In this document: one piece after another, positions 1-64,000 of the stretch
Position numbering within the stretch: the stretch's first letter is position 1
Layout of the letters: each line of letters starts with the position of its first letter
Assembly: GCA_043811005.1 (NCBI GenBank)
Contig: JBDRNO010000260.1
Span: 19,579-83,578 of the forward strand
Source of the DNA: Bacteroidota bacterium
GTDB lineage: Bacteria > Bacteroidota > Bacteroidia > NORP154
Direction: 5' to 3'
DNA: 64,000 bases
Program-made: the position numbers and the translations under genes
The notes under the pieces: model-generated
What the model was told of the DNA's origin: nothing
The model's input: only the letters and a program-made list of their open reading frames with translations
Database searches by the model: none

Positions 1-66
1 GATAATCAACAAAAAACTTTAATTACAATAAATAATAAACCATTCGCAGTTGATCTTTTTAAGTAA
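1..66 (+). CDS. 3' end of a CDS entering from upstream (partial; by operon position probably 50S ribosomal protein L3)
   Basis: Frame 1 is open from the window edge to TAA at 64-66, immediately before the rplD start. Only 21 codons are present, so identity rests on S10-operon synteny. Confidence 0.3.
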   Translation, partial: DNQQKTLITINNKPFAVDLFK

Positions 67-696
67 ATGAAATTACCTGTCATAAATATCAAAGGCAAAA
101 AAACAAAAAAAACAATCGAATTAAACGATGATATTTTTGCTATTAAGCCCAATGACCATTCTGTCTATTTGGATGTTAAGCAATATATGGCAAACAAACG
201 GCAGGGAACACATAAAGCAAAAGAAAGATCAGAAATTACTGGTTCAACACGAAAAATCAGGCGACAAAAAGGAACCGGTATGGCCCGTGCTGGAGATATA
301 AAAAGTCCTATTTTCCGGGGTGGAGGGCGAGCATTCGGCCCAAGACCAAGAGACTATGGTTTTAAACTAAACAAAAAACTGAAGAGATTAGCACGAAAAT
401 CTGCTTTAAGTTATAAAGCAAAAGATGAATGTATTGTTATCCTGGAAGATTTTACCTTTGATGCTCCTAAAACAAAGAATTACACTGAATTATTAAATAA
501 CCTGAACTTATCTGGCAAAAAAACATTATTGGTGCTTTCAAAACCAAATAAAAATATACTTCTTTCATCCCGTAACTTACAAGAAGTTGACGTTATAACT
601 GCCTCCGATTTAAACACTTACTGCATTATAAGGGCAAATAATTTGTTGCTTGTTGAAAGTTCGGTAAAAGAAATTGAAAATATATTAGAAAATTAG
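67..696 (+). CDS. rplD: 50S ribosomal protein L4 (uL4)
   Basis: ORF-track translation has uL4 family features. Operon order L4-L23-L2-S19-L22-S3-L16-L29-S17. Confidence 0.92.
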
Positions 697-795
697 AAAA
701 TTAGTGAATTGGTAAAATAGTATAGTGGTGAATTGGCATATTGGATTATTAAGTTAATTGGAAAGGAACCAATCACCAAATAAACAGATGAACAA

Positions 796-1086
796 ATGAA
801 CTTACTAAAAAAACCTATCGTTACAGAAAAAATGACAGATCAAAGTGATAAGTATAATCGCTATGGTTTTATTGTTGACAAGAATGCAAATAAAATTGAG
901 ATTAAAAAAGCGGTTGAGGAGATGTATGGCGTTACTGTTGATAAAGTAAGAACCCTGAATTACTCAGGCAAACCCAGATCAAGGAACACGAAAAGCGGTG
1001 TAATTCACGGGAGAACCAAAGCATTTAAAAAAGCAATCATCCAACTCGTTAAAGGTGATGTAATTGATTTTTACAGTAGTGTATAA
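796..1086 (+). CDS. rplW: 50S ribosomal protein L23 (uL23)
   Basis: 96-aa basic protein between L4 and L2. The translation looks like uL23. Confidence 0.9.
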   Translation: MNLLKKPIVTEKMTDQSDKYNRYGFIVDKNANKIEIKKAVEEMYGVTVDKVRTLNYSGKPRSRNTKSGVIHGRTKAFKKAIIQLVKGDVIDFYSSV

Positions 1087-1168
1087 AATTCTTGAGGATC
1101 AATAGAAAATAACAAGAACAAAGCTGAGTAATTTAATTGAAAAATAATTCCGATACGTTTAAATCAAA

Positions 1169-1992
1169 ATGTCAGTTAGAAAATTAAAACCCATTACCCC
1201 GGGACAGCGTTTTAAAATTATCAGTGCATTTGACACTATTACAAAATCTGTTCCTGAAAAGGCCTTATTATCATCAAAGAATAGATCTGGTGGTAGAAAC
1301 AATACAGGAAAAATGACTATACGCTACAGGGGCGGTGGACATAAAAAAGGTACAGGATAATTGATTTCAAAAGAGATAAACACGATATTCCTGCTGTTGT
1401 TCGGTCTATCGAATATGACCCAAACAGAACAGCCCGTATTGCATTGATTTATTATGCTGACGGTGAAAAAAGATATATTATCGCACCCAATGGTTTAAAA
1501 GTAGGGCAGAAAATTATTTCCGGCAAAGGTATTTCTCCCGAAATTGGAAATACACTTTATTTATCTGAAATACCTCCTGGTACGATTATTCATAACATAG
1601 AATTAAAACCCGATCAGGGTGGTATACTAGCCAGGGGAGCCGGTGGGCATGCTCAACTGATTACCCGTGAGGGCAAATATGCTGTTGTAAAACTCCCTTC
1701 AGGTGAAACAAGAATGATCTTATCCTCTTGTATGGCAACAATTGGGGCAGTCTCTAATTCTGAAAACAATTTACTATGTCTTGGCAAGGCAGGAAGCAAC
1801 AGATGGAAAGGAAGAAGACCTCGAACCAGGGGTGTAGCCATGAATCCTGTTGATCATCCTATGGGGGGAGGTGAGGGTAAGGCATCAGGAGGTATTCCGC
1901 GATCAAGAAAAGGTATTCCTGCTAAAGGATTTAAGACAAGACACAAGAAAAAATTGTCGGATAAATATATTTTGGAAAAAAGAAAAAAATAA
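1169..1992 (+). CDS. rplB: 50S ribosomal protein L2 (uL2), reading frame interrupted by a 1-nt indel in an A6 run (about 1343-1348)
   Basis: The N-terminal 63 aa (…RYRGGGHKK) and the C-terminal 182 aa (…[10 protein letters not shown]…GGGEG…) are both unmistakably uL2 but lie in different frames. One extra A in the run would give the contiguous …[15 protein letters not shown]…. Confidence 0.85.
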
Positions 1993-2025
1993 AGAACATA
2001 ATTTCATAAATTGATTAAAAATATA

Positions 2026-2322
2026 ATGAGCCGTTCATTAAAAAAAGGTCCTTTTATAGATCTTAAACTTGAGAAAAAAATTCTGGAACATCAGAAATCA
2101 AGGAAAAAGTCAGTTATTAAAACTTGGTCAAGGAGATCAATGATCTCCCCCGATTTTGTTGGATTAACCATTGCCGTTCATAATGGGAACAAGTTTATCC
2201 CAGTTTATATTACAGAAAATATGGTTGGCCATAAATTGGGTGAATTTGCACCTACCCGTATTTTCAGAGGTCATTCAGGTCATAGAAAAGAAGGTGGCGA
2301 TAAAAAAGAAAGTAAACGGTAA
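2026..2322 (+). CDS. rpsS: 30S ribosomal protein S19 (uS19)
   Basis: [10 protein letters not shown]… is the canonical uS19 N-terminus. The start is taken at the ATG at 2026 rather than the TTG at 2011 listed in the ORF track. Confidence 0.9.
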
Positions 2323-2411
2323 CTAAAAAACTTGCCGATTTGTTAACAAGAAAAATTCGTTTACAAATTATCGGGTTTAAACTGCATGTAAAATATTAAA
2401 CAAATAATAAA

Positions 2412-2834
2412 TTGAATCCAAAAGAACAAATAATATCTAACGAAATTAAAAAACCCAAAAAGAATATATTCTTCGCTAAATTAAATAATTGCCCAACTTC
2501 ACCACGAAAAATGAGGCTGGTTGCTGATTTAATCAGGGGCGTTGATGTTGACAGGGCTTTGCAAATATTGAAATTCAATTCTAAAGAAGCTTCTCTAAAA
2601 TTAGAGAAATTGCTTCTTTCTGCAATTGCTAACTGGCAAACCAAAAACGAAGGAATAAGAATTGAAGAAAGTCAACTATATGTTAAAGAGATATATGTTG
2701 ACAGCGCAAGGCAATTAAAAAGATTTCGCCCGGCACCCCATGGAAGGGCTCACAGGATAAGGAAGCGCTCTAATCATGTTACTTTAGTAATCGACAGTGC
2801 CAATAAACAACCAGCAGTTGGCAGTAGGCAATAA
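2412..2834 (+). CDS. rplV: 50S ribosomal protein L22 (uL22)
   Basis: Translation matches uL22. Operon position is consistent. Confidence 0.9.
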
Positions 2835-2879
2835 TCAGTAAGCAATAATATCAAACCCCAATAACAATAAAATAAAAGA

Positions 2880-3596
2880 ATGGGACAAAAAACAAATCCA
2901 ATAGGTAACCGTTTGGGAATCATTTATGGCTGGGATTCAAACTGGTATGGAGGGAAAAAATATGCAGATAAATTAATTGAAGACAATAAAATCAGAAGTT
3001 ATTTAAAAGTTCGATTTATTAAAGCAAGTGTTTCAAAAATTATCATTGAAAGAACCTTAAAACTTATTACAGTAACCGTTAATACTGCCCGACCCGGCAT
3101 TATAATTGGAAAGGGTGGTCAGGAGGTTGACAAGCTCAAAGAGGAACTAAAAAAAATCACAAAGAAAGAAGTACAGATAAATATTTATGAAATTAAAAGA
3201 CCGGAGCTTAACGCAAGATTAATTGCAGATAGCATTGCCAAGCAAATAGAAGGTAGGATATCCTTCAGAAGAGCAACTAAAATGGCTATTGCTTCATCTA
3301 TGCGTATTGGTGCAGAAGGGATTAAAGTATCAATTTCCGGCCGTTTAAATGGGGCTGAAATGGCAAGGACAGAGCAATATAAAGAAGGAAGGATTCCTTT
3401 GCACACCTTTAGAGCTGATATTGACTTTGCATTGAGTGAAGCCCAAATGTCTTACGGCAAAATTGGTGTTAAAGTATGGATTTGCAAAGGTGAAGTATAT
3501 GGCAAAAGAGATTTATCTCCTAATATTGGTTTACTGAAATTGAGAGAGGGTAAAACAGCACCTAAGTTTAAACATAGAAAAGAAAAAAGAAATTAA
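2880..3596 (+). CDS. rpsC: 30S ribosomal protein S3 (uS3)
   Basis: [13 protein letters not shown]… KH-domain S3 signature. Confidence 0.93.
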
Positions 3597-3598
3597 AA

Positions 3599-4018
3599 AT
3601 GTTACAACCTGCCAGAACAAAATACAGAAAAGCTCAGAAAGGGAGAATGAAAGGCAATTCCCAGCGTGGCAACCAACTCGCTTTTGGATCTTATGGAATA
3701 AAAGCTCTTGAAGAATACTGGTTGACAAGTGCGCAAATTGAAGCTGCACGTATTGCTGTTACACGTCACATGAAACGAGAAGGACAATTGTGGATAAGAA
3801 TCTTTCCCGATAAACCAATTACTAAAAAACCAGCAGAGGTTCGTATGGGTAAAGGAAAGGGAGCACCTGAACATTTTGTTGCCAGAGTAACACCAGGGAG
3901 AATATTAATAGAAGCTGAAGGTGTCCCTCTTAATATTGCTAAAGAGGCATTACGCCTTGCTTCTCAAAAACTTCCTATTATTACAAAGTTTATTATAAGA
4001 AGAGATTTTGTTGAATAA
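3599..4018 (+). CDS. rplP: 50S ribosomal protein L16 (uL16)
   Basis: [19 protein letters not shown]… is the uL16 N-terminus. Confidence 0.93.
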
Positions 4019-4052
4019 TAAGAGCATAAATCGTATAAATTAATTTAAAAAA

Positions 4053-4256
4053 ATGAAAACAGCAGTCATCAAAGAAATGTCTTTGGATGAAATCCGTGAA
4101 AGAGTTGAGGGCGAAGAAAATATGTTGGCAAAGCTGAAACTTAATCATGCTATCTCCCAATTGGAAAATCCCATGAAAATTAAATATGCTAGGAAAACCG
4201 TTGCGAGATTGTTAACAGAGATTCGTATAAGAGAAATCCAAGGTTCGCAAACATGA
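4053..4256 (+). CDS. rpmC: 50S ribosomal protein L29 (uL29)
   Basis: 67-aa helical protein. Operon position is consistent. Confidence 0.85.
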   Translation: MKTAVIKEMSLDEIRERVEGEENMLAKLKLNHAISQLENPMKIKYARKTVARLLTEIRIREIQGSQT

Positions 4257-4297
4257 TAAAAAACAACAAAGCAAATTGATCTAAAATCATTCTAAGT

Positions 4298-4555
4298 ATG
4301 GAACAAAGAAACTTAAGAAAAGAAAGGATTGGTTTTGTCACTAGTGATAAGATGGATAAATCTATTACCGTAGCCGTTGAACGAAAAGTAAAACATCCTA
4401 AATATGGCAAGTTTATTAAAACAACTAATAAATTTATCGTACATGATGAAAAAAATGACTGTGGCGAAGGGGACTTCGTCCGTATTATGGAAACCAGACC
4501 TTTGAGTAAAAAAAAACACTGGAGAGTAGTTGAAATAATAGAAAAAGCAAAATAA
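4298..4555 (+). CDS. rpsQ: 30S ribosomal protein S17 (uS17)
   Basis: 85 aa with uS17-like sequence. Operon position is consistent. Confidence 0.88.
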
Positions 4556-4558
4556 AAA

Positions 4559-4927
4559 ATGATACAACAGGAATCAAGATTAGCAGTTGCAGACAACAGT
4601 GGCGCCAAGGAAGTGCTTTGTATTAAAGTGCTTGGTGGCACAAAAAGAAGATATGCCTCTATTGGTGATAAAATTGTTATTACCGTTAAAGATGCTATGC
4701 CTTCCGGTAATATTAAAAAAGGAACTGTTTCAAAAGCTGTTATTGTACGAACAAAAAAAGAAGTTCGCAGGGCAGATGGCTCATATATTCGTTTTGATGA
4801 TAACGCATGCGTTTTATTGACTGCTACCGAAGAGTTAATAGGTACGCGTATTTTCGGGCCTGTTGCACGTGAGTTAAGGGAAAAAAGATTTATGAAAATA
4901 GTCTCTTTAGCACCTGAAGTAATCTAA
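4559..4927 (+). CDS. rplN: 50S ribosomal protein L14 (uL14)
   Basis: [17 protein letters not shown]… is the canonical uL14 start. Confidence 0.93.
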
Positions 4928-4952
4928 TAAGAACAAATAAAAACAATTAAAA

Positions 4953-5273
4953 GTGCCAAAACTACACATTAAAAAAGGGGATAACGTAAAGGTAATTGCC
5001 GGTGAAGATAAAGGAAAACAGGGAAGGATACTTGCAGTTATTTTGCAAAAACATAAAGCCCTTGTTGAGGGACTTAATATGGTATCTAAACATACAAAAC
5101 CCAATGCTACTAATCCGCAAGGGGGTATCATGAAAAAAGAAGCTCCAATTCATATATCAAACTTAATGCTGTTGGATCCATCAACCGGAGAACCAACAAG
5201 AATAGGAAGGAAAAAAGATAAACATGGTAAAATGATGCGTTTTTCCAGAAAATCAAATGAAATAATTAAGTAA
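4953..5273 (+). CDS. rplX: 50S ribosomal protein L24 (uL24)
   Basis: KOW-domain protein. Operon position is consistent. Confidence 0.9.
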
Positions 5274-5821
5274 TGGCTAAAATACCTAATCTGAAAAAGA
5301 AATACAAAGAAAATGTTATCCCTGCTTTATTGCAGCAGTTTAACTATAAAACTACTACACAGGTTCCCAGGCTTGAAAAAGTATGCCTCAACCAAGGGGT
5401 TGGAGATGCCGTTGCAGATAAAAAATTGATCGAATCTGCAATCGATGAAATCACTCTAATTACTGGTCAGAAAGCTGTGCCTACAATTTCCAAAAAGGAT
5501 ATATCTAATTTTAAGCTGAGAAAGGGAATGACAATTGGAGTTAGGGTTACATTGAGAGGGAATAAAATGTATGAATTTGTTGAGAGATTGGTATCAATAG
5601 CCATCCCCAGAACCAGGGATTTCAGTGGAATCAGCACAAAAAGCTTTGACCGAAGAGGAAATTATACATTGGGCATAAAAGAACAAATTATTTTCCCCGA
5701 GATTGATCTGGATAAAGTTAATAACATTACCGGAATGGATATAACTTTCGTTACATCAGCTAAAACTGATAAGGAGGCATTGGCACTACTGAAAGAATTG
5801 GGATTGCCATTTAAAAATTGA
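5273..5821 (+). CDS. rplE: 50S ribosomal protein L5 (uL5)
   Basis: Translation matches uL5. Its start overlaps the rplX stop in a TAATG overlap. Confidence 0.92.
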
Positions 5822-5960
5822 TTATAAATTATTATGAATTCTTATGAGTTAAAAAGAAAAAATTAAGAAAAGATAAACCTCCAATTTTAATCTAAATTTA
5901 TAAAAAAACAAAACCAATCAACAATATTCTTTAAGCAATAGTAAATAATCATTTGAAAGC

Positions 5961-6230
5961 ATGGCTAAAGAATCAATAAAAGCGAGAGAAGTTAAAAGAC
6001 GAAAGCTTTGTAAGAAATATGCTGCTAAAAGAGCAGCTTTAAAAGCTGTAGGTGATTATGTGGGCTTGCAAAAATTACCCCGCAATGCCTCGCCTGTTCG
6101 TTTGCACAACAGATGCAGCTTAACCGGACGCCCAAAGGGATACATTCGCCAATTTGGAGTATCCCGAATTGTTTTTAGGGAAATGGCACAAAAAGGGCTG
6201 ATACCGGGAATAACAAAGGCAAGCTGGTAA
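5961..6230 (+). CDS. rpsN: 30S ribosomal protein S14 (uS14, long form)
   Basis: 89 aa with uS14 features. Sits between L5 and S8. Confidence 0.88.
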
Positions 6231-6285
6231 AAAATTCAAGAATAACGATTTGCGATTTGCGAAAATCATTAATCTTTAAATCAAT

Positions 6286-6708
6286 ATGACTGATCCAATA
6301 GCCGATTACCTGACAAGAATAAGAAATGCCATTAAGGCAAATCATAAAGTTGTGAATATCCCCGCATCAAACCTTAAAAAAGAGATTACAAAAACGCTGT
6401 TTGATTATGGATATATCCTAAATTATAAATTTGAGGATGCTGTGCTCGCCACTAAAGAAAATGCCCCTGGCAGACAAGGTAATATTAAAATTGCACTCAA
6501 ATATCACCATGTTACTAATATACCGGCTATCAGGAAAATCCAAAGAGTAAGCAAACCAGGTTTAAGGAAATATACAAAAGCAGATAAATTGCCCAGAGTG
6601 CTGAATGGACTGGGCATTGCTATCCTGTCTAGCTCAAAAGGGGTCATAACTGACAAAGAAGCCAGAAAAGTGAATGTAGGTGGAGAAGTAATGTGTTATG
6701 TCTATTAA
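6286..6708 (+). CDS. rpsH: 30S ribosomal protein S8 (uS8)
   Basis: [15 protein letters not shown]… is the uS8 signature. Confidence 0.92.
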
Positions 6709-6784
6709 TTGGTGAATTAAAAATATGTGACGATCAAATAATAATATTTCCATTCAGCAAATTAACCAATCAACAAATAATCAA

Positions 6785-7387
6785 ATGTCAAGAATAGGGA
6801 AATTGCCAATTTTAGTCCCCGATGAAGTAGACGTTATTATTTCTGATACTGGCTCTGCAGGTGGAGGGATGAATCATGTTACAGTGAAAGGACCTTTAGG
6901 GGAGTTAAGTCAAACCATTGACTCCTGTTTAACGGTAAAGCTCATCTCAAAGGAATCAAACGGAGGGAGTGCAAAACTTGTTGTTGAAAGACACACTGAA
7001 CAGAAAAGACATAAATCACTGCATGGCTTGTCCAGATCCCTCTTAGCAAACATGATTGAGGGTGTTTCTAAAGGATACAAAAAAGAGCTGGAATTGGTGG
7101 GCGTGGGATATAAAATTTCCAATAATGGACAATTACTTGAATTGAGTTTAGGTTATTCACATAATATTATCTTTGAATTACCTCCTGAGATAAAATTAGA
7201 GACAAAAACCGAAAGAAGCAAAAACCCGGTTATTTCACTGCAATCTCATGACAAACAGTTAATAGGTCATATTGCCGCAAAAATTCGTTCATTCAAAAAG
7301 CCAGAACCTTATAAAGGTAAAGGGATCAAATATGTCGGAGAACAATTGAGAAGAAAAGCCGGGAAAGCTGCCGCTAAAGAAATGTAA
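6785..7387 (+). CDS. rplF: 50S ribosomal protein L6 (uL6), with a short extra segment near the N-terminus
   Basis: MSRIGKLPI… and …KPEPYKGKGI… are uL6 signatures. The protein is 200 aa. Confidence 0.9.
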   Translation: MSRIGKLPILVPDEVDVIISDTGSAGGGMNHVTVKGPLGELSQTIDSCLTVKLISKESNGGSAKLVVERHTEQKRHKSLHGLSRSLLANMIEGVSKGYKKELELVGVGYKISNNGQLLELSLGYSHNIIFELPPEIKLETKTERSKNPVISLQSHDKQLIGHIAAKIRSFKKPEPYKGKGIKYVGEQLRRKAGKAAAKEM

Positions 7388-7458
7388 TTAAGAACATAGC
7401 TACGCTATTTAATTAAAAAGTAAAAAGTAAAAGTGAGTAAATTCCGATACTATTAATT

Positions 7459-7815
7459 ATGGCATCAATAAGAAAAAAACACAGAAGAGAAAGAATAAAA
7501 TACAGGATTAGAAAAACAATTTCCGGCACTGCCGAAAGACCTCGTTTAACAGTATTTAAAAGCAATAAACAAATTTACGCTCAATTGATTGACGATTTAG
7601 TAGGACATACCCTTATAGCAACATCCTCAAGAGATGACAAATCCGCCCAAAATATCCCAAAAATTGAGCAAGCAAAAATTGCGGGTAAATCCATTGCTGA
7701 AAAAGCAATTAAATCCGGAATCACAAATGTTGTATTTGATAGAAACGGATACTTATATCACGGCAGGGTCAAAACATTAGCTGAAGCAGCCAGAGAAGCA
7801 GGACTTAAATACTAA
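7459..7815 (+). CDS. rplR: 50S ribosomal protein L18 (uL18)
   Basis: Translation matches uL18. Operon position is consistent. Confidence 0.9.
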
Positions 7816-7819
7816 TAAA

Positions 7820-8338
7820 ATGACACATTCTAAAATCAAAAGAATAAAAGCAAGTGAGATAGAACTAAAAGACAAGCTTGTAAGTATAAGAAGAGTTACA
7901 AAGGTTACCAAAGGAGGTAGAACCTTCAGCTTTTCAGCTATCGTGGTTGTGGGAGATGAAAACGGAATAGTTGGTTATGGACTGGGTAAAGCCAAAGAGG
8001 TTACTACTGCTATCGAAAAAGGTATTGATGATGCTAAAAAGAACCTTGTTTCGGTACCAATTATTAAAGGAACCATTCCTCATGAACAAATCGGAAAATT
8101 CAGCGGTGCAGTGGTTTTCTTAAAACCAGCGGCTCATGGTACAGGTGTGATTGCCGGTGGGGCAATGCGTGCTGTATTGGAAAATGTTGGAGTAACCGAT
8201 GTGTTGGCAAAATCAAAGGGCTCATCAAACCCTCATAATGTTGTAAAAGCGACAATGAATGCATTGATGCAAATGAGAGATGCCTTTACCATTGCTCAAC
8301 AAAGAGGAATTAGCATGGATAAAGTGTTTAATGGATAA
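7820..8338 (+). CDS. rpsE: 30S ribosomal protein S5 (uS5)
   Basis: Translation matches uS5. Confidence 0.92.
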
Positions 8339-8355
8339 TAACAAATCAACAACTA

Positions 8356-8535
8356 ATGTCCAAAATAAGGATAAAACAAGTCAGAAGTAAAATTAACAGA
8401 CCTCAACGGCAAAAAAGAACATTACACGCCCTTGGTCTGAAAAAAATAGACCAGTTTGTTGAGGTCGAAGCAACCCCACAGGTTTTGGGGATGGTTAATA
8501 AAGTAAAGCATTTGGTTGTTGTTGAAGTGACCTAG
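8356..8535 (+). CDS. rpmD: 50S ribosomal protein L30 (uL30)
   Basis: Not in the ORF track because it is under 60 aa. Manual translation from the ATG at 8356 gives MSKIRIKQVRSKINRPQRQKRTLHALGLKKIDQFVEVEATPQVLGMVNKVKHLVVVEVT, a typical uL30 sitting between S5 and L15. Confidence 0.85.
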   Translation: MSKIRIKQVRSKINRPQRQKRTLHALGLKKIDQFVEVEATPQVLGMVNKVKHLVVVEVT

Positions 8536-8582
8536 TACTTAGTTGCATAAAAAGTAGTATTTATTTGTAAAAATAAAAGCAA

Positions 8583-8614
8583 ATTGCATATTTATACACA
8601 GGTTTGTACCTTTG
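8583..8614 (+). promoter_or_regulatory. Possible internal promoter ahead of rplO-secY (−33 ATTG … −7 TAccTTTG)
   Basis: TACCTTTG at 8607-8614 with ATTG 20 nt upstream. Located in the unusual 117-nt L30-L15 spacer. Confidence 0.3.
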
Positions 8615-8657
8615 CACCCCCAAATTTTCAATTTAACAACTTCAAGGAAAAGTGATT

Positions 8658-9197
8658 ATGGACTTAAGTAACCAAAAACCTGCTAAAGGGTCTATTAAAA
8701 AAAACAAAAGACTGGGCAAAGGGCAAGGATCCGGGAGAGGTGGAACTTCTACCAAAGGACACAAGGGTCAGCAGTCAAGATCTGGTTATTCCCGGAAATT
8801 CGGATTTGAGGGGGGGCAACAACCATTACAAACTAGAGTTCCCAAATTCGGCTTTAAAAACATCAACAGGAAAGAATACAGGGGAATTAACCTGGATATT
8901 TTGCAAAATCTAGTCGATAAAAAGAAAGTTGAAAAAATAGATGTTGAAACATTTATTAATAACGGTTTGGCTTCTAAAAATGACCTTATCAAAATATTGG
9001 GCAGGGGTGAGTTAAAAGCAAAATTAGAAGTAAAAGCACATGCTTTTTCCAAAACGGCAAAAGCTGCTATTGAATCATCAGGAGGAATTATTGTTATATT
9101 AGACAGATACAAATCAGGAAAAGAAGATAAAACAAAAGTAAAAAATGCTAAAAATACGGTTACAGCAGAAAAAGCAAAGAAACAACCTGTTTGTTAA
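8658..9197 (+). CDS. rplO: 50S ribosomal protein L15 (uL15) with a lysine-rich C-terminal extension
   Basis: MDLSNQKPAKGSIKKNKRLGKGQGSGRGGTS… is the uL15 glycine-rich N-terminus. Start chosen at the ATG at 8658. Confidence 0.9.
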   Translation: MDLSNQKPAKGSIKKNKRLGKGQGSGRGGTSTKGHKGQQSRSGYSRKFGFEGGQQPLQTRVPKFGFKNINRKEYRGINLDILQNLVDKKKVEKIDVETFINNGLASKNDLIKILGRGELKAKLEVKAHAFSKTAKAAIESSGGIIVILDRYKSGKEDKTKVKNAKNTVTAEKAKKQPVC

Positions 9198-9224
9198 AAC
9201 CATAAAACGTAAATCACAAATCTG

Positions 9225-10559
9225 ATGAGGGGACTGATTGAGACATTGCGAAATATTTACAAGATTGAAGATCTGAGGGTTAGGATTATGTTTACATTAG
9301 GGTTCTTGATGGTGTATAGATTAGGGACTTATATTGTATTACCCGGTGTTGACCCTGATGCTTTGGAAGCAGCGACCAGTGGGCCTCAAGGTGGGCTGAC
9401 AGGTCTTTTGGACATGTTTGCCGGAGGTGCATTCTCTCGTGCTTCAATATGCGCACTGGGTATTATGCCTTATATCTCGGCATCTATTGTTATACAACTT
9501 TTAGGTATGGCAATACCATATTTTCAGAAATTACAGAAAGAAGGAGAGAGCGGAAGGAGAAAGATCAACCAGATTACCCGTATGTTAACAATCTTAATTA
9601 CTTTAGGACAAGCACCGGCATATATTTCCTCACAAATTCCAACTAGCGCAATAATTGGCGGCCCCAGTGCTTTTTTTAATATCTCTACTACTATAATCCT
9701 TACAACCGGCACACTGTTTATTATGTGGCTGGGTGAAAAAATTACCGATAAAGGCATTGGAAATGGAATCTCTTTATTGATTATGATCGGAATTATAGCA
9801 AGACTACCTTTTGCCTTTGCCGCTGAGTTTTTCTCCAGATTAGAAGAACAAGGTGGGGGTTTGGTGATGTTCCTTGTCGAAATCGTTTTATTAATGCTGG
9901 TTATCCTTTCAACAATACTCCTGGTACAAGGCAGCAGAAGAGTGCCTGTGCAGTTTGCGAAAAGAATTGTCGGAAACAAGCAATATGGTGGCGTTAGGCA
10001 ATTTATCCCATTAAAAGTTAACGCTGCCGGTGTAATGCCTATTATCTTCGCCCAGGCAATAATGTTTGTCCCTTTAACACTTGCAGGCTTCTCAGACTCG
10101 TCTACACTTCAGGGATTCTTTGCAGCTTTTACTGATTTTACCGGATTTTGGTATAACTTTGTATTCGCTGTGATGATAATTATATTCACTTATTTCTATA
10201 CTGCCATTACTATTAACCCTAATCAAATGGCTGAAGAAATGAAGCGAAACGGAGGTTTTATCCCAGGTGTTAAGCCAGGGAGACAAACAGCAGAGTTTCT
10301 CGATGGCGTTATGTCTAAAATTACTCTACCGGGTTCAATATTCCTTGCTATTGTAGCAATATTACCAGCTTTTGCAATGATAGGAGGAGTGAATAGCCAA
10401 TTTGCACAATTCTATGGAGGAACATCTTTGTTGATAATGGTAGGTGTTGTATTAGATACTTTACAGCAAATAGAAAGCCATTTATTAATGCGTCATTATG
10501 ATGGATTAATGAAATCAGGAAGGATCAAAGGAAGATCCTCCTTGAGTATGGCTACATAA
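9225..10559 (+). CDS. secY: preprotein translocase subunit SecY
   Basis: 444-aa polytopic membrane protein directly after rplO. The translation looks like SecY. Confidence 0.93.
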   Translation: MRGLIETLRNIYKIEDLRVRIMFTLGFLMVYRLGTYIVLPGVDPDALEAATSGPQGGLTGLLDMFAGGAFSRASICALGIMPYISASIVIQLLGMAIPYFQKLQKEGESGRRKINQITRMLTILITLGQAPAYISSQIPTSAIIGGPSAFFNISTTIILTTGTLFIMWLGEKITDKGIGNGISLLIMIGIIARLPFAFAAEFFSRLEEQGGGLVMFLVEIVLLMLVILSTILLVQGSRRVPVQFAKRIVGNKQYGGVRQFIPLKVNAAGVMPIIFAQAIMFVPLTLAGFSDSSTLQGFFAAFTDFTGFWYNFVFAVMIIIFTYFYTAITINPNQMAEEMKRNGGFIPGVKPGRQTAEFLDGVMSKITLPGSIFLAIVAILPAFAMIGGVNSQFAQFYGGTSLLIMVGVVLDTLQQIESHLLMRHYDGLMKSGRIKGRSSLSMAT

Positions 10560-10824
10560 TGAACATAATAGAGTAATTTTATTGAAAAACTTTAAATATC
10601 TCCCGCTAAGCATCCGCCAGCTGGCGGACATAGAACGCAATGATTTATATAAAAAGTAATATTATAGCGAACTTTGCGGGCTATGCGGGATAAAACTTTA
10701 AAATGCGAAGCATTGCTCATTAAGATAATTAATTTTATAGGTATTCGCGAATCTTACGATTTCACGATGGGTTTAAGTGCGGTATGCCCAAAGGTATGAG
10801 TAAATTCCGATACAATCAATTAGG

Positions 10825-11616
10825 ATGATTTTCTATAAGACCAACGAAGAAATTGAATTAATAAGAACTAGTTGTTTACTTGTTGCAAAAACTCATGCTG
10901 AAGTTGCAAAACTCATCCAGTCAGGTATCAGAACATCTGTTCTGGATAGTATAGCAGAGGAATTTATCAGGGATAATGGAGGGATACCAGCATTTAAAGG
11001 GTATAAGGATTTCCCAAACACTCTTTGTGTCTCGATTAATGACCAGGTAGTGCATGGAATTCCGGGAGATACTGAATTAAAAGACGGAGACATCCTGTCA
11101 GTAGATTGTGGTGTTTTATTGAACGGATTTTTTGGGGATTCAGCATATACTTATACAGTGGGTGATGTAAGCGAAGAAGTTCTTAAATTATTAAAAATCA
11201 CTAAAGAAGCTCTTTATAAGGGAATAGAAATGAGTATTGTCGGTAAACGTGTGGGCGATATCAGCTTTGCAATACAGCAACATGCTGAATCCAATGGATA
11301 TTCTGTTGTAAGGGAATTGGTCGGACATGGTCTGGGTAAAAGCCTGCACGAAAAACCAGAAGTCCCCAATTATGGTAAAAGAGGAGCAGGAGCTAAGCTT
11401 AAAGAGGGCATGGTAATAGCAATTGAGCCCATGATCAATGCAGGAAAAAAAACAGTGAAACAAGAAAATAATGGATGGACTGTAATAGCAACAGATGGAA
11501 TGCCATCTGCACATTATGAACATTCAGTTGCCATTAGAAAAGACAAAGCTGATATATTATCAACATTTCAATATATCGAAGAAGTATTAAAACATAATAA
11601 AAGCATTCTGGTATAG
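10825..11616 (+). CDS. map: type I methionine aminopeptidase
   Basis: 263-aa translation matches methionine aminopeptidase type I (pita-bread fold, metal-binding residues). Confidence 0.9.
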   Translation: MIFYKTNEEIELIRTSCLLVAKTHAEVAKLIQSGIRTSVLDSIAEEFIRDNGGIPAFKGYKDFPNTLCVSINDQVVHGIPGDTELKDGDILSVDCGVLLNGFFGDSAYTYTVGDVSEEVLKLLKITKEALYKGIEMSIVGKRVGDISFAIQQHAESNGYSVVRELVGHGLGKSLHEKPEVPNYGKRGAGAKLKEGMVIAIEPMINAGKKTVKQENNGWTVIATDGMPSAHYEHSVAIRKDKADILSTFQYIEEVLKHNKSILV

Positions 11617-11671
11617 CAAATAACAATAGTTTCAAAATTTCTGAAATTATTAAACTCTGATTGATGATAAT

Positions 11672-11911
11672 ATGGCAAAACAAGAATCAATAGTACTAGA
11701 CGGAACAATTTTAGAAGCATTATCAAACGCAATGTTTCGCGTTGAATTGGAAAATGAACATATCATTACAGCTCATATTTCAGGGAAAATGCGGATGCAC
11801 TATATTAAAATCTTACCAGGAGATAAAGTGCGACTTGAAATGCCGCCCTATGATCTGACAAAAGGAAGAATTACATACAGATATCCCCCTGGAGAGAAAA
11901 CTGATAAGTAA
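11672..11911 (+). CDS. infA: translation initiation factor IF-1
   Basis: S1-like OB fold, …[32 protein letters not shown]…. Confidence 0.92.
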
Positions 11912-12135
11912 ATTGATTTATTAAAAAGGAAATCGCATTAAATTTGAGTGAAGAAAAAATATGATAAAGTCACTGGTTTCTGGTTACTGGTGGCTGGTAG
12001 GGATTGCTTCCCTATAATATTATCGAAAAAAACAAGAAGCTAGAAACCAGTAACCAGTAGCTGTTTATTGAAAGCACAAAGAAAAGATTTTAATATAAGT
12101 TCATTTAAAACATTGAAATTCCTATACTAAATAGA

Positions 12136-12252
12136 ATGAAGGTTAAAACATCAATAAAAAAAAGAAGTGCATCCTGCAAAATCGTTAAAAGAAAAGGACG
12201 TCTTTACATTATTAATAAAAAAACTCCGCGATTTAAACAAAGACAAGGGTAA
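12136..12252 (+). CDS. rpmJ: 50S ribosomal protein L36 (bL36)
   Basis: Not in the ORF track. Manual translation gives [38 protein letters not shown], 38 aa, canonical bL36. Confidence 0.9.
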
Positions 12253-12350
12253 TAATTGATTATTGATTATTGAATATTGAGAATTGAAAAAAAACGAATA
12301 TCATTAATCAATAATCAATAAAAAATTAACAATTAACAATTAACAATTAA

Positions 12351-12731
12351 ATGGCAAGAATAGCTGGAATAGATTTACCAAAAAGCAAAAGAGGTGAAAT
12401 AGGCCTTACTTATATATATGGCATTGGAAGACACTCAGCCCAAGAAATACTTACTAAAGCAGGCGTTGATTGGAATATTAAAGTCCAGGATTGGAGCGAT
12501 GAACAACAAACTAAAATTCGCAAAATTATTGGAGATAAATATAAAGTTGAAGGGGAATTACGATCAGATATCCAGTTGAACATCAAAAGATTAAGAGATA
12601 TTGGGAGTTATAGGGGTATCAGACATCGTTTAGGCATGCCATTGAGAGGACAGAGCACAAAAAACAATGCCAGAACCCGCAAAGGAAAGAGAAAGACTGT
12701 TGCCGGGAAGAAGAAAGTACTTAAAGGTTAA
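12351..12731 (+). CDS. rpsM: 30S ribosomal protein S13 (uS13)
   Basis: [10 protein letters not shown]… is the uS13 start. Confidence 0.93.
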
Positions 12732-12747
12732 AAAAAAAATTATAAAT

Positions 12748-13131
12748 ATGGCAAAATCCCGCTCAAAAAAGAAAAAAGTTAAAATAGAAGCCATTGGACA
12801 AGCACATATACATGCTTCTTTTAATAATATTATTATTTCCATGACCAACACTGCCGGGCAGGTTATAGCATGGTCATCTGCAGGAAGAAAGGGCTTTAGA
12901 GGGTCTAAGAAAAACACACCCTATGCAGCACAAATGGCAGCTGCTGACTGTGCGAAAACCGCTTATGACCTGGGGATGAGAAAGGCAAAAATTTTCGTAA
13001 AAGGACCAGGAGGGGGCAGAGAATCGGCTATAAGAACCATTAATAATGGAGGAATAGAAGTTACTGAGATTGTTGATATTACACCACTACCCCATAATGG
13101 CTGCAGACCCCCGAACAGGAGAAGAGTTTAA
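12748..13131 (+). CDS. rpsK: 30S ribosomal protein S11 (uS11)
   Basis: Start taken at the ATG at 12748 ([12 protein letters not shown]…[20 protein letters not shown]…). The longer ORF in the track overlaps the rpsM 3' end. Confidence 0.9.
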
Positions 13132-13265
13132 TAACATAACTTTGCAAATGAACAAAAAAAGATAAATTCTAAAATGTTTTTTTAAATATTGAAATACAAA
13201 GTATTCACGAACACCTTTAAAAACAAACAATAGAGTGAGTAAATTCCAATACAATAAATTTTATT

Positions 13266-13871
13266 ATGGCGAGATACATAGGTCCTAAATCTAAAATTGC
13301 ACGTAAGTTTGGAGAGCCGATATTTGGCTTTGATAAAGCTCTGGAAAAAAAGAAATATCCTCCAGGACAACACGGCCCCAACAAAAAAAGAAAAAAACGA
13401 TCTGAATATGCTACCCAGCTACAGGAGAAACAAAAAGCAAAATACACCTATGGCATTTTGGAAAAGCAATTTGCTAATTTATTTAAAAAAGCATCCCATA
13501 AAAAAGGAATCACTGGTGAGATACTTTTACAACTGTGTGAATCTCGTTTAGATAATACAGTCTACAGATTAGGTATTGCCCCATCCCGCAGAGGTGCAAG
13601 GCAATTGGTTTCCCACTGTCACATCACCGTCAACAATCAAGTTGTCAATATCTCCTCTTTTTCCTTAAAACCCGGAGATAAAATAGCCATTAGGGAAAAA
13701 TCTAAATCGCTCGAGATTATTGCCAATTCTTTATCCATTAACACTTCTATGTATCCCTGGTTGGATTGGGATGCAGATTCTTTTACTGGAACTTTTCTTG
13801 CTGCTCCCGAAAGAGAACAAATTCCAGAAAATATTATTGAAAAACTGATCGTGGAATTATATTCAAAGTAA
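13266..13871 (+). CDS. rpsD: 30S ribosomal protein S4 (uS4)
   Basis: [17 protein letters not shown]… is the uS4 signature. Confidence 0.93.
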
Positions 13872-13876
13872 GTACA

Positions 13877-13884
13877 TAGCTTTG
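13877..13884 (+). promoter_or_regulatory. Possible −7 promoter element TAgcTTTG ahead of rpoA
   Basis: Exact match to the Bacteroidota −7 consensus TAnnTTTG. It is the last bases of, and just after, the rpsD coding region. Confidence 0.3.
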
Positions 13885-13959
13885 CAAATTAATTAATGTT
13901 TTTAAAATTCTGATACAATAAAAACACAAGAATCGTAAATCTTAAATCGTAAATCAAAA

Positions 13960-14952
13960 ATGGCAATCCTATCTTTTCAAAAACCTAACAAAGTAATAAT
14001 GTTAGAATCAAATGAAACTCATGGTAAATTTGAGTTTCGCCCTCTCGAACCAGGCTATGGCATCACTATCGGTAATGCTTTGAGGAGAATCTTGATATCT
14101 TCATTAGAAGGATATTCAATTACATCTGTTAAAATAGAAAATATTCAGCACGAATTCTCAACTATTAAAGGTGTTGTGGAAGATGTAACCGAGATTATTC
14201 TTAATCTTAAACAGGTAAGATTTAAACAGCAAATAGAGGATACTAATAATGAAAAAGTAGTAGTTAAAATTAGCGGTCAAGATAAATTTACAGCAAGCGA
14301 CCTTGGGAAATTCATTTCCGGATTTCAGGTATTAAACCCTGAATTAGTGATCTGTAATATGGAAAAATCCGTAAAATTTAACTTGGAACTTACAATTGAC
14401 AAAGGCAGGGGATATGTGCCAGCCGAAGAAAACAAACCCATAAATAGCAATATGGGCTTTATCCCCATTGATTCCACATTTACTCCAATAAAAAACGTTA
14501 ACTTTACTGTAGAAAACTATCGCGTTGAACAAAAAACTGATTACGAAAAACTTTTATTTGATATCTATACTGATGGTTCAATTCATCCTAAGGATGCTCT
14601 TACCGAAGCTGCTAAAATTTTGATCCATCACTTTCTGTTATTCTCTGATGAAAGAATAACCCTCGATTTTGAAGAAAAATCAGACACTAAAGAATTTGAT
14701 GAAACATCCCTGCACATGAGACAATTGTTATCAACCAAATTATCTGATATGGACCTTTCAGTGCGTGCATTAAACTGCTTAAAATCCGCTGTGGTTGATA
14801 CACTTGGCGATCTGGTAACTTTCAATAAAAACGATCTTCTGAAATTCAGAAACTTTGGTAAGAAATCACTGTCAGAATTAGAACAATTGGTAGAATCAAA
14901 AGGACTATCATTTGGGATGGACATCCTGAAGTATAAGTTAGATAAGAAATAA
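13960..14952 (+). CDS. rpoA: DNA-directed RNA polymerase subunit alpha
   Basis: 330 aa with N-terminal assembly domain and C-terminal domain motifs. Confidence 0.93.
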
Positions 14953-15103
14953 TTCACATAAGATACTATTTTTTTCGATGAGATAACTTTAAAAAAAAGC
15001 TCCTGATAAATCAAGATGAAATCTATCTGTCAGCTTGCAGATGAGAAAATCCAAACTTCAAATTAAATATTTGAAATCTTTGAAATTCGTGATACTATAA
15101 AAT

Positions 15104-15703
15104 ATGAGACATCTGAAGAATTTTAATCATTTAAGCAGGAAAAAAGCTCATAGAAATGCCATGCTCGCAAATATGGCTTCTTCTTTAGTTAAGCACAAAA
15201 GGATAAATACAACAGTTGCTAAAGCCAAAGCATTGAGAATATATGTTGAACCCCTTATTACAAAATCAAAGACTGATACAACACATTCGCGAAGGATAGT
15301 ATTTAAATATTTAAAAGATAAATATGCTGTTTCCGAGCTTTTCAGAGATGTGGCACCCAAAATTGCTGAAAGACCTGGTGGTTATACAAGAATTTTAAAG
15401 ACCGGTAACCGCTTGGGCGATAATGCAGAGATGTGTTTTATTGAACTGGTCGACTTTAATGAAAATATGTTGAAAGAACCAAAAACGAAGAAATCCAAAA
15501 TCCGTACACGAAGAGCAGGACGAAAGAAAATCACTCAACCACCTGCTGATGATATCTCACGTACTAAAGAAACATCACGCACTACGGGTCGTGAAAAGCA
15601 GAAAGCTTCTTCTCCCAAGACAGATCTGCCACCGCCTAAAGAAAATAAAAAGAAATCACCTAAGGCAGGAAATAAAACAGACCTGGAAACAAAGGAAAAA
15701 TAA
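15104..15703 (+). CDS. rplQ: 50S ribosomal protein L17 (bL17) with a long basic C-terminal extension
   Basis: The N-terminal 120 aa match bL17. A K/P-rich tail follows. Confidence 0.9.
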
Positions 15704-15787
15704 TTGAATTTAAATTATAGCTTTGTTTTTTTATAACTCCATTAAAAATTCTTCACATTTTACTGTGTGAACAATAATCATTAATAA

Positions 15788-17077
<1,290 letters not shown>

Positions 17078-17424
17078 TTACTATTTTATCGTTTGAATAA
17101 TCAAGTATCCCAAAATATCTGCAAATAATTTATAACTTACTTATTCCTACTGCTTAAATTGAGATCAAAAGAATGAATATTGACCTTTGTTATCTCCCAA
17201 TCCCAAATTTATCCGAATATCCTGAGAATAATAGACTAATATGACAAGTGTCATAGTAAATATTGTTAATTAAATGTTAACTTTGTAAGAAATCTCTTTA
17301 ACTAAATTTTCTGTACCCGAAAAAATTTACTATCATCATAAATTTATTATAATGTAGTAAGCTGTACAACAAAGAGGGATTTTCTAATTTAAAAACTATT
17401 TATTAACTTAAAAAACCAGGAAAA

Positions 17425-18741
17425 ATGGAAACACTAAAGGAAAAACTGCGAAATAAAATTGAAGGGTGGAGGCCAAGAACCGCTAAGCTCTTGAAAGAAC
17501 ATGGTAATGTTAAATTAGGAGAAGTTACCATAGCACAGGCAATTGGTGGTATGAGAGGCGTAAGGGGCCTTGTAACCGATATTTCTTATTTAGACCCGAT
17601 GGAAGGAATAAGATTCAGAGGTTATACTATACCGGAAACTATGGAAAAATTGCCAAAACCTGCCGGCGCTGAAATGCCTTATGTGGAAGGTCATCTTTAT
17701 TTATTGCTCACAGGCGATATTCCAACTGAAAGTGAAATTGCCGAAATTACCGATGAATTTAACAAAAGGAAAAAGGTTCCGCAATATGTTTTTGATGTAA
17801 TTAATGCAATGGGTAATGATAGTCATCCAATGACAATGTTCTCTGCTGCTATATTGGCATTGCAGAAAGAATCAGAATTTGTAAAAAAATACAATGCAGG
17901 TCTTAGCAAGATGGATTACTGGGATCCGACTTATGAGGATGCACTTAATTTATTAGCCAAGCTCCCTGAAATAGGTGCTTATATTTATCGAAAAAAATAT
18001 AAGAATGGCGACATTATCGCATCAGATCCGAATTTGGATATGGGTGGAAATTTCGCTCACATGATGGGTATTGATAAGCCCTATGACGATGTCGCAAGAA
18101 TGTATTTCATCCTTCACAGCGATCATGAAAGTGGAAATGTAAGCGCTCATACCGGTCATCTGGTATCAAGCGCCCTGTCGGATATCTATTATTCCATGTC
18201 CGCAATGATCGATGGATTAGCAGGCCCCTTGCATGGACTGGCAAATCAGGAAGTGCTGCGATGGATACAAGGTGTTATGGACAAAATGGGCGGTAAAACA
18301 CCCACAGAAGAGGAAATGAAACAATTCGTATTGGATACATTAAATTCCGGACAGGTTATACCGGGATACGGTCATGCCGTATTGCGTAAAACCGACCCCC
18401 GATACGCAGCTCAAAGAGAATTCTGCGTCAAACATATGCCTGATGATCTTATTTTCAAATATGTTAACATACTTTATAAAGTTGTTCCTGATATCTTAGT
18501 GGAACAAGGAAAAGCCAAGAACCCATGGCCAAATGTTGATGCACAATCTGGTGTTATCCAATGGTACTATGGCCTTACAGAATATGATTATTATACTGTA
18601 TTATTTGGAATAGGACGAGCTCTTGGTGTTGCAGCAAATATCGTTTGGGATAGGGCATTAGGTTATCCAATAGAAAGGCCCAAATCTCTTACTACTGAAA
18701 TGATTGAAAAAGTTGCTGAAGAAGCCATGCAAAAGGTGTAA
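17425..18741 (+). CDS. gltA: citrate synthase
   Basis: 438-aa translation looks like type II citrate synthase (…HSDHESGNVSAHTGHLVSSALSD…). Confidence 0.93.
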   Translation: METLKEKLRNKIEGWRPRTAKLLKEHGNVKLGEVTIAQAIGGMRGVRGLVTDISYLDPMEGIRFRGYTIPETMEKLPKPAGAEMPYVEGHLYLLLTGDIPTESEIAEITDEFNKRKKVPQYVFDVINAMGNDSHPMTMFSAAILALQKESEFVKKYNAGLSKMDYWDPTYEDALNLLAKLPEIGAYIYRKKYKNGDIIASDPNLDMGGNFAHMMGIDKPYDDVARMYFILHSDHESGNVSAHTGHLVSSALSDIYYSMSAMIDGLAGPLHGLANQEVLRWIQGVMDKMGGKTPTEEEMKQFVLDTLNSGQVIPGYGHAVLRKTDPRYAAQREFCVKHMPDDLIFKYVNILYKVVPDILVEQGKAKNPWPNVDAQSGVIQWYYGLTEYDYYTVLFGIGRALGVAANIVWDRALGYPIERPKSLTTEMIEKVAEEAMQKV

Positions 18742-18763
18742 GCAGCTTAAATTAATTAAGTTT

Positions 18764-18790
18764 AAAGGGCACTTAGGTGCCCTTTTTTTA
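18764..18790 (+). terminator. Rho-independent terminator after gltA
   Basis: AAAGGGCAC-TTAG-GTGCCCTTT hairpin followed by a T8 run, 23 nt after the stop. Confidence 0.8.
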
Positions 18791-18906
18791 TTTATTTTTG
18801 TGTAATATAATTAAATGGTTCAACTGTTCAATTGCTCAATTGTTAATCCGTTATCAGTTAAATTTTTGCAACAATCTCAATAAACTGATTAGTTACGATA
18901 TTTCTT

Positions 18907-20778
18907 ATGTCAAGTTCACGTTATATTAGCTTAAAAGACTGTCTTGATGATCTTGAAAAGCATGGTCATTTGGTGCGGATCATAGAGGAAGTGGATCCCA
19001 ATCTTGAAATGGCTGCCATCCATCTTCGTGTATTCGAAGCAGGGGGCCCGTCAATCTTTTTTGAAAAGGTAAAAGGAAGCACGTTTCCAGCTGCTTCAAA
19101 CCTTTTCGGCACACCGGACAGAAGCAGGTTCATGTTTCGTGATACGCTTGAAAAAGTAAAACAACTTATTACCCTGAAACATGACCCGCTCAAAATCCTG
19201 AAGAATCCATTTAAATATGCCCTTGCTTTTAAAACATTACCTAAAAGAAGCAAATGGAGAAATCCCATCCTTTTTGGAGAAACCCAAATTGACCAATTAC
19301 CCCAGATCAAATGCTGGCCAAATGATGGAGGAGCGTACATCCTGCTACCCCAGGTTTATACCGAAGATATTGACAAGCCGGGAGTGATGAACTCAAACCT
19401 GGGAATGTACAGGACCCAGATGAACGGTAATGATTACACGCCCAACAAAGAGGTTGGTTTGCACTACCAGATACATCGTGGTATAGGAATTCACCAGGCA
19501 AAAGCCAATGCAAATGGTAAACCATTAAAAGCAAGTATCTTCGTTGGAGGACCACCTGCTCATACCTTAGCCGCTGCCATGCCCTTGCCCGAAGGATTAA
19601 CCGAGCTTACTTTTGCCGGGGCTTTAGGAGGAAGGAGGTTCAGGTATTCATATGAAAATGGATATCTTATTTCATCAGATGCCGATTTTGTTATAACAGG
19701 CGAAATATATCACCGTGAAAATAAACCCGAAGGGCCTTTTGGCGATCACCTGGGATATTACTCTCTAAAGCACGATTTCCCTGTAATGAGGGTACAGAAG
19801 GTGTATCACCGCAAAAATGCAATATGGCCTTTTACCGTTGTTGGAAGACCTCCACAGGAAGATACCAGCTTTGGTGCATTGATACATGAAATAGTCAGCC
19901 AGGTTATTCCCAAAGAAATCCCAGGATTACATGAAATACACAATGTTGACGCTGCCGGTGTTCACCCGCTTTTGCTCGCTATTGGCAGCGAACGCTACAC
20001 TCCATATTACAAAGAAAGAAAACCGCAGGAATTATTGACCATTGCCAACCGCATTTTAGGATACGGACAACTATCTCTGGCAAAATACCTCATTATCGTT
20101 GCCAAAGAAGACAACCCGCAACTGGATATTTATAATATTGAAAATTTCTTTACACATGTATTGGAAAGAGTAGACTGGACAAGAGATCTGCACTTTCATA
20201 CCCAAACTACAATTGATACATTGGATTACAGTGGCACCGGTTTGAACACCGGCTCAAAAGTGGTAATTGCTGCTGCTGGTGAAAAGATAAGGGAATTAAG
20301 TAAAGAAATTCCATCTGATTTTTCACTGCCCAATTGTTTTAATGATCCTAAAGTTGTCTTACCCGGCATACTGGCAATATCAGGACCAAAATACGCGGAT
20401 GTAGAAACAACGAAAAAAGACATTAATATACTCACCACTCACAACTCATTTATCCACCGAAGCTTCAGCGAAGGTGGACAACTCTCCAATCACCAGCTAA
20501 AAAATTTCCCCCTTATTTTACTAACTGACAACAGTGATTTCACATCCAAAACCCTCAACAACTTCCTCTGGACCACCTTTACAAAAAGCAATCCCTCTCA
20601 CGATATACATGGCATTGAAAGCTTTATTGATAACAAGCACTGGGGCTGCAGAGGTTCTTTAATAATTGATGCACGTATAAAATCCCATCATGCACCGGAA
20701 TTGGTCAAAGACCCGGAAATTGAGAAGCGGGTTGATGCATTAGGGGCAAAAGGGAAGTCTTTGTACGGGATTATTTAA
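18907..20778 (+). CDS. UbiD-family decarboxylase (menaquinone/ubiquinone biosynthesis type)
   Basis: 623-aa translation looks like the UbiD family, with the long C-terminal region common in Bacteroidota homologues. Confidence 0.8.
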   Translation: MSSSRYISLKDCLDDLEKHGHLVRIIEEVDPNLEMAAIHLRVFEAGGPSIFFEKVKGSTFPAASNLFGTPDRSRFMFRDTLEKVKQLITLKHDPLKILKNPFKYALAFKTLPKRSKWRNPILFGETQIDQLPQIKCWPNDGGAYILLPQVYTEDIDKPGVMNSNLGMYRTQMNGNDYTPNKEVGLHYQIHRGIGIHQAKANANGKPLKASIFVGGPPAHTLAAAMPLPEGLTELTFAGALGGRRFRYSYENGYLISSDADFVITGEIYHRENKPEGPFGDHLGYYSLKHDFPVMRVQKVYHRKNAIWPFTVVGRPPQEDTSFGALIHEIVSQVIPKEIPGLHEIHNVDAAGVHPLLLAIGSERYTPYYKERKPQELLTIANRILGYGQLSLAKYLIIVAKEDNPQLDIYNIENFFTHVLERVDWTRDLHFHTQTTIDTLDYSGTGLNTGSKVVIAAAGEKIRELSKEIPSDFSLPNCFNDPKVVLPGILAISGPKYADVETTKKDINILTTHNSFIHRSFSEGGQLSNHQLKNFPLILLTDNSDFTSKTLNNFLWTTFTKSNPSHDIHGIESFIDNKHWGCRGSLIIDARIKSHHAPELVKDPEIEKRVDALGAKGKSLYGII

Positions 20779-21081
20779 ATTTATAATACAAATAAATTAT
20801 AAAATGATTAAAAAATGAACGGATAGATGTTTTCGGGAAGAGCCAAAATGCTTCATGCTGATATAAAATACTATATTTCAAATAACTGTAAAGCCACTAT
20901 GAATATAAGAGATGACAGAGGATTTATCATAAAACATTCTTCATGGATATGCCTCATGGTCCCGACACGTATACTCTTAGGGTCAAAGAAGACATAAGCA
21001 AGTGGCTAAAAGGAAAATATTACTTACGGTTATATGCCGATGAGAACCTGAAGTTTGAGAAAGTTATGGAAATATAAATAA

Positions 21082-23562
21082 TCAACGCAAAACCACTATC
21101 TTCTTTTGAAACAGAACGCCACGGCTATCCCCGATAGATACTATATATATCCCTTCCTCCCATCCCTTTGTTTTTATCTCGAATTCCCTGGAGTGTAATT
21201 TGTTATTTTGCAAAAACTTTTCGCAAACAATCCTACCGTTAACATCAACTACCTTTAAAACTGATCCGTTCACAAATCCGGCAATACTCGTTGTTTTAAC
21301 AACAAAGCTGTCTGATGCCGGGTTGGGGTATACTGCATAGACCGGGGCAGACCGCCAGCTGGCGGGCGCTTCGGTCTCAGGAATGGCTGAATAGATCGTA
21401 TCCCCTTTCATCGCAAACACATATTCTCCAAGAACTAATGAATCAATAATAATTACTCCAAATTTATCATAAGAATTTCCTGAAATTTTTGTATAATATT
21501 CATATTCATGCCAATTTTCAGAGGTATTCATCCTGTATAGCAATACCATGCTGTCTTCTGTTAAGGAATCGGCAATTAACAGGTGATCAAAGTATGAGCT
21601 TCCACTTTCCCTGCCATCGTAGACTATTTCTGCACTTGCAGAAAAATTATTTGGCAGAATGCCATCTATTTTCCAGTACCTGTTTGGTGAGAGTTTGTAA
21701 ATTGTATTAGTTACTATTGGGTCAGGTGCTGTCCAGTTATGTTCAACCCGGATAAAAGCCGAATCTGTAATTGCATTTACAGTAATTTTAAATCGTGCAT
21801 GACTAAAATTGTCAATCCAGGTAGTATCGATCACCTTTGCTTCACTTGATATTGCATCACTGATTTTACTATTCATATTAAGTGCTGTGAAAACAGGGCT
21901 GAATGGTAATGTAAATGTAAAAGAGGAAGTTGCACCAGACATAATAATTGTTTCCGTTTGCTCGTTCCAGCTAGTATCCATAAAAGTGATCTCAAGAGGT
22001 ACATTATTGTAATATGAAGGCGCTCCTGTTAATTTTTGTTTAACATAAACTGTTACATCATAATAAATGCCATTTGGCGTTATTTGAGTTGAGTTAATTG
22101 AAAAATGAGGAAAGCCGGGGTTGAACACCCAGTTATTAAAAAAATCAGTAAGATCAATGCCAGTGATAGAGGAAAGCTGGTTTCTCAGATCATAGCTGTT
22201 TATATGAGTGAATTGGTTATTTGCCAAAAAAGTGGTTAACCCACTAAAGAACAGTGAATCTCCCAAATACCCTCTTAAGGTATGAACTACATCACCCCCT
22301 TTATCATATACATGGTCGCCATAAGTATATTCATGCGGAATGCCGGAAATAGCCCTGTAGCCATTCTCGGTGATGTGGGCAAGGTGCAGAACCTTTTCGT
22401 GGTTTCTTCTTACTTCTTGCAGATATGTATCCTTATCATACACATCTTCCCAGAATAAAAACTCCGAATAAACGGCAAATCCTTCGTTCAGCCACATGTC
22501 TTCGGCTGTTTCACAGGTTACCATATCTCCCCACCAGTGATGAGAAAGCTCGTGCGCCATGATATCCTCAGCCCACAAGCTTCCATCAGCAAAGCTTCGA
22601 TGATAGGCAATATTAGTAGCATGCTCCATAGCCCCGCCAACAACAGGAACAAGGTTATACCCAATTCTGTCAAATTGATGCGGACCATAATATGTTTCGT
22701 ATACACCTATTGCATCGGTCAGATGCAAAAAGGAATTTTTGAGTTTTGTGGTATCAGAAGGTAAAGCATTTAACATTATTGGAATGGGTCCGTTAATACC
22801 ATTATATGATATATTTACAGTGGCATAGCCGGCAACAGCCACAGAAGCAAGATAAGATGGAATTGTCTGATCCATTTTCCAATGCCATATAATAGTGCTA
22901 TTGGGATTATGGACTGTATCTTGTAATAAGCCATTACAAAAAGCGTTTTTGGAATCTTCAGTAGTAATGAAAAATTCGTGGGTAGACCGTTCTACAAAAT
23001 TGTCAAAGCAAGGAAACCACGCCCTGCCGAAATTATGAGGATTCACTTCAAATCCAACACCAATATTATAGGCATATCCCCCGCTGAAATAAAATCCTCC
23101 TCCGTAAGTAGATGTGTCTATTTGAGGTGTTCCCTCATAATAAACTTTAACACTTGCTGTATCTCCAATATTCATAATGCCTGGAAGCATTGTAACAATC
23201 AAAGTATCATCATAGGAAAAACTTGCTGATTGATTATCCACCTTTATAGAATCAATATTTAATTTTAGCAAATCCAAACTGATAGAATTAATATTATTCA
23301 TTTTAGGGACAAAGGTAATTTCACAATTGCCCTTTATCACTTCATTGGTAAAGTCGGTGATGTCTAAATTGATAGTGTAGTTGAGTATGTCAATGGTATC
23401 GCTGCGACTGTTAGCTTCTTGGGTATCATAAGCGTGACACGGCTTAGAGCCGTGCCACGCTTTGTGTCTGCAACTGTAATAATTCTCCTGCCTGGCAAAA
23501 GCGAAGACAAAAGAAAAAATTAGTGTAAGGATGGTAAATGTATATAAGAATCGTAAATGCAT
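21082..23562 (-). CDS. secreted M1-family zinc aminopeptidase with a T9SS C-terminal sorting domain
   Basis: Signal peptide. HELSHHWWG…NEGFA gluzincin motif. C-terminus …PVYAVYPNPASDSFVVK… with a beta-sandwich tail typical of the Por_Secre_tail. Confidence 0.85.
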   Translation of the reverse strand: MHLRFLYTFTILTLIFSFVFAFARQENYYSCRHKAWHGSKPCHAYDTQEANSRSDTIDILNYTINLDITDFTNEVIKGNCEITFVPKMNNINSISLDLLKLNIDSIKVDNQSASFSYDDTLIVTMLPGIMNIGDTASVKVYYEGTPQIDTSTYGGGFYFSGGYAYNIGVGFEVNPHNFGRAWFPCFDNFVERSTHEFFITTEDSKNAFCNGLLQDTVHNPNSTIIWHWKMDQTIPSYLASVAVAGYATVNISYNGINGPIPIMLNALPSDTTKLKNSFLHLTDAIGVYETYYGPHQFDRIGYNLVPVVGGAMEHATNIAYHRSFADGSLWAEDIMAHELSHHWWGDMVTCETAEDMWLNEGFAVYSEFLFWEDVYDKDTYLQEVRRNHEKVLHLAHITENGYRAISGIPHEYTYGDHVYDKGGDVVHTLRGYLGDSLFFSGLTTFLANNQFTHINSYDLRNQLSSITGIDLTDFFNNWVFNPGFPHFSINSTQITPNGIYYDVTVYVKQKLTGAPSYYNNVPLEITFMDTSWNEQTETIIMSGATSSFTFTLPFSPVFTALNMNSKISDAISSEAKVIDTTWIDNFSHARFKITVNAITDSAFIRVEHNWTAPDPIVTNTIYKLSPNRYWKIDGILPNNFSASAEIVYDGRESGSSYFDHLLIADSLTEDSMVLLYRMNTSENWHEYEYYTKISGNSYDKFGVIIIDSLVLGEYVFAMKGDTIYSAIPETEAPASWRSAPVYAVYPNPASDSFVVKTTSIAGFVNGSVLKVVDVNGRIVCEKFLQNNKLHSREFEIKTKGWEEGIYIVSIGDSRGVLFQKKIVVLR

Positions 23563-23690
23563 CGTTTTTTCAATATGTTTTATACAAAAATATCATATTT
23601 TTATAAACTTTACTATTAAAATATTGTACCGGAATTTCTAAAAAGGCAATATTTTGCCAAAATTGGTTAAGACTTGCCTTTTAAGGTCTA

Positions 23691-24323
23691 ATGAAAAAAA
23701 ATCTTCAATACTTAATCTTTTCTCTATTCCTTCTGCCTTATACATTCCATGTTTCTGGTCAAGACACCAGGTTTCAAAAGTTCAAAACATTGAGTTGTTC
23801 CGAAAAAAGGTGGGTGATGACACATCCTTTTGTTGCGGGCAAGACATTGAAAATATCTGAAAATGCAAGGCGAATAGCCAAAGAAATGTTAAAAGACACC
23901 CTGATGGATAACTATGAAAATGGAGGCAAGGCAGATGCATTCAGGCACGCATTCTGGATGGCTTCACTAGCATCCAAAATACGGTGGCGAAAAGCATACA
24001 AGTTAGGCAAAGCACACGAAAGGGGAAACAAAAAGGATTTTAATAAAAACAGGTATGAAGAGGGGATACTACCGGATGCTGTCAGTTGTGAGATGGATTT
24101 ATGGAACAATAAGATAGGGTTGGTAATAGGGAGAAATAACAAATCGGTTTCTGAAGATGAATTAACACAATTGATAAAACAAGCCGTTCTTGACGGTAGA
24201 TGCAAGATCATCAAAATGGACAAAAACGGAAATTTTTTAGATGAATCCGGGAAAATAATCCCTGCTGAAGAATGGCAGGGGAAATGGGAGAACAGGAGGT
24301 GTTTGGTGGAATCTGATTATTGA
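23691..24323 (+). CDS. hypothetical secreted protein (signal peptide; no confident family assignment)
   Basis: N-terminal hydrophobic signal. No recognisable catalytic motif. Confidence 0.5.
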   Translation: MKKNLQYLIFSLFLLPYTFHVSGQDTRFQKFKTLSCSEKRWVMTHPFVAGKTLKISENARRIAKEMLKDTLMDNYENGGKADAFRHAFWMASLASKIRWRKAYKLGKAHERGNKKDFNKNRYEEGILPDAVSCEMDLWNNKIGLVIGRNNKSVSEDELTQLIKQAVLDGRCKIIKMDKNGNFLDESGKIIPAEEWQGKWENRRCLVESDY

Positions 24324-24467
24324 TCAGCGTAGCACGGTTTAAAACCGTATCACGCATACAAAATTCATTTATGAATTTTAATGCAATTTGCATATTTTTC
24401 TTAATAAATTTATCTATTATGAGTTTATGTTTTATTATACAATAAATTTGCTCCTTAATATAAAATA

Positions 24468-26366
24468 ATGGAATTAATCTTTAAAAAATCTTGTTTAATA
24501 TTATTTTTGCTATTTGTATTTTTTTATGAACAAATTAGCGCTCAGCAATCTTTTTCATTAAAGATAACACCTTCCATTGCTGACGAACATTGCGATATCC
24601 TCAAAAGCATCCCCTATAATAATAAATTCCCAAACGAGCAGGCACGGAACAAAGAGCTTCGAAATTTCCTGTACAAACTATACGATAATGGCTATATAGC
24701 CGCCTACTTCGATAGTTTGACAGAGGATTCTGTTATTGATCCTTTTTTGAATGCTGAGTCACGCCTGCGTGCCGAAACATTAGACAGCCTGTACTTTAGC
24801 GTGCAGTCACGTGACTCCGCCTTCAAAGTATCGTCAATGCTTATAGCATACATCAATCCTGGTGGCATTTATAAATGGGCAACCATCAAGCCCGGTAATG
24901 TTGATGAAGGCATATTGAGCAAGGTGGGATTCCGCGAAAAACTATATAGCAACAAACCGATCAATTATAAGGAGGTGCGAAAACTCCACGAAAAGCTGCT
25001 GACATATTGCGAGAACAACGGCTATCCTTTTGCCTGGGTTAAGCTTGATAGTGTTAAGTTTTCAGATACTTTATTAGAAGAAAGCGTGACACTGTTTAAA
25101 ACCGTGCCACGCTTGAACTTAATTGAAGCACAATTAAACCTCGCAAAAAATATTGAGGTTCATATTGACAGCATCATCATAAAAGGTGATGCGAAAATAA
25201 CACCTGTTTATATCTACAACCACCTCGGCATAAAACCCGGCGACCTGTATGATGAATCCTTGGTAAGCAAGATAGGACCGAAATTAGAAGAGTTACCTTT
25301 TGTAAAACAAACCAAACCGTTTAAAGTTGTATTTACTGAAAAAGATACAAAAATAATCCTCCTTCTCACCGACAAGAAAGCGAGTATATTTAACGGAATA
25401 CTTGGTGTTTTGCCCAACAGCGAAACCACTGGAAAGCTGCTGATCACCGGGGAAGCCCGTTTAAAGCTATTAAGCTCTTTAGGGCGTGGCGAGCTTATTG
25501 ATATTGACTGGAGAAGCCTTCAGCCAAAAACTCAAGACCTAAAAGCCAGGTTTGTATATCCTTTTATACTATCATCACCTTTTGGTGTTGATCTTAAACT
25601 AAAGCTGTATAAAAAAGACACTCTATATTTGGATTTACATAAGTATCTCGGCATTCAATACCTGCTGAGCGGCACCAATTACCTCCAAGTATTCATCAAT
25701 AACAAAACCACCAGTTTATTAGCTAAGAATACAACTGTTTTGCCTTATGCAAACGTAAATACTATTATATACGGACTCGGATATAAAAATGAACGGTTAG
25801 ACTACCGCCTTAATCCTACAAAGGGATATCAACTCAACATAAATGCCGGTGCGGGAAACAAGACAATTCAAGAGACCAAGGATATAAATCCTGACAGTGT
25901 AGTACTTAAATCAACCGAATACGATCTTGACATTGATTTTGATTTATTCATGCCAATAAAAAACAGGGGGGTAGCGAATTTTGGAATAAAAGCAGCTTAT
26001 TTATCGAGTAAGTCCATCTTTGAAAATGAGCTGTTCCGCATGGGAGGAATAAGCACATTGAGGGGTTTTGATGAAGAATCCATGCTTGCTTCTGCCTATG
26101 CAGTATTTACTTTGGAGTATCGATATTTATTAGAGCAGAACTCTTATCTGTACTTGTTTTTTGACGGAGCGTATTATGAAAATGAATACAGAAGGATCAA
26201 TAATCTTGGGAATTGGCTTGATAGACCGTTTGGCTTTGGTGCAGGCATCAGTTTTGAGACAAAGGCGGGAATATTTTCAATAAATTATGCTCTTGGAAAA
26301 CAATTAGAAAACCCGATAATGCTAAAATCGGCTAAAATTCATTTTGGAATTGTTAACCACTTTTAA
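24468..26366 (+). CDS. Omp85/BamA-family outer-membrane beta-barrel protein (surface antigen D15 domain)
   Basis: Signal peptide. C-terminal beta-barrel pattern ending …IHFGIVNHF, with terminal aromatic residue. Confidence 0.6.
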   Translation: MELIFKKSCLILFLLFVFFYEQISAQQSFSLKITPSIADEHCDILKSIPYNNKFPNEQARNKELRNFLYKLYDNGYIAAYFDSLTEDSVIDPFLNAESRLRAETLDSLYFSVQSRDSAFKVSSMLIAYINPGGIYKWATIKPGNVDEGILSKVGFREKLYSNKPINYKEVRKLHEKLLTYCENNGYPFAWVKLDSVKFSDTLLEESVTLFKTVPRLNLIEAQLNLAKNIEVHIDSIIIKGDAKITPVYIYNHLGIKPGDLYDESLVSKIGPKLEELPFVKQTKPFKVVFTEKDTKIILLLTDKKASIFNGILGVLPNSETTGKLLITGEARLKLLSSLGRGELIDIDWRSLQPKTQDLKARFVYPFILSSPFGVDLKLKLYKKDTLYLDLHKYLGIQYLLSGTNYLQVFINNKTTSLLAKNTTVLPYANVNTIIYGLGYKNERLDYRLNPTKGYQLNINAGAGNKTIQETKDINPDSVVLKSTEYDLDIDFDLFMPIKNRGVANFGIKAAYLSSKSIFENELFRMGGISTLRGFDEESMLASAYAVFTLEYRYLLEQNSYLYLFFDGAYYENEYRRINNLGNWLDRPFGFGAGISFETKAGIFSINYALGKQLENPIMLKSAKIHFGIVNHF

Positions 26367-26529
26367 TCTCTGATTTCTATCTGCAATTACTGATATTTTT
26401 ATAACTATCTTTGAAAATTCAGATTACCATTTTGAGGAGAGTGATTACCGTTATTCTCCGGAAAACATTCAAAGTGCGGTAAAATTTACCTGAAAAAATT
26501 TGAAAAACTCAGTCTGAAAAATTAACAAT

Positions 26530-27882
26530 ATGGAAACAGCCTTAATAATTCTCATTGGATTAGCGATTGGAACAACTTTCGCCTGGTTCATAGCTAAATA
26601 CAAATACGAAGGACAAAAAGGAATAACAAAAGAAGAACTCGACTCGAAATATATTTCAAAAGAATTCTACAATGAGACAAAAGCTAAATTAGAACAAAAA
26701 GAGGAAGAACTACATGAATTAAATCGCACATTGGCAAAAACAGAACAAATTAATGTCAATCTAATAGAAAAGCTTGAAGACCAAAAGAAAGAAATAGAAA
26801 AAATCCAGGAAACTTTTAAAACCGAATTTGAAAACCTCGCCACTAAAATATTAAAACAAAATACAGTCGAATTTGCTGAAACTAACCAAAAAAGACTTGC
26901 AGAGATACTTAATCCTTTAAAAGAAAAGATTACTACGTTTGAAAAGAAAGTTGAAGAAACCTATGTAAAAGGAACAAGGGAACGATCAGCATTAGCAAAG
27001 CAAATAGAAAGTTTGGCTGAGTTGAATAAACAGATGAGCGAAGATGCAAGCAATCTTACAAAAGCATTAAAAGGTGATTCCCAGACCCTTGGTAGTTGGG
27101 GAGAGATAAGGCTGGAGTTAATTTTAGAAAAAGCCGGCTTGGTAAAAGACATACACTATATCACGCAGGAAACTTACAGAGATGATGAAGGAGTTTTAAA
27201 AAAACCTGATTTTATAATCAACTTGCCTGATAATAAGCATTTAATTATTGATTCAAAAGTATCTTTAAACGCTTATGAAGCATATTATAATTGCGATGAT
27301 GAAAAAGATAAGAAGATTTATCTGAAAAAACATTTGGAAAGCATTAGAGAACACATAAAAGATCTGAGCTCAAAGAAGTACCAGAACCTTTACCAAATTA
27401 ATTCGCCAGATTACGTTTTGATGTATATTCCAATAGATTCCGCTTTCATATTAGCATTACAAAATGATGAAAACCTTTACGATGATGCACTTAAAAAAAA
27501 CATCGCATTGGTCACTTCTTTTACTCTTCTTCCAACGTTAAGTGCTGTATCATCCATTTGGAAACAGGAAGATCAAAAGAAAAATGTGTTGGAGATTGCA
27601 AGACAAAGCGGTGCGTTGTATGATAAGTTTAAAAACTTCATTGATGATTTAATAGATATAGGCAAAAGGATGAATTCCGCTAAAACTGCTTACGATATGG
27701 CAATGACTAAATTGTCGACTGGGAGCGGTAACTTGATAAGTAAAGTGGAAAACATTAAGAAACTAGGGGCAAAAACCACCAAATCTTTATCCCAAACAAT
27801 TTTAGATAGAGCTTTCGATGTTGAAGAAGTAGACAAGACAAATTTAATCATTGAAAAAAAACAGAAAGAACAAAATGAATGA
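26530..27882 (+). CDS. rmuC: DNA recombination protein RmuC
   Basis: N-terminal TM segment, long coiled coil, and …GSWGEIRLELILEKAGL… RmuC core. Confidence 0.8.
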   Translation: METALIILIGLAIGTTFAWFIAKYKYEGQKGITKEELDSKYISKEFYNETKAKLEQKEEELHELNRTLAKTEQINVNLIEKLEDQKKEIEKIQETFKTEFENLATKILKQNTVEFAETNQKRLAEILNPLKEKITTFEKKVEETYVKGTRERSALAKQIESLAELNKQMSEDASNLTKALKGDSQTLGSWGEIRLELILEKAGLVKDIHYITQETYRDDEGVLKKPDFIINLPDNKHLIIDSKVSLNAYEAYYNCDDEKDKKIYLKKHLESIREHIKDLSSKKYQNLYQINSPDYVLMYIPIDSAFILALQNDENLYDDALKKNIALVTSFTLLPTLSAVSSIWKQEDQKKNVLEIARQSGALYDKFKNFIDDLIDIGKRMNSAKTAYDMAMTKLSTGSGNLISKVENIKKLGAKTTKSLSQTILDRAFDVEEVDKTNLIIEKKQKEQNE

Positions 27883-29210
27883 AACAATTCACTGCAATAT
27901 TAACCATTCTGTTACTTCCCTGCTGCTTCACCCCTTCCAAGATCAGCAATCAAAACTTGTCGTATCTTTACTGGAAGGAATCAAACATGCTTCATCCCGA
28001 GTTCACTGTTTTTCATATTTCAGATAGCATATCCAGATTGTATTGTGCAATTAATTCTAAGGAGTTATTGTACAGCAAAGAAAGCGATACGAGTGAATTT
28101 ACTGCAGTTTATGTTATTTCATACAATTTATACCCCTCTTTCGAATCAATAGAAATACTCGACAGCGCTTCAGCAAAATTTAATTCAACCGATCATAGGA
28201 TCCCGGTACAATCTGGAGAAGACAGGTCTTCCGGCAAAGCAGGCAAAAAAGACAAGTCACTGGCGGCATCAATACACCGGGGAAAAAGGATCATTCAACA
28301 TATTGATTTTAAAGCTGCATTGCAAAAGACCTATTTGCTGGAAGCGAGAGTTTTGGATGTTAAAAGAAATCAAACATCGACAGTATTCATAAACGTGGAT
28401 AAACGAAGTATTTACAGCCGCCAAAATTTTATTGTTGAATCCAAAAAAAACGGATCACCCATTTTTAGAAATTACTTAAAAAGCTATAATACTTTTACAA
28501 TAAGAAGCAACGACAATGATATTTCGAAATTATTTATGAGTTATTATAGCCAGGATTTCAACATTGCACATCCCCCTTTTTCAGTACAAGACCAAAATTC
28601 GCTAAGGTTAAAACCTGACAGTACCTTTTCGATACAGCTCCGCGGCAGCACTAAAACAGCACTCAAATTGCAAAAACGAGGGATCTATCACTTTCAGACT
28701 GACTCGATCATTAGAGATGGTTTAACGCTTTTTAAGTATTATGATGATTTTCCAAAGGTAACATCTCCCGAACATCTAATCGAACCGCTGTGCTATATAA
28801 CCACGAAGCAGGAATACCAGGAACTGATCCTTCACAAGAATAAAAAACTTGCCGTTGACGATTTCTGGCTAAAGATTACCGGAAACCCAGACAGGGGGAA
28901 GAAGATCATTCACGAATTTTATAATCGCATACAAGATGCAAATAAATACTTTTCCTCCTATTTAGAAGGCTGGAAAACCGACAGGGGGATGATATACATT
29001 ATTTACGGATTGCCTGATGTTGTTTACAAAACCTCATCTTATGAGAATTGGGTGTATGGAGAGGAGGGCAACCAGATGTCGCTCAATTTTACTTTTACTA
29101 AGGTCAGGAATCCGCTTACTGATAATGATTACAGCTTAAACAGGTCGTTAATATATAAAAATAGTTGGTACATGGCAGTTGACGCATGGAGGCAGGGGAT
29201 AATATATTGA
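27879..29210 (+). CDS. GWxTD domain-containing lipoprotein
   Basis: …EGWKTDRGMIYIIYGLPDVVYK… is the GWxTD motif. Lipoprotein-like N-terminus. Start overlaps the rmuC stop by 4 nt. Confidence 0.65.
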   Translation: MKQFTAILTILLLPCCFTPSKISNQNLSYLYWKESNMLHPEFTVFHISDSISRLYCAINSKELLYSKESDTSEFTAVYVISYNLYPSFESIEILDSASAKFNSTDHRIPVQSGEDRSSGKAGKKDKSLAASIHRGKRIIQHIDFKAALQKTYLLEARVLDVKRNQTSTVFINVDKRSIYSRQNFIVESKKNGSPIFRNYLKSYNTFTIRSNDNDISKLFMSYYSQDFNIAHPPFSVQDQNSLRLKPDSTFSIQLRGSTKTALKLQKRGIYHFQTDSIIRDGLTLFKYYDDFPKVTSPEHLIEPLCYITTKQEYQELILHKNKKLAVDDFWLKITGNPDRGKKIIHEFYNRIQDANKYFSSYLEGWKTDRGMIYIIYGLPDVVYKTSSYENWVYGEEGNQMSLNFTFTKVRNPLTDNDYSLNRSLIYKNSWYMAVDAWRQGIIY

Positions 29211-29364
29211 TGATTTTAGAATTACATTGGCATTTAGATTATTGTAACTAATCAGTAGTTATAATACAGCTGTTATATTATTATTTGAATATTGAATAAA
29301 GAACTTTATCAGTAGAACTGATTGGTTACAAAATACTTTTTAGAGTAGGCTCATTATTTATATT

Positions 29365-30120
29365 ATGGATAAAGAATATAAAGATAAATTGGTATTCGGT
29401 ATAAGACCGATAATGGAAGCAATAAAAGCCGGCAAAGAAATTGAGCGGTTATTGATCCGGAAGGATTTGACAGGAGAGCTTGTGAAAGAGTTGATGACAC
29501 TTGTTGGAGATCAAAAAATACATTTTCAATCAGTACCGGTCGAAAAGCTGAACAGGCTGACCAGAAAAAATCATCAGGGTGTTATTTGCTTTATCTCCCT
29601 GATTGCTTATGCTTCTCTGGAAAATATTTTGCCATATATATATGAACAGGGAAAGACACCACTAATATTAATTCTTGACAGGATTACTGACGTCCGAAAC
29701 TTCGGTGCTATATCGAGAACCGCTGAGTGTGCCTGTGTTGATGCCATTGTAATACCTTTAAGGGAAATGGCACAGATAAATGCCGATGCAATCAAGACCT
29801 CTGCCGGTGCACTGCATAAAATACCCGTTTGCCGTTCAAAAAGCTTGAAGGAGGCAATAAGATTTCTGAAAAACAGCGGTTTGCAGATAGTTGCATGTAC
29901 GGAAAAAGCCGCAAGCTCTTATGATGAGGTTGATTACAGGCTCCCCACAGCAATAATAATGGGTTCCGAGGAAAACGGAGTATCGGAAGAATGCCTGCAA
30001 TCGTCAGATTTAAATGTTAAGATCCCGCTAAGAGGTGAAATTGAATCCCTGAATGTTTCTGTTGCCTCAGGGATAGTTCTATTTGAAGCAATAAGGCAAA
30101 GGAAATTTAAAAGGGAATAA
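29365..30120 (+). CDS. rlmB: 23S rRNA (guanosine-2'-O-)-methyltransferase RlmB (SpoU/TrmH family)
   Basis: SpoU MTase motifs (…IMGSEENGVSEE…IPL.G..ESLNVSVA…). Confidence 0.8.
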   Translation: MDKEYKDKLVFGIRPIMEAIKAGKEIERLLIRKDLTGELVKELMTLVGDQKIHFQSVPVEKLNRLTRKNHQGVICFISLIAYASLENILPYIYEQGKTPLILILDRITDVRNFGAISRTAECACVDAIVIPLREMAQINADAIKTSAGALHKIPVCRSKSLKEAIRFLKNSGLQIVACTEKAASSYDEVDYRLPTAIIMGSEENGVSEECLQSSDLNVKIPLRGEIESLNVSVASGIVLFEAIRQRKFKRE

Positions 30121-30121
30121 G

Positions 30122-31453
30122 TTAAATGCAAACTTTAATAATATGTCTTACCCTTTCCCTCAGAATCAAATTTAATTCTGTTTGTTGCCTTCCATGAATT
30201 GAGGGATGACCATATAATGATTTCCGCATGTCAGCCATCCCATTAAATCCGGCAGACCTTTCCATAGCGTTTTTTAATCCGTCCCTGGCTGAAAAACGTT
30301 CCTGTGATATCATATAAAAAATACCCTTTTCGTGAAGAAGATCAGCGAGGTATTCCTGTTCAGTCTGTCCGGGGGTTGGAACAAATATTGCCTTTTTCCC
30401 AAGAACCGCCAGGTCCATTATTGTTGAGTAACCGGGTCTGCTCAATACCAATTTTGAAGAAAGAATTGCCTCCCGCATTTTGCTGGTTTCAAGATGGTGA
30501 TAAATTTCAATTCCAGCCCCACGAGCCCACTCGCTGCCCCCCTGAGTACTTGTAAAAGTGGGATTCTTGCGCTCTGGAACTTCCTCCCCTTCGGATTTTT
30601 TTTCAGCGGACGCTGTGGATGCCTTCAGCGGAGGGACTCCCCTCCCTTCGGGAGGGGCCGGGGGTGGGCTGTTGCTTTCTTCGGTTACTCCCCTGACCAT
30701 AAGAACTTTTAAGGATGCACTTTCCAATTGTTTCATCACAATTATTTCAAATATGCTTCGTTGTGGTTCAGGCCCTGAAACTATCACCATCAGATCGTAT
30801 TTATAATTACCCATAGACAAATCCTGCCCTTTCAGTGAAGGAGGATTTTTGTCGAGGTTATTATCAAAAAAATCAAATCTTGAAAGCGGACCAATATAAA
30901 ATGCATTATCCGGTAAAGGATATCCATGTGCCAGGTCTCCTGAAAGATTTTCACTTCCCTGGAAATCCGGCACCCAACATTCATTGTATTTATTGATAAA
31001 GAAGCGGCTTATACGGTGGAGGATCGGTTCAAGGAATTTCAAATTCTCCGGGCATTTCACCATTACCTGGTGAGTTATGAAAACAGAGTGTACGGTTTTG
31101 TTCCATAAACCAAATCTGTTGTCGGAGATGACAGCATCAATATTGTATTTTTTAATTATGGATTTTAATAAGGTGTGTTCTTTGTAAATCCCATGAAAAA
31201 TTTTGGGCAATGACATCATCATTTTCCGTTCCATACTGCTATTACTGGGATATGATATGCTGTAGCCGGGAAATTTAATGAACTCTAATTGAGGAAATTC
31301 TTTCTTTAAAAGTGCCAATGGCCGTTTGTCTGCACCTATAACTACTTCAACTTCGCTGTTGATCAATTCTTTTATTACCGGGATGCAGCGTGTTGCATGT
31401 CCCAATCCCCAATCCAATGGGCAGACCAGTATGCGTTTTTTGGTTTTACTCAT
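30122..31453 (-). CDS. MurG-like GT-B glycosyltransferase (GT28/UDP-glycosyltransferase-like) carrying a ~45-60-aa GC-rich in-frame insertion
   Basis: N-terminal …LVCPLDWGLGHATRCIPVIKEL… and the C-terminal nucleotide-sugar-binding region match GT28/GT1. The middle segment …TEESNSPPPAPPEGRGVPPLKASTASAEKK… is encoded by an atypically GC-rich hairpin-rich stretch. Confidence 0.7.
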   Translation of the reverse strand: MSKTKKRILVCPLDWGLGHATRCIPVIKELINSEVEVVIGADKRPLALLKKEFPQLEFIKFPGYSISYPSNSSMERKMMMSLPKIFHGIYKEHTLLKSIIKKYNIDAVISDNRFGLWNKTVHSVFITHQVMVKCPENLKFLEPILHRISRFFINKYNECWVPDFQGSENLSGDLAHGYPLPDNAFYIGPLSRFDFFDNNLDKNPPSLKGQDLSMGNYKYDLMVIVSGPEPQRSIFEIIVMKQLESASLKVLMVRGVTEESNSPPPAPPEGRGVPPLKASTASAEKKSEGEEVPERKNPTFTSTQGGSEWARGAGIEIYHHLETSKMREAILSSKLVLSRPGYSTIMDLAVLGKKAIFVPTPGQTEQEYLADLLHEKGIFYMISQERFSARDGLKNAMERSAGFNGMADMRKSLYGHPSIHGRQQTELNLILRERVRHIIKVCI

Positions 31454-31698
31454 ATAGAGGGGTAATTATAGTTTGTTTATTAAGTCGGTTATTTACCTCA
31501 CCCCCTGCCCCTCTCCTAAAAACAGTAGAGGGGAGAGCCAACGTGCAGGCTCTCCTCCGCCAGCTGGCGGAGAGATACAGAGGGAGTGAAAAATCTTAGC
31601 AATAAAATATCTTGTCTATTCTTTTGATTTTTCACGACTTAATACAAATACATTAAACTAAACGCGATGAAAGGGCATTTATTTCGACATTTTGCAAT

Positions 31699-31863
31699 TC
31701 AAATAACCTCTTGATGGGAACAGCCGTCTTTGAATCTACAGCCTATACAGACTGAACTGCTATTATTACCGGATCTTTCTTTTTTGATATTTTTTACCAG
31801 TTTATAAACAACATATATTACCGCTGCAATGACTATCACTAATGTTATAATTTCCTGAGTCAT
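31699..31863 (-). CDS. FeoB-associated Cys-rich small membrane protein (54 aa)
   Basis: Not in the ORF track. Manual translation gives MTQEIITLVIVIAAVIYVVYKLVKNIKKERSGNNSSSVCIGCRFKDGCSHQEVI: N-terminal TM helix, basic stretch and Cys-rich tail. Located 3' of feoB, as this family typically is. Confidence 0.5.
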   Translation of the reverse strand: MTQEIITLVIVIAAVIYVVYKLVKNIKKERSGNNSSSVCIGCRFKDGCSHQEVI

Positions 31864-31944
31864 GCTTTTTTGAATACAACTTTTAAATTGATTAAAAATA
31901 TTGATCTTTAGATTCTAAATTTATTCAAATACAAGAATTTGAAT

Positions 31945-31963
31945 AAAAACCGCTTTTAGCGGG
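31945..31963 (-). terminator. Putative intrinsic terminator on the minus strand, 3' of feoB
   Basis: On the minus strand reads cCCGC-TAAAA-GCGG followed by TTTTTATT. The stem is short, so this is weak. Confidence 0.35.
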
Positions 31964-32134
31964 AAATACATTTTACCAATATGATACAAGTCGGCAGTCT
32001 TCAGTCGGCAATCAGAAGTCTACAGTAAGAATTTTTTTTGCCGACTGGGGACTGCCGACTGTAGACTTGTCTATTAACACCAACAAAATTATCGTCCGCC
32101 AGCTGGCGGATGGTAAGTTTGCTTTTTAAAGAGC

Positions 32135-34408
32135 CTACAAAAATATACTACCGATCTGATAAACTAAAAAAGATACGATCCATGCCAGTACAGTTGTATA
32201 TGTCAATGTAAAAATTGCCCATTTCCAGCTGTTGGATTCTTTTTTTATGGCTGCAACTGCTGCAACACAGGGGAAATAGATCAGAATAAATAACATGAAA
32301 CCGAAAGCGATCAATGGAGTAAATACCCTTTGTCCTTTCATCTCACCGGAATGATAGGTATGGCTCTTCAATTTATGCATTAGGGTTTGGGATATCTCAT
32401 CAACATCCGGATCAGCCTGGTAAAGAACTCCCATTGTGCTAACAATAATTTCTTTAGCGCCAAGCCCTGCGATAAGGCTAACTCCCATTTTCCAATCAAA
32501 GCCCAGGGGTTTGATAGCAGGTTCAATAAAGTGTCCCATTCTTCCTATATAGGATATTTCATGTCTTTCAGCTTCCTTCTCAAGTTCCAACTGTCTTATG
32601 TGTTCATTTTTTTCAAAAGTCAGCGCTGACACCTTCTCCTCATCCAAAGCGTTTAAACTGCTTATTTGTTTATTATAGCCGGCTCCGGTTTGTGAAATAA
32701 GTTCATCATAATTTTTTGAGTACTTTACATTCCTGGGGTAGTATCCCAATGCCCATATTATAATGGATGCGATCAGGATAATTCCTCCCATTTTTTTCAG
32801 GTATTCAGAAGCATAGTTCCACATGTGTAACAGGATGAATTTCAAGGTCGGAACCCTATATGTAGGGAGCTCCATAACAAAAGGGACCTCATGTGACTTA
32901 AACAATGTCTTCTTAAAAACCACTGCCATTCCTATTGCAAGGGCAATACCTATAAAATATATGGAAAACAACATTGTTCCGGGATTATTAGGAAAAAACG
33001 CACCTATAAGCAAGATGTAAACCGGCAACCTGGCACTGCATGACATAAATGGATTTATGAGCATGGTCAGCAAACGGTCATTCCTGTTTTCTAAAGTCCT
33101 CGTTGCCATAATAGCAGGAACATTACAACCGAATCCCATTATCAGGGGAATAAATGATTTACCGTGCAGCCCGATCTTATGCATTATTTTATCCATTATG
33201 AATGCCGCACGCGACATATAACCAGTATTCTCCATCAATGAAATAAAGAAAAAGAGGATAATAATGTTTGGAAGAAAGACTATTACACCACCTACACCAC
33301 CTATAATGCCATCAATTAACAGGTCTTTTAGAGGCCCTTCTGTCATGAATGTATCAACTGAATCACCTATTATTGTAACAAGCTTGTCTATCCAATCCAT
33401 GGGCATCTTTCCGAATGTGAAAGTTGACTGGAACATCACCCACATGAAAAGGATAAAAATTGGGAATCCCCATAGCTTGTGAGTTAAAAAAGTATCAATT
33501 ATTTCTGTTTTTTTCCTTCTGGTTGGTATTCCTTCAGTGTATGTTTCTTTTACAGCTCCGGAAATAAAACCATATTTGGCATCTGTAATCAAAGTTTCAC
33601 CGTCTTCCCTGTACTGAGTTTCCAGTTTATTTATTTCTTCTTTTGAGATATCGTCAATCTCCCGGAAGTTTTTGCAAACTTTAAGCATGTCATAAACTTC
33701 CTGATCTTTTACTATAAGCTTTATAGCTAAAAATCTGGATGATAACCTGTCTGTATTTGAGATATTCTCCTTAACCTTGATTTTTTCCTGGATGGCTTTT
33801 ATTGATTTCTCAATAGGTGAGCCATAATTAATATGAATATGCCTGACTGTTGGCTCTTTATCTTCAAAAACCTCACTAGCTTTTTGGAATAACTCATTAA
33901 TGCCCTTTCCTTTGGAACTGACAGTGGGTATAATCGGGATACCGATCATTTTACCCATAGCTTCATAATCAAATCTATCACCTTTTTTCAACAATTCATC
34001 ATACATGTTTAAGGCAATCACTACCTTGATATCCATGTCAATTAGCTGTGTGGTAAGGAACAAATTTCTTTCAAGGTTTGAGGCATCAACAATGTTGATC
34101 ACAATGTCAGGATGTTTTTCAAGAATATGGTTCCTTACGTAAAGTTCCTCCGGACTATGAGCTGATAAGGAATATGTTGCGGGTAAATCTGTTATATTGA
34201 ATGTATACCCTTTTTGTTTAAATTCAGCCGTTTTGGAATCTATTGTTACCCCACCATAGTTGCCTGTATGCTCCCTTACTCCTGAGGCGTGATTAAAAAG
34301 AGATGTTTTCCCTGAATTGGGATTTCCTACTAATGCAACATTTATTATTATTCCCATTTCTTTGGTTGAAGTTTTATGAACACCCTTTGTAATTGTTCCT
34401 TTTCTCAT
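32135..34408 (-). CDS. feoB: ferrous iron transporter FeoB
   Basis: N-terminal G-domain (GNPNSGKTSLFN…) followed by a polytopic membrane domain. 757 aa. Confidence 0.93.
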   Translation of the reverse strand: MRKGTITKGVHKTSTKEMGIIINVALVGNPNSGKTSLFNHASGVREHTGNYGGVTIDSKTAEFKQKGYTFNITDLPATYSLSAHSPEELYVRNHILEKHPDIVINIVDASNLERNLFLTTQLIDMDIKVVIALNMYDELLKKGDRFDYEAMGKMIGIPIIPTVSSKGKGINELFQKASEVFEDKEPTVRHIHINYGSPIEKSIKAIQEKIKVKENISNTDRLSSRFLAIKLIVKDQEVYDMLKVCKNFREIDDISKEEINKLETQYREDGETLITDAKYGFISGAVKETYTEGIPTRRKKTEIIDTFLTHKLWGFPIFILFMWVMFQSTFTFGKMPMDWIDKLVTIIGDSVDTFMTEGPLKDLLIDGIIGGVGGVIVFLPNIIILFFFISLMENTGYMSRAAFIMDKIMHKIGLHGKSFIPLIMGFGCNVPAIMATRTLENRNDRLLTMLINPFMSCSARLPVYILLIGAFFPNNPGTMLFSIYFIGIALAIGMAVVFKKTLFKSHEVPFVMELPTYRVPTLKFILLHMWNYASEYLKKMGGIILIASIIIWALGYYPRNVKYSKNYDELISQTGAGYNKQISSLNALDEEKVSALTFEKNEHIRQLELEKEAERHEISYIGRMGHFIEPAIKPLGFDWKMGVSLIAGLGAKEIIVSTMGVLYQADPDVDEISQTLMHKLKSHTYHSGEMKGQRVFTPLIAFGFMLFILIYFPCVAAVAAIKKESNSWKWAIFTLTYTTVLAWIVSFLVYQIGSIFL

Positions 34409-34564
34409 TATTCTTTAATTCTAAAAGCCCTTGTTGTTTAGATTAATTCTAAATAACTAAGCGAAGAAAATACTTATTTAGAATAATTCCAAATAATATT
34501 TTAAAGAAGAGCCTAAATGTAGAATTTAAAATCAGGAATAGTTGGTAAATTTTACTTTGAAAGT

Positions 34565-35891
34565 TTATTTTACATGCAGCATTTTTTTCTTTAAAACCAT
34601 TCCATCACTTTTCAACACATAATAATACATTCCACTTCCTATGTTATATTCTTCGGGATCAAACCTTTCAATATACTTTCCATAATCATACCTCTGATCA
34701 TCTATCATTGTTCTTATTTCCCTTCCCATGAAGTCATAAACTTTAAGACTTATTATTGAACTTTTGTGTAATTTGAATGAGATAAAAGTCTCGTTGGTAA
34801 AAGGATTCGGGCGATTTTGATTTAGCAAGACATTAGCTGCAAATAGCTCTTCCTCAACACCGGAAATCAAATCCGGGTCAACAATAGCAGTCCAAATGCT
34901 CAGATCAGAGTCATCTAATCTTGTCCATATCGGTCTAATAACACTATCATGTGCAGTTATATTGGTATAATCTCCAAAAAACACTGATTGATCTGGCAGG
35001 AAAGGGGATTCACTAATTTTAAAATTTGTAAAGGTATATCCGCCATCGGTTGAAACAACCATATAAACATCCGTTTGATTGTTGTTATAATTTCTGCGGT
35101 CATAAAAAACAAAATATAAATATCCGTTTGTTTGATCAATTGTCATCCAGGTGAAGAACTGTTGTTTCCCGGGAGGGTCATTATTGACACGGATCGGGGC
35201 ACACCATGTATTTCCTCCGTCTGTTGATTTTGTCAGCCACACATCAGTGTCATCGGAACCGTTTCGCTGATCGGTCCAATTAATGTAAATAGATCCGCTA
35301 TATGGTCCGTTGCTAAGATCACAAACAGTTATAGGAAGACCATGTTTGCCCACCGTCAACCGATTTGGAAAATAAGATGATGGTGCTGTCATTGACGTTT
35401 GTACTGCCATAATCATCAAATTGTGTCCATGTTACATAAATGTGATTGGTATTTCTATCAACTACCACCCACTCTTTATCCTGCGCTTTGGTTCCATTTA
35501 AACCCATGTAAGTTCCGTCTGTCCATGTTGTTCCGTTATCTGATGATTTCTGACAAACAATCCTGTCTATCCAGTTTCCTGAATCAGGGTTGGAAAGATG
35601 GAAATAATAAAAATGACCAGCAGTGTCAACAAAAACAGCGGGATCGCCCCACACACCGTAAGAAGAGGATTGCACATGCTCAGTCCAGGTATATCCCCCG
35701 TCAGAAGAAACATAGTAATTATCTAAATTGGCAGCAGCTACAATTTTATCGGTATTATTGGGATCCAAGACAATGGTTGTCTCATTGGGATTATTCAAAT
35801 TACTTATAAGCACATTTGTATGTTGCGCGAAGAGTTGATTAAAAAGGAATAAGACGATTATAAAGCAAAATTTTTCCATACTTCTAATCAT
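34565..35891 (-). pseudogene. BNR-repeat (sialidase-like) T9SS cargo protein disrupted by a frameshift
   Basis: The upstream ORF (190 aa) has a signal peptide and SxDxGxTW BNR repeats. The overlapping downstream ORF (284 aa, +1 frame) continues BNR repeats and ends in a T9SS C-terminal domain (…YYYVLKSDGMVLKKKMLHVK). The frames switch near 35320-35345, with no homopolymer at the junction. Confidence 0.75.
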
Positions 35892-36125
35892 TAAATTGAT
35901 AGTATGAGAATTTTAATGTTTCGCCACGAATTTTAAAAAAAAATATATTAGTGTAAATTCGTGAATAGAATCTTATATTATTTTCATTACCCCACAACAA
36001 AGATAATAAAAAGATGGTTCACCCCGTGAAGCATTAATCATACAAAAAACAATAAGGAATATTGGCATCTTTATTGTACATCTAACTGTTAATTATTCAC
36101 ACTAGAGGCATTCAAATTAATAGTT

Positions 36126-36716
36126 ATGAAAACTTTTCTGGTAATTTTTTGTCTTATTCTTACTACAAACGCTTTTACACAAAAAAAGAAAGATATTATT
36201 AAGAAAATAGATAATTATATGAATAAAACTATTTATTATGCTATGTATGAAACAAATTATGATAGTTTAAAATCCGTAATAAAACAATATTTCATGGAAA
36301 ATGATTTCATTCAAACCAAAGAATCAGATTCTGATATGACCTTCTATACAAAAGTTCCATTTATGTGTTCAACATACAGGTATGCAAAATCATATAAATA
36401 TACAGCAATTAAACATAAAACTTGTTATAGAAAAGCTTTTGTTACAGTTTCAATTTATGATGAAAAACCGGGGAAAAACATACGTATATCGTGGTATGTT
36501 GTCAATTATCCTCCTGGTGTATGGAGGCATGGTGGGACAGGATATGTCGGATATTCATTTGATGAATTGTCATTACGTAAATATCTATATATTACCTATT
36601 ATAGGAAATTTATTCCATTTCCTGAACAGCTTGCAAACAGCATAAATGATTACAATGCTTCTCAAACGAAAGAGCAAAAAAAAATAGTAAAAAGCAAAAA
36701 TTATTATATTTACTAA
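36126..36716 (+). CDS. hypothetical secreted protein (Tyr/Lys-rich)
   Basis: Signal peptide. No recognised domain. Confidence 0.45.
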   Translation: MKTFLVIFCLILTTNAFTQKKKDIIKKIDNYMNKTIYYAMYETNYDSLKSVIKQYFMENDFIQTKESDSDMTFYTKVPFMCSTYRYAKSYKYTAIKHKTCYRKAFVTVSIYDEKPGKNIRISWYVVNYPPGVWRHGGTGYVGYSFDELSLRKYLYITYYRKFIPFPEQLANSINDYNASQTKEQKKIVKSKNYYIY

Positions 36717-36739
36717 TAAAAATAGAGCTGGTATACAGA

Positions 36740-36966
36740 TCAATAAACAACAACCTTGACTGTATTAACGCTCCGGCTATTTTGTATAGTCAAAAAGTAA
36801 ATCCCTTTATCGTGATTGCTTATATCAATTATCTTATGACCACTTCCGGCTGATAAATGATCAATATAGATTATCTGTCCAAGTATGTTTTTTATCGATA
36901 CGGAATAGTGGTCATTAATTTTATTCGAAACCTCTATAATGAATAGACCGGAGTTGGGATTTGGAT
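36740..36966 (-). other. Out-of-frame T9SS C-terminal sorting domain belonging to the M14/SprB gene
   Basis: The −1 frame immediately 3' of the heptamer repeat encodes PVYPNPNSGLFIIEVSNKINDHYSVSIKNILGQIIYIDHLSAGSGHKIIDISNHDKGIYFLTIQNSRSVNTVKVVVY* (stop at 36740-36742). Confidence 0.8.
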
Positions 36967-39900
36967 AAACAGGAAACAGGAAACAGGATCATAAATACCT
37001 ATAATATCAGCAACTTCAAAACTATCTGTTACGGTGCACCCCAAAGAATCTTCAATTACTACAATATAAGTGCCCCCAGTGATGCTGTCTAAATCTTCTG
37101 ATGTTGCACTATTTGACCATGAAAAAGTATAAGGGGGTGTTCCTCCTGTAACAGTTAAGTCAATTGCACCGTTACCTATAGAAGAAGAATCATCAGTTAC
37201 ATTTACCGAAAGTGAAATAGAACCGGGTTGGGTGATGGTTGCGCTGTCAATTGAAATACATTCCTTTGAATCTGTAACGGTTATTGTATATGTGTCTGCT
37301 ACGAGTTCTGTAACATTTTGTGTTGTTTCACCGGTTGACCATAAATAACTATAAGGCATTGTCCCTCCGCTTGTTGTGACTGTAGCGGAACCATCATTTT
37401 CTCCGAAACAACTAACATTTGAAACATCTGTCAAGAGTGATATTAAATCGGGCTGGATAACAGTTGCGCCTGTTATGGAAACACACCCGCTTGAATCAGT
37501 TACGGTAATATCATAAGTTCCTGGAGCTAAGCCGGTAATGTTTTGAGTTGTATCTCCATTAGACCAGTTATATGTAAAGGGACTTGTTCCTCCGGAAACC
37601 GTTAAGTTAATTGCACCGTCATTATCCCCATAACAGCTTACATCAGAAGTAACAGCAGTTAAAGAAGCAGCGTCAATATTGTTTATCAAAACCGTGTCTG
37701 TTTGAGTGTATCCCATGTTATCAGTAACTGAAACAAGATAAATTCCAGCTGTTAGCCCTGTAGCAGTTGCCGATGTTTGGTTTGACGGGTCATCCCATTG
37801 ATAGGAATATGGCGGTATTCCGTCTGTTACGATAACGGTTGCACTTCCGTCATTACCGGAACAGGTAGCATCTGTTGAGAATATGGATAATATCATAGGT
37901 ATGTTCTGAACGATATTAACTTCAAAATCATCAAAATAAAATCCGTCTTCCCTAAGGTACAGATCACTAACTATCCGGAATTTAATCAATATGCTTTGCC
38001 CTGCATAATCATCAAGATCTATCTCTTCCAAAACCCATGATGTTTGAAACCCGTCATAAAGGGGCTTTCCCTGGTCCTGGTTGCTGTTTCCTGTTGTAGT
38101 GTATTTGCCGCAAAGGGGTGTCCATGTGCTTCCCCCATCTGCTGATGCTAAAACCTGGGCGTAATCATATCCCAGTTCTATTTCCCATCTCGCCCAATAC
38201 GAAAGCCGGGCAGTTAAAGCATCGGTCAGATCAATGGGAGTGGATAAGGTAATGGAAGTACTTGAGCTATTCGAATAGTTACCTGAAGGGGAATCGGTTA
38301 TTGAACCGGAAGAGGTGTAGTATATAGAATTACTAACTCCCCACCCGGATGTTGATGTCCAATTCGTCATGGTATTGCAATTGTCGGTAAGGATAGTGCT
38401 GATCTGCCCGTATGTGTTAGTAATTGTGTCGGTATAGGTAAACAGCCCATTATCTACAGCGAGGACAAAACTAAATTGCTGTCCGTTTTGAATACTGGTA
38501 TCCAGTGAGAAAGAAATAGAGTCGTACATTTCCTCCAAAAGGGTTAAAAACGGATATGATTTGGGGCTTCCAACGCTTGTAATTTCAGTTCCCAGGGGTT
38601 GAATTTCAACGGTAAAGGTTGCCGGGCTGTCTAATCCCAGCCGTTGTATCTTAAAATTGAAATAATCGTTTTGCTGGTTGAAGATTGAAGGAGACAAGTC
38701 TTCTACTATTGAGTATTTGCCAACGAGGTGTGCAGCTGCTAAATTCTGCCACATATTGTCTTTGCATAAATCTATGATAGCAGAAGAAGGAGGCCAAAAG
38801 CCATAATTATCCGGTCCTGCTTCGGGTGTCATGGATATGATCTTATTTTTGGTGAATTGTTCTCCGTACATCCAATCATCAGTATCTCCGTTGGTGACAT
38901 ATCCTACTGTTTGGTCTCCTGTTCCAAAGATATAATCATTATCACGGGTCATGAGCCGGGCATAACTGAAAAAGATAGCAGAATCAGGAGTGAAGATGGA
39001 TTGCTCATAACCCCAGGGATATATCAACATATTGCTGTAAGTATGGTAGTTTAATGTTATCAGGATCTCATGGCTTTCACAAAATTCTCTTATAATATCG
39101 GTTTCCGGTTCTGAGAAAGGCCCCGTGCCTCTGTATGTCTCGTCATTTGTGTTTGGAGAAGACCCATCGTTATCATACCCCCACATATAGCCGTAGTTAC
39201 GGTTGAGGTCAACTCCGAAAGTGCCGTCACCGTTATTTCTCCTGTTTTTGCGCCACATACCGCCACCACTTGGGTTGGTGGTCCAGTTGTAGATATATCC
39301 GTCAGGGTTGATACAGGGGATGAAATACATTTCGGTGTTATCAACCAGATTGGTTACTTCATCGTCAGTGGCGTAGTTTTCCAGCAGGTAATACATATAA
39401 AATATCATCTGAGATATTGATGCGGGCTCCCTTGCGTGATGAAGTGCCGTGTAAAGCACCTCGGGTTCCGGTTCATTAATGGAGGGATTGTCTGATATTT
39501 TGACCCAGTAGATGGGTCTTCCTTCGATGGTGGTATTTGTTCCGATCTGTTGCCTAACGGTTATAATGGTTGGAAATTTGTATGCCATTGAGTCCAAATG
39601 GTCCAGCATCTCCTGGTAAGTGAAATATCCCCCCATTGATCCGAGGGTAAAGTTATCAGGAACAGGATAATCAACGCCAGAAGAGCAGCCATCTGAAAAA
39701 CGTTTTTTTTTTGAAGATTTTTTATTGGTTGGCTCTCCCTCTCCGCCATCTGGCGTAAGGTCAGGGGTTGTGCTTGTGTCGTTCTGTCTTTGGTAATGCT
39801 CTACTACGTCATCAATCAGGACATCATACTTAAAACCGTTTGATTTGATAAGCTCTATCTCTTTATATGAAAAGTCAGATATAAAGAAAACACCTTTTTT

Positions 39901-40095
39901 GACCTCACCGTGATCTACTGCTATTCCTAATTGCGACAGCTTAGCCAAGCCGTCTTTGCCAGTATATACTTTGACACGTGAGTATTTGGTTGTTTGTGAA
40001 AAACAAATACCGGTAGTAACCATTAAGGCAACTATGGTAAAAGCGATTCTTGCGAATCTTTGTAATTGATGGAGATTTAGAACAGTTGTTTTCAT
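36934..40095 (-). CDS. secreted M14 zinc carboxypeptidase with C-terminal SprB-type repeats; reading frame leaves the T9SS sorting domain at a heptanucleotide repeat
   Basis: Signal peptide. M14 motifs (…YTALHHAREPAS…, …NRN…, …HTYS…YPWGY…). Four or more roughly 75-aa Cys-containing repeats (…CYGDNDGAINLTVSGGTSPFTYNWSNGDTTQ…). The ORF stops 18 codons after (CCTGTTT)x3. Confidence 0.85.
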   Translation of the reverse strand: MKTTVLNLHQLQRFARIAFTIVALMVTTGICFSQTTKYSRVKVYTGKDGLAKLSQLGIAVDHGEVKKGVFFISDFSYKEIELIKSNGFKYDVLIDDVVEHYQRQNDTSTTPDLTPDGGEGEPTNKKSSKKKRFSDGCSSGVDYPVPDNFTLGSMGGYFTYQEMLDHLDSMAYKFPTIITVRQQIGTNTTIEGRPIYWVKISDNPSINEPEPEVLYTALHHAREPASISQMIFYMYYLLENYATDDEVTNLVDNTEMYFIPCINPDGYIYNWTTNPSGGGMWRKNRRNNGDGTFGVDLNRNYGYMWGYDNDGSSPNTNDETYRGTGPFSEPETDIIREFCESHEILITLNYHTYSNMLIYPWGYEQSIFTPDSAIFFSYARLMTRDNDYIFGTGDQTVGYVTNGDTDDWMYGEQFTKNKIISMTPEAGPDNYGFWPPSSAIIDLCKDNMWQNLAAAHLVGKYSIVEDLSPSIFNQQNDYFNFKIQRLGLDSPATFTVEIQPLGTEITSVGSPKSYPFLTLLEEMYDSISFSLDTSIQNGQQFSFVLAVDNGLFTYTDTITNTYGQISTILTDNCNTMTNWTSTSGWGVSNSIYYTSSGSITDSPSGNYSNSSSTSITLSTPIDLTDALTARLSYWARWEIELGYDYAQVLASADGGSTWTPLCGKYTTTGNSNQDQGKPLYDGFQTSWVLEEIDLDDYAGQSILIKFRIVSDLYLREDGFYFDDFEVNIVQNIPMILSIFSTDATCSGNDGSATVIVTDGIPPYSYQWDDPSNQTSATATGLTAGIYLVSVTDNMGYTQTDTVLINNIDAASLTAVTSDVSCYGDNDGAINLTVSGGTSPFTYNWSNGDTTQNITGLAPGTYDITVTDSSGCVSITGATVIQPDLISLLTDVSNVSCFGENDGSATVTTSGGTMPYSYLWSTGETTQNVTELVADTYTITVTDSKECISIDSATITQPGSISLSVNVTDDSSSIGNGAIDLTVTGGTPPYTFSWSNSATSEDLDSITGGTYIVVIEDSLGCTVTDSFEVADIIGIYDPVSCFLFIQIPTPVYSL
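36967..36987 (-). repeat. Heptanucleotide tandem repeat (CCTGTTT)x3 on the coding strand ((AAACAGG)x3 on +)
   Basis: Direct reading of 36967-36987. Confidence 0.95.
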
Positions 40096-40170
40096 ACATC
40101 AAATGTACAACTTTTTTATTATTTAATCTTAATTTTGATGGCATAAATAGAAATACACATTTTAATTTAC

Positions 40171-41493
40171 ATGCTTCTAATTTACACTCCCAAAATAACC
40201 GCCCGCCACAGATACATCTTTAAATTGATCTTCCGGGATATTCTAAGCATTGATATTAGAATTACCGTTGATGCCGGTGAATTAAAGTCTTATGACGGTC
40301 CAAAGATCAACTATTCGCAAAACCCTGCTGGTACGGATGAGATATTCTTTTATTCAGCAAACCTGTTATCCGAAACAGGTATCAGCAAACAAAACATTAC
40401 TGTAATTGATTGGAAAGACGGTAAGGCAATTTATCCCATCCCTCACACAAGTGATGTGCAGGACAACTCAGCCCTTCCTTTCGATCCTTTCGCGGCAAGC
40501 TTTTATTTAGTGAGCCGCTACGAAGAATACCCGCATCATAGCAGCTACAGGCACAAACGTTTCTGTCCCGAAGAAAGTTTGGCTTACAAAAACGGATTTC
40601 TCTCCAAGCCGGTAATAAATATATGGGTTAGAGAGATAGCAGAAATCATCAAATCCAAATACCCTGAATTTGCTTTTCCTGCAAGATCATATCAATATAT
40701 CTCAACAATTGATATTGACAACGCCTACGCTTTTCTTGAAAAAGGCATTATGCGTACAATTGGTGGCTTTGCAAGGTCTGTCCTTTACTTAGACCTGTAC
40801 GAAGCCATAGATAGAATAAGAGTTCTTTCAGGACAGAAAAAAGACCCTTTTGATACTTATGAACTTCTTTTTCAAATCCAGCAGAAATATAACCTGAAAC
40901 CCATTTATTTCTTCCTGCTTGGCGACTATGGATATAAAGATAAGAACGTCCCGTATAAAAGTAAAAAATTACAATCCCTGATAAACTCGATAAATGAATA
41001 TGCTGAAGCAGGAATACATTTTTCTTATGGCTCGGGCAAAAATTCCGCTAAATTTAAAAATGAGGTCAACCGGCTGTCAGGGATATTAAATAAAGACATA
41101 ACAAAAAGCCGCCAACACTTTTTGCAGTTATATTTTCCAGATACTTACAGAAACCTGATAGACGTTGGTATTACAGACGATTATACAATGGGTTATGGTT
41201 CACATATTGGTTTCAGGGCAGGTATTTGCACCCAGTTTTATTTTTATGATCTGGGCTTAGAGCAAGAAACCAATCTGAAAATCCACCCGTTTGCAGTAAT
41301 GGACAGGACACTCAAAGATCATATAAAATTAGCTCCTGACAGGGTGGTTGCTCAAATAAAACAAATTATTGATGATGTAAAAAAAGTTGATGGAACCTTT
41401 ATCAGCTTATGGCACAATCAATCACTTTCCGGTTACAGAGAATGGGTCGGTTGGCGGGAAGTTTATGAGCAAATGGTATCTGTCTCTTGTTGA
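40171..41493 (+). CDS. hypothetical protein, possibly polysaccharide-deacetylase-like
   Basis: 440 aa. Weak resemblance to divergent polysaccharide deacetylase family proteins of Bacteroidota. No clean NodB motifs. Confidence 0.4.
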   Translation: MLLIYTPKITARHRYIFKLIFRDILSIDIRITVDAGELKSYDGPKINYSQNPAGTDEIFFYSANLLSETGISKQNITVIDWKDGKAIYPIPHTSDVQDNSALPFDPFAASFYLVSRYEEYPHHSSYRHKRFCPEESLAYKNGFLSKPVINIWVREIAEIIKSKYPEFAFPARSYQYISTIDIDNAYAFLEKGIMRTIGGFARSVLYLDLYEAIDRIRVLSGQKKDPFDTYELLFQIQQKYNLKPIYFFLLGDYGYKDKNVPYKSKKLQSLINSINEYAEAGIHFSYGSGKNSAKFKNEVNRLSGILNKDITKSRQHFLQLYFPDTYRNLIDVGITDDYTMGYGSHIGFRAGICTQFYFYDLGLEQETNLKIHPFAVMDRTLKDHIKLAPDRVVAQIKQIIDDVKKVDGTFISLWHNQSLSGYREWVGWREVYEQMVSVSC

Positions 41494-41497
41494 GCGC

Positions 41498-42268
41498 CTA
41501 AGCTTGTGTTTTATTCTTATCTTTTTCTTCCTTCTCTTTTTCATCCTCCCCACCACTGTATTTCTTATAAAACGCATTAACTTCCTCTTCAAGTTTACCA
41601 TCTAATTGAACTTCAAGAGGTGGGGGTGAAGGATATTGGGGGGTGGTGTCTGAAATAAGCCGGGAGGGTGTTTCTTTATATTTATTCACAATATTATTTA
41701 CCTGTGATAAAAGCATTTCATATTCCTTTTCATTAAGATCTATTCCGAAATCAAGTGTTTTGCTTCCATTGACCATTCTAAAAACCCCCTTTTCTCTCAA
41801 CTCTTTCCAACTCCAGTTGTCCAGCTTATTAACATAAAGATCTGTTGAACTATTCAGGTCTAAATATTTTTCTTTAGAAGTGTAAAGCCCGTAAAATTTT
41901 TTTTCACAAAAGCGATTATCTTTAACCTCAAATAGTTCCTCTCCAAACAGATGCCACAACCATTTTCTGGTAACCATCAAGAACGCAGCAACGGTTAATG
42001 CAATAGATACAGGGAATAGGGATGGAATCTCACTCATTCTGGTAAATACCAAATAAACTAAAAATATTCCGCCAGGGATCACCGCAACCAAAAAAAAAGT
42101 AAGAATACCATTACCAAGCCAATATTCACTTGATTTAATACTTATGCTCAACTTATCATCTCCCGCCTCCTGCGGGTTTGTGGAAGATGTATCAGTTATG
42201 ATTCTGTGGGTTTTGTTTAACATATTATGACTTCCCTTTTTCACTACTTCTAAAGCCGTGGATATCAT
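41498..42268 (-). CDS. hypothetical membrane protein (2 predicted TM helices, acidic/Lys-rich C-terminus)
   Basis: Hydrophobic segments at aa ~55-100. No recognised domain. Confidence 0.45.
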   Translation of the reverse strand: MISTALEVVKKGSHNMLNKTHRIITDTSSTNPQEAGDDKLSISIKSSEYWLGNGILTFFLVAVIPGGIFLVYLVFTRMSEIPSLFPVSIALTVAAFLMVTRKWLWHLFGEELFEVKDNRFCEKKFYGLYTSKEKYLDLNSSTDLYVNKLDNWSWKELREKGVFRMVNGSKTLDFGIDLNEKEYEMLLSQVNNIVNKYKETPSRLISDTTPQYPSPPPLEVQLDGKLEEEVNAFYKKYSGGEDEKEKEEKDKNKTQA

Positions 42269-42500
42269 CCATTCAAAATACTATCAGAATATTAAAAAAA
42301 ACAGTCGACTCTTTTACCAATTCCCGGCCGGAATTGACTGCTGTCATGGCATTAGGCCTGCTCCTATGCCTGCATAGGAACATAAATCATTGAAACATTA
42401 AAACTATCAAAAAAGAAAATTTTATATATAAAAATAAAATAAAGTTATTAACAAAATTTTATTAACCAAGAAATCAGAGGTTGTAAGAAAAAAGGAATGA

Positions 42501-43835
42501 TCAATCTGCAATCGTAACCTTTACACGTTTAATACGTCTTTGATCAACTGCTTCTATTGCGAACACAAAATTTTCAAAAGTAATTCTTTCATCCTTTTCA
42601 GGGATTTTGCCTACGAGTTCTAATATAAAACCTGCCAATGAATCAGAATCACCTTTAGCTTGCTCGAAGAAATTCCCTTCAATGCCTATAATTCTGCATA
42701 AATCATTGAGGGGTGTTTTTCCTTCAAAAACATAGTTTCTTTCATCTAATTTTGAATAAACCAGATCCCCGGTATCAAACTCATCACTTATTTCACCTAC
42801 AATTTCTTCAATGATATCTTCAAGTGTCACAATCCCGGAAGTTCCTCCATATTCATCAACCACAATAGCTAAATGAATCTTTTTTTCCTGAAACTCTTTC
42901 AACAAATTATCTATTTTTTTGTTTTCAGGAACAAAAAACGGGGAACTAATCAGGGACTGCCATCTGAAGTTTTCCTTTTCGCTGAGAAAGGGAAGCAGAT
43001 CTTTTATATATAAAATACCTGCAATGTTATCAAAATTTTCCTTGTAAACCGGGATTCGAGAAAAGCCGCAATCTAAAATTGTGGTTATCACCTTTTTGTA
43101 AGGGATTTCATAATCAATAGCTGTTATATCAACTCTTGCCTTCATAATTTGTTTAACATCTGTATTCCCAAACTCAACAATTCCTTTTAATATCTTATGC
43201 TCCTCTCTGAGTGCTTCTTCAGAAGTTATCTCAAGCACATCCGAAAGTTCATCAATTGAAATGCTATGAATTTTTTGCTCTATTTTTTTATGGATTATTG
43301 ATGTTGAAGAAATCAATAAGTTGCTTACAGGGCTCAGTATCTTATCCAAAAACAAGATAGGGTATGCCATAAATCCTGCGAGTTTAACAGCATGTTGTGT
43401 AGCATAAACTTTGGGGATCACTTCACCTATCATTAATATTAGAAAAGTTACAGCAATAACCTGAAGAACAAAGGCAAGTACCGGGTATTGAGAAAAATTG
43501 AATTGTTTTAAAGCTATGTATGTTGACAAAATAATTATTGCCACATTAACAAAATTATTGGTAATCAATATTGTCGCCAATAACTGTTTGGGTCTTTCTA
43601 AAAGGTCAAGGATTATCCTGCTCGACTTGTTTTCAGAATTTCTCAGCCATTCAAAATTAGAAGGATTAAGAGAGAAATAAGCCACCTCTGCTCCTGAAAT
43701 CAACGCTGAACAAATCAGCAACAAAATCATAGCTGATAAAGCAATAAGTATTCCCAATGAAAATGGCTGTAAGAAAAAATTTAATGTGGTGAAAATCATC
43801 CACGAATAAGGTTCACTACAATCGTTATCTTCCAA
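42501..43835 (-). CDS. HlyC/CorC-family transporter (DUF21 + CBS pair + CorC_HlyC), GldE-like
   Basis: 444 aa with N-terminal TM domain, a CBS pair and a CorC C-terminal domain. Located immediately downstream of ssb, as gldE is in Flavobacterium. Confidence 0.7.
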   Translation of the reverse strand: MEDNDCSEPYSWMIFTTLNFFLQPFSLGILIALSAMILLLICSALISGAEVAYFSLNPSNFEWLRNSENKSSRIILDLLERPKQLLATILITNNFVNVAIIILSTYIALKQFNFSQYPVLAFVLQVIAVTFLILMIGEVIPKVYATQHAVKLAGFMAYPILFLDKILSPVSNLLISSTSIIHKKIEQKIHSISIDELSDVLEITSEEALREEHKILKGIVEFGNTDVKQIMKARVDITAIDYEIPYKKVITTILDCGFSRIPVYKENFDNIAGILYIKDLLPFLSEKENFRWQSLISSPFFVPENKKIDNLLKEFQEKKIHLAIVVDEYGGTSGIVTLEDIIEEIVGEISDEFDTGDLVYSKLDERNYVFEGKTPLNDLCRIIGIEGNFFEQAKGDSDSLAGFILELVGKIPEKDERITFENFVFAIEAVDQRRIKRVKVTIAD

Positions 43836-43936
43836 AATGCAGGTTTAGGGTTAAATAAATGTAGTATAGTAGAGACGAGGCATCAGCCATCTGTCGGACA
43901 AATTGCCTCGTCTATAAAACTCCAAACAATAATAAT

Positions 43937-44359
43937 TTAGAATGGTAAATCATCTGTTTTGTTGTCCGTGGAAGTTAGGTCGGCTTCTTCGGCACCTGTC
44001 GGTGTATCAGTTGGTTCTCCTTCTCCCCTTTTTGTGCTCAACATGGTCATCTTATCGGCAATAACATCAGTGGTGTATCTTTTGTTGCCTTCCTTATCTT
44101 CCCACGAACGTGTTCTGAGTCGCCCTTCAATATATGCTTTATCTCCTTTATGAAGGTATTTTTCAGTAACTTCTGCTAATCCCCTCCAGAGAACTATATT
44201 ATGCCATTCTGTATGTTCTTTCTTCTCGCCATCCTTGCCTTTCCATGTTTCAGTTGTTGCCAAAGGAAACTTAGCAACAGGTACGCTGTTTTCGAGATAT
44301 TTTACCTCAGGATCTCTTCCCAAATTCCCGATTAAAATTACTTTATTTACTCCAGCCAT
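43937..44359 (-). CDS. ssb: single-stranded DNA-binding protein
   Basis: OB fold (…VILIGNLGRDPEVKY…) and acidic C-terminal tail …DDLPF. Confidence 0.92.
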   Translation of the reverse strand: MAGVNKVILIGNLGRDPEVKYLENSVPVAKFPLATTETWKGKDGEKKEHTEWHNIVLWRGLAEVTEKYLHKGDKAYIEGRLRTRSWEDKEGNKRYTTDVIADKMTMLSTKRGEGEPTDTPTGAEEADLTSTDNKTDDLPF

Positions 44360-44666
44360 AATTTAATAATTTTAGTTCCAGCCAACCAGAACAAGTTAAT
44401 AATTTAATTGATTACAATGATCGACAATCAATCATCAAGCAAAAATAAATATAATAAACAAAAAGGAGAAGGAAATTTTAATAAATGAAAACACGTGAAT
44501 TAATATTTTGGGTAGTGTTGTAAATTTAAGTATAAAAAACTTTTTCACAAATCATTGTTAAATTGCTCAATTACTCTATTGTTATATGGTTTTTCAACAA
44601 TGAAACAGTTGAACAATTATCATTACAATTTGTCCTTTAATGTTTAACACTACCATATTTTAATTT

Positions 44667-44695
44667 TTTGTTTCAATATATAAACAGTATCTTTG
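44667..44695 (+). promoter_or_regulatory. Bacteroidota sigma-A-type promoter for hup (−33 TTTG … −7 TAtcTTTG)
   Basis: TTTG at 44667-70 and TATCTTTG at 44688-95, 17 nt apart. This matches the −33/−7 architecture described for Bacteroides promoters. Confidence 0.4.
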
Positions 44696-44751
44696 CGACT
44701 GTTAATATATTAGTAATCCACTATATATCATAAGGATAATTAGAGAACAAT

Positions 44752-45051
44752 ATGACAAAAGCAGAAATTATTTCAGAAATAACCGAAAAAACCGGAATTG
44801 AAAAGGTTACCGTTAAAGTAGCTATTGAAGCATTTATGAATGAAATTAAAACTTCAATGATAAACGGGGAAAATGCCTATTTGAGAGGATTTGGAAGTTT
44901 TATAGTAAAAAAAAGGGCTGAAAAAACAGGTAGAAACATATCCAAGAATACAACAATTATTATTCCTGCACATTATGTGCCTGCTTTTAAACCTGCCAAA
45001 CATTTCGTTGAAAAATTAAGGAATAACACAGCTCTCTATATAGAGGAATAA
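44752..45051 (+). CDS. hup: HU-family DNA-binding protein
   Basis: 99-aa translation matches HU/IHF fold (…RGFGSF….R.ARTGRN…). Confidence 0.88.
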   Translation: MTKAEIISEITEKTGIEKVTVKVAIEAFMNEIKTSMINGENAYLRGFGSFIVKKRAEKTGRNISKNTTIIIPAHYVPAFKPAKHFVEKLRNNTALYIEE

Positions 45052-45133
45052 TACAGTAACGGAGAAGATACGTTCTCAAAGCTCAGATTAAAATTAACAT
45101 AATTAATTAAAATATATTTATCAAACATTTATT

Positions 45134-45226
45134 ATGCCAAGCGGTAAAAAGAGAAAGAGACATAAAATGGCTACCCACAAGCGTAAAAAACGCTTAAGAA
45201 AGAATAGACATAAGAAAAAACAGTAG
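45134..45226 (+). CDS. small highly basic protein, bS22-like (AURKAIP1/COX24-type ribosomal protein)
   Basis: Manual translation gives MPSGKKRKRHKMATHKRKKRLRKNRHKKKQ (30 aa). It resembles the KRxRMxKKKHRKLL core of bS22 known from mycobacterial and Flavobacterium ribosomes. Confidence 0.5.
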   Translation: MPSGKKRKRHKMATHKRKKRLRKNRHKKKQ

Positions 45227-45481
45227 TGTCCTCGCAAGTAGTACATCCCAATCCTTTATGGGCACTGTTTCTACAATTAATTCCGGGTTATTTTTTATTT
45301 TTGCTTTATCCTTCATAATCTTAACTGCAAGTCTTTTTGTGTTGTATCTCTTTTAACTCGTTTCTGCAAATTTCTCTGCTTCAAATTTTCCGTATCAGAA
45401 CTTGGCATTAAACCTGACTCAGCTTATCTGGCTTCCATTATGCTGATTAGCCAGATAAAGTCAGGATAAAAATATTTCAAT

Positions 45482-47032
45482 GTGAATAACCAGTTATTTA
45501 TTGATTCAACTCCCAAAGAGGTTGTTATTGCATTATTGGAAGATAATCAGTTAGTTGAGCTAAACAGGGATAAAAGTAATAACAAATTTGCCGTTGGTGA
45601 TCTGTATCTTGGTGTGGTAAAAAAAATCAGCTCAGGTCTTAACGCTGCATTTGTTGACATTGGCTATAAAAAAGATGCTTTTTTACATTATTTAGATTTA
45701 GGCCCTCATTATTATTCCTTTTCCAAATTTACAAAACACGCTTTATCTAATAAACAAAGCAGTTCTTTATTAGATAATTTCCATATAGAAAAAGAGTTGG
45801 ACAAAGGTGGTAAGATTTCCAGTACTTTATCCTCAAATCAACATGTATTGGTTCAGATTACAAAAGAACCTATTTCAACCAAGGGAGCGCGGATAAGTTC
45901 TGAAATCTCATTGGCTGGACGGTACCTGGTTCTTATCCCTTTTTCTGATAAAGTATCTATTTCGCAGAAGATAAGCAATATTGAGGAACGTAATCGTTTA
46001 AAGCGATTAATGCAAAGTATCAAACCGAAAAATTTTGGCATTATAATCCGGACAGTGGCAGAGAATAAAAAAGTAGCTGTTTTGGATAAAGACTTAAAAG
46101 ACCTTATCTCAAAATGGGATTCATGTTATGAGAAACTTAAGACTTCCAGACCGCCCCAAAAGGTGCTTGGGGAACTAGACAGGACATCTACCATGCTGAG
46201 GGATATACTCAATTCTACATTTAATAGTATTTATGTAAATAATGTTACTCTTTACGAGGAAGTTAAAAAATACATTCACACCATTGCACCTGACAAGGAA
46301 AAAATAGTTAAATCGTATAATGGAAAAACACCTATATTCGAGCATTTCGGTATAGATAAACAAATAAAAGCTCTGTTCGGAAAATACGTAAATTTGAAAA
46401 GCGGAGCTTATTTGGTCATAGAACACACCGAAGCGCTTCATGTTATAGATGTTAACAGCGGACGCAGCATTAACTCAAAAGAGAACCAGGAAGCCAATGC
46501 TTTGGCAGTAAATCTTGAGGCAGCTACTGAGATTGCCCTCCAGCTCAAACTCCGGGACATGGGTGGAATTATTGTCATTGACTTTATAGATATGTATTTG
46601 GCAGAAAACAGAAAAGCCCTTTACGAAAAGTTTAAGAATGCAATGCATCTTGACCGCGCTAAAAACAAAATTCTTCCACCAAGCAAATTCGGACTTATAC
46701 AACTTACACGCCAGCGGGTGCGCCCTGAAATGAATATTATTACCGTTGAAAAATGCCCAGCATGTGATGGCTCAGGAGAAATACAATCAAGTGTATTATT
46801 TATTGACAAAATTGAAAACAATATCAAGTATATTTTCCAGGTACAAAACGAACCCTCTTTAACTTTATGTGTACACCCTTTCATTTGGGCATATTTATCC
46901 AAAGGGCTTATGTCGGTTCAAAGAAAATGGTTTTTGAAATTCAGGAGGCGGATCAAGGTCAGGGCTGTCTCATCCTACCATTTTCTTGAATATCGCTTCT
47001 TTAATAAAAATGATGAGGAGATAAAGATGTAA
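45482..47032 (+). CDS. rng: ribonuclease E/G family (RNase G-sized)
   Basis: S1 domain followed by the RNase E/G catalytic domain. GTG start. Confidence 0.85.
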   Translation: MNNQLFIDSTPKEVVIALLEDNQLVELNRDKSNNKFAVGDLYLGVVKKISSGLNAAFVDIGYKKDAFLHYLDLGPHYYSFSKFTKHALSNKQSSSLLDNFHIEKELDKGGKISSTLSSNQHVLVQITKEPISTKGARISSEISLAGRYLVLIPFSDKVSISQKISNIEERNRLKRLMQSIKPKNFGIIIRTVAENKKVAVLDKDLKDLISKWDSCYEKLKTSRPPQKVLGELDRTSTMLRDILNSTFNSIYVNNVTLYEEVKKYIHTIAPDKEKIVKSYNGKTPIFEHFGIDKQIKALFGKYVNLKSGAYLVIEHTEALHVIDVNSGRSINSKENQEANALAVNLEAATEIALQLKLRDMGGIIVIDFIDMYLAENRKALYEKFKNAMHLDRAKNKILPPSKFGLIQLTRQRVRPEMNIITVEKCPACDGSGEIQSSVLFIDKIENNIKYIFQVQNEPSLTLCVHPFIWAYLSKGLMSVQRKWFLKFRRRIKVRAVSSYHFLEYRFFNKNDEEIKM

Positions 47033-47092
47033 TTTAATGTAAAGAAAAATTTGAAAACTATGTGTGTTTATAAATTATTTTCACCATCCACT

Positions 47093-48355
47093 TTATTTAA
47101 CTAACGCCCTATACTTATAAATAAGCGGTATCATTGATAAAAACAAAAATGCACCCAGTATCATATATGCATAAACAATATTGTCTGCTTCAAAGAAAAA
47201 AGGAATACTAAATAACCAGATAAACAATAACCTGAACAGAGTATTTATCATATTGAAAATACTTCCGGCCCTGCCAATAATATCATTGGGAATATGATTA
47301 AATAAATAAGTTATTCTCATTATTCGCGTCCCTGAATTACATAATCCCAGCAAGAAATAAGTTAAATAAAACAGCAGAATAATTGTATTGAATATATAAA
47401 AGAAATAAATAAATGCGGTTATGGCAATCATTACAATAATTCCCATTACGGGTGCAACCTTTTTGAAAATCCAACTTATTCCGACACCCGCTATTACTGC
47501 ACCAATAGCAAAACACATATCCGAAACAGCATAAACACCCGCACCTGCTTTTAAATGATTATTTATATAAACAGGGGTGAGAAAAAAAATTATTACTAAG
47601 ATGGTGATAAAAATTGCATAAGATGTGTTCCCGAAAATGAATAATAAAGGATTTCTTTTTAAATAATTCAATCCTGCTTTAAGACGATACCATACGTTGC
47701 CGGTTTCGGTTTCTCTCTTTGCAACAGGTTTGTATTTGAGAAAAAGTATCAGGATAAAAGCAATGAAATAGGTTATTGCGTCCATTAAAAATATTTCATG
47801 TAATTCCCATTTATTTATCTCAAATGGAAATTCTATCATGAACCCGATCATGTTTGTCTCTCCTTTCACTGTGCCGGAAAGAAGAACGGCAGCAATCCCT
47901 CCGGAGATCATGCTCGTTAACTGTCCCTGTATTTCAATATACGAAGTGATCTTGCCATAGTTTTTCCGTTCTGTGATTTCCTGGGCAAAAGCGTACAGGT
48001 TGGGATAATATACAGTAAAAATAAAGTATGTAGAAACAAAAACCATGGCTACAAGAAAAAGATGTATGCTTCCTGTATAATATCCCGTTAATGAGGATGT
48101 TAATAAAATCAGCCCTCCTACTATTGATAGCAATAAAAATATCTTATGCCTGTTATATTTGTCTATTAATGTTCCAACATAAAGGCCCCAAAAGAGGGTA
48201 AAGAATGTTACTATTCCATAAAGTACTCCGAAAAATGAAGCTTTGGCGAAAATATTTATAATATACCATGGAATCGCTATCATACTAATGCCCTGTGCAA
48301 AACCGGAAATTGTATTTGCCGTGAACAATAGATATATGGCTTTTTTGTTTATCAT
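47093..48355 (-). CDS. MFS transporter
   Basis: 420 aa, 12 predicted TM helices, MFS-like loops. Confidence 0.7.
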   Translation of the reverse strand: MINKKAIYLLFTANTISGFAQGISMIAIPWYIINIFAKASFFGVLYGIVTFFTLFWGLYVGTLIDKYNRHKIFLLLSIVGGLILLTSSLTGYYTGSIHLFLVAMVFVSTYFIFTVYYPNLYAFAQEITERKNYGKITSYIEIQGQLTSMISGGIAAVLLSGTVKGETNMIGFMIEFPFEINKWELHEIFLMDAITYFIAFILILFLKYKPVAKRETETGNVWYRLKAGLNYLKRNPLLFIFGNTSYAIFITILVIIFFLTPVYINNHLKAGAGVYAVSDMCFAIGAVIAGVGISWIFKKVAPVMGIIVMIAITAFIYFFYIFNTIILLFYLTYFLLGLCNSGTRIMRITYLFNHIPNDIIGRAGSIFNMINTLFRLLFIWLFSIPFFFEADNIVYAYMILGAFLFLSMIPLIYKYRALVK

Positions 48356-48473
48356 TTATTAATTATTGCGTACTTTGCGTTCTTGGCGAGCTTTGCGAGA
48401 GAAAAAAAAGTAAATTAATTTGTCTTGAGATTATTTAATTAATCTACAAGGTTCTGTTATTTTAAAAATGTGA

Positions 48474-48959
48474 ATGAGCAAATGTATGAATAACAAAAGC
48501 AATAAAATAACTACCCCAAAAAAAGCCCTTTCCAAAGCCCGGGAATACTGTGCTTACAGTGAGCGTTGCCAGCAGGAAATGAGAAATAAACTCTATGAAT
48601 GGGGATTAATTCCCGATGTAGTGGAGAGTATTATTGCTGAACTGATCATTGAAAATTTTATTAATGAAGAGCGTTATGCTAAAATGTTTGCAGGCGGAAA
48701 ATTCCGGATCAAAAAGTGGGGCAGGATAAAGATCAGGCAAAAGTTACAAGCAAAAAATATTTCTGAATATTGTATCAGGAAAGGGTTTGATGAGATTGAT
48801 GAGGCAGATTACATGAAAACCTTGAAAGAAATATCAGAAAAGAAAGCCAGATTAGTTAATGAAACTGACGAGTATATAAAAAGAGATAAAATTGCTAAAT
48901 ATATTATTAACAAAGGTTTTGAGCCGGAGATTGTGTGGAAGGTTTTAATAGGGGATTAA
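48474..48959 (+). CDS. recX: recombination regulator RecX
   Basis: RecX three-helix repeat pattern (…KALSKAREYCAYSERCQQEMRNKL…). Confidence 0.75.
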   Translation: MSKCMNNKSNKITTPKKALSKAREYCAYSERCQQEMRNKLYEWGLIPDVVESIIAELIIENFINEERYAKMFAGGKFRIKKWGRIKIRQKLQAKNISEYCIRKGFDEIDEADYMKTLKEISEKKARLVNETDEYIKRDKIAKYIINKGFEPEIVWKVLIGD

Positions 48960-49118
48960 TAGAATTTGCGTTTTTTTTAATTCATAACCTGAACTATTTT
49001 TTTTATTTTTGTGATAATTTATATTTACTTAATTTTTCCCATTTATATACACATTGAGATAATTTCAATTTATTAAACTAAATCAACCAACCAAATTACA
49101 AAATAACCAAATCGCAAA

Positions 49119-50229
49119 ATGATCACCCCCGACCAGCTCAACGACCTAAAGGAACGCCTGGCTGCGCTAAGGAGGCATCTTTGACATTGCCGTCAAGCTA
49201 AAACAGATTGCCGAAGAAGAACAGCAAAGCCAGGCAGTAGATTTCTGGAATGATCCTAAGAAAGCCGAACTGTTCCTCAAACAGAGAAGCAATAAAAAAA
49301 TTTGGACATCTGCATTTAATAAAACCAATAGCAGTCTGGAGGATCTTCTTGTGCTTTACGATTTCTTCAAAACGGGTGAGGCTTCCGAACAGGAAATGGT
49401 TGAACAATACAATATATCCCTGAAACTTATTGAAGATCTGGAATTCAAGAACATGCTTTCAAGTGAGGAAGACCGTCTCAATGCTATACTGGAGATAAAC
49501 TCCGGTGCAGGCGGCACCGAGAGTCAGGACTGGGCAGAAATATTGATGCGTATGTATATCATGTGGGGTGAGAAGAACAATTTTGTTGTGAAACAAGTGA
49601 ATCATCAATCCGGTGAAGGGGCGGGAATAAAATCAGCTACATTAGAAATTGAAGGGGATTTTGCTTATGGATACCTGAAAAGTGAGAATGGTGTCCACCG
49701 GTTAGTGCGCATCTCCCCTTTTGATGCCAATAAAAAACGCCACACCTCCTTTGCATCGGTGTTTGCTTTCCCGCTTATTGATGATTCAATTGAAATAGAA
49801 ATTAACCCCTCTGATATTACATGGGACACTTTCAGATCCGGCGGTGCAGGCGGGCAATCTGTTAATAAATTGGAAACTGCTGTACGTCTAAAGCACGAAC
49901 CATCAGGGATTATCATTGAAAACTCGGAAACAAGATCACAGCTTGATAATAAGAATAGGGCAATGCACCTTCTCAAATCACGATTATATGAGCTTGAACT
50001 GAGAAAACGCCAACAGGAGAAGAAAAAGATTGAAAGCAGCAAGAAAAAGATAGAGTGGGGGTCACAGATCCGGAATTATGTGATACACCCCTATAAAATG
50101 GTGAAAGACCTGCGGACAGGAGTGGAAACATCAAACGTGCAGGCAGTTTTAGATGGAGATATTGATAGATTTATCAAGGCATATCTGATGGAATTCGGGC
50201 ATAATCGAATTAATCCCGATAATTCCTAG
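49119..50229 (+). CDS. prfB: peptide chain release factor 2, expressed via programmed +1 ribosomal frameshift (join 49119..49181, 49183..50229)
   Basis: ORF1 [21 protein letters not shown]-stop contains the canonical site AGGAGG-CAT-CTT-TGA-C (internal SD plus CUU UGA C). The +1 frame continues [12 protein letters not shown]… into the 292-aa ORF carrying the SPF and GGQ motifs (…[12 protein letters not shown]…). Confidence 0.92.
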
Positions 50230-50558
50230 CGTAACGAAGCTACAAACAAATTTCTTTACATGAAAATTTCCAAATATTGATCTTGTAAATGCGAAACTTC
50301 CGTTAAGACATGACTTATATCATTCCTGTTTTTATATAGAAATTAATACTTTTGTACTATATCTAACAATAAACTTTATCTATTAACTTATACTGTGAAC
50401 GGGATAAATTTCCGCATAACTAATACTCTGCCATGCCTGCTGCAGGAAGGTACCGAGGAATGTACAGACGCCCAAATTGGGCGTCTCTGCCATTCCTAAA
50501 TTACCAGGATAGAAATGCAGCAATTTATCCAGTTTCATGTATAATAAATTTACTAAAA

Positions 50559-51947
50559 ATGGAATACAGAATAGAAAAAGACACCATGGGCGAAGTAAAG
50601 GTTCCTACTGATAAATACTGGGGTGCTCAAACAGAAAGATCCAGAAACAATTTCAAGATAGGCGGCCAGATAATGCCCCTTGAGATAATAAGGGGCTTTG
50701 CCTATTTAAAAAAGGCCGCGGCTCAGACCAATTGCGAACTGGGTGTATTACCCAAGGAAAAAGCCGATGTGATAAGCCAGGTATGTAATGAAATATTAGA
50801 AGGCAAGTTGGATGATCATTTCCCTTTGGTTGTTTGGCAAACCGGCTCAGGCACACAAAGCAATATGAATGTCAATGAGGTTGTCTCCAACAGGGTGCAT
50901 GTACTGCAAGGGTATAAAATGGGGGAAGGACAAAAGTTCATCCATCCTAATGATGATGTCAATAAATCGCAATCCTCCAACGACACATTTCCAACTGCCA
51001 TGCACATTGCTGCTTACAAGATGATCATGGAAACGACAATCCCCGGTGTTGAGCAATTAAGAGATTCCCTAAAACAAAAAACCGAGGCATTTAAAGATGT
51101 TGTGAAAATCGGAAGAACGCATCTTATGGATGCAACTCCGTTAACCCTTGGACAGGAGTTTTCGGGATACGCCTCTCAATTGGATCACGGTTTAAATGCT
51201 CTGAAAAACACTTTGGCACATCTTTCTGAATTAGCGCTTGGAGGCACTGCGGTGGGAACTGGAATAAACACCCCCAGGGGGTATTCTGAATTGGTTGCTA
51301 AAAAGATCTCTGAATTGTCCGGTTTACCCTTTGTGTCTGCGAAAAACAAATTTGAAGCATTGGCTGCTCATGATGCTATGGTAGAAACATCGGGAGCATT
51401 AAAACAATTAGCAGTTAGCTTAATGAAAATTGCCAATGATCTTCGCTTGTTGGCATCTGGACCGAGATGCGGTATCGGGGAAATAATGTTACCAGCCAAT
51501 GAACCGGGTTCGTCAATTATGCCAGGGAAAGTGAATCCTACTCAATGTGAGGCAATGACAATGGTGTGTGCACAGGTAATTGGCAATGATGTTGCGATCA
51601 GCATAGGTGGAATGAACGGTCACTTTGAGTTGAATGTATTTAAAACCGTAATGATCTTTAATTTGCTTATGTCAGCGCGTTTGATCGGTGATGCATGTGT
51701 TTCTTTCGATGATAATTGTGTGGCTGGTATTGAGCCAAGCCACCATGCAATAAAAGAAAATCTGGAAAATTCATTGATGCTCGTAACTGCCTTGAATCCT
51801 CATATTGGATATGAAAAAGCCGCTGAAATTGCTAAAACAGCCCATAAAAACGGAACTACCTTGAGGGAGGAAGCAATTAAGCTTGGCTATCTTACAGATG
51901 AGCAATTTGATGAGTGGGTACAGCCGGAGAAGATGATTGGAGCTTAA
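50559..51947 (+). CDS. fumC: class II fumarate hydratase
   Basis: …[20 protein letters not shown]… is the fumarase/aspartase signature. Start placed at [13 protein letters not shown]… (50559), not the upstream extension in the ORF track. Confidence 0.92.
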
Positions 51948-52024
51948 CTAGAATAAGGTCATTAAAAAAGTCGTTAATGATAATTTTGTTGATGTAAATA
52001 AACAAGTAGGCAGTTGGCAGTCGG

Positions 52025-52058
52025 CAAAAAATTAATAAAAAGAGCTAATAAATAGCTC
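52025..52058 (-). terminator. Putative intrinsic terminator of anmK (hairpin overlapping its stop codon)
   Basis: On the minus strand reads GAGCTA-TTTAT-TAGCTC followed by TTTTTATTAATTTTTT. Confidence 0.4.
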
Positions 52059-53166
52059 CTCCAATATTATCTTTCAAAGCGCCTGTAACAGATTTTAAAC
52101 AATTAATTTCATTCCGCATTCTCAAAACACCTAAGAAAGCAAAAATCAACGCTTCCTTGAAATCAATAATGTTTTTTTCAGGAATTATGATTTGATAGTT
52201 TGAAAGGGCTTTTATCCTGTTAATTAATAAAACATTATACACTCCTCCGCCTGTGATTAACATTCGGCAGTTAACAGCGGACGATTGACTGATTTTATTG
52301 ATTTGAACAGCAATATGTTCACAAACAGTTCTCAGTTTGTCTCTTACTGGAATATCGTATTTTTCTATGACAGGAAAAAAAAATCCGGTACACCATTCTT
52401 TACTGAGTGATCTAGGTGGGGATTTTTGGTAAAAGGAAATCTGGTTTAATTCTTTGAGCAAGTCATTATTAATTTTTCCTGACGCAGCAATATTACCTTT
52501 GTCATCATAATCTATCCCTTCTGTATTCAACTTATCAGGGATTTCTTTCACCAATTTATTCAGAACAATGTTCACCGGGCAAATGTCGAATGCAATTCTT
52601 TTTCCATCTTTATCAAAAGAAACATTTGCAAATCCACCTAAATTAAGGCATAAATCGTATTCAGGAAAAAGCAGCTTATCGCCAACAGGTACTAATGGCG
52701 CTCCTTGCCCGCCAAGAGCAACATCCAATGACCTGAAATCGCAAACAACAGGCAGGTTACACTTTGCTGTAATGGCTGCACCATCGCCAATTTGGGATGT
52801 TACTCCGAATGAGCTATGCACGGCAGAGCGGGCAGTTTTACCCGGCTGATGAAAAACCGTATGCCCGTGTGACGAAATAAAATCAACGTTTAAATTGTTT
52901 TCATTGATAAAATTGTTGGTGATGCCACCTAAGTAATGGCCGAATTCTACATGGGTTTGAACAAATTTTAATGCGTTTTGTAATTCTAAATTCTGTAGCT
53001 TTTTAATCCATTTGCTGTTGTATTTAATCGTCTTTGCTTCAACTATCTCATATCTCCATTCACTATTATCATTCAATCTGCTAAACCGGCAATATGCCAT
53101 GTCCACTCCATCTAATGAAGTACCTGACATTAAACCAATTACATTATATTGTTTTGTTGAACCCAT
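52045..53166 (-). CDS. anmK: anhydro-N-acetylmuramic acid kinase
   Basis: MGSTKQYNVIGLMSGTSLDGVDMAYC… is the AnmK N-terminal signature. Confidence 0.88.
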   Translation of the reverse strand: MGSTKQYNVIGLMSGTSLDGVDMAYCRFSRLNDNSEWRYEIVEAKTIKYNSKWIKKLQNLELQNALKFVQTHVEFGHYLGGITNNFINENNLNVDFISSHGHTVFHQPGKTARSAVHSSFGVTSQIGDGAAITAKCNLPVVCDFRSLDVALGGQGAPLVPVGDKLLFPEYDLCLNLGGFANVSFDKDGKRIAFDICPVNIVLNKLVKEIPDKLNTEGIDYDDKGNIAASGKINNDLLKELNQISFYQKSPPRSLSKEWCTGFFFPVIEKYDIPVRDKLRTVCEHIAVQINKISQSSAVNCRMLITGGGVYNVLLINRIKALSNYQIIIPEKNIIDFKEALIFAFLGVLRMRNEINCLKSVTGALKDNIGGAIY

Positions 53167-53325
53167 TGAATAAAAAACATAAAATTTCTCCAGCCAAGCC
53201 CGCTATGCACGCAAAGGACGCAAAAAGTATTATGATAGAAAACGAATTATTAAAAAATTTTGTTTTCACAGGGCAAAAAATTATATTTGCCATTCTTAAA
53301 TAATTTCCATTAAAAATATCTAAAA

Positions 53326-54465
53326 ATGAATATCGAATTTACAGAAGAACACTTAGCAGTTAAAGAAGCTGCAAGAGCTTTTGCACAGAATGATCTTTTA
53401 CCAGGTGTAATTGAAAGAGATGAAAAAAAACAATTTCCCGAAGAACAAGTAAAGAAATTAGGTGAGCTGGGATTTTTAGGAATGATGGTCAGCCCTGAAT
53501 ATGGAGGAGGGGGGATGGATACTATTTCCTACGTATTGGCTATGGAGGAAATATCAAAAATTGATTCTTCCGTTTCTGTAGTTTTGTCGGTTGTGAATTC
53601 ATTAGTCTGCTGGGGGTTAGAAGAATATGGAACAGAGGAACAAAAGCAGAAATACTTGGTACCTTTGGCTAAAGGAGAAATAATCGGGGCTTTCTGCTTG
53701 TCAGAACCTGAAGCAGGATCAGATGCTACATCACAACGTACCACTGCAATAGATATGGGGGATCATTACCTGTTGAACGGCACAAAAAACTTTATCACCA
53801 ACGGAAACTGTTCATCGGTATATATAGTGATGGCACAAACAGATTCATCAAAAGGTCACAGAGGGATAAACGCACTTTTAGTAGAAAAAGGGATGGATGG
53901 CTTTGTTGTTGGACCAAAAGAGAATAAATTGGGAATAAGGGCATCCGATACAACTTCATTGATGTTCACAGATGTTAAAGTACCCAAAGAAAACAGGATT
54001 GGAGAAGATGGTTTTGGTTTTAAATTTGCAATGGAGACATTGTCGGGCGGAAGAATTGGTATTGCTGCACAGGCATTGGGAATTGCATCAGGCGCTTATG
54101 AGTTGGCATTAGCATATTCAAAGGAAAGAAGAGCATTTGGCAAACCAATTTGCGAGCATCAGGCAATCGGATTCAAGCTGGCAGAAATGGCAACTGATAT
54201 CGAATCAGCGCGGTTGCTTTGTCTTAAAGCAGCGTGGCTAAAGGATATTCACAAGGATTACACAGTTGAGAGTGCAATGGCAAAATTGTTTGCATCTAAA
54301 GTAGCTATGGAGATTTCTACTGATGCAGTACAGATACTCGGGGGTTATGGTTATGTTAAAGAATACCATGTTGAACGGTTGATGCGGGATGCAAAAATAA
54401 CCCAGATTTATGAAGGTACTTCTGAAATTCAGAAAATTGTCATTTCAAGGGCGCTGTTGAGATGA
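53326..54465 (+). CDS. acyl-CoA dehydrogenase (short/medium-chain type)
   Basis: 379-aa translation looks like the ACAD family, with catalytic Glu near the C-terminus (…YEGTSEIQ…). Confidence 0.88.
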   Translation: MNIEFTEEHLAVKEAARAFAQNDLLPGVIERDEKKQFPEEQVKKLGELGFLGMMVSPEYGGGGMDTISYVLAMEEISKIDSSVSVVLSVVNSLVCWGLEEYGTEEQKQKYLVPLAKGEIIGAFCLSEPEAGSDATSQRTTAIDMGDHYLLNGTKNFITNGNCSSVYIVMAQTDSSKGHRGINALLVEKGMDGFVVGPKENKLGIRASDTTSLMFTDVKVPKENRIGEDGFGFKFAMETLSGGRIGIAAQALGIASGAYELALAYSKERRAFGKPICEHQAIGFKLAEMATDIESARLLCLKAAWLKDIHKDYTVESAMAKLFASKVAMEISTDAVQILGGYGYVKEYHVERLMRDAKITQIYEGTSEIQKIVISRALLR

Positions 54466-54536
54466 TATGATTGATGCTAATATACGAATTAATACTAATG
54501 ACGAATAACCAATTCACCAATAAACCAATCAACAAA

Positions 54537-55838
54537 TCACAATACTTCCATCAATTTTTCCAGTTGAATTCCTCTCGAACCTTTAATCAGGATAAATGAA
54601 TTTATGATGTTCCGGTGTTTGAGCCAGTTGTAAGCTGCATTAACATCAGCAAAGTGGGTGCACTTAACGCTTCTTTTTGCTTTTGAGAAGTTATCACCAA
54701 CAAGTATTATCTGTATGAAATCTTGATCTTTTATTAATTTAATTATTGCTTTATGTTCTTTTAACCCAAATGATCCCAATTCAAGCATGTCTCCTAAAAT
54801 TATAATTTTATTTTCTGCCTGAATTTGAGAGAAATTACTGATGGCAGCCGCCATATTCGTTGGATTGGCGTTGTATGCATCCAACAGTACTTTATTTTTT
54901 TTGGTTTTAATAATCTGTCCCCTGTTATCTGCCGGCTTGTAATTTTCAATAGCTTGTTTGATCTCTGATCCCTTCACTTTGAAATAACTTCCTATACAGA
55001 TAGCTGCCATAATATTTTCAAAGTTGTGTTTGCCAAAAAGCTGAGTATTAATAAAGGTTTCCCATTTAAGTTGTACTGGATTGATATTTATTATTTTCCC
55101 TCTGTAATTTGCTGCTTTTGAGGCGCCATATGTAAAGCATGTATATTGCCACGCCTTAGTAATATTTTGTTCTTTCAACATTTTGATTAAAAGTTCATTA
55201 TCAGAGTTGACGAAAAAAACACCTTTGTTTTGTTTTAAATAGGAATATAATTCTTTTTTAGCATTTATTACCCCTTCTTCACCTCCAAATCCCTCTAAAT
55301 GTGCTTTGCCAATATTGGTTATTATACCATGATCAGGTTGTGCAATTTTACAAAGCTGCTCAATTTCCCCAATATGATTGGCACCCATTTCAATAATCGC
55401 AATTTCAGAATCATTAGAGATAGAAAGTATTGATAGAGGAACCCCAATGTGATTATTAAGGTTGCCCCTGGTGGCGAAAGTTTTATATTTTTTATTTAAA
55501 ACACATTTTATCAAATCTTTAGTAGTAGTTTTCCCGTTGGTTCCAGTAATTCCAATAACAGGGATATTTAATTGTTCCCGGTGATGTAGAGCTAACTTTT
55601 GAAGGGTTTCCAAAACATTATTAACAATGATGAATCTTTCGTCTTTTTTATAATTGATTTCATCAATAATAACATAAGGGCAACCTTTATCAATAGCTTC
55701 TTTTGCAAACTTGTTCCCATTGAAGTTTTCCCCCTTAAGTGCGAAAAATATTGAATTCTTTTGTACGTTACGACTATCAATGCAGATTAATCGATGTTTG
55801 AGATAAATAGAATATAGCAGAGAAATGTCTTCAGGCAT
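54537..55838 (-). CDS. murF: UDP-N-acetylmuramoyl-tripeptide--D-alanyl-D-alanine ligase
   Basis: Mur ligase P-loop …GITGTNGKTTTKD… and MurF architecture. Confidence 0.85.
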   Translation of the reverse strand: MPEDISLLYSIYLKHRLICIDSRNVQKNSIFFALKGENFNGNKFAKEAIDKGCPYVIIDEINYKKDERFIIVNNVLETLQKLALHHREQLNIPVIGITGTNGKTTTKDLIKCVLNKKYKTFATRGNLNNHIGVPLSILSISNDSEIAIIEMGANHIGEIEQLCKIAQPDHGIITNIGKAHLEGFGGEEGVINAKKELYSYLKQNKGVFFVNSDNELLIKMLKEQNITKAWQYTCFTYGASKAANYRGKIININPVQLKWETFINTQLFGKHNFENIMAAICIGSYFKVKGSEIKQAIENYKPADNRGQIIKTKKNKVLLDAYNANPTNMAAAISNFSQIQAENKIIILGDMLELGSFGLKEHKAIIKLIKDQDFIQIILVGDNFSKAKRSVKCTHFADVNAAYNWLKHRNIINSFILIKGSRGIQLEKLMEVL

Positions 55839-55968
55839 AACACTAGTTAAAATTTAATACCCCGCCATTCTTCCACCAGCTGGGTGACGAATGCGGGGTA
55901 TTTTTCAATGTTCTAATAAAATTCCCTATTAAAGTCTGCACAGTACAGATTTATCAGGATATATGGAA

Positions 55969-57480
55969 TTAAAACCCAACAGGGCTTCCAACCCTTACCA
56001 TAGCACATCTAAACCCGAGATAAGCAGTTTCTTGTTCTTGATCAAGAAATCTTCTTGTACCCGGACTCATCCAGTAAGCCCGGTCTTTCCATGAAGCGCC
56101 TTTATATACCTTAGCGCGGTCATCTATTAAAGAAGAGGGGTCTTTACTGTATCCTTTTGTGTCATACATAACCCTTTGTAATTCATCATTAGATAGAGTT
56201 TCCTGTAAGTATTGTACACTTGATTCCTTATCAGCATCAAGAAAGTTAATATTATCTGCCTTTTTATAATTTCTTCTATCAAGGTTCTCTTCTTCGGTAA
56301 CGTCTCTCCAGATAATTTTGCCAAGTGTGTCTTTTTCTGCAATTGCGCCTTCTTCATCTCTAAGTTGCGTCTTATACACATTACCTCTGTAAGATCTAAA
56401 GTCGTCCATATCTTCAGGGGATAGAGGCCTGTAAACATCCATTACCCATTCACTTACATTACCCGCCATATTATATAAACCATAATCATTGGGCCAGTAT
56501 GCATATACTGGAGCGGTAACATCGGCATTATCATTAAGGCGCCCAGCAACGCCCATGTTGTCACCTCTTCCTCTTTTATAGTTAGCCATCATATCTCCCA
56601 TATTTTTGGGTCCGGGATTTCTAACATAATGACCACTCCATGGGAATATTCTTCTTTCGGTCACTCTTTCAAAATATGTAGTGCCGATCAAGCCCAATGC
56701 GGCAAATTCCCATTCAGCTTCTGTAGGAAGACGGTATCTGGGAAGCAGTATCCCATCCTCCATTCTAACTTTTCTAGTATCTTTATTGGGGTCGAGGTCA
56801 GGTATGTCAACAATCACCAAACCCTCATATTGTCCGGCATAGTATGCATCTGTATTAAAGTTGTCGTCTGCCACTTGGTTGGGATTTACATCAATAAGTC
56901 CTTCTCTGATAAGCAGGTATTCATTCACCCTGTCGGTACGCCAAGAGCAAAAATCTTTTGCCTGAAGCCAGTTAACTCCTACAACAGGGTACCATTGATA
57001 TGCAGGATGACGGAGATATAACTCAACATAAGGTTCATTGTAGGCCAATTTTGAGCGCCAAACCAATGTGTCGGGTCTGGCTTTTTTATATACTTCAGGA
57101 TAATCTAATCCGAAAACCCTTTTTATCCAATATAAATATTCCCGATAGTGAACATTAGCAACTTCAGTTTCATCCAAATAATAAGAAGAAACAGTAACTC
57201 TTCGAGGGACATTATCCCAGTTGTAGCCAGCATCCTGTTCTACTCTTCCCATGGTGAATGTACCACCTTGGATCAAAATTAAACCGGGACCTGTTTCTTG
57301 TTCTTCATAATATGTAACTTCAAACCCCCCATTTTTAGGGTCATTATAATTCCAACCCGTCATTTGAGATGTTTCCTTACCACATGATACCATCAATACT
57401 AATCCAATGACAGGTATTATTTTTTTTGCCTTTCTAAGCGCAGGGTACAGACAGACACTATTTTCAACTATCTTTTTCAT
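55969..57480 (-). CDS. FGE/SUMF1-fold lipoprotein of the GldJ/GldK (PorK) family
   Basis: Lipoprotein signal (…LVLMVSCGKE), formylglycine-generating-enzyme-like fold, 503 aa. Flanked by a PorP/SprF-family gene upstream and murF downstream. Confidence 0.65.
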   Translation of the reverse strand: MKKIVENSVCLYPALRKAKKIIPVIGLVLMVSCGKETSQMTGWNYNDPKNGGFEVTYYEEQETGPGLILIQGGTFTMGRVEQDAGYNWDNVPRRVTVSSYYLDETEVANVHYREYLYWIKRVFGLDYPEVYKKARPDTLVWRSKLAYNEPYVELYLRHPAYQWYPVVGVNWLQAKDFCSWRTDRVNEYLLIREGLIDVNPNQVADDNFNTDAYYAGQYEGLVIVDIPDLDPNKDTRKVRMEDGILLPRYRLPTEAEWEFAALGLIGTTYFERVTERRIFPWSGHYVRNPGPKNMGDMMANYKRGRGDNMGVAGRLNDNADVTAPVYAYWPNDYGLYNMAGNVSEWVMDVYRPLSPEDMDDFRSYRGNVYKTQLRDEEGAIAEKDTLGKIIWRDVTEEENLDRRNYKKADNINFLDADKESSVQYLQETLSNDELQRVMYDTKGYSKDPSSLIDDRAKVYKGASWKDRAYWMSPGTRRFLDQEQETAYLGFRCAMVRVGSPVGF

Positions 57481-57639
57481 AATATATTTTTTTGGGTTAA
57501 ATCTCTTTTGGAGTTACGTTTAACGTAGATGAACCAAAAAAGGTTACTTGTTTAAAAAAATAGGTTGAATTATTTGTAAATTTTTATGAATAACTAAAAG
57601 AAAATGATATTGGATTTTAGATATTAGGAATAAATCAGG

Positions 57640-58614
57640 TTAAAATGAGGGACAACTTATTGTTCTGAATTTTCTCTTTTTAGGTCTGCAATCAAATTGC
57701 AATGCGAAAGAGAACTCATGAGACCCGGCACTGGCATTGCTTAACTTAGAAAGGGTTATATCATAACTGTATCCAAATTTGATCATGCCTTGCTGGAAGC
57801 CAATCAGAACTATGAATGCGTCTGAATTTTTCTGCGCTTGTCTGTACCATAGACCACCAACAATAGGGCCTTTATTCATATATATCCCTATGTTTAATTG
57901 TTGAAAATCCTGTTGTTTTTGAAATAATATATTAGGAGAAATGTTGGATTCTTCGCCTGTTTCGTCTAATGGAAAAATTGCACCACCGTGAATAGTGATC
58001 TTTACAGGTAATTTGGCGGCACCTGTAACGATAAAACCTTCTTTGGGTTGTGTTAAATGATGTACTGCAATGCCGCCAAAAAATTCTTTGCTAAATCCCA
58101 ATATACCGGCTGAGAGATCAAGATTACCCATGGAATTGTTAACTTGTGTTTCTTTTGTTTCATAAATAAATCCATACCGTGGATCAATCATATCTCCAAA
58201 AGTAAGCTTCTCCCAGTCTAATTTTTTTTGTATGTAGCCCGCCTGGAAACCGGCTTTTATAGAAAAATTACGGTTTACATTTAACCTGTAAGAATAGATA
58301 AGACTTCCGGTAGTTGTATTTAATGTACCTTCTCCGGCACGGTCATTAAGGATCATCACTCCTATGCCACCTTGCAGTCCGTCAACATGTTGATCGTAAG
58401 ATGCAGCATATGTAACGAATGTTCCGGAGATAGCAGGCCATTCATTCCTGTAATTCATGATCATCCTCGGACATCTTGCAGTTCCGGCAAATGCTGGGTT
58501 AAGATATAGGGGATTGGCATAAAACTGTGTAAACTCAGGATCTTGAGCAAATGAAAAATTCCCAAAGCTAATTGCCGAAATTATTATTATTGCAAATATC
58601 AGCCGTTTTAACAT
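57640..58614 (-). CDS. PorP/SprF-family T9SS outer-membrane protein
   Basis: Signal peptide then QDPEFTQFYANPLYLNPAFAG, the PorP/SprF family signature. Beta-barrel-like remainder. Confidence 0.8.
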   Translation of the reverse strand: MLKRLIFAIIIISAISFGNFSFAQDPEFTQFYANPLYLNPAFAGTARCPRMIMNYRNEWPAISGTFVTYAASYDQHVDGLQGGIGVMILNDRAGEGTLNTTTGSLIYSYRLNVNRNFSIKAGFQAGYIQKKLDWEKLTFGDMIDPRYGFIYETKETQVNNSMGNLDLSAGILGFSKEFFGGIAVHHLTQPKEGFIVTGAAKLPVKITIHGGAIFPLDETGEESNISPNILFQKQQDFQQLNIGIYMNKGPIVGGLWYRQAQKNSDAFIVLIGFQQGMIKFGYSYDITLSKLSNASAGSHEFSFALQFDCRPKKRKFRTISCPSF

Positions 58615-58714
58615 AAGTATAGTTCCTTTACAGACGCAATAATACGATTTATTTTATAATATCTTGCAAATATAACAAATAATTTATATAAATATTTTTT
58701 TAACTTTCAAAAAA

Positions 58715-59476
58715 TTATTGCAGGAAAGGATTGTTTTTCCTTTCAAATCCCATATTCGTTACAGGTCCATGTCCTGAGTACACCTGGAAATCATCTCCCA
58801 GGGCGAACAATTTGGTTTTGATGTTTTCAATTAAAGTATTATGATCGCCCCCCGGCAGGTCTGTTCTGCCAATGCTGCCGTAAAATAAAACATCTCCCGT
58901 AATGACGAACTTTTGTTCTCTTTCGTAAGAAGCGCTTGTAGAGACATTCTTGAAAGTCCTATCTTCCGCCAATCCAAATGACTCCCGGCTCATTTGCGGA
59001 GACGGATAGTTTCTTCGTGGAGCGTTATAACCAACAAGAACAATGTGACCCGGAGAATGACCGGGGATCAACAAAATCTCTAATTTTGAATTACCAAATT
59101 CAACAATATCTCCTTGGTTGAGGAAATTAACCGGATCTGGAGAATTTTCCAAGTTTGGAATTCCATATAATTGAGCTACAGAAGCAACGCTTTGCAAAAC
59201 AGGCAATTCCAACTTGTTTATTTCCAAATCCAAATCGTATTTTTCGGCAATAAACTGGTTCCCGAAAACGTGGTCAATATGGCAATGAGTGTTCACCAAT
59301 TTAACCGGTTTTAGCTCATTTTCCTCGATAAAGCCAGTTAATTCCTGTTTTTCATGCTTTTCATAACAACCAGGGTCAATAATTACACACTCTTTGGTCT
59401 CATCAAATAAAACGTACGTGTTTTCCTCGAAAGGGTTGAATATGAATGGATGGATATTAATCATAACTAATGACAA
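58715..59476 (-). CDS. MBL-fold metallo-hydrolase with a ~37-aa insertion
   Basis: HCHIDHV (HxHxDH) and …GDVLFYGSIGRTDLPGG… motifs. An extra segment sits between …PGHSPGHIVLV… and …ITGDVLF…. Confidence 0.75.
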   Translation of the reverse strand: MSLVMINIHPFIFNPFEENTYVLFDETKECVIIDPGCYEKHEKQELTGFIEENELKPVKLVNTHCHIDHVFGNQFIAEKYDLDLEINKLELPVLQSVASVAQLYGIPNLENSPDPVNFLNQGDIVEFGNSKLEILLIPGHSPGHIVLVGYNAPRRNYPSPQMSRESFGLAEDRTFKNVSTSASYEREQKFVITGDVLFYGSIGRTDLPGGDHNTLIENIKTKLFALGDDFQVYSGHGPVTNMGFERKNNPFLQ

Positions 59477-59516
59477 AAGTAATATATTTAGCGAAAACTT
59501 GTTATATCTTTGTAAA

Positions 59517-62500
59517 ATGCGAAAATTTATTATTTTCTTTCTTTTATTTTTCAGCTTACATATTGTTACCGACTTTGCCGGGATGCATTTGTTTGCGCAA
59601 TTTTACAATGGCTCTCATCAGGAATTTGGAAAAAGCAGGGTTCAGTACAGGGAATTTTTATGGTTTATTTATAAATATAATAAGTATGATATTTATTTTT
59701 ATACTGGGGGAAAAGATATTGCAATATATACAGCAAAATCTGCAGATATGATAATTGAGGAAATAGAAGATTTCTTTGATTTCGGGTTGGAGGATAAGAT
59801 ACAGTTTGTCATCTATAATAAACTTTCAGACTTAAAACAGAGTAATATTGGTTTTGCTACTGAAGAGCAGTACAATGTAGGTGGAGTAACGCATATAGTG
59901 GGATCGAAAATATTTCTGTATTTTGAAGGAGACCATCAAAAGCTTAAACAACAGATCAGGGCAGGGATTACCGAAGTGCTTATAAGCCAGATGATGTATG
60001 GTGGTAACTGGAAAGATATGGTTAAAAACTCCACACTTTTGTCTTTGCCTGATTGGTATTTACAAGGACTTATCTCTTATGTTTCAATCGCATGGAATGT
60101 TGAGATAGAAAATCGTGTGAGAGACGGAATCCTTTCCGGAAGATATAAGAATTTTAACCGTTTAACCGGTGATGATGCTGTTTATGCAGGACATTCTATA
60201 TGGAATTTCATAGTTGAGAGATACGGAAAATCATTAATCCCCAGTATATTATACATGACAAAAACCAGCAGGAATATAGAAAGTGGGTTTCTGTTTGTTT
60301 TGGGTTCTTCTCTTAAAAACTTAACAAATGATTGGCTTGATTATTACTATAACAAATTTTATGTTTCTGATAAATTCAGAGAGTTTCCTGATAAAAACTC
60401 ATTGCTTATAAAACCTAAAGCCAATAGGGTTTACAGCCAGTTAACTGTAAACTCTGATGGCAGGTATGCTGCTTATGTTACAAATAAAACAGGGAAGTAT
60501 AGAGTATGGCTATTCGATCTTAATACCGGGAAAAAACATCGCATATTATCAGGAGGTGTTAAGTTGGAACGATTGAATGATTATTCTTATCCAATGCTGG
60601 CATGGCATCCTTCTGCTGATTTGTTGTCAATAATAACAGAGAAAAAAGACAGGATATTACTGACGTATTATACACTTCCATCAAAAAAAAAACATATCCG
60701 GCTATTTCGATCAGGCAGGGAAGTAAGAGAGTTACATCACTTCCAGAAGATTCTTGATTTTTCATATTCAAATGACGGGAAAAAATTTATCATTTCTGCT
60801 GTTCAGGAAGGACGTTCAGATATATTTGTTTATAATACTGCAACGAATATGTATGAGCAAATAACAAATGATATATACGATGATTTATATCCTATATTTA
60901 TTCATGATTCGAAAGAAATTGTTTTTAGCTCCAATAGAGTTAGTGATACAATAAGATATATCCATAAAGGATCCTTTGGGGAAGGTGGAGCAGGACACAC
61001 ACCACGCCCCCCTCTTGATAGAGTGGGAGAGCCCGCTCACAATTCACCCGCACAAACCATCCGCCAGCTGGCGGATGGGAGTATTAATATCAATACTAAC
61101 AACGCATTAAGTACCTCAACTGGAAAAGATTTGTTCATATATGATTACAAATACAAATCTGCCCTACCTGTCAACCTTTACCAAACCGAAGACATAAAAA
61201 TTTCAGCACAGACAAATATTTTACAAAAAATTACTAATACTCCTTTTATTGACGAAATTCATCCTGTAGAATATGACGATCTTCATCTAAGTTATCTTAG
61301 TATTAAAGATGGCATTATCAATCGTTACCTTGTAAGTTTCGACAGTGTTATCAGTCATATTGACACTATTGCCCATTACAGGGCCGTAACAACATCTTTC
61401 CCAATTACGAATTACTCGAGAAACATTCTTGAACATGATATAAATACAAAATCGAAAAAATATTCAGAGATAATTTATTCTAATGGAAAGTATAGGATGT
61501 ATGTGGAAAATATATTGCAGCAATCAGATATTAAAATATCTGAATCCGGTGAAAATAAAATACCCCCCAGTGATGAACCATTTCACCGGGAGGAAATGAA
61601 TACTGCAATTGAAGATAGTTTGATTATCCAAAGATTCTCCGAAGATAACACTACTGATTTATTTGAGCGGGAATCCGAATATACCGATATTACAGGTGAA
61701 GGGAAAATTGACATAAATAACTATATTTTTGAAATTGAAAATTCCCCAGCACAATTAAGAAATAAAAAACCTGTTGAAAAAAGTAAAATTGCCGGTGAAA
61801 TGGCTCGCGAAGAAGACGGGATTAGTTCAAAAATCAAGGAAACTGAGTTGATTCCAGTAGACACTACATCCACTGATAATTTTGAAATTTCAGATACATC
61901 TGATCTTTCCTCCGTTTCACAGGATAGAACATCTCAATTTTTCCCTGACATTTTCAAACAAGCAAAACAGTGGAATTATAACATAGCATTTTCAACAGAT
62001 TATTTTGTGAGCCAGCTTGACAATAGTTATCTTAATGAAACATATCAGAAATTTTCCGGGGGTGGCGCTATCTTTACTAATCCGGGATTAAATTTATTGT
62101 TTAAGATAGGCATCAGCGATTTGTTTGAAGACTACAAGATTGTAGGTGGTGTTCGTTTATCTGGCAATCTGAACAGCAATGAGTACTTTTTAAGCTTTGA
62201 GAACCTAAAAAAACGTCTTGATAAGCAGATCGTATTCCACAGGCAGGGTTTTCTTACTTTTCAAAGCAATGGAACAGGGATCCGCGTTCATACTCACGAT
62301 ATTAAATATGTATTGAAATGGCCATTTAATGAAATAATAAGCATTAAAGGAACCGGTAGTTTGAGAAACGACAGGTCTGTTTTTCTCTCAACCGACTATA
62401 TGAGTTTACAGGAACCCGATATTTATGATACCTGGGGTGGGTTGAAGGCGGAGCTCATTTTTGATAATACTATCAATAAAGGATTAAATCTTTATAATGG

Positions 62501-63161
62501 GTCTCGCTTTAAGATCTTTGGAGAGTGGTACAAACAGCTTGATGAGAAGGAGACAAATTTATATGTTTTAGGGATTGATTTTAGGAATTATTTAAAAATC
62601 CACAGGGATATTATTTGGGCAAACCGATTTGCTGCAAGCACTTCGTTTGGGGAACAGAGATTGATCTATTATCTTGGTGGAGTGGATGGATGGCTTAAGC
62701 CTGCCTATGATCAATCACTTCCTGTTGCAAATGAGCAGATTTATGCATACCAGACACTTGCAACCAATATGCGCGGCTTTTATCAGAATGTGAGAAATGG
62801 CAATAGTTTTGCATTGATCAATAGCGAACTTCGCTTGCCCGTTATTAAATACTTTTCAAACAAACCACTTAAATCCGATTTTTTGGAGAATTTTCAAATT
62901 GTTGGATTTGCTGACATTGGAACTGCCTGGACCGGAAGAAACCCTTATTCGACAGACAACTCGTTCAATACTGATGTCATTGAAAAAGGTCCAATAACAA
63001 TTATTTTAACTCATCAAAAAGAACCGATCGTTGCCGGTTATGGCTTTGGACTGAGAAGCCGGTTGTGGGGGTATTTTATAAGAGTGGATTGGGCGAGGGG
63101 AATTGAAGATGGCATTCTGTTACCTCGTATTTTTTACTGGTCTTTAAGTTTGGATTTTTAA
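59517..63161 (+). CDS. large (1,214-aa) secreted protein with TolB-like beta-propeller repeats and a C-terminal beta-barrel-like region ending in Phe
   Basis: Start taken at MRKFIIFFLLFFSL (signal peptide). PD40-like repeat (…SDGRYAAYVTNKTGKYRVWLFDLNTGKK…). C-terminal alternating hydrophobic pattern …WSLSLDF. Confidence 0.5.
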   Translation: MRKFIIFFLLFFSLHIVTDFAGMHLFAQFYNGSHQEFGKSRVQYREFLWFIYKYNKYDIYFYTGGKDIAIYTAKSADMIIEEIEDFFDFGLEDKIQFVIYNKLSDLKQSNIGFATEEQYNVGGVTHIVGSKIFLYFEGDHQKLKQQIRAGITEVLISQMMYGGNWKDMVKNSTLLSLPDWYLQGLISYVSIAWNVEIENRVRDGILSGRYKNFNRLTGDDAVYAGHSIWNFIVERYGKSLIPSILYMTKTSRNIESGFLFVLGSSLKNLTNDWLDYYYNKFYVSDKFREFPDKNSLLIKPKANRVYSQLTVNSDGRYAAYVTNKTGKYRVWLFDLNTGKKHRILSGGVKLERLNDYSYPMLAWHPSADLLSIITEKKDRILLTYYTLPSKKKHIRLFRSGREVRELHHFQKILDFSYSNDGKKFIISAVQEGRSDIFVYNTATNMYEQITNDIYDDLYPIFIHDSKEIVFSSNRVSDTIRYIHKGSFGEGGAGHTPRPPLDRVGEPAHNSPAQTIRQLADGSININTNNALSTSTGKDLFIYDYKYKSALPVNLYQTEDIKISAQTNILQKITNTPFIDEIHPVEYDDLHLSYLSIKDGIINRYLVSFDSVISHIDTIAHYRAVTTSFPITNYSRNILEHDINTKSKKYSEIIYSNGKYRMYVENILQQSDIKISESGENKIPPSDEPFHREEMNTAIEDSLIIQRFSEDNTTDLFERESEYTDITGEGKIDINNYIFEIENSPAQLRNKKPVEKSKIAGEMAREEDGISSKIKETELIPVDTTSTDNFEISDTSDLSSVSQDRTSQFFPDIFKQAKQWNYNIAFSTDYFVSQLDNSYLNETYQKFSGGGAIFTNPGLNLLFKIGISDLFEDYKIVGGVRLSGNLNSNEYFLSFENLKKRLDKQIVFHRQGFLTFQSNGTGIRVHTHDIKYVLKWPFNEIISIKGTGSLRNDRSVFLSTDYMSLQEPDIYDTWGGLKAELIFDNTINKGLNLYNGSRFKIFGEWYKQLDEKETNLYVLGIDFRNYLKIHRDIIWANRFAASTSFGEQRLIYYLGGVDGWLKPAYDQSLPVANEQIYAYQTLATNMRGFYQNVRNGNSFALINSELRLPVIKYFSNKPLKSDFLENFQIVGFADIGTAWTGRNPYSTDNSFNTDVIEKGPITIILTHQKEPIVAGYGFGLRSRLWGYFIRVDWARGIEDGILLPRIFYWSLSLDF

Positions 63162-63216
63162 AGTAAAACCGATTAACAATTATAATTCACTAATTTTACC
63201 AATTCACCAAATAATC

Positions 63217-63588
63217 ATGAGCATCGGAACATTAGTGTTATTAATAGCAATAGGTGTTATTGCAGGAATAGTAAGTGGTGTCGCAGGCGTAGGGGGAGGG
63301 ATCATAGTCGTTCCTGTTCTTGTGTTTATATTTGGTTTTAGCCAGCATAATGCCCAAGGAACCAGTATCATGTTTATGCTTCCACCCATAGGCATTCTTG
63401 CCGCTTATAATTATTATAAAGCCGGGTATGGTGACATTAAGTATGCCATACTTCTTTCAATTGCTTTTATAATTGGCGGATATTTAGGATCAAAGTTATC
63501 AATCAATCTCGCTGAAGCGACAGTAAAAAAGATATTTGGTGTGATCTTGCTGGTTGTAGCATTAAAAATGATTTTTTTTAGTAAATGA
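63217..63588 (+). CDS. TauE/SafE (TSUP) family membrane protein, half-size (4 TM)
   Basis: 123 aa, Gly-rich TM helices (…GVAGVGGGIIVVPVLV…). Confidence 0.6.
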   Translation: MSIGTLVLLIAIGVIAGIVSGVAGVGGGIIVVPVLVFIFGFSQHNAQGTSIMFMLPPIGILAAYNYYKAGYGDIKYAILLSIAFIIGGYLGSKLSINLAEATVKKIFGVILLVVALKMIFFSK

Positions 63589-63625
63589 AGGACATAGCTT
63601 TACAAATTTGTTAAAAAACTGCTAT

Positions 63626-64000
63626 TTGAAGATACAGAAAGAAAAAATAAAGGCATTATCTGCAAAGTATCTTCCGGAGGTCATCTCGATAAGGAGGTAT
63701 ATCCATGCTAATCCGGAATTGTCATTTGAAGAATACAATACTTCAAAATTTGTAGCTTCCAAACTTCGGGAATATGGTGTTAAAACACTGCATACCGGGA
63801 TAGCAAAAACTGGAATCGTAGCAGTTATTGAAGGCAAGGGGAATAGAAATGTAGCTGCTCCAACTGCTAAAAAAATTATTGCTTTACGATCCGAATTAGA
63901 TGCCCTTCCTATAGTTGAGAAAAACGATATTGAGTACAAGTCAAAGAATTATGGTGTAATGCATGCCTGCGGGCATGATGCTAATATTGCTTCATTATTG
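63626..64000 (+). CDS. M20D-family amidohydrolase (N-acyl-amino-acid amidohydrolase-like), 5' partial at window end
   Basis: Frame open to the window end, from the TTG at 63626. …IRRYIHANPELSFEEYNTSKFVASKLREYG…MHACGHDANIA… are M20D signatures. Confidence 0.7.
   Translation, partial: MKIQKEKIKALSAKYLPEVISIRRYIHANPELSFEEYNTSKFVASKLREYGVKTLHTGIAKTGIVAVIEGKGNRNVAAPTAKKIIALRSELDALPIVEKNDIEYKSKNYGVMHACGHDANIASLL

Follow-up and report, generated by a model that had tools for sequence, protein, structure and literature searches.

What is the 12-nt motif that recurs just upstream of start codons in the ribosomal protein cluster of this Bacteroidota contig? The original prediction described it as an operon-internal cis element at the Shine-Dalgarno position of seven genes, and named a translational enhancer or operator, a processing site, or an alternative promoter element as candidate functions. 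We searched the window, the 64,000-nt stretch of contig JBDRNO010000260.1 analyzed here, with the 12-mer AAATTCCGATAC as query and with up to two mismatches allowed. All seven predicted sites are present on the + strand with the sequences given for them, and the distances hold (Table 1); six of the seven operon copies end 8-13 nt from the ATG, the exception being rpoA, where a direct repeat with a 7-nt period lies between the core and the ATG. By Pfam, the downstream genes encode L2, L18, Map, L36, S4, RpoA, and L17. A GTGAGT or TGAGT prefix was likewise confirmed at the three sites for which it had been described, as was the -7 box ahead of the rpoA motif (TAGCTTTG at 13877-13884). The sequence GTATTCRCGAA, noted in the leaders of map and rpsD, is found at 10741-10751 and 13201-13211, although the distance given for it, 40-60 nt, was rough, with actual values of 50 and 29 nt before the motif.

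The number of matches far exceeds that expected by chance. With at most one mismatch the window contains seven, whereas 200 first-order Markov simulations averaged 0.48 and never exceeded 4; with at most two mismatches it contains 22, compared with 9.2 ± 2.9 in shuffles. The background of the motif in related genomes (1.47 Mb) is 0.8 per 100 kb. Of the seven matches with at most one mismatch, six fall within 1145-13916 on the + strand, every one of them in a ribosomal-cluster spacer. The motif is real and far from chance, and it is a strand-specific, non-random intergenic element just upstream of start codons in this operon. Over nine window copies the AAATTC and ATAC halves are invariant, with almost every substitution at the central CpG dinucleotide. 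The motif had been thought absent upstream of non-ribosomal genes; weaker copies nevertheless precede a BNR/T9SS-tail gene (10 nt) and an M1-peptidase gene (63 nt), both in the sense of their gene, and the per-spacer ribosomal bias is therefore weak (motif-bearing spacers 7/27 ribosomal versus 2/30 other, Fisher p=0.07). These two weak copies are the only ones beyond the ribosomal cluster, in 48 kb of the window, and for the M1-peptidase site (AAATTCCGGTAC, 23626-23637) both decay of a former copy and chance similarity are plausible.

Table 1. Core motif sites, terminal blocks, and associated repeat pieces in the window
Feature	Position	Strand	Context	Last motif C to ATG (nt)
Degenerate 5' module AAGAACAAAGCTGAGTAATTTAATTGAAAAA	1114..1144	+	rplW-rplB spacer	
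Repeat core TAATTCCGATAC	1145..1156	+	upstream of rplB ATG (1169)	12
Degenerate 5' module AAGAACATAGCTACGCTATTTAATTAAAAA, then GTAAAAA-type direct repeat	7390..7432	+	rplF-rplR spacer	
Full terminal block GTGAGTAAATTCCGATACTATTAATT, core 7439-7450	7433..7458	+	0 nt gap to rplR ATG (7459)	8
Remainder of 265-nt secY-map spacer, decayed pieces of the same repeat family	10560..10796	+	secY-map spacer	
Palindrome CCGCCAGCTGGCGG	10614-10627		secY-map spacer	
GCGAAGCATT	10705-10714		secY-map spacer	
Inverted, gapped core copy GTATTCGCGAATCTTAC	10741-10757		secY-map spacer	
Terminal block TGAGTAAATTCCGATACAATCAATT, core 10802-10813	10797..10821	+	before map ATG (10825)	11
Core variant AAATTCCTATAC	12116..12127	+	upstream of rpmJ ATG (12136)	8
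5' module AACATAACTTTGCAAATG with Bacteroidota -7 box TAACTTTG	13133..13150	+	directly 3' of rpsK stop codon	
GTATTCACGAA box, partial inverted core copy	13201..13211	+	rpsD spacer	
Terminal block GTGAGTAAATTCCAATACAATAAATT, core 13241-13252	13235..13260	+	before rpsD ATG (13266)	13
5' module ACATAGCTTTGCAAATTA with -7 box TAGCTTTG	13873..13890	+	directly 3' of rpsD stop codon	
Core variant AAATTCTGATAC	13905..13916	+	upstream of rpoA ATG (13960)	43
Core variant with one extra base AAATTCGTGATAC	15083..15095	+	upstream of rplQ ATG (15104)	8
AAATTCCGGTAC	23626..23637	-	63 nt upstream of M1-peptidase ATG (23562), 5' of that gene's -7 box	
Core variant AAATTCTCATAC	35902..35913	-	10 nt upstream of ATG (35891), non-ribosomal BNR/T9SS-tail gene	

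The 12-mer is the invariant core, AAATTC-N2-ATAC, of a block of about 25 nt, GTGAGTAAATTCCGATACWATNAATT, also written (GT)GAGTAAATTCCGATACWATNAATT. Pairwise local alignment of all spacers identified 25 nearly identical bases common to the rplR, map, and rpsD spacers, TGAGTAAATTCCGATACWATNAATT, and between the rplR and rpsD spacers the alignment extends over 46 nt. Local alignment also revealed 5' modules common to the rplB and rplR spacers and to those of rpsD and rpoA. The spacers begin alike as well, with AAGAACATAGCT... after rplF and before rplB, and with ACATARCTTTGCAAAT directly 3' of the rpsK and rpsD stop codons. Judged from the shared 25-nt block, the 46-nt alignment, and these similar starts, each motif-bearing spacer is essentially one cassette, in which a 5' module adjoins the stop codon, the terminal block precedes the ATG, and the A/T-rich sequence between them frequently holds 7-nt tandem repeats. 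The rplF-rplR spacer is wholly filled by a degenerate 5' module, the GTAAAAA-type repeat, and the terminal block. Over the whole window there are five occurrences of the palindrome CCGCCAGCTGGCGG, the GTATTCACGAA box recurs at 35958-35967 on the minus strand, and GACTGnn-type hairpins of the repeat family are located at about 31.9-32.1 kb. Tandem repeats of 7 nt were observed in the spacers of rpsM, rpsH, rplR, and rpoA.

Comparison with other genomes indicated that the motif is not a shared property of ribosomal clusters. SecY-based retrieval from 185,579 GTDB species provided 80 loci (67-76% identity, all Bacteroidia), and the ribosomal loci retrieved carry the motif at background frequency only. 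It is also absent from the 13 loci of the nearest Map homologues (73-77% identity), which have the same gene order and compact spacers. This is a comparison without a truly close relative, as the closest Map among 5.8 billion proteins, besides that of the window organism itself, is at most 77% identical. The spacers themselves differ in length: the secY-map spacer is 265 nt in the window versus 11-34 nt in relatives, the rplF-rplR spacer is 71 nt versus 10-25 nt, and the 26 spacers from rplW to rplQ add up to 1894 nt versus 609, 823, and 331 nt in three relatives. Motif-bearing window spacers measure 71-265 nt versus 8-58 nt in one related locus (L081). Between the window and its relatives, orthologous spacers have diverged too far for alignment, and recurrent k-mers in their clusters yielded no analogous motif at the same places, local tandem repeats only. 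With the spacers of relatives short and free of the motif, the element therefore sits in lineage-specific expansions. Conservation in related genomes, on which the original prediction depended, fails at the orthologous positions of all 80 + 13 clusters.

Copies of the block were found instead in metagenomes. A scan of a metagenome collection with GAGTAAATTCCRATACWAT returned 54 loci, approximately 30 of which (GC 0.34-0.41, from a handful of samples) are homologous in context, with the same upstream modules in the same order. In these contigs a modular repeat terminates, at its 3' end, in the block. The layout of a typical copy is ...AATGAAATTAGCCATTATCAAGCC-AACATTGAACTTAGCC-(GC hairpin)-GCGATCTCATGA-(variable module)-GAGTAAATTCCGATACWATAAATTA, in which the variable module is ACGAAGT, a second hairpin TCCGCC..GGCGGA, or a long CCCTGTGAAAT...ATTTCACAGGG hairpin. 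Some copies start with AAGAACATAGCTTCGCAAATT immediately after a stop codon, and an optional 5' module, AAGAACATAGCTTYGCAAATT, usually begins at the stop codon of the preceding gene. The order of the modules, M5/M4-M3-hairpin-M2-hairpin-block, is kept while individual modules are swapped or dropped. The first hairpin varies in sequence and keeps its pairing, with compensatory changes in four of eight pairs; the block is unpaired and is not itself palindromic. The AAATTC and ATAC halves are fixed also across two metagenomic subfamilies. The link to the window is direct, as positions 7431-7459 match one metagenomic locus (L120) at 29 of 29 nt and positions 7389-7432 are 93% identical to another (L091) over 44 nt.

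These copies are dispersed. About 36 are present in 170 kb of metagenomic loci, compared with nine in the window, and the same 170 kb includes seven unselected copies versus approximately 1.4 expected. At least 16 copies lie within about 300 nt of a true contig end, a hallmark of repeats at which assemblies break. The neighboring genes are ordinary housekeeping or metabolic genes unrelated to each other (tgt, thiL-like, yggS, an amino-acid permease, M14 peptidases, GH20, a rhamnosidase, DUF4290, and LTXXQ), and a comparison of proteins between the metagenomic carriers and the window gave only four weak matches at 25-41% identity, possibly paralogues. The next start codon is 8-570 nt from the block (median near 65 nt). 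Of the metagenomic copies, 24 are directed at a gene start and five at a 3' end; in co-directional spacers, where orientation is informative, the count with the window included is 10:0 in favor of the sense direction (p=0.002). Two loci carrying yggS orthologues (L085 and L133) retain the block and the 47 nt to the ATG and differ in the upstream modules. Many noncoding copies beside unrelated genes and a modular build with palindromic units identify the element as a dispersed small intergenic repeat similar in kind to the REP/BIME/BOX class. The description of the motif as an operon-internal ribosomal element is thereby overturned, since metagenomic contigs have this block, with identity of up to 29/29, at the end of a dispersed repeat before tgt, thiL, yggS, peptidases, and permeases.

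We favor, and consider reasonably probable, an explanation in which a modular intergenic repeat, present in many copies and specific to a lineage of uncultured Bacteroidota, has the block as its 3'-terminal module, and in which short forms of this repeat colonized gaps of the ribosomal operon. Longer copies of the repeat run from an optional 5' module through one or more GC-rich hairpins to the terminal block. Short versions, made up of the 5' module, an A/T-rich spacer, and the terminal block, would have entered at least seven intercistronic gaps of the S10-spc-alpha cluster by insertion or copying, roughly trebling total spacer length. Because the gaps would originally have been only about 10-50 nt and the block would form the 3' edge of the insert, it would come to end 8-13 nt from the ATG and thus mimic a Shine-Dalgarno position. 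The block may be conserved because the element needs it, as an end recognized in copying, or because the copies are recent. Within operons only the sense orientation would be tolerated, with antisense copies selected against, and the block would merely be transcribed as the end of an unstructured A/U-rich leader, with no ribosome-specific regulatory role. What survives of the earlier interpretation is a real, oriented intergenic element; its being ribosome-specific, Shine-Dalgarno-like, and conserved in relatives does not.

No transposase was present among the ORFs checked beside copies, and the roughly 16 flanking ORFs scanned with Pfam are housekeeping genes. One metagenomic locus (L090) has an IS4-type DDE gene 1.4 kb from the copy, without a visible link to it. 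Terminal inverted repeats, as in a classical MITE, were sought in the 400 nt upstream of the block, where the map spacer alone has the block in inverted form (with three insertions) and other sites gave weak matches; a classical, inverted-end MITE was rejected. A phage origin was also discarded, as three matches in viral contigs are chance matches inside coding DNA. Mobility is inferred from copy number and mosaicism, since the analysis identified neither a transposase nor terminal inverted repeats nor a target-site duplication. A cognate transposase, if any, would have flanks ending in GAGTAAATTCCGATAC. The strict sense orientation and the bipartite conservation look like functional constraint on a recognition site, as a host-level cis element would also show. 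Together with the 8-13 nt spacing at six cistrons, they would fit a host-level function too, and several forms of this were evaluated.

A role in translation is one of these. The position before six ATGs resembles Shine-Dalgarno spacing, and a possible partner for UUCCG is the GGAA loop region of helix 45 (a 'tail' duplex of -12.6 kcal/mol). However, RNAduplex comparison of the block with the complete 16S rRNA of a related Bacteroidales (L037) gave pairing no better than that of 300 shuffled motifs, with a fraction of 0.16-0.58 of the shuffled motifs pairing at least as well; the best duplex falls within the shuffled distribution, and the complementarity to 16S rRNA, which the original prediction had named as a check, thus does not exceed controls. 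The helix-45 site is moreover a closed internal hairpin, and the central bases needed for the pairing are the variable ones. A prfB frameshift site with a stimulatory AGGAGG implies a canonical anti-Shine-Dalgarno sequence. The window encodes a canonical prfB +1 frameshift site, AGGAGGCATCTTTGAC (49170-49185, AGGAGG..CTTTGAC), which points to an ordinary anti-Shine-Dalgarno sequence in this organism. An alternative Shine-Dalgarno-like site, which fails because complementarity to 16S rRNA does not exceed that of shuffles and whose spacing is not fixed (43 nt at rpoA, 8-570 nt in metagenomic copies), is very improbable. A ribosomal-protein leader or other structured cis-regulatory RNA was also rejected, with neither an Rfam family nor a shared fold. 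No Rfam match was obtained in the window or in 12 element-bearing loci, folding of nine leaders gave z values of -1.7 to +0.6 and no common structure, GTATTCRCGAA can pair with either the block or GTGAGT in just two to three leaders, and the block displays no sense-strand identity to the rRNA operon and no rRNA mimicry. Two group II intron matches in one locus (L084) are unrelated to the repeat. The block might still be a portable leader or translation-initiation module, an RNA signal bound by S1, a cold-shock or RRM-type protein, or another ribosome-associated factor, which would serve as an entry site for SD-independent ribosomes at cistrons whose translational coupling was lost by spacer expansion; the repeat would spread the block and the host would retain the helpful copies. 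This agrees with the sense-only orientation in co-directional spacers, with the spacing of 8-13 nt to six of seven operon genes and of 10 nt to the BNR gene, with several metagenomic copies that lie 8-24 nt from a start with no intervening -7 box, with structure predictions that leave the block single-stranded in all leaders as well as in the family alignment, and with the invariance of its two halves. Against it, the next start in metagenomic copies is 8-570 nt away (median near 65 nt), five copies are turned towards a 3' end, and three are upstream of a canonical -7 box and are therefore probably not in the mRNA. In addition, 19 other genes of the same operon lack the block, and the leader folds are neither specially open nor less structured than shuffles (z ~0). 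We regard this reading as unlikely. We are more doubtful still of its specific form, a mobile, SD-independent initiation or leader module, in which a selfish repeat would spread a ~25-nt single-stranded AAAUUC-N2-AUAC that is read by a ribosome-associated factor.

The TAnnTTTG box is present in neither the 12-mer nor the block, while the -7 box is otherwise easily found before genes in the window, so the block was rejected as a Bacteroidota sigma-A promoter (-33 TTTG / -7 TAnnTTTG). A sigma-70-type promoter was rejected too: TACAAT or TACTAT follows the core, but a -35-like partner exists only at rplQ, one of seven sites, and sigma-70-type pairs are not enriched in the region (50 versus 57.5 ± 7.4 in shuffles). 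Among the functions put forward originally, a promoter element of either type thus finds no counterpart in the motif, whereas the enhancer, the operator, and the processing site are still candidates. Resemblances noted by eye to sigma-28-like (CCGATA) and ECF-like (GAAC-N15-CGA) sites were dropped because the CG is variable, the window copies lack a -35-like partner, and Bacteroidota are not expected to have flagellar sigma factors. The cassette as a whole could act as a promoter if the 5' module supplied a -7 box and the block were the start-proximal part of a mobile promoter and leader that splits the operon. The boxes TAACTTTG and TAGCTTTG do open the rpsD and rpoA spacers, 20-96 nt 5' of the block, similar boxes occur in the promoters of enolase and rplO, and the orientation is towards gene starts. 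Nonetheless, the 5' module of metagenomic copies, TAGCTTCG, is off consensus, no -33 element travels with it, the TTTG is lost in the modules of the rplB, rplR, and map spacers, and long copies occur without any -7 box; this arrangement is improbable. The same low probability attaches to an operator recognized by a regulator that binds DNA or RNA, with AAATTC-N2-ATAC as a bipartite protein-binding site that would co-regulate many genes, ribosomal sub-operons included. Bipartite conservation with a variable center, related near-palindromic boxes (ATTCGCGAAT and ATTCACGAAT) in three leaders, and a consistent orientation relative to genes are what such a site would show, yet the downstream genes are functionally incoherent, the site is kept at orthologous positions in no relative, no regulator gene is linked to it, and the variable CpG center, with mostly transitions, is what a mutational hotspot would also give.

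The favored reading, a dispersed repeat, describes a small repeat family that has invaded the most conserved operon of a bacterial genome. It carries a warning that a recurrent motif in one window is not readily a dedicated regulatory signal, and such repeats inflate spacers and break metagenome assemblies. The finding would matter more if the sense-only, start-proximal block influences initiation, given the question of how Bacteroidota ribosomes select start sites without SD pairing. If it does, a portable sequence that is present or absent before paralogous or orthologous cistrons offers a natural experiment. Were the block a mobile initiation module, cistrons would be uncoupled from their upstream neighbors, and this would explain why seven copies have been tolerated or recruited by an essential ribosomal operon.

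Among known systems, the autoregulatory leaders of ribosomal proteins (the S4, S8, and L4 operators) share with the block a location in the leaders of ribosomal-protein cistrons, including rpsD. They differ in that the window block has no Rfam match, conserved fold, or rRNA mimicry, and in that one block sequence precedes seven different cistrons as well as non-ribosomal genes. In architecture and function, the closest analogues are pneumococcal BOX elements, BIME/REP mosaics, and Correia-type MITEs. The BOX elements of Streptococcus pneumoniae are modular boxA-boxB(n)-boxC intergenic repeats. They were reportedly described by Martin et al. 1992 and Croucher et al. 2011. BOX elements and the window repeat are alike short, non-coding, multi-copy, and intergenic, with constant end modules and a variable number of structured middle modules, and are often near gene starts and co-transcribed. 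There is no sequence similarity between them, however, and the end modules of the window repeat are not clearly complementary; its 3' module can also stand by itself or be accompanied solely by the 5' module, and its host belongs to the SD-independent Bacteroidota. The REP/BIME elements of enterobacteria and pseudomonads have GC-rich palindromic units in A/T-richer spacers, form mosaics with non-palindromic linkers, and are located in intercistronic operon gaps where they are tolerated within transcripts, all of which resembles the window repeat. In contrast to these, the window block is non-palindromic and lacks the GTAG/CGTC tag, and it points at the 5' ends of genes whereas REPs are mostly at 3' ends. 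Correia/NEMIS elements of Neisseria and other MITEs are, similarly, small non-autonomous gene-adjacent repeats able to donate promoters, processing sites, or leaders, although classical MITEs have terminal inverted repeats and target-site duplications while the window repeat has an inverted partner in one copy only.

For the phenomenon of a start-codon-proximal motif, the closest analogue is the TAACTGA heptamer direct repeats, which are intergenic in Beggiatoaceae, Cyanobacteria, and a few Bacteroidetes, and for which the function is unknown and a role as translational regulator has been proposed (PMC4679880). There, too, a forward-oriented intergenic motif is found within a few nt of start codons, replacing the SD, it precedes functionally unrelated genes, and the spacers of close relatives are shorter and lack it (PMC4679880). 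The unit of that repeat is a tandem 7-mer (PMC4679880), whereas the window block is a single ~25-nt unit that ends a larger repeat; the four window spacers with 7-nt tandem repeats, those of rpsM, rpsH, rplR, and rpoA, offer a further parallel. A search of the literature by sequence found the motif printed in no paper of the library searched. Small dispersed bacterial repeats are a known kind of element, of which this family is a newly recognized member.

The window holds another leader module that recurs, CCAATCAMCAAATAA, found immediately 5' of five gene starts. Parts of the modular intergenic repeat, which in its full form carries an optional 5' module, GC hairpin modules and the ~25-nt terminal block with the AAATTC-N2-ATAC core, were also found in further settings. 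An extra copy of the 5' module is located ~25 nt 5' of an M20-type amidohydrolase gene that probably starts with TTG, and no terminal block follows this copy. Long copies of the repeat begin, on several of the metagenomic contigs, directly 3' of a small gene. The C-terminus of its product (..ESNYWLKIF.., ..NHMIQNPEKYK*) resembles the 'four-helix-bundle / 23S rRNA intervening-sequence protein' family, whose genes are themselves often present in multiple copies.

Features of the window and of other loci (window coordinates unless a locus is named)
Feature	Context	Position	Strand
CCAATCAMCAAATAA module	before rplW	769-783	
CCAATCAMCAAATAA module	before rpsN	~5900-5915	
CCAATCAMCAAATAA module	before rplF	6766-6780	
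CCAATCAMCAAATAA module, variant ACAAATCAACAAC	before rpmD	8341-8353	
CCAATCAMCAAATAA module	before non-ribosomal TauE-family gene	63199-63214	
Extra 5' module (GACATAGCTTTACAAATT)	directly 3' of TauE-family gene	63591-63608	
Long repeat form	3' of small gene	L129 ~5150-5418	minus
Long repeat form	3' of small gene	L131 ~8100-8276	minus
Long repeat form	3' of small gene	L090 ~3330-3400	
CCGCCAGCTGGCGG palindrome, 14 nt		10614, 21352, 31557, 32096, 61061	
GATTTGC x2	before rpsH	6247-6260	
GTAAAAA-type repeat	before rplR	~7418-7438	
Long imperfect hairpin, 7-nt units CTGGTTT CTGGTTA CTGGTGG CTGGTAG ... CTAGAAACCAGTAACCAGTAG	infA-rpmJ spacer	11973-12061	
TTGATTA x3, AACAATT x3	before rpsM	12256-12276, 12328-12348	
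AAATCNT x4	before rpoA	~13926-13950	
Tandem repeats	relative L054	7577-7625, 9243-9265, 12472-12500	
rplB	two frames; A-run at 1343-1348	1169-1992	
BNR/T9SS-tail gene	two overlapping ORFs, 35319-35891 and 34565-35419	34565-35891	minus
HU-like protein (MTKAEIISEITEKTG...)		within 44752-45225	
29-residue highly basic peptide (MPSGKKRKRHKMATHKRKKRLRKNRHKKK)		within 44752-45225	
prfB (RF2)	classical +1 programmed frameshift site at 49170-49185	49120-50229	

Five copies of the perfect palindrome CCGCCAGCTGGCGG are present in the window where ~0 are expected, and at metagenomic loci L118 and L131 it forms a hairpin module adjoining the block. Two of the five copies fall within ORFs, in GC-rich patches, and are translated in frame (..APASWRSAP.. 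in the M1 peptidase and ..IRQLADGS.. in the 1239-aa protein), which suggests that a small palindromic element has inserted in frame.

Two genes downstream of motif copies are broken. In rplB a stop ends the ORF at 1169-1360, and the L2 domains resume at ~1345 in a different frame. One extra A in the A-run within CATAAAAAAGG restores a 12-residue stretch of the protein, and the break probably reflects a mistake in sequencing or assembly at this homopolymer, not a programmed shift. The break in the BNR/T9SS-tail gene is likely a second frameshift error or a pseudogene; this gene is the one 3' of the core variant at 35902. A programmed shift is present in prfB, where a stop follows the N-terminal reading frame and the remainder of the protein is encoded in the +1 frame. 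The organism thus keeps an SD-like stimulator here, though its genes otherwise lack SD sequences. Two small unlisted genes also occupy a seemingly empty region of the window, and the 29-residue product resembles ribosomal protein bS22.

Several spacers in the window are filled with direct repeats of 7-nt period, some of which reach the start codon, and metagenomic loci also carry such arrays (GGCTAAG, AATTTTT and CAGTCnn). The infA-rpmJ spacer measures 224 nt in the window compared with ~29 nt in L081, a relative with compact spacers. In the GTDB relative L054 a different short tandem repeat, CTTTAAA/CTTTTAAA, stands immediately 5' of the rplF, rpmD and rpmJ starts, so the window organism is not alone in having lineage-specific simple repeats in its ribosomal spacers. 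The 7-nt arrays of the window are reminiscent of the TAACTGA heptamer direct repeats described before start codons in Beggiatoaceae, Cyanobacteria and a few Bacteroidetes (PMC4679880).

Follow-up and report, generated by a model that had tools for sequence, protein, structure and literature searches.

Extent and composition of the GC-rich segment

The window analysed here, a 64-kb stretch of a metagenome-assembled Bacteroidota contig, harbors a GC-rich block inside an otherwise AT-rich glycosyltransferase gene, which raises the question of where this block came from and how the gene accommodates it. The gene (30122-31453, minus strand) was identified as an open reading frame of 443 aa, in which a lineage-specific segment of 164 nt (30512-30675, minus strand) encodes residues ~260-314 (SNSPPPAPPEGRGVPPLKASTASAEKKSEGEEVPERKNPTFTSTQGGSEWARGAG). 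The GC content of the segment is 62%, compared to 38.7% in the remaining gene, a difference of 23 points. The 80-nt GC maximum of the entire window (0.6875; window mean 0.363, sd 0.075) is found within it, at position 30604. The compositional contrast described in the original prediction was thus recovered and the block is real, but its borders had to be moved: the interval first proposed (30568-30700, ~130 nt) begins 56 nt inside the left border and runs 25 nt beyond the right one, into conserved gene sequence, as was seen in the alignment with the closest relative, L001, and the element has a length of ~147-164 nt.

In an alignment with homologues, the host protein has 55 residues at a site where 16 homologues have ~8, and none of them carries an equivalent segment, in line with the insertion that had been proposed. 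At the DNA level, L001 is collinear with the window up to position 30676 and resumes at 30511, with 90% nucleotide identity in the flanks, and carries 65 unrelated AT-rich nt in place of the segment. Homology between both inserts was considered and rejected, as only 2 of 21 residues are shared in register and the DNA could not be aligned. Since a different insert is found at the same position in L001, the loop is intrinsically indel-prone; small inserts were also detected there in the homologues P0005, P0008 and P0048. Two scans of metagenomes with the conserved flank sequences revealed no empty site, and neither a set of 5.8 billion proteins nor the JGI metagenomes yielded a relative closer than L001. 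At the junctions no direct repeat was evident and no target-site duplication was recovered. An exhaustive phmmer search of 1.84 billion representative proteins with the insert peptide gave 0 matches, and a word-index search gave no candidates, although the host protein itself was likewise missed by the latter.

The reading frame is kept across the segment within an otherwise collinear gene, and both the encoded peptide and the preserved frame are present as predicted. However, the segment is also free of stops in one frame of the plus strand, and the four remaining frames are each interrupted by one stop only, so that the open frame alone is weak evidence.

The host gene and the predicted fold of the loop

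To the host protein only two Pfam models match above their cut-offs, PF04101 (Glyco_tran_28_C; 45.7 bits, cut-off 22) and Glyco_trans_1_3 (31.4, cut-off 25). TIGR00661 reaches 51.5 bits, below its cut-off of 195.9; homologues of the protein are 340-390 aa long and bear the JGI label of the TIGR00661 family. Judged by these profiles, the protein is a GT-B enzyme of the TIGR00661/GT28-C-like (MJ1255-VC2487-like) type. The original assignment to a MurG-like glycosyltransferase therefore holds for the GT28-C-like GT-B architecture but not for MurG proper, which was ruled out by the score of the murG equivalog model TIGR01133 (35.3, far under its cut-off of 250). A sequence-profile search of the PDB gave no match. 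The AlphaFold2 model (pTM 0.81) predicts a GT-B fold of two Rossmann-like domains that matches solved GT-B enzymes, the best Foldseek matches being GT1/GT-B UDP-glycosyltransferases (probability 1.0, TM 0.5-0.6). All family-invariant residues are retained and dN/dS relative to L001 is 0.18 in the flanks of the segment; the host gene remains intact and is subject to purifying selection.

In the same model, residues 265-311 have pLDDT values below 50 and are placed as a disordered stretch between the beta strands C-beta2 and C-beta3 of the C-terminal domain, which agrees with the surface loop that was expected at this point. The loop is rich in Pro, Gly and Glu, is predicted to be disordered and would occupy a permissive surface site. 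Because the open reading frame is intact, the invariant residues are kept, the flanks evolve at a dN/dS of 0.18 and pLDDT is low, the segment is very likely translated as a disordered loop, as was originally suggested.

Internal architecture of the block

The repeat element proper would span 30524-30670 (plus strand), that is 147 nt or 49 codons, and is best described as an inverted dimer with its tails pointing outwards, of which the left arm is decayed and the right one intact. It is bounded by an inverted repeat of 17 nt (30524-30540 and 30654-30670) with 82% complementarity. The intact unit (30636-30670, plus strand) reads ACT-CCCCTCCC-TTC-GGGAGGGG-CC-GGGGGTGGG-CT and consists of a hairpin with an 8-bp stem, followed by a G-tract tail; it scores 54.8 and 55.2 bits with the covariance models R1 and R2, respectively. 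The hairpin itself (CCCCTCCC-TTC-GGGAGGGG, 3-nt loop) is the TTCG hairpin of the original prediction, lying at 30639-30657 (plus strand) and not at 30649-30667. When the window was searched for it with up to 3 mismatches, it matched only itself (0 expected by chance). An alternative pairing of GGAGGG (30630-30635) with CCCTCC (30640-30645) is also present, as had been noted. The 3' arm and tail form four G-runs, GGG A GGGG CC GGGGG T GGG (30650-30668, plus strand), which constitute a canonical G-quadruplex (G4) motif on the template strand of the gene. Folding of the G strand with G4 energy terms (RNA parameters) gave -28.2 versus -20.6 kcal/mol.

The decayed arm, AGCCCACTCGCTGCCCCCCTGAGT (30524-30547, plus strand), is in the inverted C-form and aligns to AGCCCACCCCCGGCCCCTCCCGA..GAGT, with the 3' arm of the hairpin deleted; its local alignment score of 24 was reached by 3 of 500 shuffles. 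In the spacer, the predicted direct repeat was found as two copies of TTCAGCGGA (30602-30610 and 30624-30632, plus strand; TCCGCTGAA on the coding strand; repeat D2). In addition, the 5' half of the unit is partly repeated in direct orientation as GGAACTTCCTCCCCTTCGG (30576-30594, plus strand; repeat D1), and T8 follows. This copy is 79% identical to 30633-30651, with an alignment score that was reached by 12 of 500 shuffles. The folding energy of the entire block did not differ from that of dinucleotide shuffles (z = -0.7 for RNA and 0.0 for DNA), and the description of the block as hairpin-dense was therefore dropped. The 8-bp hairpin is its sole conserved feature.

The unit belongs to a family found in other genomes

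Among the matches listed, sequences in other genomes share 30-34 nt across the unit with the window at 94-100% identity, including the spacer and the flanking ACT and CT, and identity is 100% over up to 32 nt in two loci (L095 and L099). Near-identical units were found in Prevotellaceae (rumen and oral, isolates included), Flavobacteriia and Chitinophagaceae, and carriers include the cultured isolates Segatella maculosa and Flaviaesturariibacter; units with variant tails occur in Planctomycetota, Chloroflexota and Pseudomonadota. Among the matches listed outside the window, 82 of 133 with the exact hairpin carry the G-tract tail, while copies from Streptomyces form a tail-less, terminator-like class of the same hairpin. 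The consensus is ...aaaCU-CCCCUCCC-UUC-GGGAGGGG-uU-GGGGGUGGG-UU. In 39 Bacteroidota loci, 100 copies of the family were collected, whose loops vary and whose stem is paired in 99.4% of cells. Compensatory change is almost absent from the stem (3 cells in 100 copies), so that conservation is of the sequence and not demonstrably of the structure. Moreover, the 19-mer used to collect the copies was taken from the window, which makes the hairpin part of the model match circular; only the tail, the dimer architecture and the match of a second unit (see below) are independent of it.

Pairs of units within 300 nt of each other in the Bacteroidota loci were arranged as '-+' in 19 cases and as '+-' in 0. 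In these dimers the C/G-tract tails are outermost and terminal inverted repeats of ~45 nt surround a variable spacer. Units occur in both orientations and several frames, within genes that are unrelated to each other as well as between genes; 25 of 79 units in the Bacteroidota loci (32%) lie deep in open reading frames of at least 300 aa. Elsewhere, units were found inside real genes encoding a GH31 TIM barrel, CHAT, CHU_C, SprA and RHS proteins. The GH31 unit is an insertion relative to most of the 69-78% identical homologues examined and is decayed in one other homologue. For annotation, such units yield Pro/Gly-rich orphan loops and spurious open reading frames, lower the scores of family models and mark places where assembly breaks are likely.

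An all-against-all comparison of open reading frames within 1.5 kb of the units at 120 loci revealed no recurrent protein family except syntenic Streptomyces genes, and no recurrent transposase or RAYT-like gene. No autonomous IS with the same terminal inverted repeats was detected in the window or the loci. Neither plasmids, searched by BLAST with a full-length Prevotellaceae element, nor phages, searched with the window block, gave a match, to which the low-complexity filter may have contributed, and the exact unit was not found in any of 2.9 million viral contigs. The window region and 12 element-rich loci matched no Rfam family. Sequence-string and keyword searches of the literature found no description of the unit; in-gene 'selfish DNA' is already known, but the present repeat family seems to be undescribed.

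These data bear on two other explanations of the block. The segment could have originated locally, by slippage or duplication of low-complexity sequence in an indel-prone loop, with its likeness to units elsewhere being a convergence of simple C/G-tracts. The variability of the loop (with the 65-nt insert of L001 and the small inserts of three further homologues), the direct repeats within the block, the slippage of G-run tails seen in other genomes and the orphan peptide would all fit this. We nevertheless regard a local origin as improbable, given the 94-100% identity over 30-34 nt that includes spacer and flanks, a composite-unit regular expression that gave 145 matches in the loci and 0 in shuffled loci, the decayed inverted arm at the expected distance and a GC content 23 points above that of the gene. 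The segment could also be a chimera or another artefact of assembly, as the contig stems from a metagenome-assembled genome and repeats rich in GC are notoriously prone to misassembly. The frame is however kept within a collinear gene, the same unit is present in genomes of cultured isolates, and a decayed arm with internal repeats is unlike the product of a foreign read join, which leaves this explanation hardly any probability.

A second unit lies in the neighboring intergenic region

A diverged second unit was detected at 31490-31545 (minus strand), with CUCUCCCCUC, a 14-nt loop and GAGGGG CA GGGGGUGAGG. It corresponds to hairpin module 1 of an intergenic palindromic element (31484-31590) that lies 37-137 nt upstream of the start codon of the glycosyltransferase, in a region where a GC peak and hairpins are also seen. 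It has a 6-bp stem and was scored by R1 with 22 bits (E 0.003) and by R2 with 21 bits (E 0.0003). The resemblance of the intragenic arms to this module, proposed from their composition, is thereby borne out by the covariance models (E ~3e-3 to 3e-4). The intragenic core and the intergenic module belong to one unit family, which links the intragenic and intergenic GC-rich blocks of the window; the proposal of a second class of element was given up, all the more as the family is found in many other genomes.

The two units are the only ones in the 64-kb window and lie 830 nt apart in opposite orientation, for which we estimate a chance of ~3%. This proximity would suit a unit that was copied locally from the neighboring intergenic element, via template switching or gene conversion and not by transposition. 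As the intragenic unit (55 bits) is much nearer to the family consensus than its neighbor (21-22 bits, 6-bp stem and 14-nt loop), it is not a copy of the neighbor in its present form, and we consider local copying very improbable.

The position of the second unit in the 5' region of the gene could also point to co-option, whereby a hairpin or G-quadruplex of the template strand or a hairpin of the mRNA would influence how the glycosyltransferase is transcribed or translated, or the Pro/Glu-rich loop would itself be functional. The right unit is perfectly preserved next to a decayed left arm and contains a canonical G4 motif of four G-runs, and its C-arm can be taken up by pairing with GGAGGG upstream. 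On the other hand, the occurrence of units in both orientations, several frames, unrelated genes and intergenic DNA argues for tolerance and not for a gene-specific role; overall the block folds no better than shuffles, and the closest relative as well as every other homologue function without the segment. The chance that co-option explains the block is in our view small. Such a role would be compatible with an origin from a mobile element.

Origin of the insert

The block is probably a decayed, non-autonomous REPIN/MITE-like element that became fixed in frame in the gene of a functional GT-B enzyme, at the site of a permissive surface loop. The element would have arrived by transposition. The 35-nt unit would be free of stops in all six frames, so that any insertion that keeps the frame is read through, and selection may have demanded no more than retention of the frame. 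In the left unit the 3' arm of the hairpin was lost, while the right unit stayed intact. This origin is favored by the absence of the segment from 16 homologues, the unrelated sequence in L001 and the foreign GC content; by the 55-bit unit match, the near-identical copies in other genomes and their G-tract tails; by the shared '-+' dimer arrangement, the units within genes elsewhere and the second unit at a distance of 830 nt; and by the intact host gene with a dN/dS of 0.18 and the predicted disorder of the insert. It is weakened by the orphan insert peptide, the lack of an empty site and of a target-site duplication, the indel-prone loop and the lack of a recurrent transposase within 1.5 kb of the units at 120 loci, as well as by the circular hairpin match and the near absence of compensatory change. 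The 64-kb window contains no other full-length copy of the 147-nt element, which also counts against it. The view of a structured GC-rich element residing in frame in a coding sequence is supported.

A wider proposal, which we put forward tentatively and consider rather unlikely as a whole, is that the insert is one fossil of an undescribed family of miniature elements in multiple phyla, in which a GC hairpin contributes its 3' arm to a G4 motif together with the G-tract tail. Such elements would spread horizontally, be stop-free in six frames, enter genes about as readily as intergenic DNA and be mobilised by an enzyme that recognises a hairpin or G4 single-strand intermediate.

Comparison with known element classes

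REP units have a conserved GTAG or CGTC tetranucleotide at one end, and intragenic REPs were catalogued by Di Nocera et al. (2013), some of those in open reading frames encoding 20-80 extra residues (PMC3733652). The same source cites the Rickettsia palindromic elements (RPEs), 'selfish DNA in protein-coding genes' (PMC3733652). Like the RAYT-associated REP/REPIN/BIME elements, the present unit is a short GC-rich stem-loop within the 20-40 nt range of such palindromes (8-bp stem, 3-nt loop). It likewise forms inverted dimers with a spacer of 20-100+ nt, able to fold into a larger structure, and occurs in clusters, as partial units and with some copies inside open reading frames. Unlike REPs, it has neither GTAG nor CGTC adjoining the stem, and it carries a conserved G-tract tail that forms a G4 motif together with the 3' arm of the hairpin. 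No RAYT-like gene (Y1 HUH transposase) was found within 1.5 kb of the units at 120 loci. Near-identical units are found in several phyla, and about one third of the Bacteroidota copies lie deep in genes, whereas REPs, which are present in many copies per genome, are mostly extragenic.

Bacterial MITEs (Correia/NEMIS, RUP, Nezha) resemble the element in its size (147 nt), its non-coding nature, its decayed copies and its terminal inverted repeats, which here are the 17-nt arms with 82% complementarity in the window and ~45 nt in relatives. In contrast to MITEs, neither a target-site duplication at the junctions nor a cognate IS in the window or the loci was found, and each terminal inverted repeat forms a hairpin of its own, a feature closer to REPs.

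RPEs are palindromic repeats of ~100-150 nt that reside in frame in functional genes and are translated, at surface or permissive sites that leave the host protein functional. The present element shares the in-frame position, the permissive site and the intact host gene, with translation being predicted here, but differs in its taxon, Bacteroidota instead of Rickettsia. The RPE sequence is not known to be related to the present unit, and RPEs are not known to be built from a hairpin and a G-tract. Given the different phylum and the poly-C/G unit, we presume that the element is unlikely to be an RPE. In-gene palindromic insertions, best known in Rickettsia and a few REP-rich Proteobacteria and Verrucomicrobia, would thus also occur in free-living Bacteroidota.

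In yeast mitochondria, the AT-rich genome harbors GC clusters, short palindromic elements rich in GC, some of which lie in frame in VAR1. The present element likewise is a GC-rich palindrome in an AT-rich genome and in frame in a protein gene, but the yeast clusters are organellar, eukaryotic and unrelated in sequence. With its combination of hairpin and G4 and its high intragenic share, the family offers a tractable case for selfish DNA that enters and persists in coding sequence, and could show whether such DNA seeds new disordered loops.

A GC-rich insert of foreign composition in a GT-B glycosyltransferase gene

The gene at 30122-31453 on the minus strand encodes a protein of 443 amino acids, which is matched by the Pfam models Glyco_tran_28_C (45.7 bits) and Glyco_trans_1_3 and whose matches to TIGR00661 and murG both lie well under the model cut-offs. 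The structures closest to its AlphaFold2 model (pTM 0.81, 17 sequences as input) are GT-B/GT1 UDP-glycosyltransferases. Based on these family-model scores and structural matches, the host protein can be assigned to the MJ1255/VC2487-like group of GT-B enzymes; the original description as a MurG-like glycosyltransferase holds for its GT-B/GT28-C-like character, but it is not MurG proper, for which the score is far below the cut-off.

Homologues of the protein number in the thousands and usually comprise 340-390 aa. In most of them about 8 residues separate strand ...LMVRG from strand IEIY, compared with 55 (about 260-314) in the window protein. The closest relative, P0002, encoded on a 1.5-kb Logan contig (locus L001), shows 83-87% protein and ~90% DNA identity, and the two DNA sequences align without gaps up to 30676 and again from 30511. 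Between these ends the window harbors 164 nt with 62% GC, whereas L001 harbors 65 nt of unrelated, AT-rich sequence. The gene outside the insert has 38.7% GC and the 80-nt GC peak of the entire window falls within the insert, the composition of which is foreign. From the alignment breakpoints and the GC content, the lineage-specific insert was placed at 30512-30675 (minus strand). A GC-rich insertion absent from homologues had been proposed for 30568-30700 (~130 nt); it exists, but is shifted and somewhat longer. Likewise, the hairpin expected at 30649-30667 is present at 30639-30657, and the remaining repeats that had been listed were found in the block. Folding of the whole block was no better than that of dinucleotide shuffles, so that its description as hairpin-dense is not supported for the block in its entirety.

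The insert carries a unit of a repeat family spread over several phyla

A scan with the 19-nt hairpin, using one genome per species, yielded at least 120 loci. As this hairpin was the query, hairpin identity of the matches is circular; independent of the query are the tail, the flanking CT, the copies found by covariance models, the dimer layout, a second unit in the window and the intragenic copies. Some matches are ordinary terminators, for example at a syntenic Streptomyces site. Two further G-runs follow 1-5 nt after the hairpin in 82 of 133 occurrences among the matches listed, forming a 35-nt unit of hairpin and G-tract tail. Window positions 30635-30670 were matched over 30-34 nt with 94-100% identity (100% over up to 32 nt in loci L095 and L099) in Prevotellaceae MAGs, the isolates Segatella maculosa and Flaviaesturariibacter aridisoli, a Flavobacterium MAG and a groundwater Bacteroidetes MAG, while in the isolate Prevotella veroralis the spacer of the unit is TT, the commoner variant. 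In Planctomycetota, Chloroflexota and Pseudomonadota MAGs the hairpin is kept and the tails are lineage-specific (GGGGGAGGGTGC, AGGGGAGGGTGC, AGGGGCGGGCAATCC). Sequence comparison thereby places the window unit in this family.

The covariance model R1, built from the 82 tailed units, detected 100 copies in 39 Bacteroidota loci (among the loci listed), half of them with another loop or a shorter stem. Across copies, 99.4% of stem cells are paired, the loops are freely variable, and only three compensatory stem changes were found; therefore, what is conserved is a sequence that happens to form a hairpin. Young or protein-recognised repeats typically show this pattern, unlike structure-selected RNAs. 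No corresponding family was found in Rfam, and string and keyword searches of a paper library returned no description of the unit; the family behind the window copy seems to be undescribed.

R1 and a second covariance model, R2, each gave one further copy in the window, at 31490-31545 (minus strand; 21-22 bits, E 3e-3 to 3e-4), with a 6-bp stem and a 14-nt loop. Within the intergenic GC-rich element 31484-31590, this copy makes up the first hairpin, and the element then continues into the palindrome CCGCCAGCTGGCGG. Thus, the block had correctly been said to resemble this hairpin, and its assignment to a second class of element was mistaken, since the models tie both to one unit family.

Dimer architecture of the block

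In Bacteroidota, the units overwhelmingly form pairs with the C-form on the left and the G-form (the inverse orientation) on the right, 55-200 nt apart (typically ACCCACCCCCaaCCCCTCCCgaaGGGAGGGGagcttaa ... taatcagactCCCCTCCCttcGGGAGGGGttGGGGGTGGGT); among the loci listed, 19 pairs within 300 nt have the tails pointing outwards and none inwards. Such a dimer amounts to terminal inverted repeats of ~45 nt that enclose a variable spacer and each contain a hairpin. The window block shows the same order. An intact G-form unit (30636-30670, plus strand) forms the right arm, and 113 nt to its left lies a decayed C-form arm, AGCCCACTCGCTGCCCCCCTGAGT (30524-30547, plus strand), with the hairpin 3' arm deleted and three substitutions, whose alignment score to the C-form was equalled in 3 of 500 shuffles. 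The arms are complementary over 17 nt (82%), and in the spacer lie a 9-nt direct repeat and, at 30576-30594 (plus strand), an incomplete direct copy of the 5' half of the unit. As judged from these arms, the block has the architecture of a dimer, measuring 147 nt, or 49 codons, from arm to arm.

Dimer polarity differs by phylum: in Pseudomonadota MAGs (L005, L039, L051, L063, L067, L076) tails-in pairs prevail over tails-out pairs (11 vs 2). In Prevotella veroralis DSM 19559 (L075:3210-3735, with a sufD-like ORF on one side and a sufS-like ORF on the other), ~5.5 tandem 62-nt repeats, in which the unit hairpin recurs in degenerate form, lie between a C-form and a G-form unit; a dimer spacer can therefore grow into a tandem array.

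Intragenic copies are tolerated

AlphaFold2 modelled residues 265-311 with pLDDT <50 and without secondary structure; in the C-terminal Rossmann domain they connect strand 250-253 to strand 315-318; the low pLDDT partly reflects the absence of aligned sequences in the insert. Loop length at this site differs among homologues. All family-invariant residues are kept in the homologue alignment, and dN/dS against L001 is 0.18 over 389 flanking codons. The host gene is intact, and the most economical reading is that the insert is translated as a tolerated, probably disordered loop, in line with the in-frame, disordered loop originally predicted. Two more lineage-specific insertions of normal AT-rich composition, at 30812-30868 (residues 196-214) and about 30190-30243 (about 404-421), are common to P0002 and missing from the remaining aligned homologues; pLDDT is <50 throughout the first, and in the partly lowered second only at 419-424.

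In several loci, units lie within long ORFs and are flanked at both ends by Pfam domains: in a GH31 TIM barrel (L056), a CHAT domain (two tandem units, L120), a CHU_C sorting domain (L012), SprA (L013) and an RHS protein (L017). The GH31 unit, together with ~30 nt upstream, is an insertion relative to most examined homologues of 69-78% identity (P0122, P0123, P0146, P0224 and others). It is also present in a 98% identical protein and recognisably decayed in P0124 (~77% identity), and in a fourth homologue the same loop carries a different insert; the pattern is the same as in the glycosyltransferase. Taking a distance of at least 80 aa to either end of an ORF of at least 300 aa as a rough proxy for an intragenic position, 25 of 79 units qualify, compared with 55% of random positions. 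By inspection, the unit is free of stop codons in all six frames, and every frame and both orientations are in use among the copies. Residence within genes is thus a general habit of this family.

Possible origin and related systems

The insert would have arrived by transposition of a non-autonomous element, with later decay limited only by the reading frame. Neither an empty site nor a target duplication was recovered from relatives and metagenomes, L001 carrying its different 65-nt insert. No protein family recurred near the units in 120 loci, apart from syntenic Streptomyces genes, and no copies were found in plasmid, phage and viral collections. Together, the hairpin 3' arm and the tail supply the four G-runs of a canonical G-quadruplex motif, located on the template strand of the gene, and folding of the G strand with G4 terms (RNA parameters) gave a G4 plus the upstream GGAGGG/CCCTCC hairpin (-28.2 vs -20.6 kcal/mol). 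As a lead, this predicted fold may bear on recognition of a single-strand intermediate.

The behaviour of the insert matches that of Rickettsia RPEs and of the intragenic REPs of Di Nocera et al. (PMC3733652), and the design of the Bacteroidota dimers resembles a REPIN/BIME or MITE. In contrast to REPs, the family lacks the GTAG/CGTC tag, has a G-tract tail and is unusually often intragenic. The finding itself, a single decayed copy in a single gene, is modest; the unit family merits a dedicated survey.

Other repeats and a small ORF in the vicinity

The 14-nt perfect palindrome CCGCCAGCTGGCGG occurs exactly at 10614, 21352, 31557, 32096 and 61061 (5 vs 0.02 expected), and with two mismatches at 39743. 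Three of these copies (10614, 31557, 32096) fall between genes, the last directly after the feoB stop. Those at 21352 and 61061 lie in 100-130-nt GC-rich blocks inside ORFs, the former immediately ahead of the sorting domain of an M1 peptidase that has a T9SS tail, the latter in a PD40-repeat protein of 1255 aa. As a third type of small repeat, GACTGCCGACT (31989-32093, 51979-52022; 4 copies vs 0.24 expected) forms, downstream of feoB, a 33-nt hairpin pair and shows an inverted match of 44 nt (84%) to a site 20 kb away, its copies being bordered by GTAG/CTAC motifs. At the 3' end of the relative's contig (L001:1455-1498), GTAGGGACGAGAAGTAGGGACGAGGCATGCCTCGTCCCT resembles a GTAG-tagged REP with a partial duplicate, so that classical REPs may be present in the sister lineage. 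The 33-nt palindrome AAGCGTGACACGGyTTArAwCCGTGCCACGCTT (repeat-scan family D5) has three intergenic copies (23430-23462, 24325-24357, 25082-25114). Between feoB and the glycosyltransferase gene, a small ORF at 31698-31862 (minus strand) encodes MTQEIITLVIVIAAVIYVVYKLVKNIKKERSGNNSSSVCIGCRFKDGCSHQEVI, with a hydrophobic N-terminus and a Cys-rich tail, which we take to resemble FeoB-associated Cys-rich membrane peptides.

Follow-up and report, generated by a model that had tools for sequence, protein, structure and literature searches.

A 16-bp GC-rich palindrome as the core of a modular hairpin repeat family in and between genes of a Bacteroidota bacterium

The window analysed here is a 64-kb stretch of Bacteroidota DNA with 36% GC. 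It carries a ribosomal-protein operon with secY, feoB, and genes for an M1 peptidase with a T9SS sorting domain, a GT28-type glycosyltransferase, an M14 carboxypeptidase with SprB repeats, SSB, HU, RNase G, prfB and fumarase, as well as for a GldJ-like FGE-sulfatase protein, PorP/SprF and a large Tricorn/PD40-like outer-membrane protein. In and between these genes lies a perfect 16-bp palindrome, TCCGCCAGCTGGCGGA (TCCGCC-AGCT-GGCGGA), hereafter PAL. A scan of the window finds four exact copies, starting at 10613, 31556, 32095 and 61060, the same four sites given in a preliminary description of this DNA, and two copies with two mismatches. One of the latter, starting at 21351, contains the 14-bp core CCGCCAGCTGGCGG at 21352–21365, which the description had also listed; the other, at 39742–39757, is absent from it. 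The earlier statement that these numbers are far beyond chance holds, as 0.01 copies are expected per window and six matches were reached in none of 100 shuffles. Perfect GC-rich hairpins in general are also in excess (11 in the window versus 1.3 expected), and five of the 11 are PAL. The PAL stem is 6–12 bp long with a 4-nt loop, and the density is six copies per 64 kb.

The half-site CTGGCGGA occurs four times in the window, every time within PAL, and the half-site TCCGCCAG has a single extra copy beyond PAL. As the half-sites show no enrichment beyond the palindrome, the dyad itself is the unit. This bears on the idea that PAL is a motif like a DNA uptake signal, accumulated via biased uptake and recombination, as are DUS in Neisseria and USS in Haemophilus. 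Coding copies at tolerant positions, sometimes without a change of length, and a post-gene hairpin like inverted DUS pairs would be consistent with it; the over-representation of a single half-site that characterizes DUS and USS is absent for PAL, the density is low and insertions of 9–15 nt are seen, which makes this explanation very improbable.

Direct reading of all six frames shows no stop codon in PAL, so that copies within genes would be translated. The three frames encode PPAGG, RQLA or SASWR, and all three are used. Half of the window copies (3/6) are intragenic and all of them keep the frame, as had been described, giving IRQLAD, PASWRS and LTPDGG in three different frames.

The exact copy at 10613–10628 is intergenic, 54 nt after secY and ~200 nt before map (M24 peptidase); a scan finds no terminator at this copy, and a T-tract is absent. 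The second intergenic copy (31556–31571) is part of a mosaic element at 31497–31588 (forward strand), in which an imperfect outer stem of 11 bp, CTCACCCCCTG/CAGAGGGAGTG, encloses three hairpins, namely CCCCTCT..AGAGGGG, GGAGAGCC..GGCTCTCC and PAL. Folding of this unit, as the preliminary description had suggested, gives a multibranched structure that is more stable than its shuffles (z −3.9, 0/200); a target-site duplication is absent. The 31556 copy, now placed relative to its actual neighbours, lies on the 3' side of a small Cys-rich ORF associated with FeoB, ~130 nt away, and upstream of the glycosyltransferase, ~100 nt from its start; it lacks the features of a terminator.

At 32089–32116, 25 nt past the feoB stop codon, PAL is extended to a 12-bp stem with T-rich runs on both strands (z −4.3). 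On these features, the feoB copy could plausibly act as a bidirectional terminator. The long degenerate palindrome noted earlier at 55859–55899 is real (z −5.5): this 41-nt imperfect palindrome lies 70 nt past the FGE-sulfatase/GldJ-like gene, is followed by a T-run and is probably a terminator. It matches PAL at its centre only, where CCAGCTGG has three mismatches to PAL, and its membership in the PAL family is uncertain. Overall, one of the four exact copies (32095) is terminator-like and the other three have no T-tract. The suggestion that intergenic copies take terminator-like positions is thus sustained for the feoB copy and probably for 55859–55899, but not for the secY copy.

The mosaic at 60987–61081 (forward strand) consists of CCCCTCT..AGAGTGGG, GGGAGAGCC, a spacer and a 22-nt palindrome, CCATCCGCCAGCTGGCGGATGG, and is translated in frame in a loop of the Tricorn/PD40-like outer-membrane protein. 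It belongs to a stretch of 35 additional residues (FGEGGAGHTPRPPLDRVGEPAHNSPAQTIRQLADG) that is missing from 18 homologues. The copy in the M1 peptidase is a 38-nt extended imperfect palindrome round the core CCGCCAGCTGGCGG (21333–21382, reverse strand; z −3.1); its product, PASWRS, falls in the linker that leads to the T9SS C-terminal domain. This linker is variable, the gain over the nearest homologue is only 2 aa, and the DNA of a homologue with 66% identity has no hairpin at this site. In the N-terminal linker of the M14 carboxypeptidase/SprB protein, LTPDGG is encoded by the degenerate copy TCCGCCATCTGGCGTA (39731–39771, reverse strand), which is accompanied by the GGCTCTCC module 3 nt off and by a weak terminal motif. 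This linker varies in length, exceeding that of the nearest homologues by ~13 aa, and the copy is ambiguous as an insertion. In the alignments with homologues, the earlier claim of in-frame insertion therefore stands for the outer-membrane protein and is not clearly borne out for the M1 peptidase.

A GC-rich in-frame insertion of ~45 aa is also present in the GT28-type glycosyltransferase (30510–30680, reverse strand), where the PAL core is absent. It contains a hairpin, CCCCTCCC-TTCG-GGGAGGGG, and a terminal motif, CCACCCCCGGCCC, is missing from 12 homologues, and is the point at which 150 of the 150 listed matches split. The motif CCACCCCCGGCCC also starts the element at 31497, and a 160-nt element with several hairpins in another Bacteroidia MAG (L002) has a related form at either end. 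The insertions in the outer-membrane protein and the glycosyltransferase suggest that GC-rich hairpin mosaics insert in frame in this lineage, with PAL as one of their modules.

Relatedness of the copies extends beyond the core. Three exact copies have 18–23 nt in common; ACCATCCGCCAGCTGGCGGA (20 nt) is common to the outer-membrane-protein and feoB copies, and CATCCGCCAGCTGGCGGAC-ATA to the secY and feoB copies (in secY in the form CATCCGCCAGCTGGCGGAC(G)ATA). Often 2–4 further bases on each side are common to PAL copies. In three copies, mosaics of 90–105 nt combine PAL with a CCCCTCT..AGAGGGG hairpin module and a GGAGAGCC..GGCTCTCC hairpin module. In the window GGGAGAGCC occurs at 31531 and 61025 only, with the CCCCTCT/AGAG(G/T)GGG hairpin 5' of both, in agreement with the extended architecture first seen for these two copies, and GGCTCTCC adjoins PAL at 31548 and 39731, at the latter 3 nt from the 39742 copy. 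Sequence common to all copies is limited to 16–23 nt, and the modules are present in 2–3 copies only; BLASTN of the mosaic and the other palindromes against 459 collected loci gave matches at the level of PAL only. These results support a real repeat family, with copies related beyond the core and a modular architecture.

The identity of four window copies including the loop, together with their common flanking bases, argues for copying rather than convergence. We consider it about an even chance that PAL is a hairpin repeat, similar to REP or GC clusters, that is copied at the DNA level. The copies would then descend from one another without need of a gene of their own nearby, either by insertion mobilized in trans or by templated insertion or gene conversion of short tracts. 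In Bacteroidota the repeat would be modular, and copies would survive where they are harmless, that is, in intergenic spacers and in disordered loops and linkers of secreted and outer-membrane proteins; at least the feoB copy might have been co-opted as the stem of a bidirectional terminator. Such DNA-level copying is the presumed route of spread of REP/BIME in proteobacteria and of GC clusters in yeast mitochondria. The yeast clusters, like palindromic repeats of algal and fungal organelle genomes, carry no transposase gene and are regarded as selfish.

Hallmarks of known mobile elements are scarce. No transposase, integrase or RAYT gene was found within the 64-kb window, and no transposase near 118 other copies. 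When 1321 ORFs from 118 AT-rich loci were clustered, no protein family turned up in more than four loci, which speaks against a cis-encoded partner protein. The end tags of REP and RPE are absent: GTAG accompanies 3 of 120 copies and CGTC 11 of 120, and among the exact window copies CGTC is found at 32095 only, where it overlaps the stem. Inspection of flanking target sites, proposed in the preliminary description, shows a weak signal, with direct repeats of at least 3 nt at 15% of copies versus 8.6% of control positions; their lengths vary, and two long cases sit in locally repetitive DNA. That PAL is mobile, and how it would move, is our inference. The earlier classification as a mobile or selfish family of the RPE/REP type is thus upheld in part: the repeat family, its modules and the clear in-frame insertion in the outer-membrane protein agree with it, whereas target-site duplications are weak, tags and a unit of ~150 nt are absent, and no transposase was found in the window or near the 118 copies.

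PAL is not confined to the window. The pattern of GGAGAGCC, 5–35 nt and PAL occurs in 10 species-representative genomes, seven of which are AT-rich (two Daviesbacteria, Saccharibacteria, Patescibacteria, Bacteroidia, Cyclobacteriaceae and one unclassified), and PAL alone occurs in 55 viral contigs, so that the recurrence spans CPR genomes, phages, a giant virus and AT-rich metagenome contigs. Such a widespread presence of an identical 16-mer in unrelated AT-rich genomes had not been foreseen. Metagenome contigs gave at least 120 matches to PAL; among those listed, 81 of 124 copies are in contigs with <45% GC and 17 in those with ≥55% GC, the opposite of what base composition predicts, and this AT-rich share of 65% is suggestive only. 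In several genomes (L010, L209/L253) longer repeats are built round PAL, and multi-copy variants of their own are found in L010, L209/L253, L207 and L282. A first copy is often accompanied by others at the same locus: in 773 kb of other loci there are four extra exact, seven one-mismatch and five two-mismatch copies, with ~0.2 expected.

Among 117–120 distinct AT-rich copies no conserved flanks were found, flank GC equals that of the locus, and 84 of 117 have no extra pairing. About 45% of 123 copies elsewhere lie within ORFs, at unrelated sites and in all three frames; the intergenic ones show no bias towards an upstream stop codon. PAL sites are in variable loops of conserved proteins. In a Saccharibacteria LeuRS (L006), HC-DPPAGG-CG lies within a CxxC knuckle and adds 4 aa relative to a solved homologue; compared likewise, FolD has 4 aa more at the PAL site, PheS 3 aa more, and RecG shows no change of length.

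Of the 33 intragenic copies that are flanked on either side by long open frames, 27 keep the frame. This excludes a 16-nt artefact, as 16 nt would shift the frame. The presence of an identical 16-mer in assemblies of many projects might raise the question of chance, assembly chimeras or a library artefact; these sources are barely credible given the chance expectation and the frame-keeping just described, flanks that are contiguous gene sequence, extended stems that are specific to the locus, and a site in phage DNA that is conserved across related contigs.

A clear insertion event is seen in phage DNA. In the phage gene L409, CCGCCAGCTGGCGGA (15 nt, PPAGG) lies between Val and Thr codons; five relatives of 93–98% identity lack exactly CCGCCAGCTGGCGGA, and the downstream DNA is identical. 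As judged by comparison of these sequences, PAL in L409 is an insertion. Together with the exact recurrence in Bacteroidota, CPR bacteria (Daviesbacteria, Saccharibacteria), phages and giant viruses, such an event could be taken further, to a minimal element of 15–16 bp, conserved letter for letter across phyla, which inserts itself or converts its targets and was spread by horizontal transfer or by a universal mechanism of replication or repair. Its targets would include intergenic DNA, tRNA-like fragments and in-frame sites of essential genes, such as the CxxC zinc knuckle of LeuRS. We regard this extended form as unlikely; if true, no mobile DNA smaller than PAL would be known, and its host range would be unusually wide. 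With respect to the tRNA-like sites, PAL is enriched beside tRNA-like sequence, and these sequences are tRNA fragments. A tRNA intron or split tRNA was rejected, as ARAGORN, run on five PAL-adjacent tRNA-like sites with the intron option and with deletions of 16–30 nt, returned no tRNA.

A giant-virus gene family (L318 and GVMAG relatives) tells otherwise. The length of the site does not differ between members, and a 10-bp stem is formed at the same codons in 11 paralogues and orthologues via compensatory changes; each has a hairpin of its own with complementary arms, namely TTCCGCC..GGCGGAA (PAL), TTCCGC..GCGGAA, TTCCTCCG..CGGAGGAA, TTCCCT..AGGGAA and CTCCCC..GGGGAG. In the stem 89% of cells are paired, and six of the 10 pairs have changed on both sides. 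The covariation score is 0.51 versus 0.15 for shuffles (0/500), and partners slid out of register score 0.08–0.17. Equal length and a covarying hairpin imply that PAL arose by substitution in this family, a mode of origin that the preliminary description had not envisaged for any gene family. On the aligned codons, the giant-virus PAL is one of the alleles of a hairpin that is either conserved or corrects itself.

This suggests an explanation without copying, in which hairpins are selected for their structure as RNA or single-stranded DNA (terminators, RNA-stability or processing signals, pause sites) and PAL, as a favoured stable sequence, is reached time and again by point mutation or quasi-palindrome correction. 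Besides the covariation and the terminator-like feoB copy, near copies agree with it, as they differ mainly in the 4 nt at the centre, other loops are also found on the TCCGCC/GGCGGA stem, and there is one compensatory stem variant, TCCGGCAGCTGCCGGA. A homologue of the outer-membrane protein from another organism also has a PAL-like hairpin, ATCCGCC-T-GGCGGAT, in the same loop at a different position. The explanation accounts poorly for the identical loops and common flanks of the four window copies, for the lack of a T-tract in three of them, for a large share of copies within ORFs at unrelated sites and in three frames, for intergenic copies that show no preference for upstream stop codons, and for the insertion in L409. 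Selection for structure, the main rival of copying, is thus possible, yet we hold it to be rather doubtful as the general cause.

The recurrence of PAL across genomes should be seen against matched hairpins. Scans of viral contigs, in which distinct contexts of <55% GC were counted, gave 18 for PAL, 12 for TCCTCC..GGAGGA, ~7 (of 20 loci inspected) for the swapped arms GGCGGA-AGCT-TCCGCC (GGCGGAAGCTTCCGCC), four each for TCGCCC..GGGCGA and TCCCGC..GCGGGA, and two for the PAL stem with the loop TCGA. PAL is the commonest, and the matched hairpins, which are also present in AT-rich phage DNA as selection for structure would have it, are 1.5–9 times rarer. On six control scans, the notion of PAL as a uniquely special word has been toned down to this margin. 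In databases of this size, and with such a margin, the recurrence across genomes may in large part be convergent use of a few stable GC-rich hairpins; the repeat family is marked by multiplicity within a genome.

A perfect and exactly conserved 16-bp dyad, clustered at six copies per 64 kb, present in and between genes, variable in its central 4 bp and recurrent across phyla, would also suit a DNA-binding protein that acts as a dimer, with PAL as its operator or loading site. PAL is likewise reminiscent of parS, a 16-bp perfect palindrome with few clustered copies that is tolerated in genes and is the same across phyla. Selection for such a site appears quite improbable, as there is no candidate binder nearby and no recurrent neighbour family at the 118 loci, the copies are at unrelated, non-orthologous positions, three of them lie within larger GC-rich mosaic insertions, and the compensatory variant and covariation favour pairing over half-site identity. 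PAL further differs from parS in its unrelated sequence, in having no known partner protein, in its embedding in mosaics and in pairing over half-site recognition. Canonical parS is absent from the window, which is neutral in this regard.

DNA-level copying invites comparison with known repeats. To our knowledge, descriptions of small palindromic repeats are plentiful for Proteobacteria and Rickettsia and very scarce for Bacteroidota and CPR bacteria. A search of the whole window against Rfam 15 at the gathering score gave no match, and in 31400–32200, at E up to 10, weak matches were at chance level; the core sequence was not found in full-text literature, and a broader literature search returned general reviews only. 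PAL resembles REP/BIME, which are short GC-rich hairpins (stem 5–13 bp, short loop) in many copies, lie mostly after genes or between genes of the same direction, serve in some cases as terminator or RNA-stability hairpins, and form mosaics with other motifs. Intragenic REP units are known in several species, >90% of REP units have an unpaired GTAG (or CGTC) at one end, and GTAG repeats are listed for Proteobacteria, Cyanobacteria, Chloroflexi and the PVC superphylum (PMC3733652). The host phylum of the PAL window is Bacteroidota, and PAL differs from REP/BIME as a perfect palindrome with neither GTAG/CGTC nor a RAYT found in the window or near the 118 copies. Many copies are intragenic, and the extragenic position typical of REP does not apply to the three of six window copies and ~45% of 123 elsewhere that are in ORFs.

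RPEs are palindromic repeats found in frame in unrelated protein genes, where they add peptides in tolerant regions (PMC10969869); they are ~150 bp long with CGTC ends (PMC3733652). The outer-membrane-protein and glycosyltransferase insertions of the window are similar. RPEs have a family-wide sequence and a conserved peptide, whereas here 16–23 nt are common, the peptide depends on the frame, and the larger mosaics are in 2–3 copies only. As end tags, unit length, conserved peptide and extragenic position all fail, the PAL family falls outside REP and RPE as defined. It also differs from MITEs such as Correia and ERIC, as PAL has no separate terminal inverted repeats and no target-site duplication of fixed length. 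Intrinsic terminators are like 32089–32116 and probably 55859–55899, where a GC-rich hairpin and then a T-run follow a gene; most PAL copies are without a T-tract or in coding sequence, and ordinary terminators share no identical sequence. The organelle palindromes of Volvox (PMC2670323) and yeast GC clusters are also short and GC-rich, and lie between genes and sometimes in frame within them in very AT-rich genomes; they belong to organelle genomes, have units of ~30–50 bp and form several families, and the likeness is not evidence of common descent.

In this Bacteroidota bacterium, a conserved unit of 16 bp lies in frame in genes for enzymes and surface proteins and would be translated there. 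For gene annotation, patches of GC-rich, in-frame sequence in AT-rich MAGs are not assembly errors, and the recurrence of a motif across genomes is to be judged against matched controls. If the hairpin is selected, as the covariation in giant viruses suggests, PAL would be a conserved nucleic-acid signal in coding sequences of very different organisms. If it is truly copied, PAL would show how little sequence a selfish element needs, and would be a ready source of protein loop insertions and new terminators in AT-rich genomes.

The window contains a second palindromic repeat family beside PAL, the 16-bp perfect palindrome. It consists of a 33-nt repeat with the consensus AAGCGTGACACGGTTTAAAACCGTGCCACGCTT, present in three copies at window 23430-23462, 24325-24357 and 25082-25114; one copy is intergenic and two lie in frame, in the N-terminus of the M1 peptidase and in an Omp85-like protein. 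The M1 peptidase shows no gain in length relative to its homologues at that copy. At window 30510-30680, a GC-rich in-frame insertion of ~45 amino acids, which is absent from all 12 compared homologues, occurs in a GT28-type glycosyltransferase and includes the hairpin CCCCTCCC-TTCG-GGGAGGGG. Two further, smaller insertions are present in the C-terminal part of this enzyme, which is 443 amino acids long in the window versus ~360 in the same homologues.

In a multi-copy giant-virus gene family (L318, positions 1271-1336, and relatives L319-L332), a 10-bp hairpin inside the coding sequence is kept through compensatory codon changes, with the pairs R..A, L..E, P..R and P..G. In a Saccharibacteria leucyl-tRNA synthetase (L006, 5498-5527), PAL lies in the zinc-knuckle motif, which reads HC-DPPAGG-CG as opposed to HC-xx-CG in the Thermus and Neisseria enzymes, so that the Cys spacing is six residues rather than two. 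A Cyclobacteriaceae MAG (L010) carries three copies of a 90-nt GC-rich repeat within 7.7 kb (939-1029, 1378-1467 and 7609-7686), each laid out as GGAGAGCC, 6 nt, a PAL stem with the loop AGCC, AGCT or ATCC, and then a T-run.

Among the matches listed from metagenome contigs, tRNA fragments often directly abut PAL, as in L220 (70-85), L245 (797-812), L214 (1573-1588), L311 (807-822) and L243 (3612-3627), and tRNA-type 7-mers are enriched 4-5-fold within 80 nt of PAL. Some of the pieces come from the D-arm, some are 5' halves that stop in the anticodon loop, and others combine the T-arm with the acceptor 3' end; none of these PAL-joined fragments amounts to a complete tRNA or to one with an intron. 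The tRNA half in L220 is present in duplicate, a feature in which this contig resembles integration sites.

Directly upstream of the terminator-like hairpin that follows feoB, which is itself a PAL copy, is a long complex inverted repeat (window 31985-32067) with arms of 33-36 nt that are 72-82% complementary; its only Rfam match, to twister-P3, is weak and at chance level. A small unlisted ORF at 31703-31864 (- strand) encodes MTQEIITLVIVIAAVIYVVYKLVKNIKKERSGNNSSSVCIGCRFKDGCSHQEVI, which looks similar to the Cys-rich membrane proteins associated with FeoB in Bacteroidota.

Elsewhere in the window, prfB (region 49150-49200) has a programmed +1 frameshift site of the classic form, AGGAGG CAT CTT TGA C at 49179, where a short upstream frame of 21 amino acids is followed by the PCRF/RF-1 frame. 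The coding sequence of a BNR-repeat/T9SS-tail protein (34565-35891, - strand) is divided between two ORFs that overlap, 34565-35419 and 35319-35891; the gene may be frameshifted or a pseudogene, or the assembly may be wrong at this point. In the ribosomal-protein/secY region, three ORFs each have a 26-nt repeat, TGAGTAAATTCCGATAC(A/T)AT.AATTA, directly in front of their start (7434-7459, 10797-10822 and 13236-13261). Another repeat, D1, is AT-rich and 32 nt long and comes after the ends of five genes; it and the 26-nt repeat may both be conserved intercistronic signals.

What the first reader, a model, noticed from the sequence alone, without database searches (positions are those of the whole stretch)
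36967..36987. Heptanucleotide repeat (CCTGTTT)x3 decouples a T9SS sorting domain from an M14-peptidase/SprB-repeat cargo protein: candidate slipped-strand phase switch
**Seen.**
- On the coding (−) strand the gene reads …GAT CCT GTT TCC TGT TTC CTG TTT ATC CAA…. It terminates 18 codons later at 36934.
- The −1 frame directly downstream (to TGA at 36740) encodes PVYPNPNSGLFIIEV…LTIQNSRSVNTVKVVVY, a textbook T9SS C-terminal domain.
- Because the unit is 7 nt, only copy numbers n=1 or n=4 (n ≡ 1 mod 3) fuse the CTD in frame, giving …GIYDPVYPNPNSG…. The present n=3 yields a CTD-less protein.

**Established.** Non-triplet simple-sequence repeats, including heptamers, mediate reversible phase variation of surface proteins in several bacteria. 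T9SS cargo lacking the CTD is not exported or attached.

**Inference.** This could be a contingency locus toggling export of a large adhesin-like protease. The alternatives are a decaying gene or an assembly artefact. A second T9SS cargo gene in this window (BNR protein, 34565-35891) is also frameshifted.
Basis: partly seen in the sequence, partly recalled or inferred. Interest (0 to 1): 0.75.

Follow-up and report, generated by a model that had tools for sequence, protein, structure and literature searches.

The report
Seven-base repeat frameshifts a secreted peptidase
A perfect three-copy 7-base repeat separates a large secreted peptidase gene from its export tag; one more copy would restore a normal protein, so it is a real slippage mutation that could revert, but nothing shows it is an evolved on/off switch.

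Summary
(CCTGTTT)x3 lies at 36967-36987 on the minus strand. It sits between the last SprB repeat of a 1053-aa M14 peptidase/MAM/SprB protein and an intact, full-length T9SS type-A sorting domain (CTD) in another frame. Only n = 1, 4 or 7 copies fuse the two.

New result: the likely functional state is n=4, not n=1. In 21 independent SprB-to-CTD junctions the spacing is fixed. The n=4 product fits a junction profile without gaps (116 bits). The n=1 product needs a 7-residue deletion seen in no homologue (105 bits). So the present allele is most simply one unit lost from a 4-copy in-frame tract.

The evidence does not show a programmed switch:
- Three copies is the lowest number usually counted as a repeat tract. 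Documented heptamer switches have 13-38 copies.
- Heptamers are the commonest long repeat class in bacteria generally.
- The neighbouring T9SS cargo gene (BNR) is dead through a ~238-nt deletion, not a repeat.
- The window comes from a single metagenome-assembled genome. No same-species sequence could be found, so copy-number variation is untestable here.

Verdict: a genuine slippage-type, potentially reversible loss-of-export allele. A contingency locus is possible but unproven.

The parts
36967..36987 (-). Perfect heptanucleotide tract (CCTGTTT)x3. It lies in the linker between the last SprB repeat and the T9SS C-terminal sorting domain. The present copy number puts the sorting domain out of frame.
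   Evidence: Read directly. TRF: period 7, 3.1 copies, 100% matches. 0.003 such arrays expected per shuffled window.
36934..40095 (-). Cargo ORF as it reads now: 1053 aa, ending in the frameshifted tail SCFLFIQIPTPVYSL and TAG at 36936-36934. NCBI annotates it as an M14 family zinc carboxypeptidase (MFH1321618.1).
38752..39606 (-). Peptidase_M14 (zinc carboxypeptidase) domain, residues 164-448.
   Evidence: PF00246, E 5.2e-65, profile positions 2-284 of 286.
37909..38256 (-). InhA-like MAM domain, residues 614-729.
   Evidence: PF20773, E 5.1e-22.
37015..37848 (-). Four SprB repeats (approximately residues 750-1027). The last one ends ...GCTVTDSFEV, just upstream of the linker ADIIGIYD.
   Evidence: PF13573, E 4.6e-44, 4 stretches. 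Alignment with homologues. Coordinates are approximate, converted by hand from residue numbers.
36740..36988 (-). Orphaned T9SS type-A C-terminal sorting domain. This frame is open from 36988 (SCFLFPVYPNP...) to TGA at 36742-36740. It is the -1 frame relative to the cargo ORF.
   Evidence: PF18962 positions 1-75 of 75, E 1.2e-14. TIGR04183, E 2.9e-12. It scores 67.7 bits, the best of the three CTDs in the window, against a CTD profile built without it. It aligns to solved F. johnsoniae CTD chains 8glk_D and 8glj_D.

Best explanation
This is a real, short heptanucleotide repeat tract inside the coding sequence of a T9SS cargo gene. It sits in the 17-residue linker between the last SprB repeat and the C-terminal sorting domain (CTD).

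The present 3-copy allele is most simply one repeat unit (7 nt) lost by replication slippage from a 4-copy, in-frame allele. That 4-copy allele would encode ...GIYDPVSCFLFPVYPNP... and a normal 1120-aa CTD-bearing protein.

With 3 copies, translation runs into the wrong frame and stops 10 codons after the tract. The predicted product still has its signal peptide, peptidase, MAM and SprB domains but lacks the CTD. The T9SS translocon should therefore not recognise it, and it should stay or be degraded in the periplasm (inferred from established T9SS biology).

The lesion is recent, and regaining one unit could in principle reverse it. It is best regarded as a low-rate mutational ON/OFF polymorphism or an incipient pseudogene that happened at an intrinsically slippage-prone 7-nt tract. 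It has not been shown to be an evolved high-frequency switch.

Shown: the tract, the frames, the domain content, the intactness of both halves, and the fit of n=4 to the family geometry.
Inferred: the direction of the last mutation, the fate of the CTD-less protein, and reversibility.
For: - Tract and frames.
- Domains.
- CTD is the family norm: all 119 other listed family members carry the CTD, and this protein is the only one without it.
- Junction spacing: the distance from the SprB 'D..GC' motif to '[YF]PNP' is 23-27 aa in 16 independent junctions. It is 25, 25, 25, 23 and 25 aa in P0002-P0006. The window gives 25 with n=4 and 18 with n=1.
- Alignment: in a MAFFT alignment, n=4 is gapless and n=1 needs a unique 7-column gap.
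- Profile score: against a profile of the 21 junctions built without the window, n=4 scores 116.2 bits, n=1 105.3 and n=7 106.1.
- No other lesions: the fused query aligns to P0002 over 99% of its length, and the orphan CTD is the best-scoring CTD in the window.
- Assembly quality: more than 30 other genes in the window have full-length Pfam coverage.
- Heptamer bias: heptamers are the dominant long repeat class in bacteria, with a proposed polymerase-slippage bias. In 874 kb of Bacteroidota loci plus the window, perfect arrays of at least 3 copies number 10 for period 7, 3 each for periods 5 and 6, and 0 for periods 8-14.
- Precedent: a low-copy intragenic repeat tract can switch reversibly but rarely, as in S. 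aureus icaC.
Against: - It is unexplained how a perfect 4x7 tract could have replaced 28 nt of unique linker while keeping the canonical length. That history needs several slippage steps through out-of-frame intermediates, which looks more like a cycling locus than a one-off accident.
- Alternatively n=1 was the working allele. The minimal 75-aa CTD used in the solved structures starts only 3 residues before [FY]PNP, so a short linker might still export.
- No reads or sister genomes were available, so neither the direction of the change nor the reality of n=3 in the cells is proven.
Confidence: 0.55

Rival explanations
1. Evolved contingency locus. The tract is maintained because stochastic gain and loss of units switches export and surface attachment of this peptidase/adhesin-like protein on and off in the population. 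The ON state is n=4 and the OFF states are n=3 and n=5.
For: - The tract is a non-triplet perfect repeat in a surface/secreted protein gene. Its frames toggle exactly at the cargo/CTD boundary.
- The n=4 state restores the canonical geometry, so a repeat tract co-existed with a functional gene.
- Building such a tract at constant length implies repeated passage through OFF states.
- Both halves of the gene are undecayed.
- None of the three frames of the unit contains a stop codon (sequence), so every copy number is read through.
- The permissive heptamer threshold is 3 units, and an intragenic heptamer tract is known in hmw1a.
Against: - Only 3-4 copies are present. Documented heptamer phase-variation tracts have 13-38 copies. 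A 3-6-copy tetranucleotide tract switches at fewer than 1 in 45,000 divisions.
- There is no second intragenic non-triplet tract in 64 kb.
- The position is at the 3' end, so the cell still makes a 1053-aa protein in the OFF state.
- Distant homologues have no repeat.
- No population data exist.
- No paper was found linking T9SS cargo to slipped-strand switching.
Confidence: 0.15
2. Plain decay from an n=1 ancestor. The working gene had one CCTGTTT copy and a short linker. A 7-nt duplication killed it, and a second unit was added neutrally. The gene is a young pseudogene like its BNR neighbour.
For: - n=1 is in frame and leaves the minimal CTD intact.
- The adjacent BNR T9SS cargo gene is a deletion pseudogene. 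Two of the three type-A cargo genes in the window are therefore disrupted, while more than 30 housekeeping genes are intact.
Against: - n=1 gives a junction 7 residues shorter than all 21 comparable junctions and scores 11 bits lower than n=4.
- It needs two steps, the first a de novo duplication, against one slippage step from n=4.
- There is no further decay in 3.4 kb.
Confidence: 0.15
3. Assembly or consensus artefact. The organism really has 4 copies (or 1), and the metagenome assembly or polishing dropped or added units.
For: - The sequence is a single metagenome-assembled genome contig with no independent copy.
- Repeat tracts are places where consensus callers can err.
- The BNR deletion next door could likewise be a collapse between BNR repeats.
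Against: - A 21-28-nt tract is shorter than the k-mers and reads of any current assembler (general knowledge, not tested).
- More than 30 other genes, including all ribosomal protein genes, show no frameshift.
- A 7-nt error is not the usual homopolymer-type error.
Confidence: 0.1
4. Translational recoding. A programmed -1 ribosomal frameshift on or near the tract makes some full-length CTD-bearing protein from the 3-copy allele.
For: The CTD is in the -1 frame. Both frames are open over a 55-nt overlap (36934-36988).
Against: - No X_XXY_YYZ slippery heptamer lies in the zero frame of the overlap.
- There is no inverted repeat or stem-loop nearby.
- There is no homopolymer run for transcriptional slippage.
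- Homologues encode the fusion in one frame.
Confidence: 0.02

Closest known systems
Intragenic heptanucleotide repeat tract in Haemophilus influenzae hmw1a, (AATTTTG)14, and the heptamer tracts in the hmw1A/hmw2A promoters (PMC2651432)
   Same: It is a 7-nt unit tandem repeat in or at a large surface-protein gene. In strain PittAA the tract lies deep inside the ORF and a frameshift is attributed to its length variation.
   Different: Those tracts have 13-38 copies and vary between strains. This one has 3 copies, variation is unobserved, it lies at the 3' domain boundary, and the organism is an uncultured environmental Bacteroidota member.
Staphylococcus aureus icaC TTTA tract (PMC4117637)
   Same: It is a low-copy (3-6 units) non-triplet repeat inside a coding region. 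Expansion and contraction are RecA-independent, reversible and rare, and they truncate the C-terminal part of the protein.
   Different: The unit is 4 nt. Reversibility and strain polymorphism were shown experimentally. The truncation destroys a membrane domain rather than detaching a secretion signal.
Intergenic heptamer arrays of bacteria (cyanobacterial heptanucleotide repeats, TAACTGA repeats of Beggiatoaceae/Cyanobacteria/some Bacteroidetes, GGGAATC of Xanthomonas; PMC4679880, PMC4692102)
   Same: The unit length is the same, and the proposed origin (a polymerase slippage bias for 7-nt units) is the same. The window also holds such intergenic arrays, including one ending 1 nt before the rpsM start codon.
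   Different: Those arrays are intergenic or lie just upstream of start codons. This one is 1036 codons into an ORF and shifts its frame.
Engineered CTD truncations of T9SS cargo (P. gingivalis gingipains, F. johnsoniae cargo)
   Same: The predicted product is cargo with a signal peptide but no CTD. From my own knowledge of the T9SS literature, such cargo is not exported and accumulates in the periplasm. PMC12618676 (abstract) states that substrates need a Sec signal and a CTD recognised by the T9SS.
   Different: Those are laboratory constructs. Here the truncation is a natural allele produced by a repeat tract.

Membership tests
SSR-mediated (slipped-strand) phase-variable / contingency locus | Uninterrupted tandem repeat of a non-triplet unit within the ORF or promoter | tested here: met
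   (CCTGTTT)x3, 100% matches, inside the ORF.
SSR-mediated (slipped-strand) phase-variable / contingency locus | A change of copy number switches between a full-length and a truncated product | tested here: met
   In-silico constructs with n = 0-7: n = 1, 4 and 7 give the CTD fusion, and all others truncate within 10-17 codons.
SSR-mediated (slipped-strand) phase-variable / contingency locus | Copy number observed to vary reversibly among cells, isolates or samples | not testable with these tools
   No same-species sequence was found. Protein clusters have one member. Genome contigs best hit is 46% identity. Two metagenome DNA-pattern scans gave 0 hits. The junction/CTD protein search gave 0 hits. 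The contig is not on record.
SSR-mediated (slipped-strand) phase-variable / contingency locus | Tract long enough to be hypermutable | tested here: inconclusive
   Three units equals the permissive detection threshold for heptamers. Characterised heptamer tracts have 13-38 units. A 3-6-unit tetranucleotide tract switches at fewer than 1 in 45,000 divisions.
SSR-mediated (slipped-strand) phase-variable / contingency locus | The repeat is conserved, with different lengths, at the same site in related genes or genomes | tested here: not met
   The five closest homologues (51-54% identity) and 16 other SprB-to-CTD junctions have non-repetitive linkers. Caveat: no close relative exists to compare.
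T9SS type-A cargo protein | C-terminal Por_Secre_tail / TIGR04183 sorting domain in frame at the extreme C-terminus | tested here: not met
   The domain is present and full length but in the -1 frame, downstream of the stop codon. It is in frame only in the n = 1, 4 and 7 constructs. All 119 other listed family members have it in frame.
T9SS type-A cargo protein | N-terminal Sec signal peptide | not tested
   By eye only: MKTTVLNLHQLQRFARIAFTIVALMVTTGICFSQ has a basic n-region, a hydrophobic core and ends in FSQ, like P0003 and P0004. No signal-peptide predictor was available.
T9SS type-A cargo protein | The organism has a T9SS | not testable with these tools
   No T9SS machinery gene was identified among the window ORFs scanned. 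An intact CTD-bearing M1 peptidase at 21085-23592 suggests a working system.
M14 zinc carboxypeptidase | Full-length Peptidase_M14 domain above the curated cut-off, with the HxxE zinc motif | tested here: met
   PF00246, 220 bits against a cut-off of 21.6, profile positions 2-284 of 286. ALHHAREP is present.
Programmed -1 ribosomal frameshift site | Slippery X_XXY_YYZ heptamer in the zero frame within the overlap, followed by a stimulatory structure | tested here: not met
   No slippery heptamer in the last 60 nt of the ORF. No inverted repeat near the tract.

The most novel reading that the evidence does not exclude
The tract is a genuine contingency locus of a new type. A short heptanucleotide repeat sits exactly at the passenger/CTD boundary. 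It lets an environmental Bacteroidota population stochastically switch a large peptidase/adhesin-like protein between T9SS-exported (n=4) and periplasm-retained (n=3 or 5) states. The perfect 4x7 tract at canonical linker length would then be the footprint of repeated OFF/ON cycling.
Probability: 0.13. Interest if true: 0.65.

Novelty: new member of a known kind. Interest (0 to 1): 0.35.

Why it matters
Phase variation in Bacteroidota is known mainly from invertible promoters. I found no report of repeat-tract slippage controlling T9SS cargo.

If reads showed mixed copy numbers, this would be a simple, sequence-recognisable way of uncoupling a protein from its secretion signal. It would also give a search rule for similar loci: a non-triplet repeat just upstream of an out-of-frame CTD.

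As it stands, the practical lessons are narrower:
- Automatic annotation called this gene a normal carboxypeptidase and missed the orphaned sorting domain.
- Junction geometry can tell which in-frame copy number is the functional one.
- Two of the three T9SS cargo genes in this stretch are disrupted while housekeeping genes are intact. That hints at turnover of secreted proteins in this lineage.

Tried and rejected
1. Looking for the same species elsewhere, to see other copy numbers. All attempts failed:
- Exact-protein contig look-ups for P0001 and P0121 are not on record.
- Both protein clusters have one member.
- A protein scan of 185,579 species genomes gave a best hit of 46% identity, all paralogue-like SprB/CTD proteins.
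- A metagenome scan with both flanks and a 7-35-nt gap gave 0 hits.
- A metagenome scan with a degenerate back-translation of PVYPNPNSGLFIIEV gave 0 hits.
- A protein search with the n=4 junction plus CTD gave 0 hits.

2. Programmed ribosomal frameshift or transcriptional slippage. Rejected: no slippery heptamer, no nearby structure, no homopolymer.

3. Noisy assembly as a general cause. Rejected: more than 30 genes have full-length profile coverage.

4. The BNR gene as a second repeat-driven frameshift. Rejected: it is a deletion of about 79 codons with no repeat at the junction.

5. Terminator and promoter scan around the gene end. Uninformative, with counts at shuffle level.

6. Rfam and tRNA scans of the window found nothing.

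7. Structure prediction of the n=1 and n=4 fusions was considered but not run.
Full report
**The observation**

The minus strand reads ...GGT ATT TAT GAT CCT GTT TCC TGT TTC CTG TTT ATC CAA.... Three perfect CCTGTTT units occupy 36987-36967. Tandem Repeats Finder gives period 7, 3.1 copies, 100% matches. Dinucleotide-preserving shuffles of the window yield 0.003 such arrays per window, so the tract comes from duplication or slippage, not chance.

The ORF 36934-40095(-) is 1053 aa. It contains:
- a full Peptidase_M14 domain (E 5e-65),
- an InhA-like MAM domain (E 5e-22),
- four SprB repeats (E 5e-44).

It stops at TAG 36936-36934, ten codons after the tract.

The frame that reads the last unit as CCT GTT T.. 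stays open to TGA at 36740. It encodes a complete T9SS type-A sorting domain (PF18962 positions 1-75 of 75, E 1e-14; TIGR04183, E 3e-12). Rebuilding the gene with 0-7 units shows that only 1, 4 and 7 units join cargo and CTD.

**Where the sequence comes from, and what can be compared**

The protein is identical to NCBI MFH1321618.1, 'MAG: M14 family zinc carboxypeptidase [Bacteroidota bacterium]'. It is known from one 100,385-bp contig and forms a cluster of one. The next-best relatives are only 51-54% identical. All 119 other listed family members carry the CTD in frame.

I could not find the species anywhere else:
- Contig look-ups failed.
- A scan of one genome per species gave at best 46% identity.
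- Two metagenome DNA-pattern scans gave nothing. The other was a degenerate back-translation of the start of the CTD.
- A protein search with the n=4 junction plus CTD found nothing.

**Is the assembly trustworthy?**

More than thirty other genes in the window match their Pfam profiles end to end without frame breaks. They include ribosomal proteins, RpoA, enolase, citrate synthase, UbiD, RmuC, RNase E/G, RF-1, fumarase and a Mur ligase. This is not a noisy long-read consensus. A local error at the tract cannot be excluded, but nothing points to one.

**Which in-frame state is the functional one?**

This is the main new result. In proteins where an SprB repeat is followed by a type-A CTD, the spacing between the SprB 'D..GC' motif and the CTD '[YF]PNP' motif is nearly fixed:
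- 23-27 residues in 16 independent junctions taken from the fetched Bacteroidota loci. The search window allowed 12-45 residues.
- 25, 25, 25, 23 and 25 residues in the five closest M14 homologues.
- The window gives 18 with one unit and 25 with four units.

In a MAFFT alignment the four-unit product (…GIYDPVSCFLFPVYPNP…) aligns without a gap. The one-unit product needs a 7-column gap that no other sequence has.

A profile HMM was built from the 21 junctions with the window left out. It scores n=4 at 116.2 bits with no indel, n=1 at 105.3 bits with a 7-residue deletion, and n=7 at 106.1 bits with a 7-residue insertion.

The four-unit allele is also one slippage step from the present one. The one-unit allele is two steps away, and the first of those steps is a de novo duplication. 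I conclude, at roughly 75-80% confidence, that the immediate ancestor and working form had four units. The present allele is then a single-unit contraction.

A caveat: the CTD constructs in solved F. johnsoniae translocon complexes start only three residues before [FY]PNP. A one-unit protein might therefore still be exported.

**Age of the lesion**

Apart from the tract, neither half shows damage:
- The fused query aligns to a 1089-aa homologue over 99% of its length.
- The zinc motif HHARE is present.
- The orphan CTD scores higher (67.7 bits) than the two other CTDs in the window against a CTD profile that excludes it.

An unused 3.4-kb reading frame in a 36% G+C genome would not stay open for long. 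The shift is therefore recent, or it is repeatedly reversed.

**Evidence against a programmed switch**

- Tract length. Three units is only the permissive threshold used to list heptamer repeat tracts in Haemophilus influenzae. The heptamer tracts known to act there have 13-38 units, and the intragenic one in hmw1a has 14 (PMC2651432). The closest low-copy precedent is the TTTA tract of S. aureus icaC. It is reversible and RecA-independent, but it switches at fewer than one in 45,000 divisions and is seen mainly because of selection (PMC4117637).
- Heptamers are the default long repeat of bacteria. They are the most abundant class in most genomes, and a polymerase-slippage bias for 7-nt units has been proposed (PMC4679880, PMC4692102). 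My own count agrees. In 874 kb of Bacteroidota loci plus the window, perfect arrays of three or more units number ten for period 7, three each for periods 5 and 6, and none for periods 8-14. All the others are intergenic or at gene edges. A 7-nt tract therefore needs no adaptive explanation.
- No second such tract. The window holds no other intragenic non-triplet tract.
- Position. The tract lies at the 3' end, so an OFF cell still pays for a 1053-aa protein.
- Homologues. Distant homologues have ordinary, non-repetitive linkers.
- The BNR neighbour is simply broken. A 504-aa homologue (64% identity) aligns to the N-terminal piece through residue 167 and to the C-terminal piece from residue 247. 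The two alignments abut at about 35340-35344 in different frames. That is an out-of-frame deletion of about 79 codons with no repeat at the junction.

Of the three type-A cargo genes in the window, one (an M1 peptidase, 21085-23592) is intact and two are disrupted. Cargo genes are being lost here by ordinary mutation.

**Evidence that keeps the switch idea alive**

If four units was a working allele, then a perfect 28-nt heptamer tract sat inside a functional linker of exactly canonical length. Such a tract cannot arise in one step from unique sequence. Its history must include several gains, and matching losses of unique sequence, through out-of-frame intermediates. That is what a locus cycling between OFF and ON would leave behind. 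The unit has no stop codon in any of its three frames, so any copy number is read through. I cannot explain this history otherwise, and I list it as evidence against my own preferred reading.

**Other mechanisms**

A -1 ribosomal frameshift would restore the CTD frame, but the evidence is against it:
- There is no X_XXY_YYZ site in the 55-nt overlap.
- There is no nearby inverted repeat.
- There is no homopolymer for transcriptional slippage.

Terminator and promoter scans were at background level. Rfam and tRNA scans of the window were empty.

**Verdict**

The tract is a genuine slippage-type frameshift allele of a T9SS cargo gene. It is most probably one unit short of a functional four-unit allele, so it is potentially reversible. 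It is a candidate contingency locus, but a weak one on present evidence. My estimates:
- Recent low-rate slippage allele without demonstrated adaptive switching: about 0.55.
- Evolved switch: about 0.15.
- Decay from a one-unit ancestor: about 0.15.
- Assembly error: about 0.1.
- Recoding: about 0.02.

In kind it is a new member of a known class (repeat-associated frameshift loci). The specific idea of uncoupling a T9SS sorting domain through a repeat tract appears unreported and would be worth a read-level check.

Noticed in passing
window 34565-35912 (-), junction about 35340-35344: The BNR/sialidase-like T9SS cargo gene is split by an out-of-frame internal deletion of about 79 codons (residues 168-246 of the 504-aa homologue P0122 are missing), not by a simple frameshift. 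NCBI annotates only the C-terminal piece, as a 262-aa 'T9SS type A sorting domain-containing protein' (MFH1321615.1).
   Followed up: yes
window 12324-12350 (+): A second perfect heptamer array, (AATTAAC)x3.9, ends 1 nt before the ATG of rpsM (ribosomal protein S13). The placement resembles the TAACTGA-type heptamer repeats reported just upstream of start codons in Beggiatoaceae, Cyanobacteria and a few Bacteroidetes (PMC4679880).
   Followed up: partly
window 11969-12058, 12253-12335, 31986-32070: Three intergenic inverted repeats (potential hairpins) have arms that are themselves tandem heptamers: CTGGTTN x4 against AACCAGT x2; ATTGATT x3.7 against ATCAATA x3; GTCGGCA-containing units against TGCCGAC x3.3. 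They lie between the ORF ending at 11911 (not scanned; presumably infA) and rpmJ, between rpmJ and rpsM, and next to the FeoB gene. Function unknown; they were not folded.
   Followed up: partly
loci L017, L030, L032 (9004-9138), L046, L064 (6666-6700) and the window: Across 874 kb of Bacteroidota loci, perfect arrays of 3 or more copies number 8 for period 7, against 3 for period 5, 3 for period 6 and 0 for periods 8-14. Seven of the eight are in Saprospiraceae MAG loci (L030, L032, L046, L064), and all eight are intergenic or at gene edges. L032 has three adjacent arrays of two alternating units (ACCCGAT and GAAACCT).
   Followed up: partly
window 63148-63585 (+): A TauE/SafE-like ORF of 146 aa covers only positions 1-110 of the 237-position profile. 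It is followed immediately by an M20 peptidase ORF. It may be another truncated gene or a half-size family member.
   Followed up: no
window 36126-36716 (+) and 41498-42268 (-): Two ORFs flanking the region (196 aa and 256 aa) have no Pfam family. The first converges on the M14 gene, and its stop codon is only 23 nt from the CTD stop codon. That fits 36740 being the natural end of the M14 gene.
   Followed up: no
window 1-64000: No tRNA gene and no Rfam family at gathering threshold in 64 kb, even though the window holds a long ribosomal-protein gene cluster (about 67-14950). No ribosomal-protein leader was recognised.
   Followed up: no
window 36934-40095 (-) / NCBI MFH1321618.1: The public annotation presents the CTD-less ORF as an ordinary complete M14 carboxypeptidase and leaves the 77-codon sorting domain unannotated. 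Orphan out-of-frame CTDs of this kind would be invisible in protein databases.
   Followed up: yes
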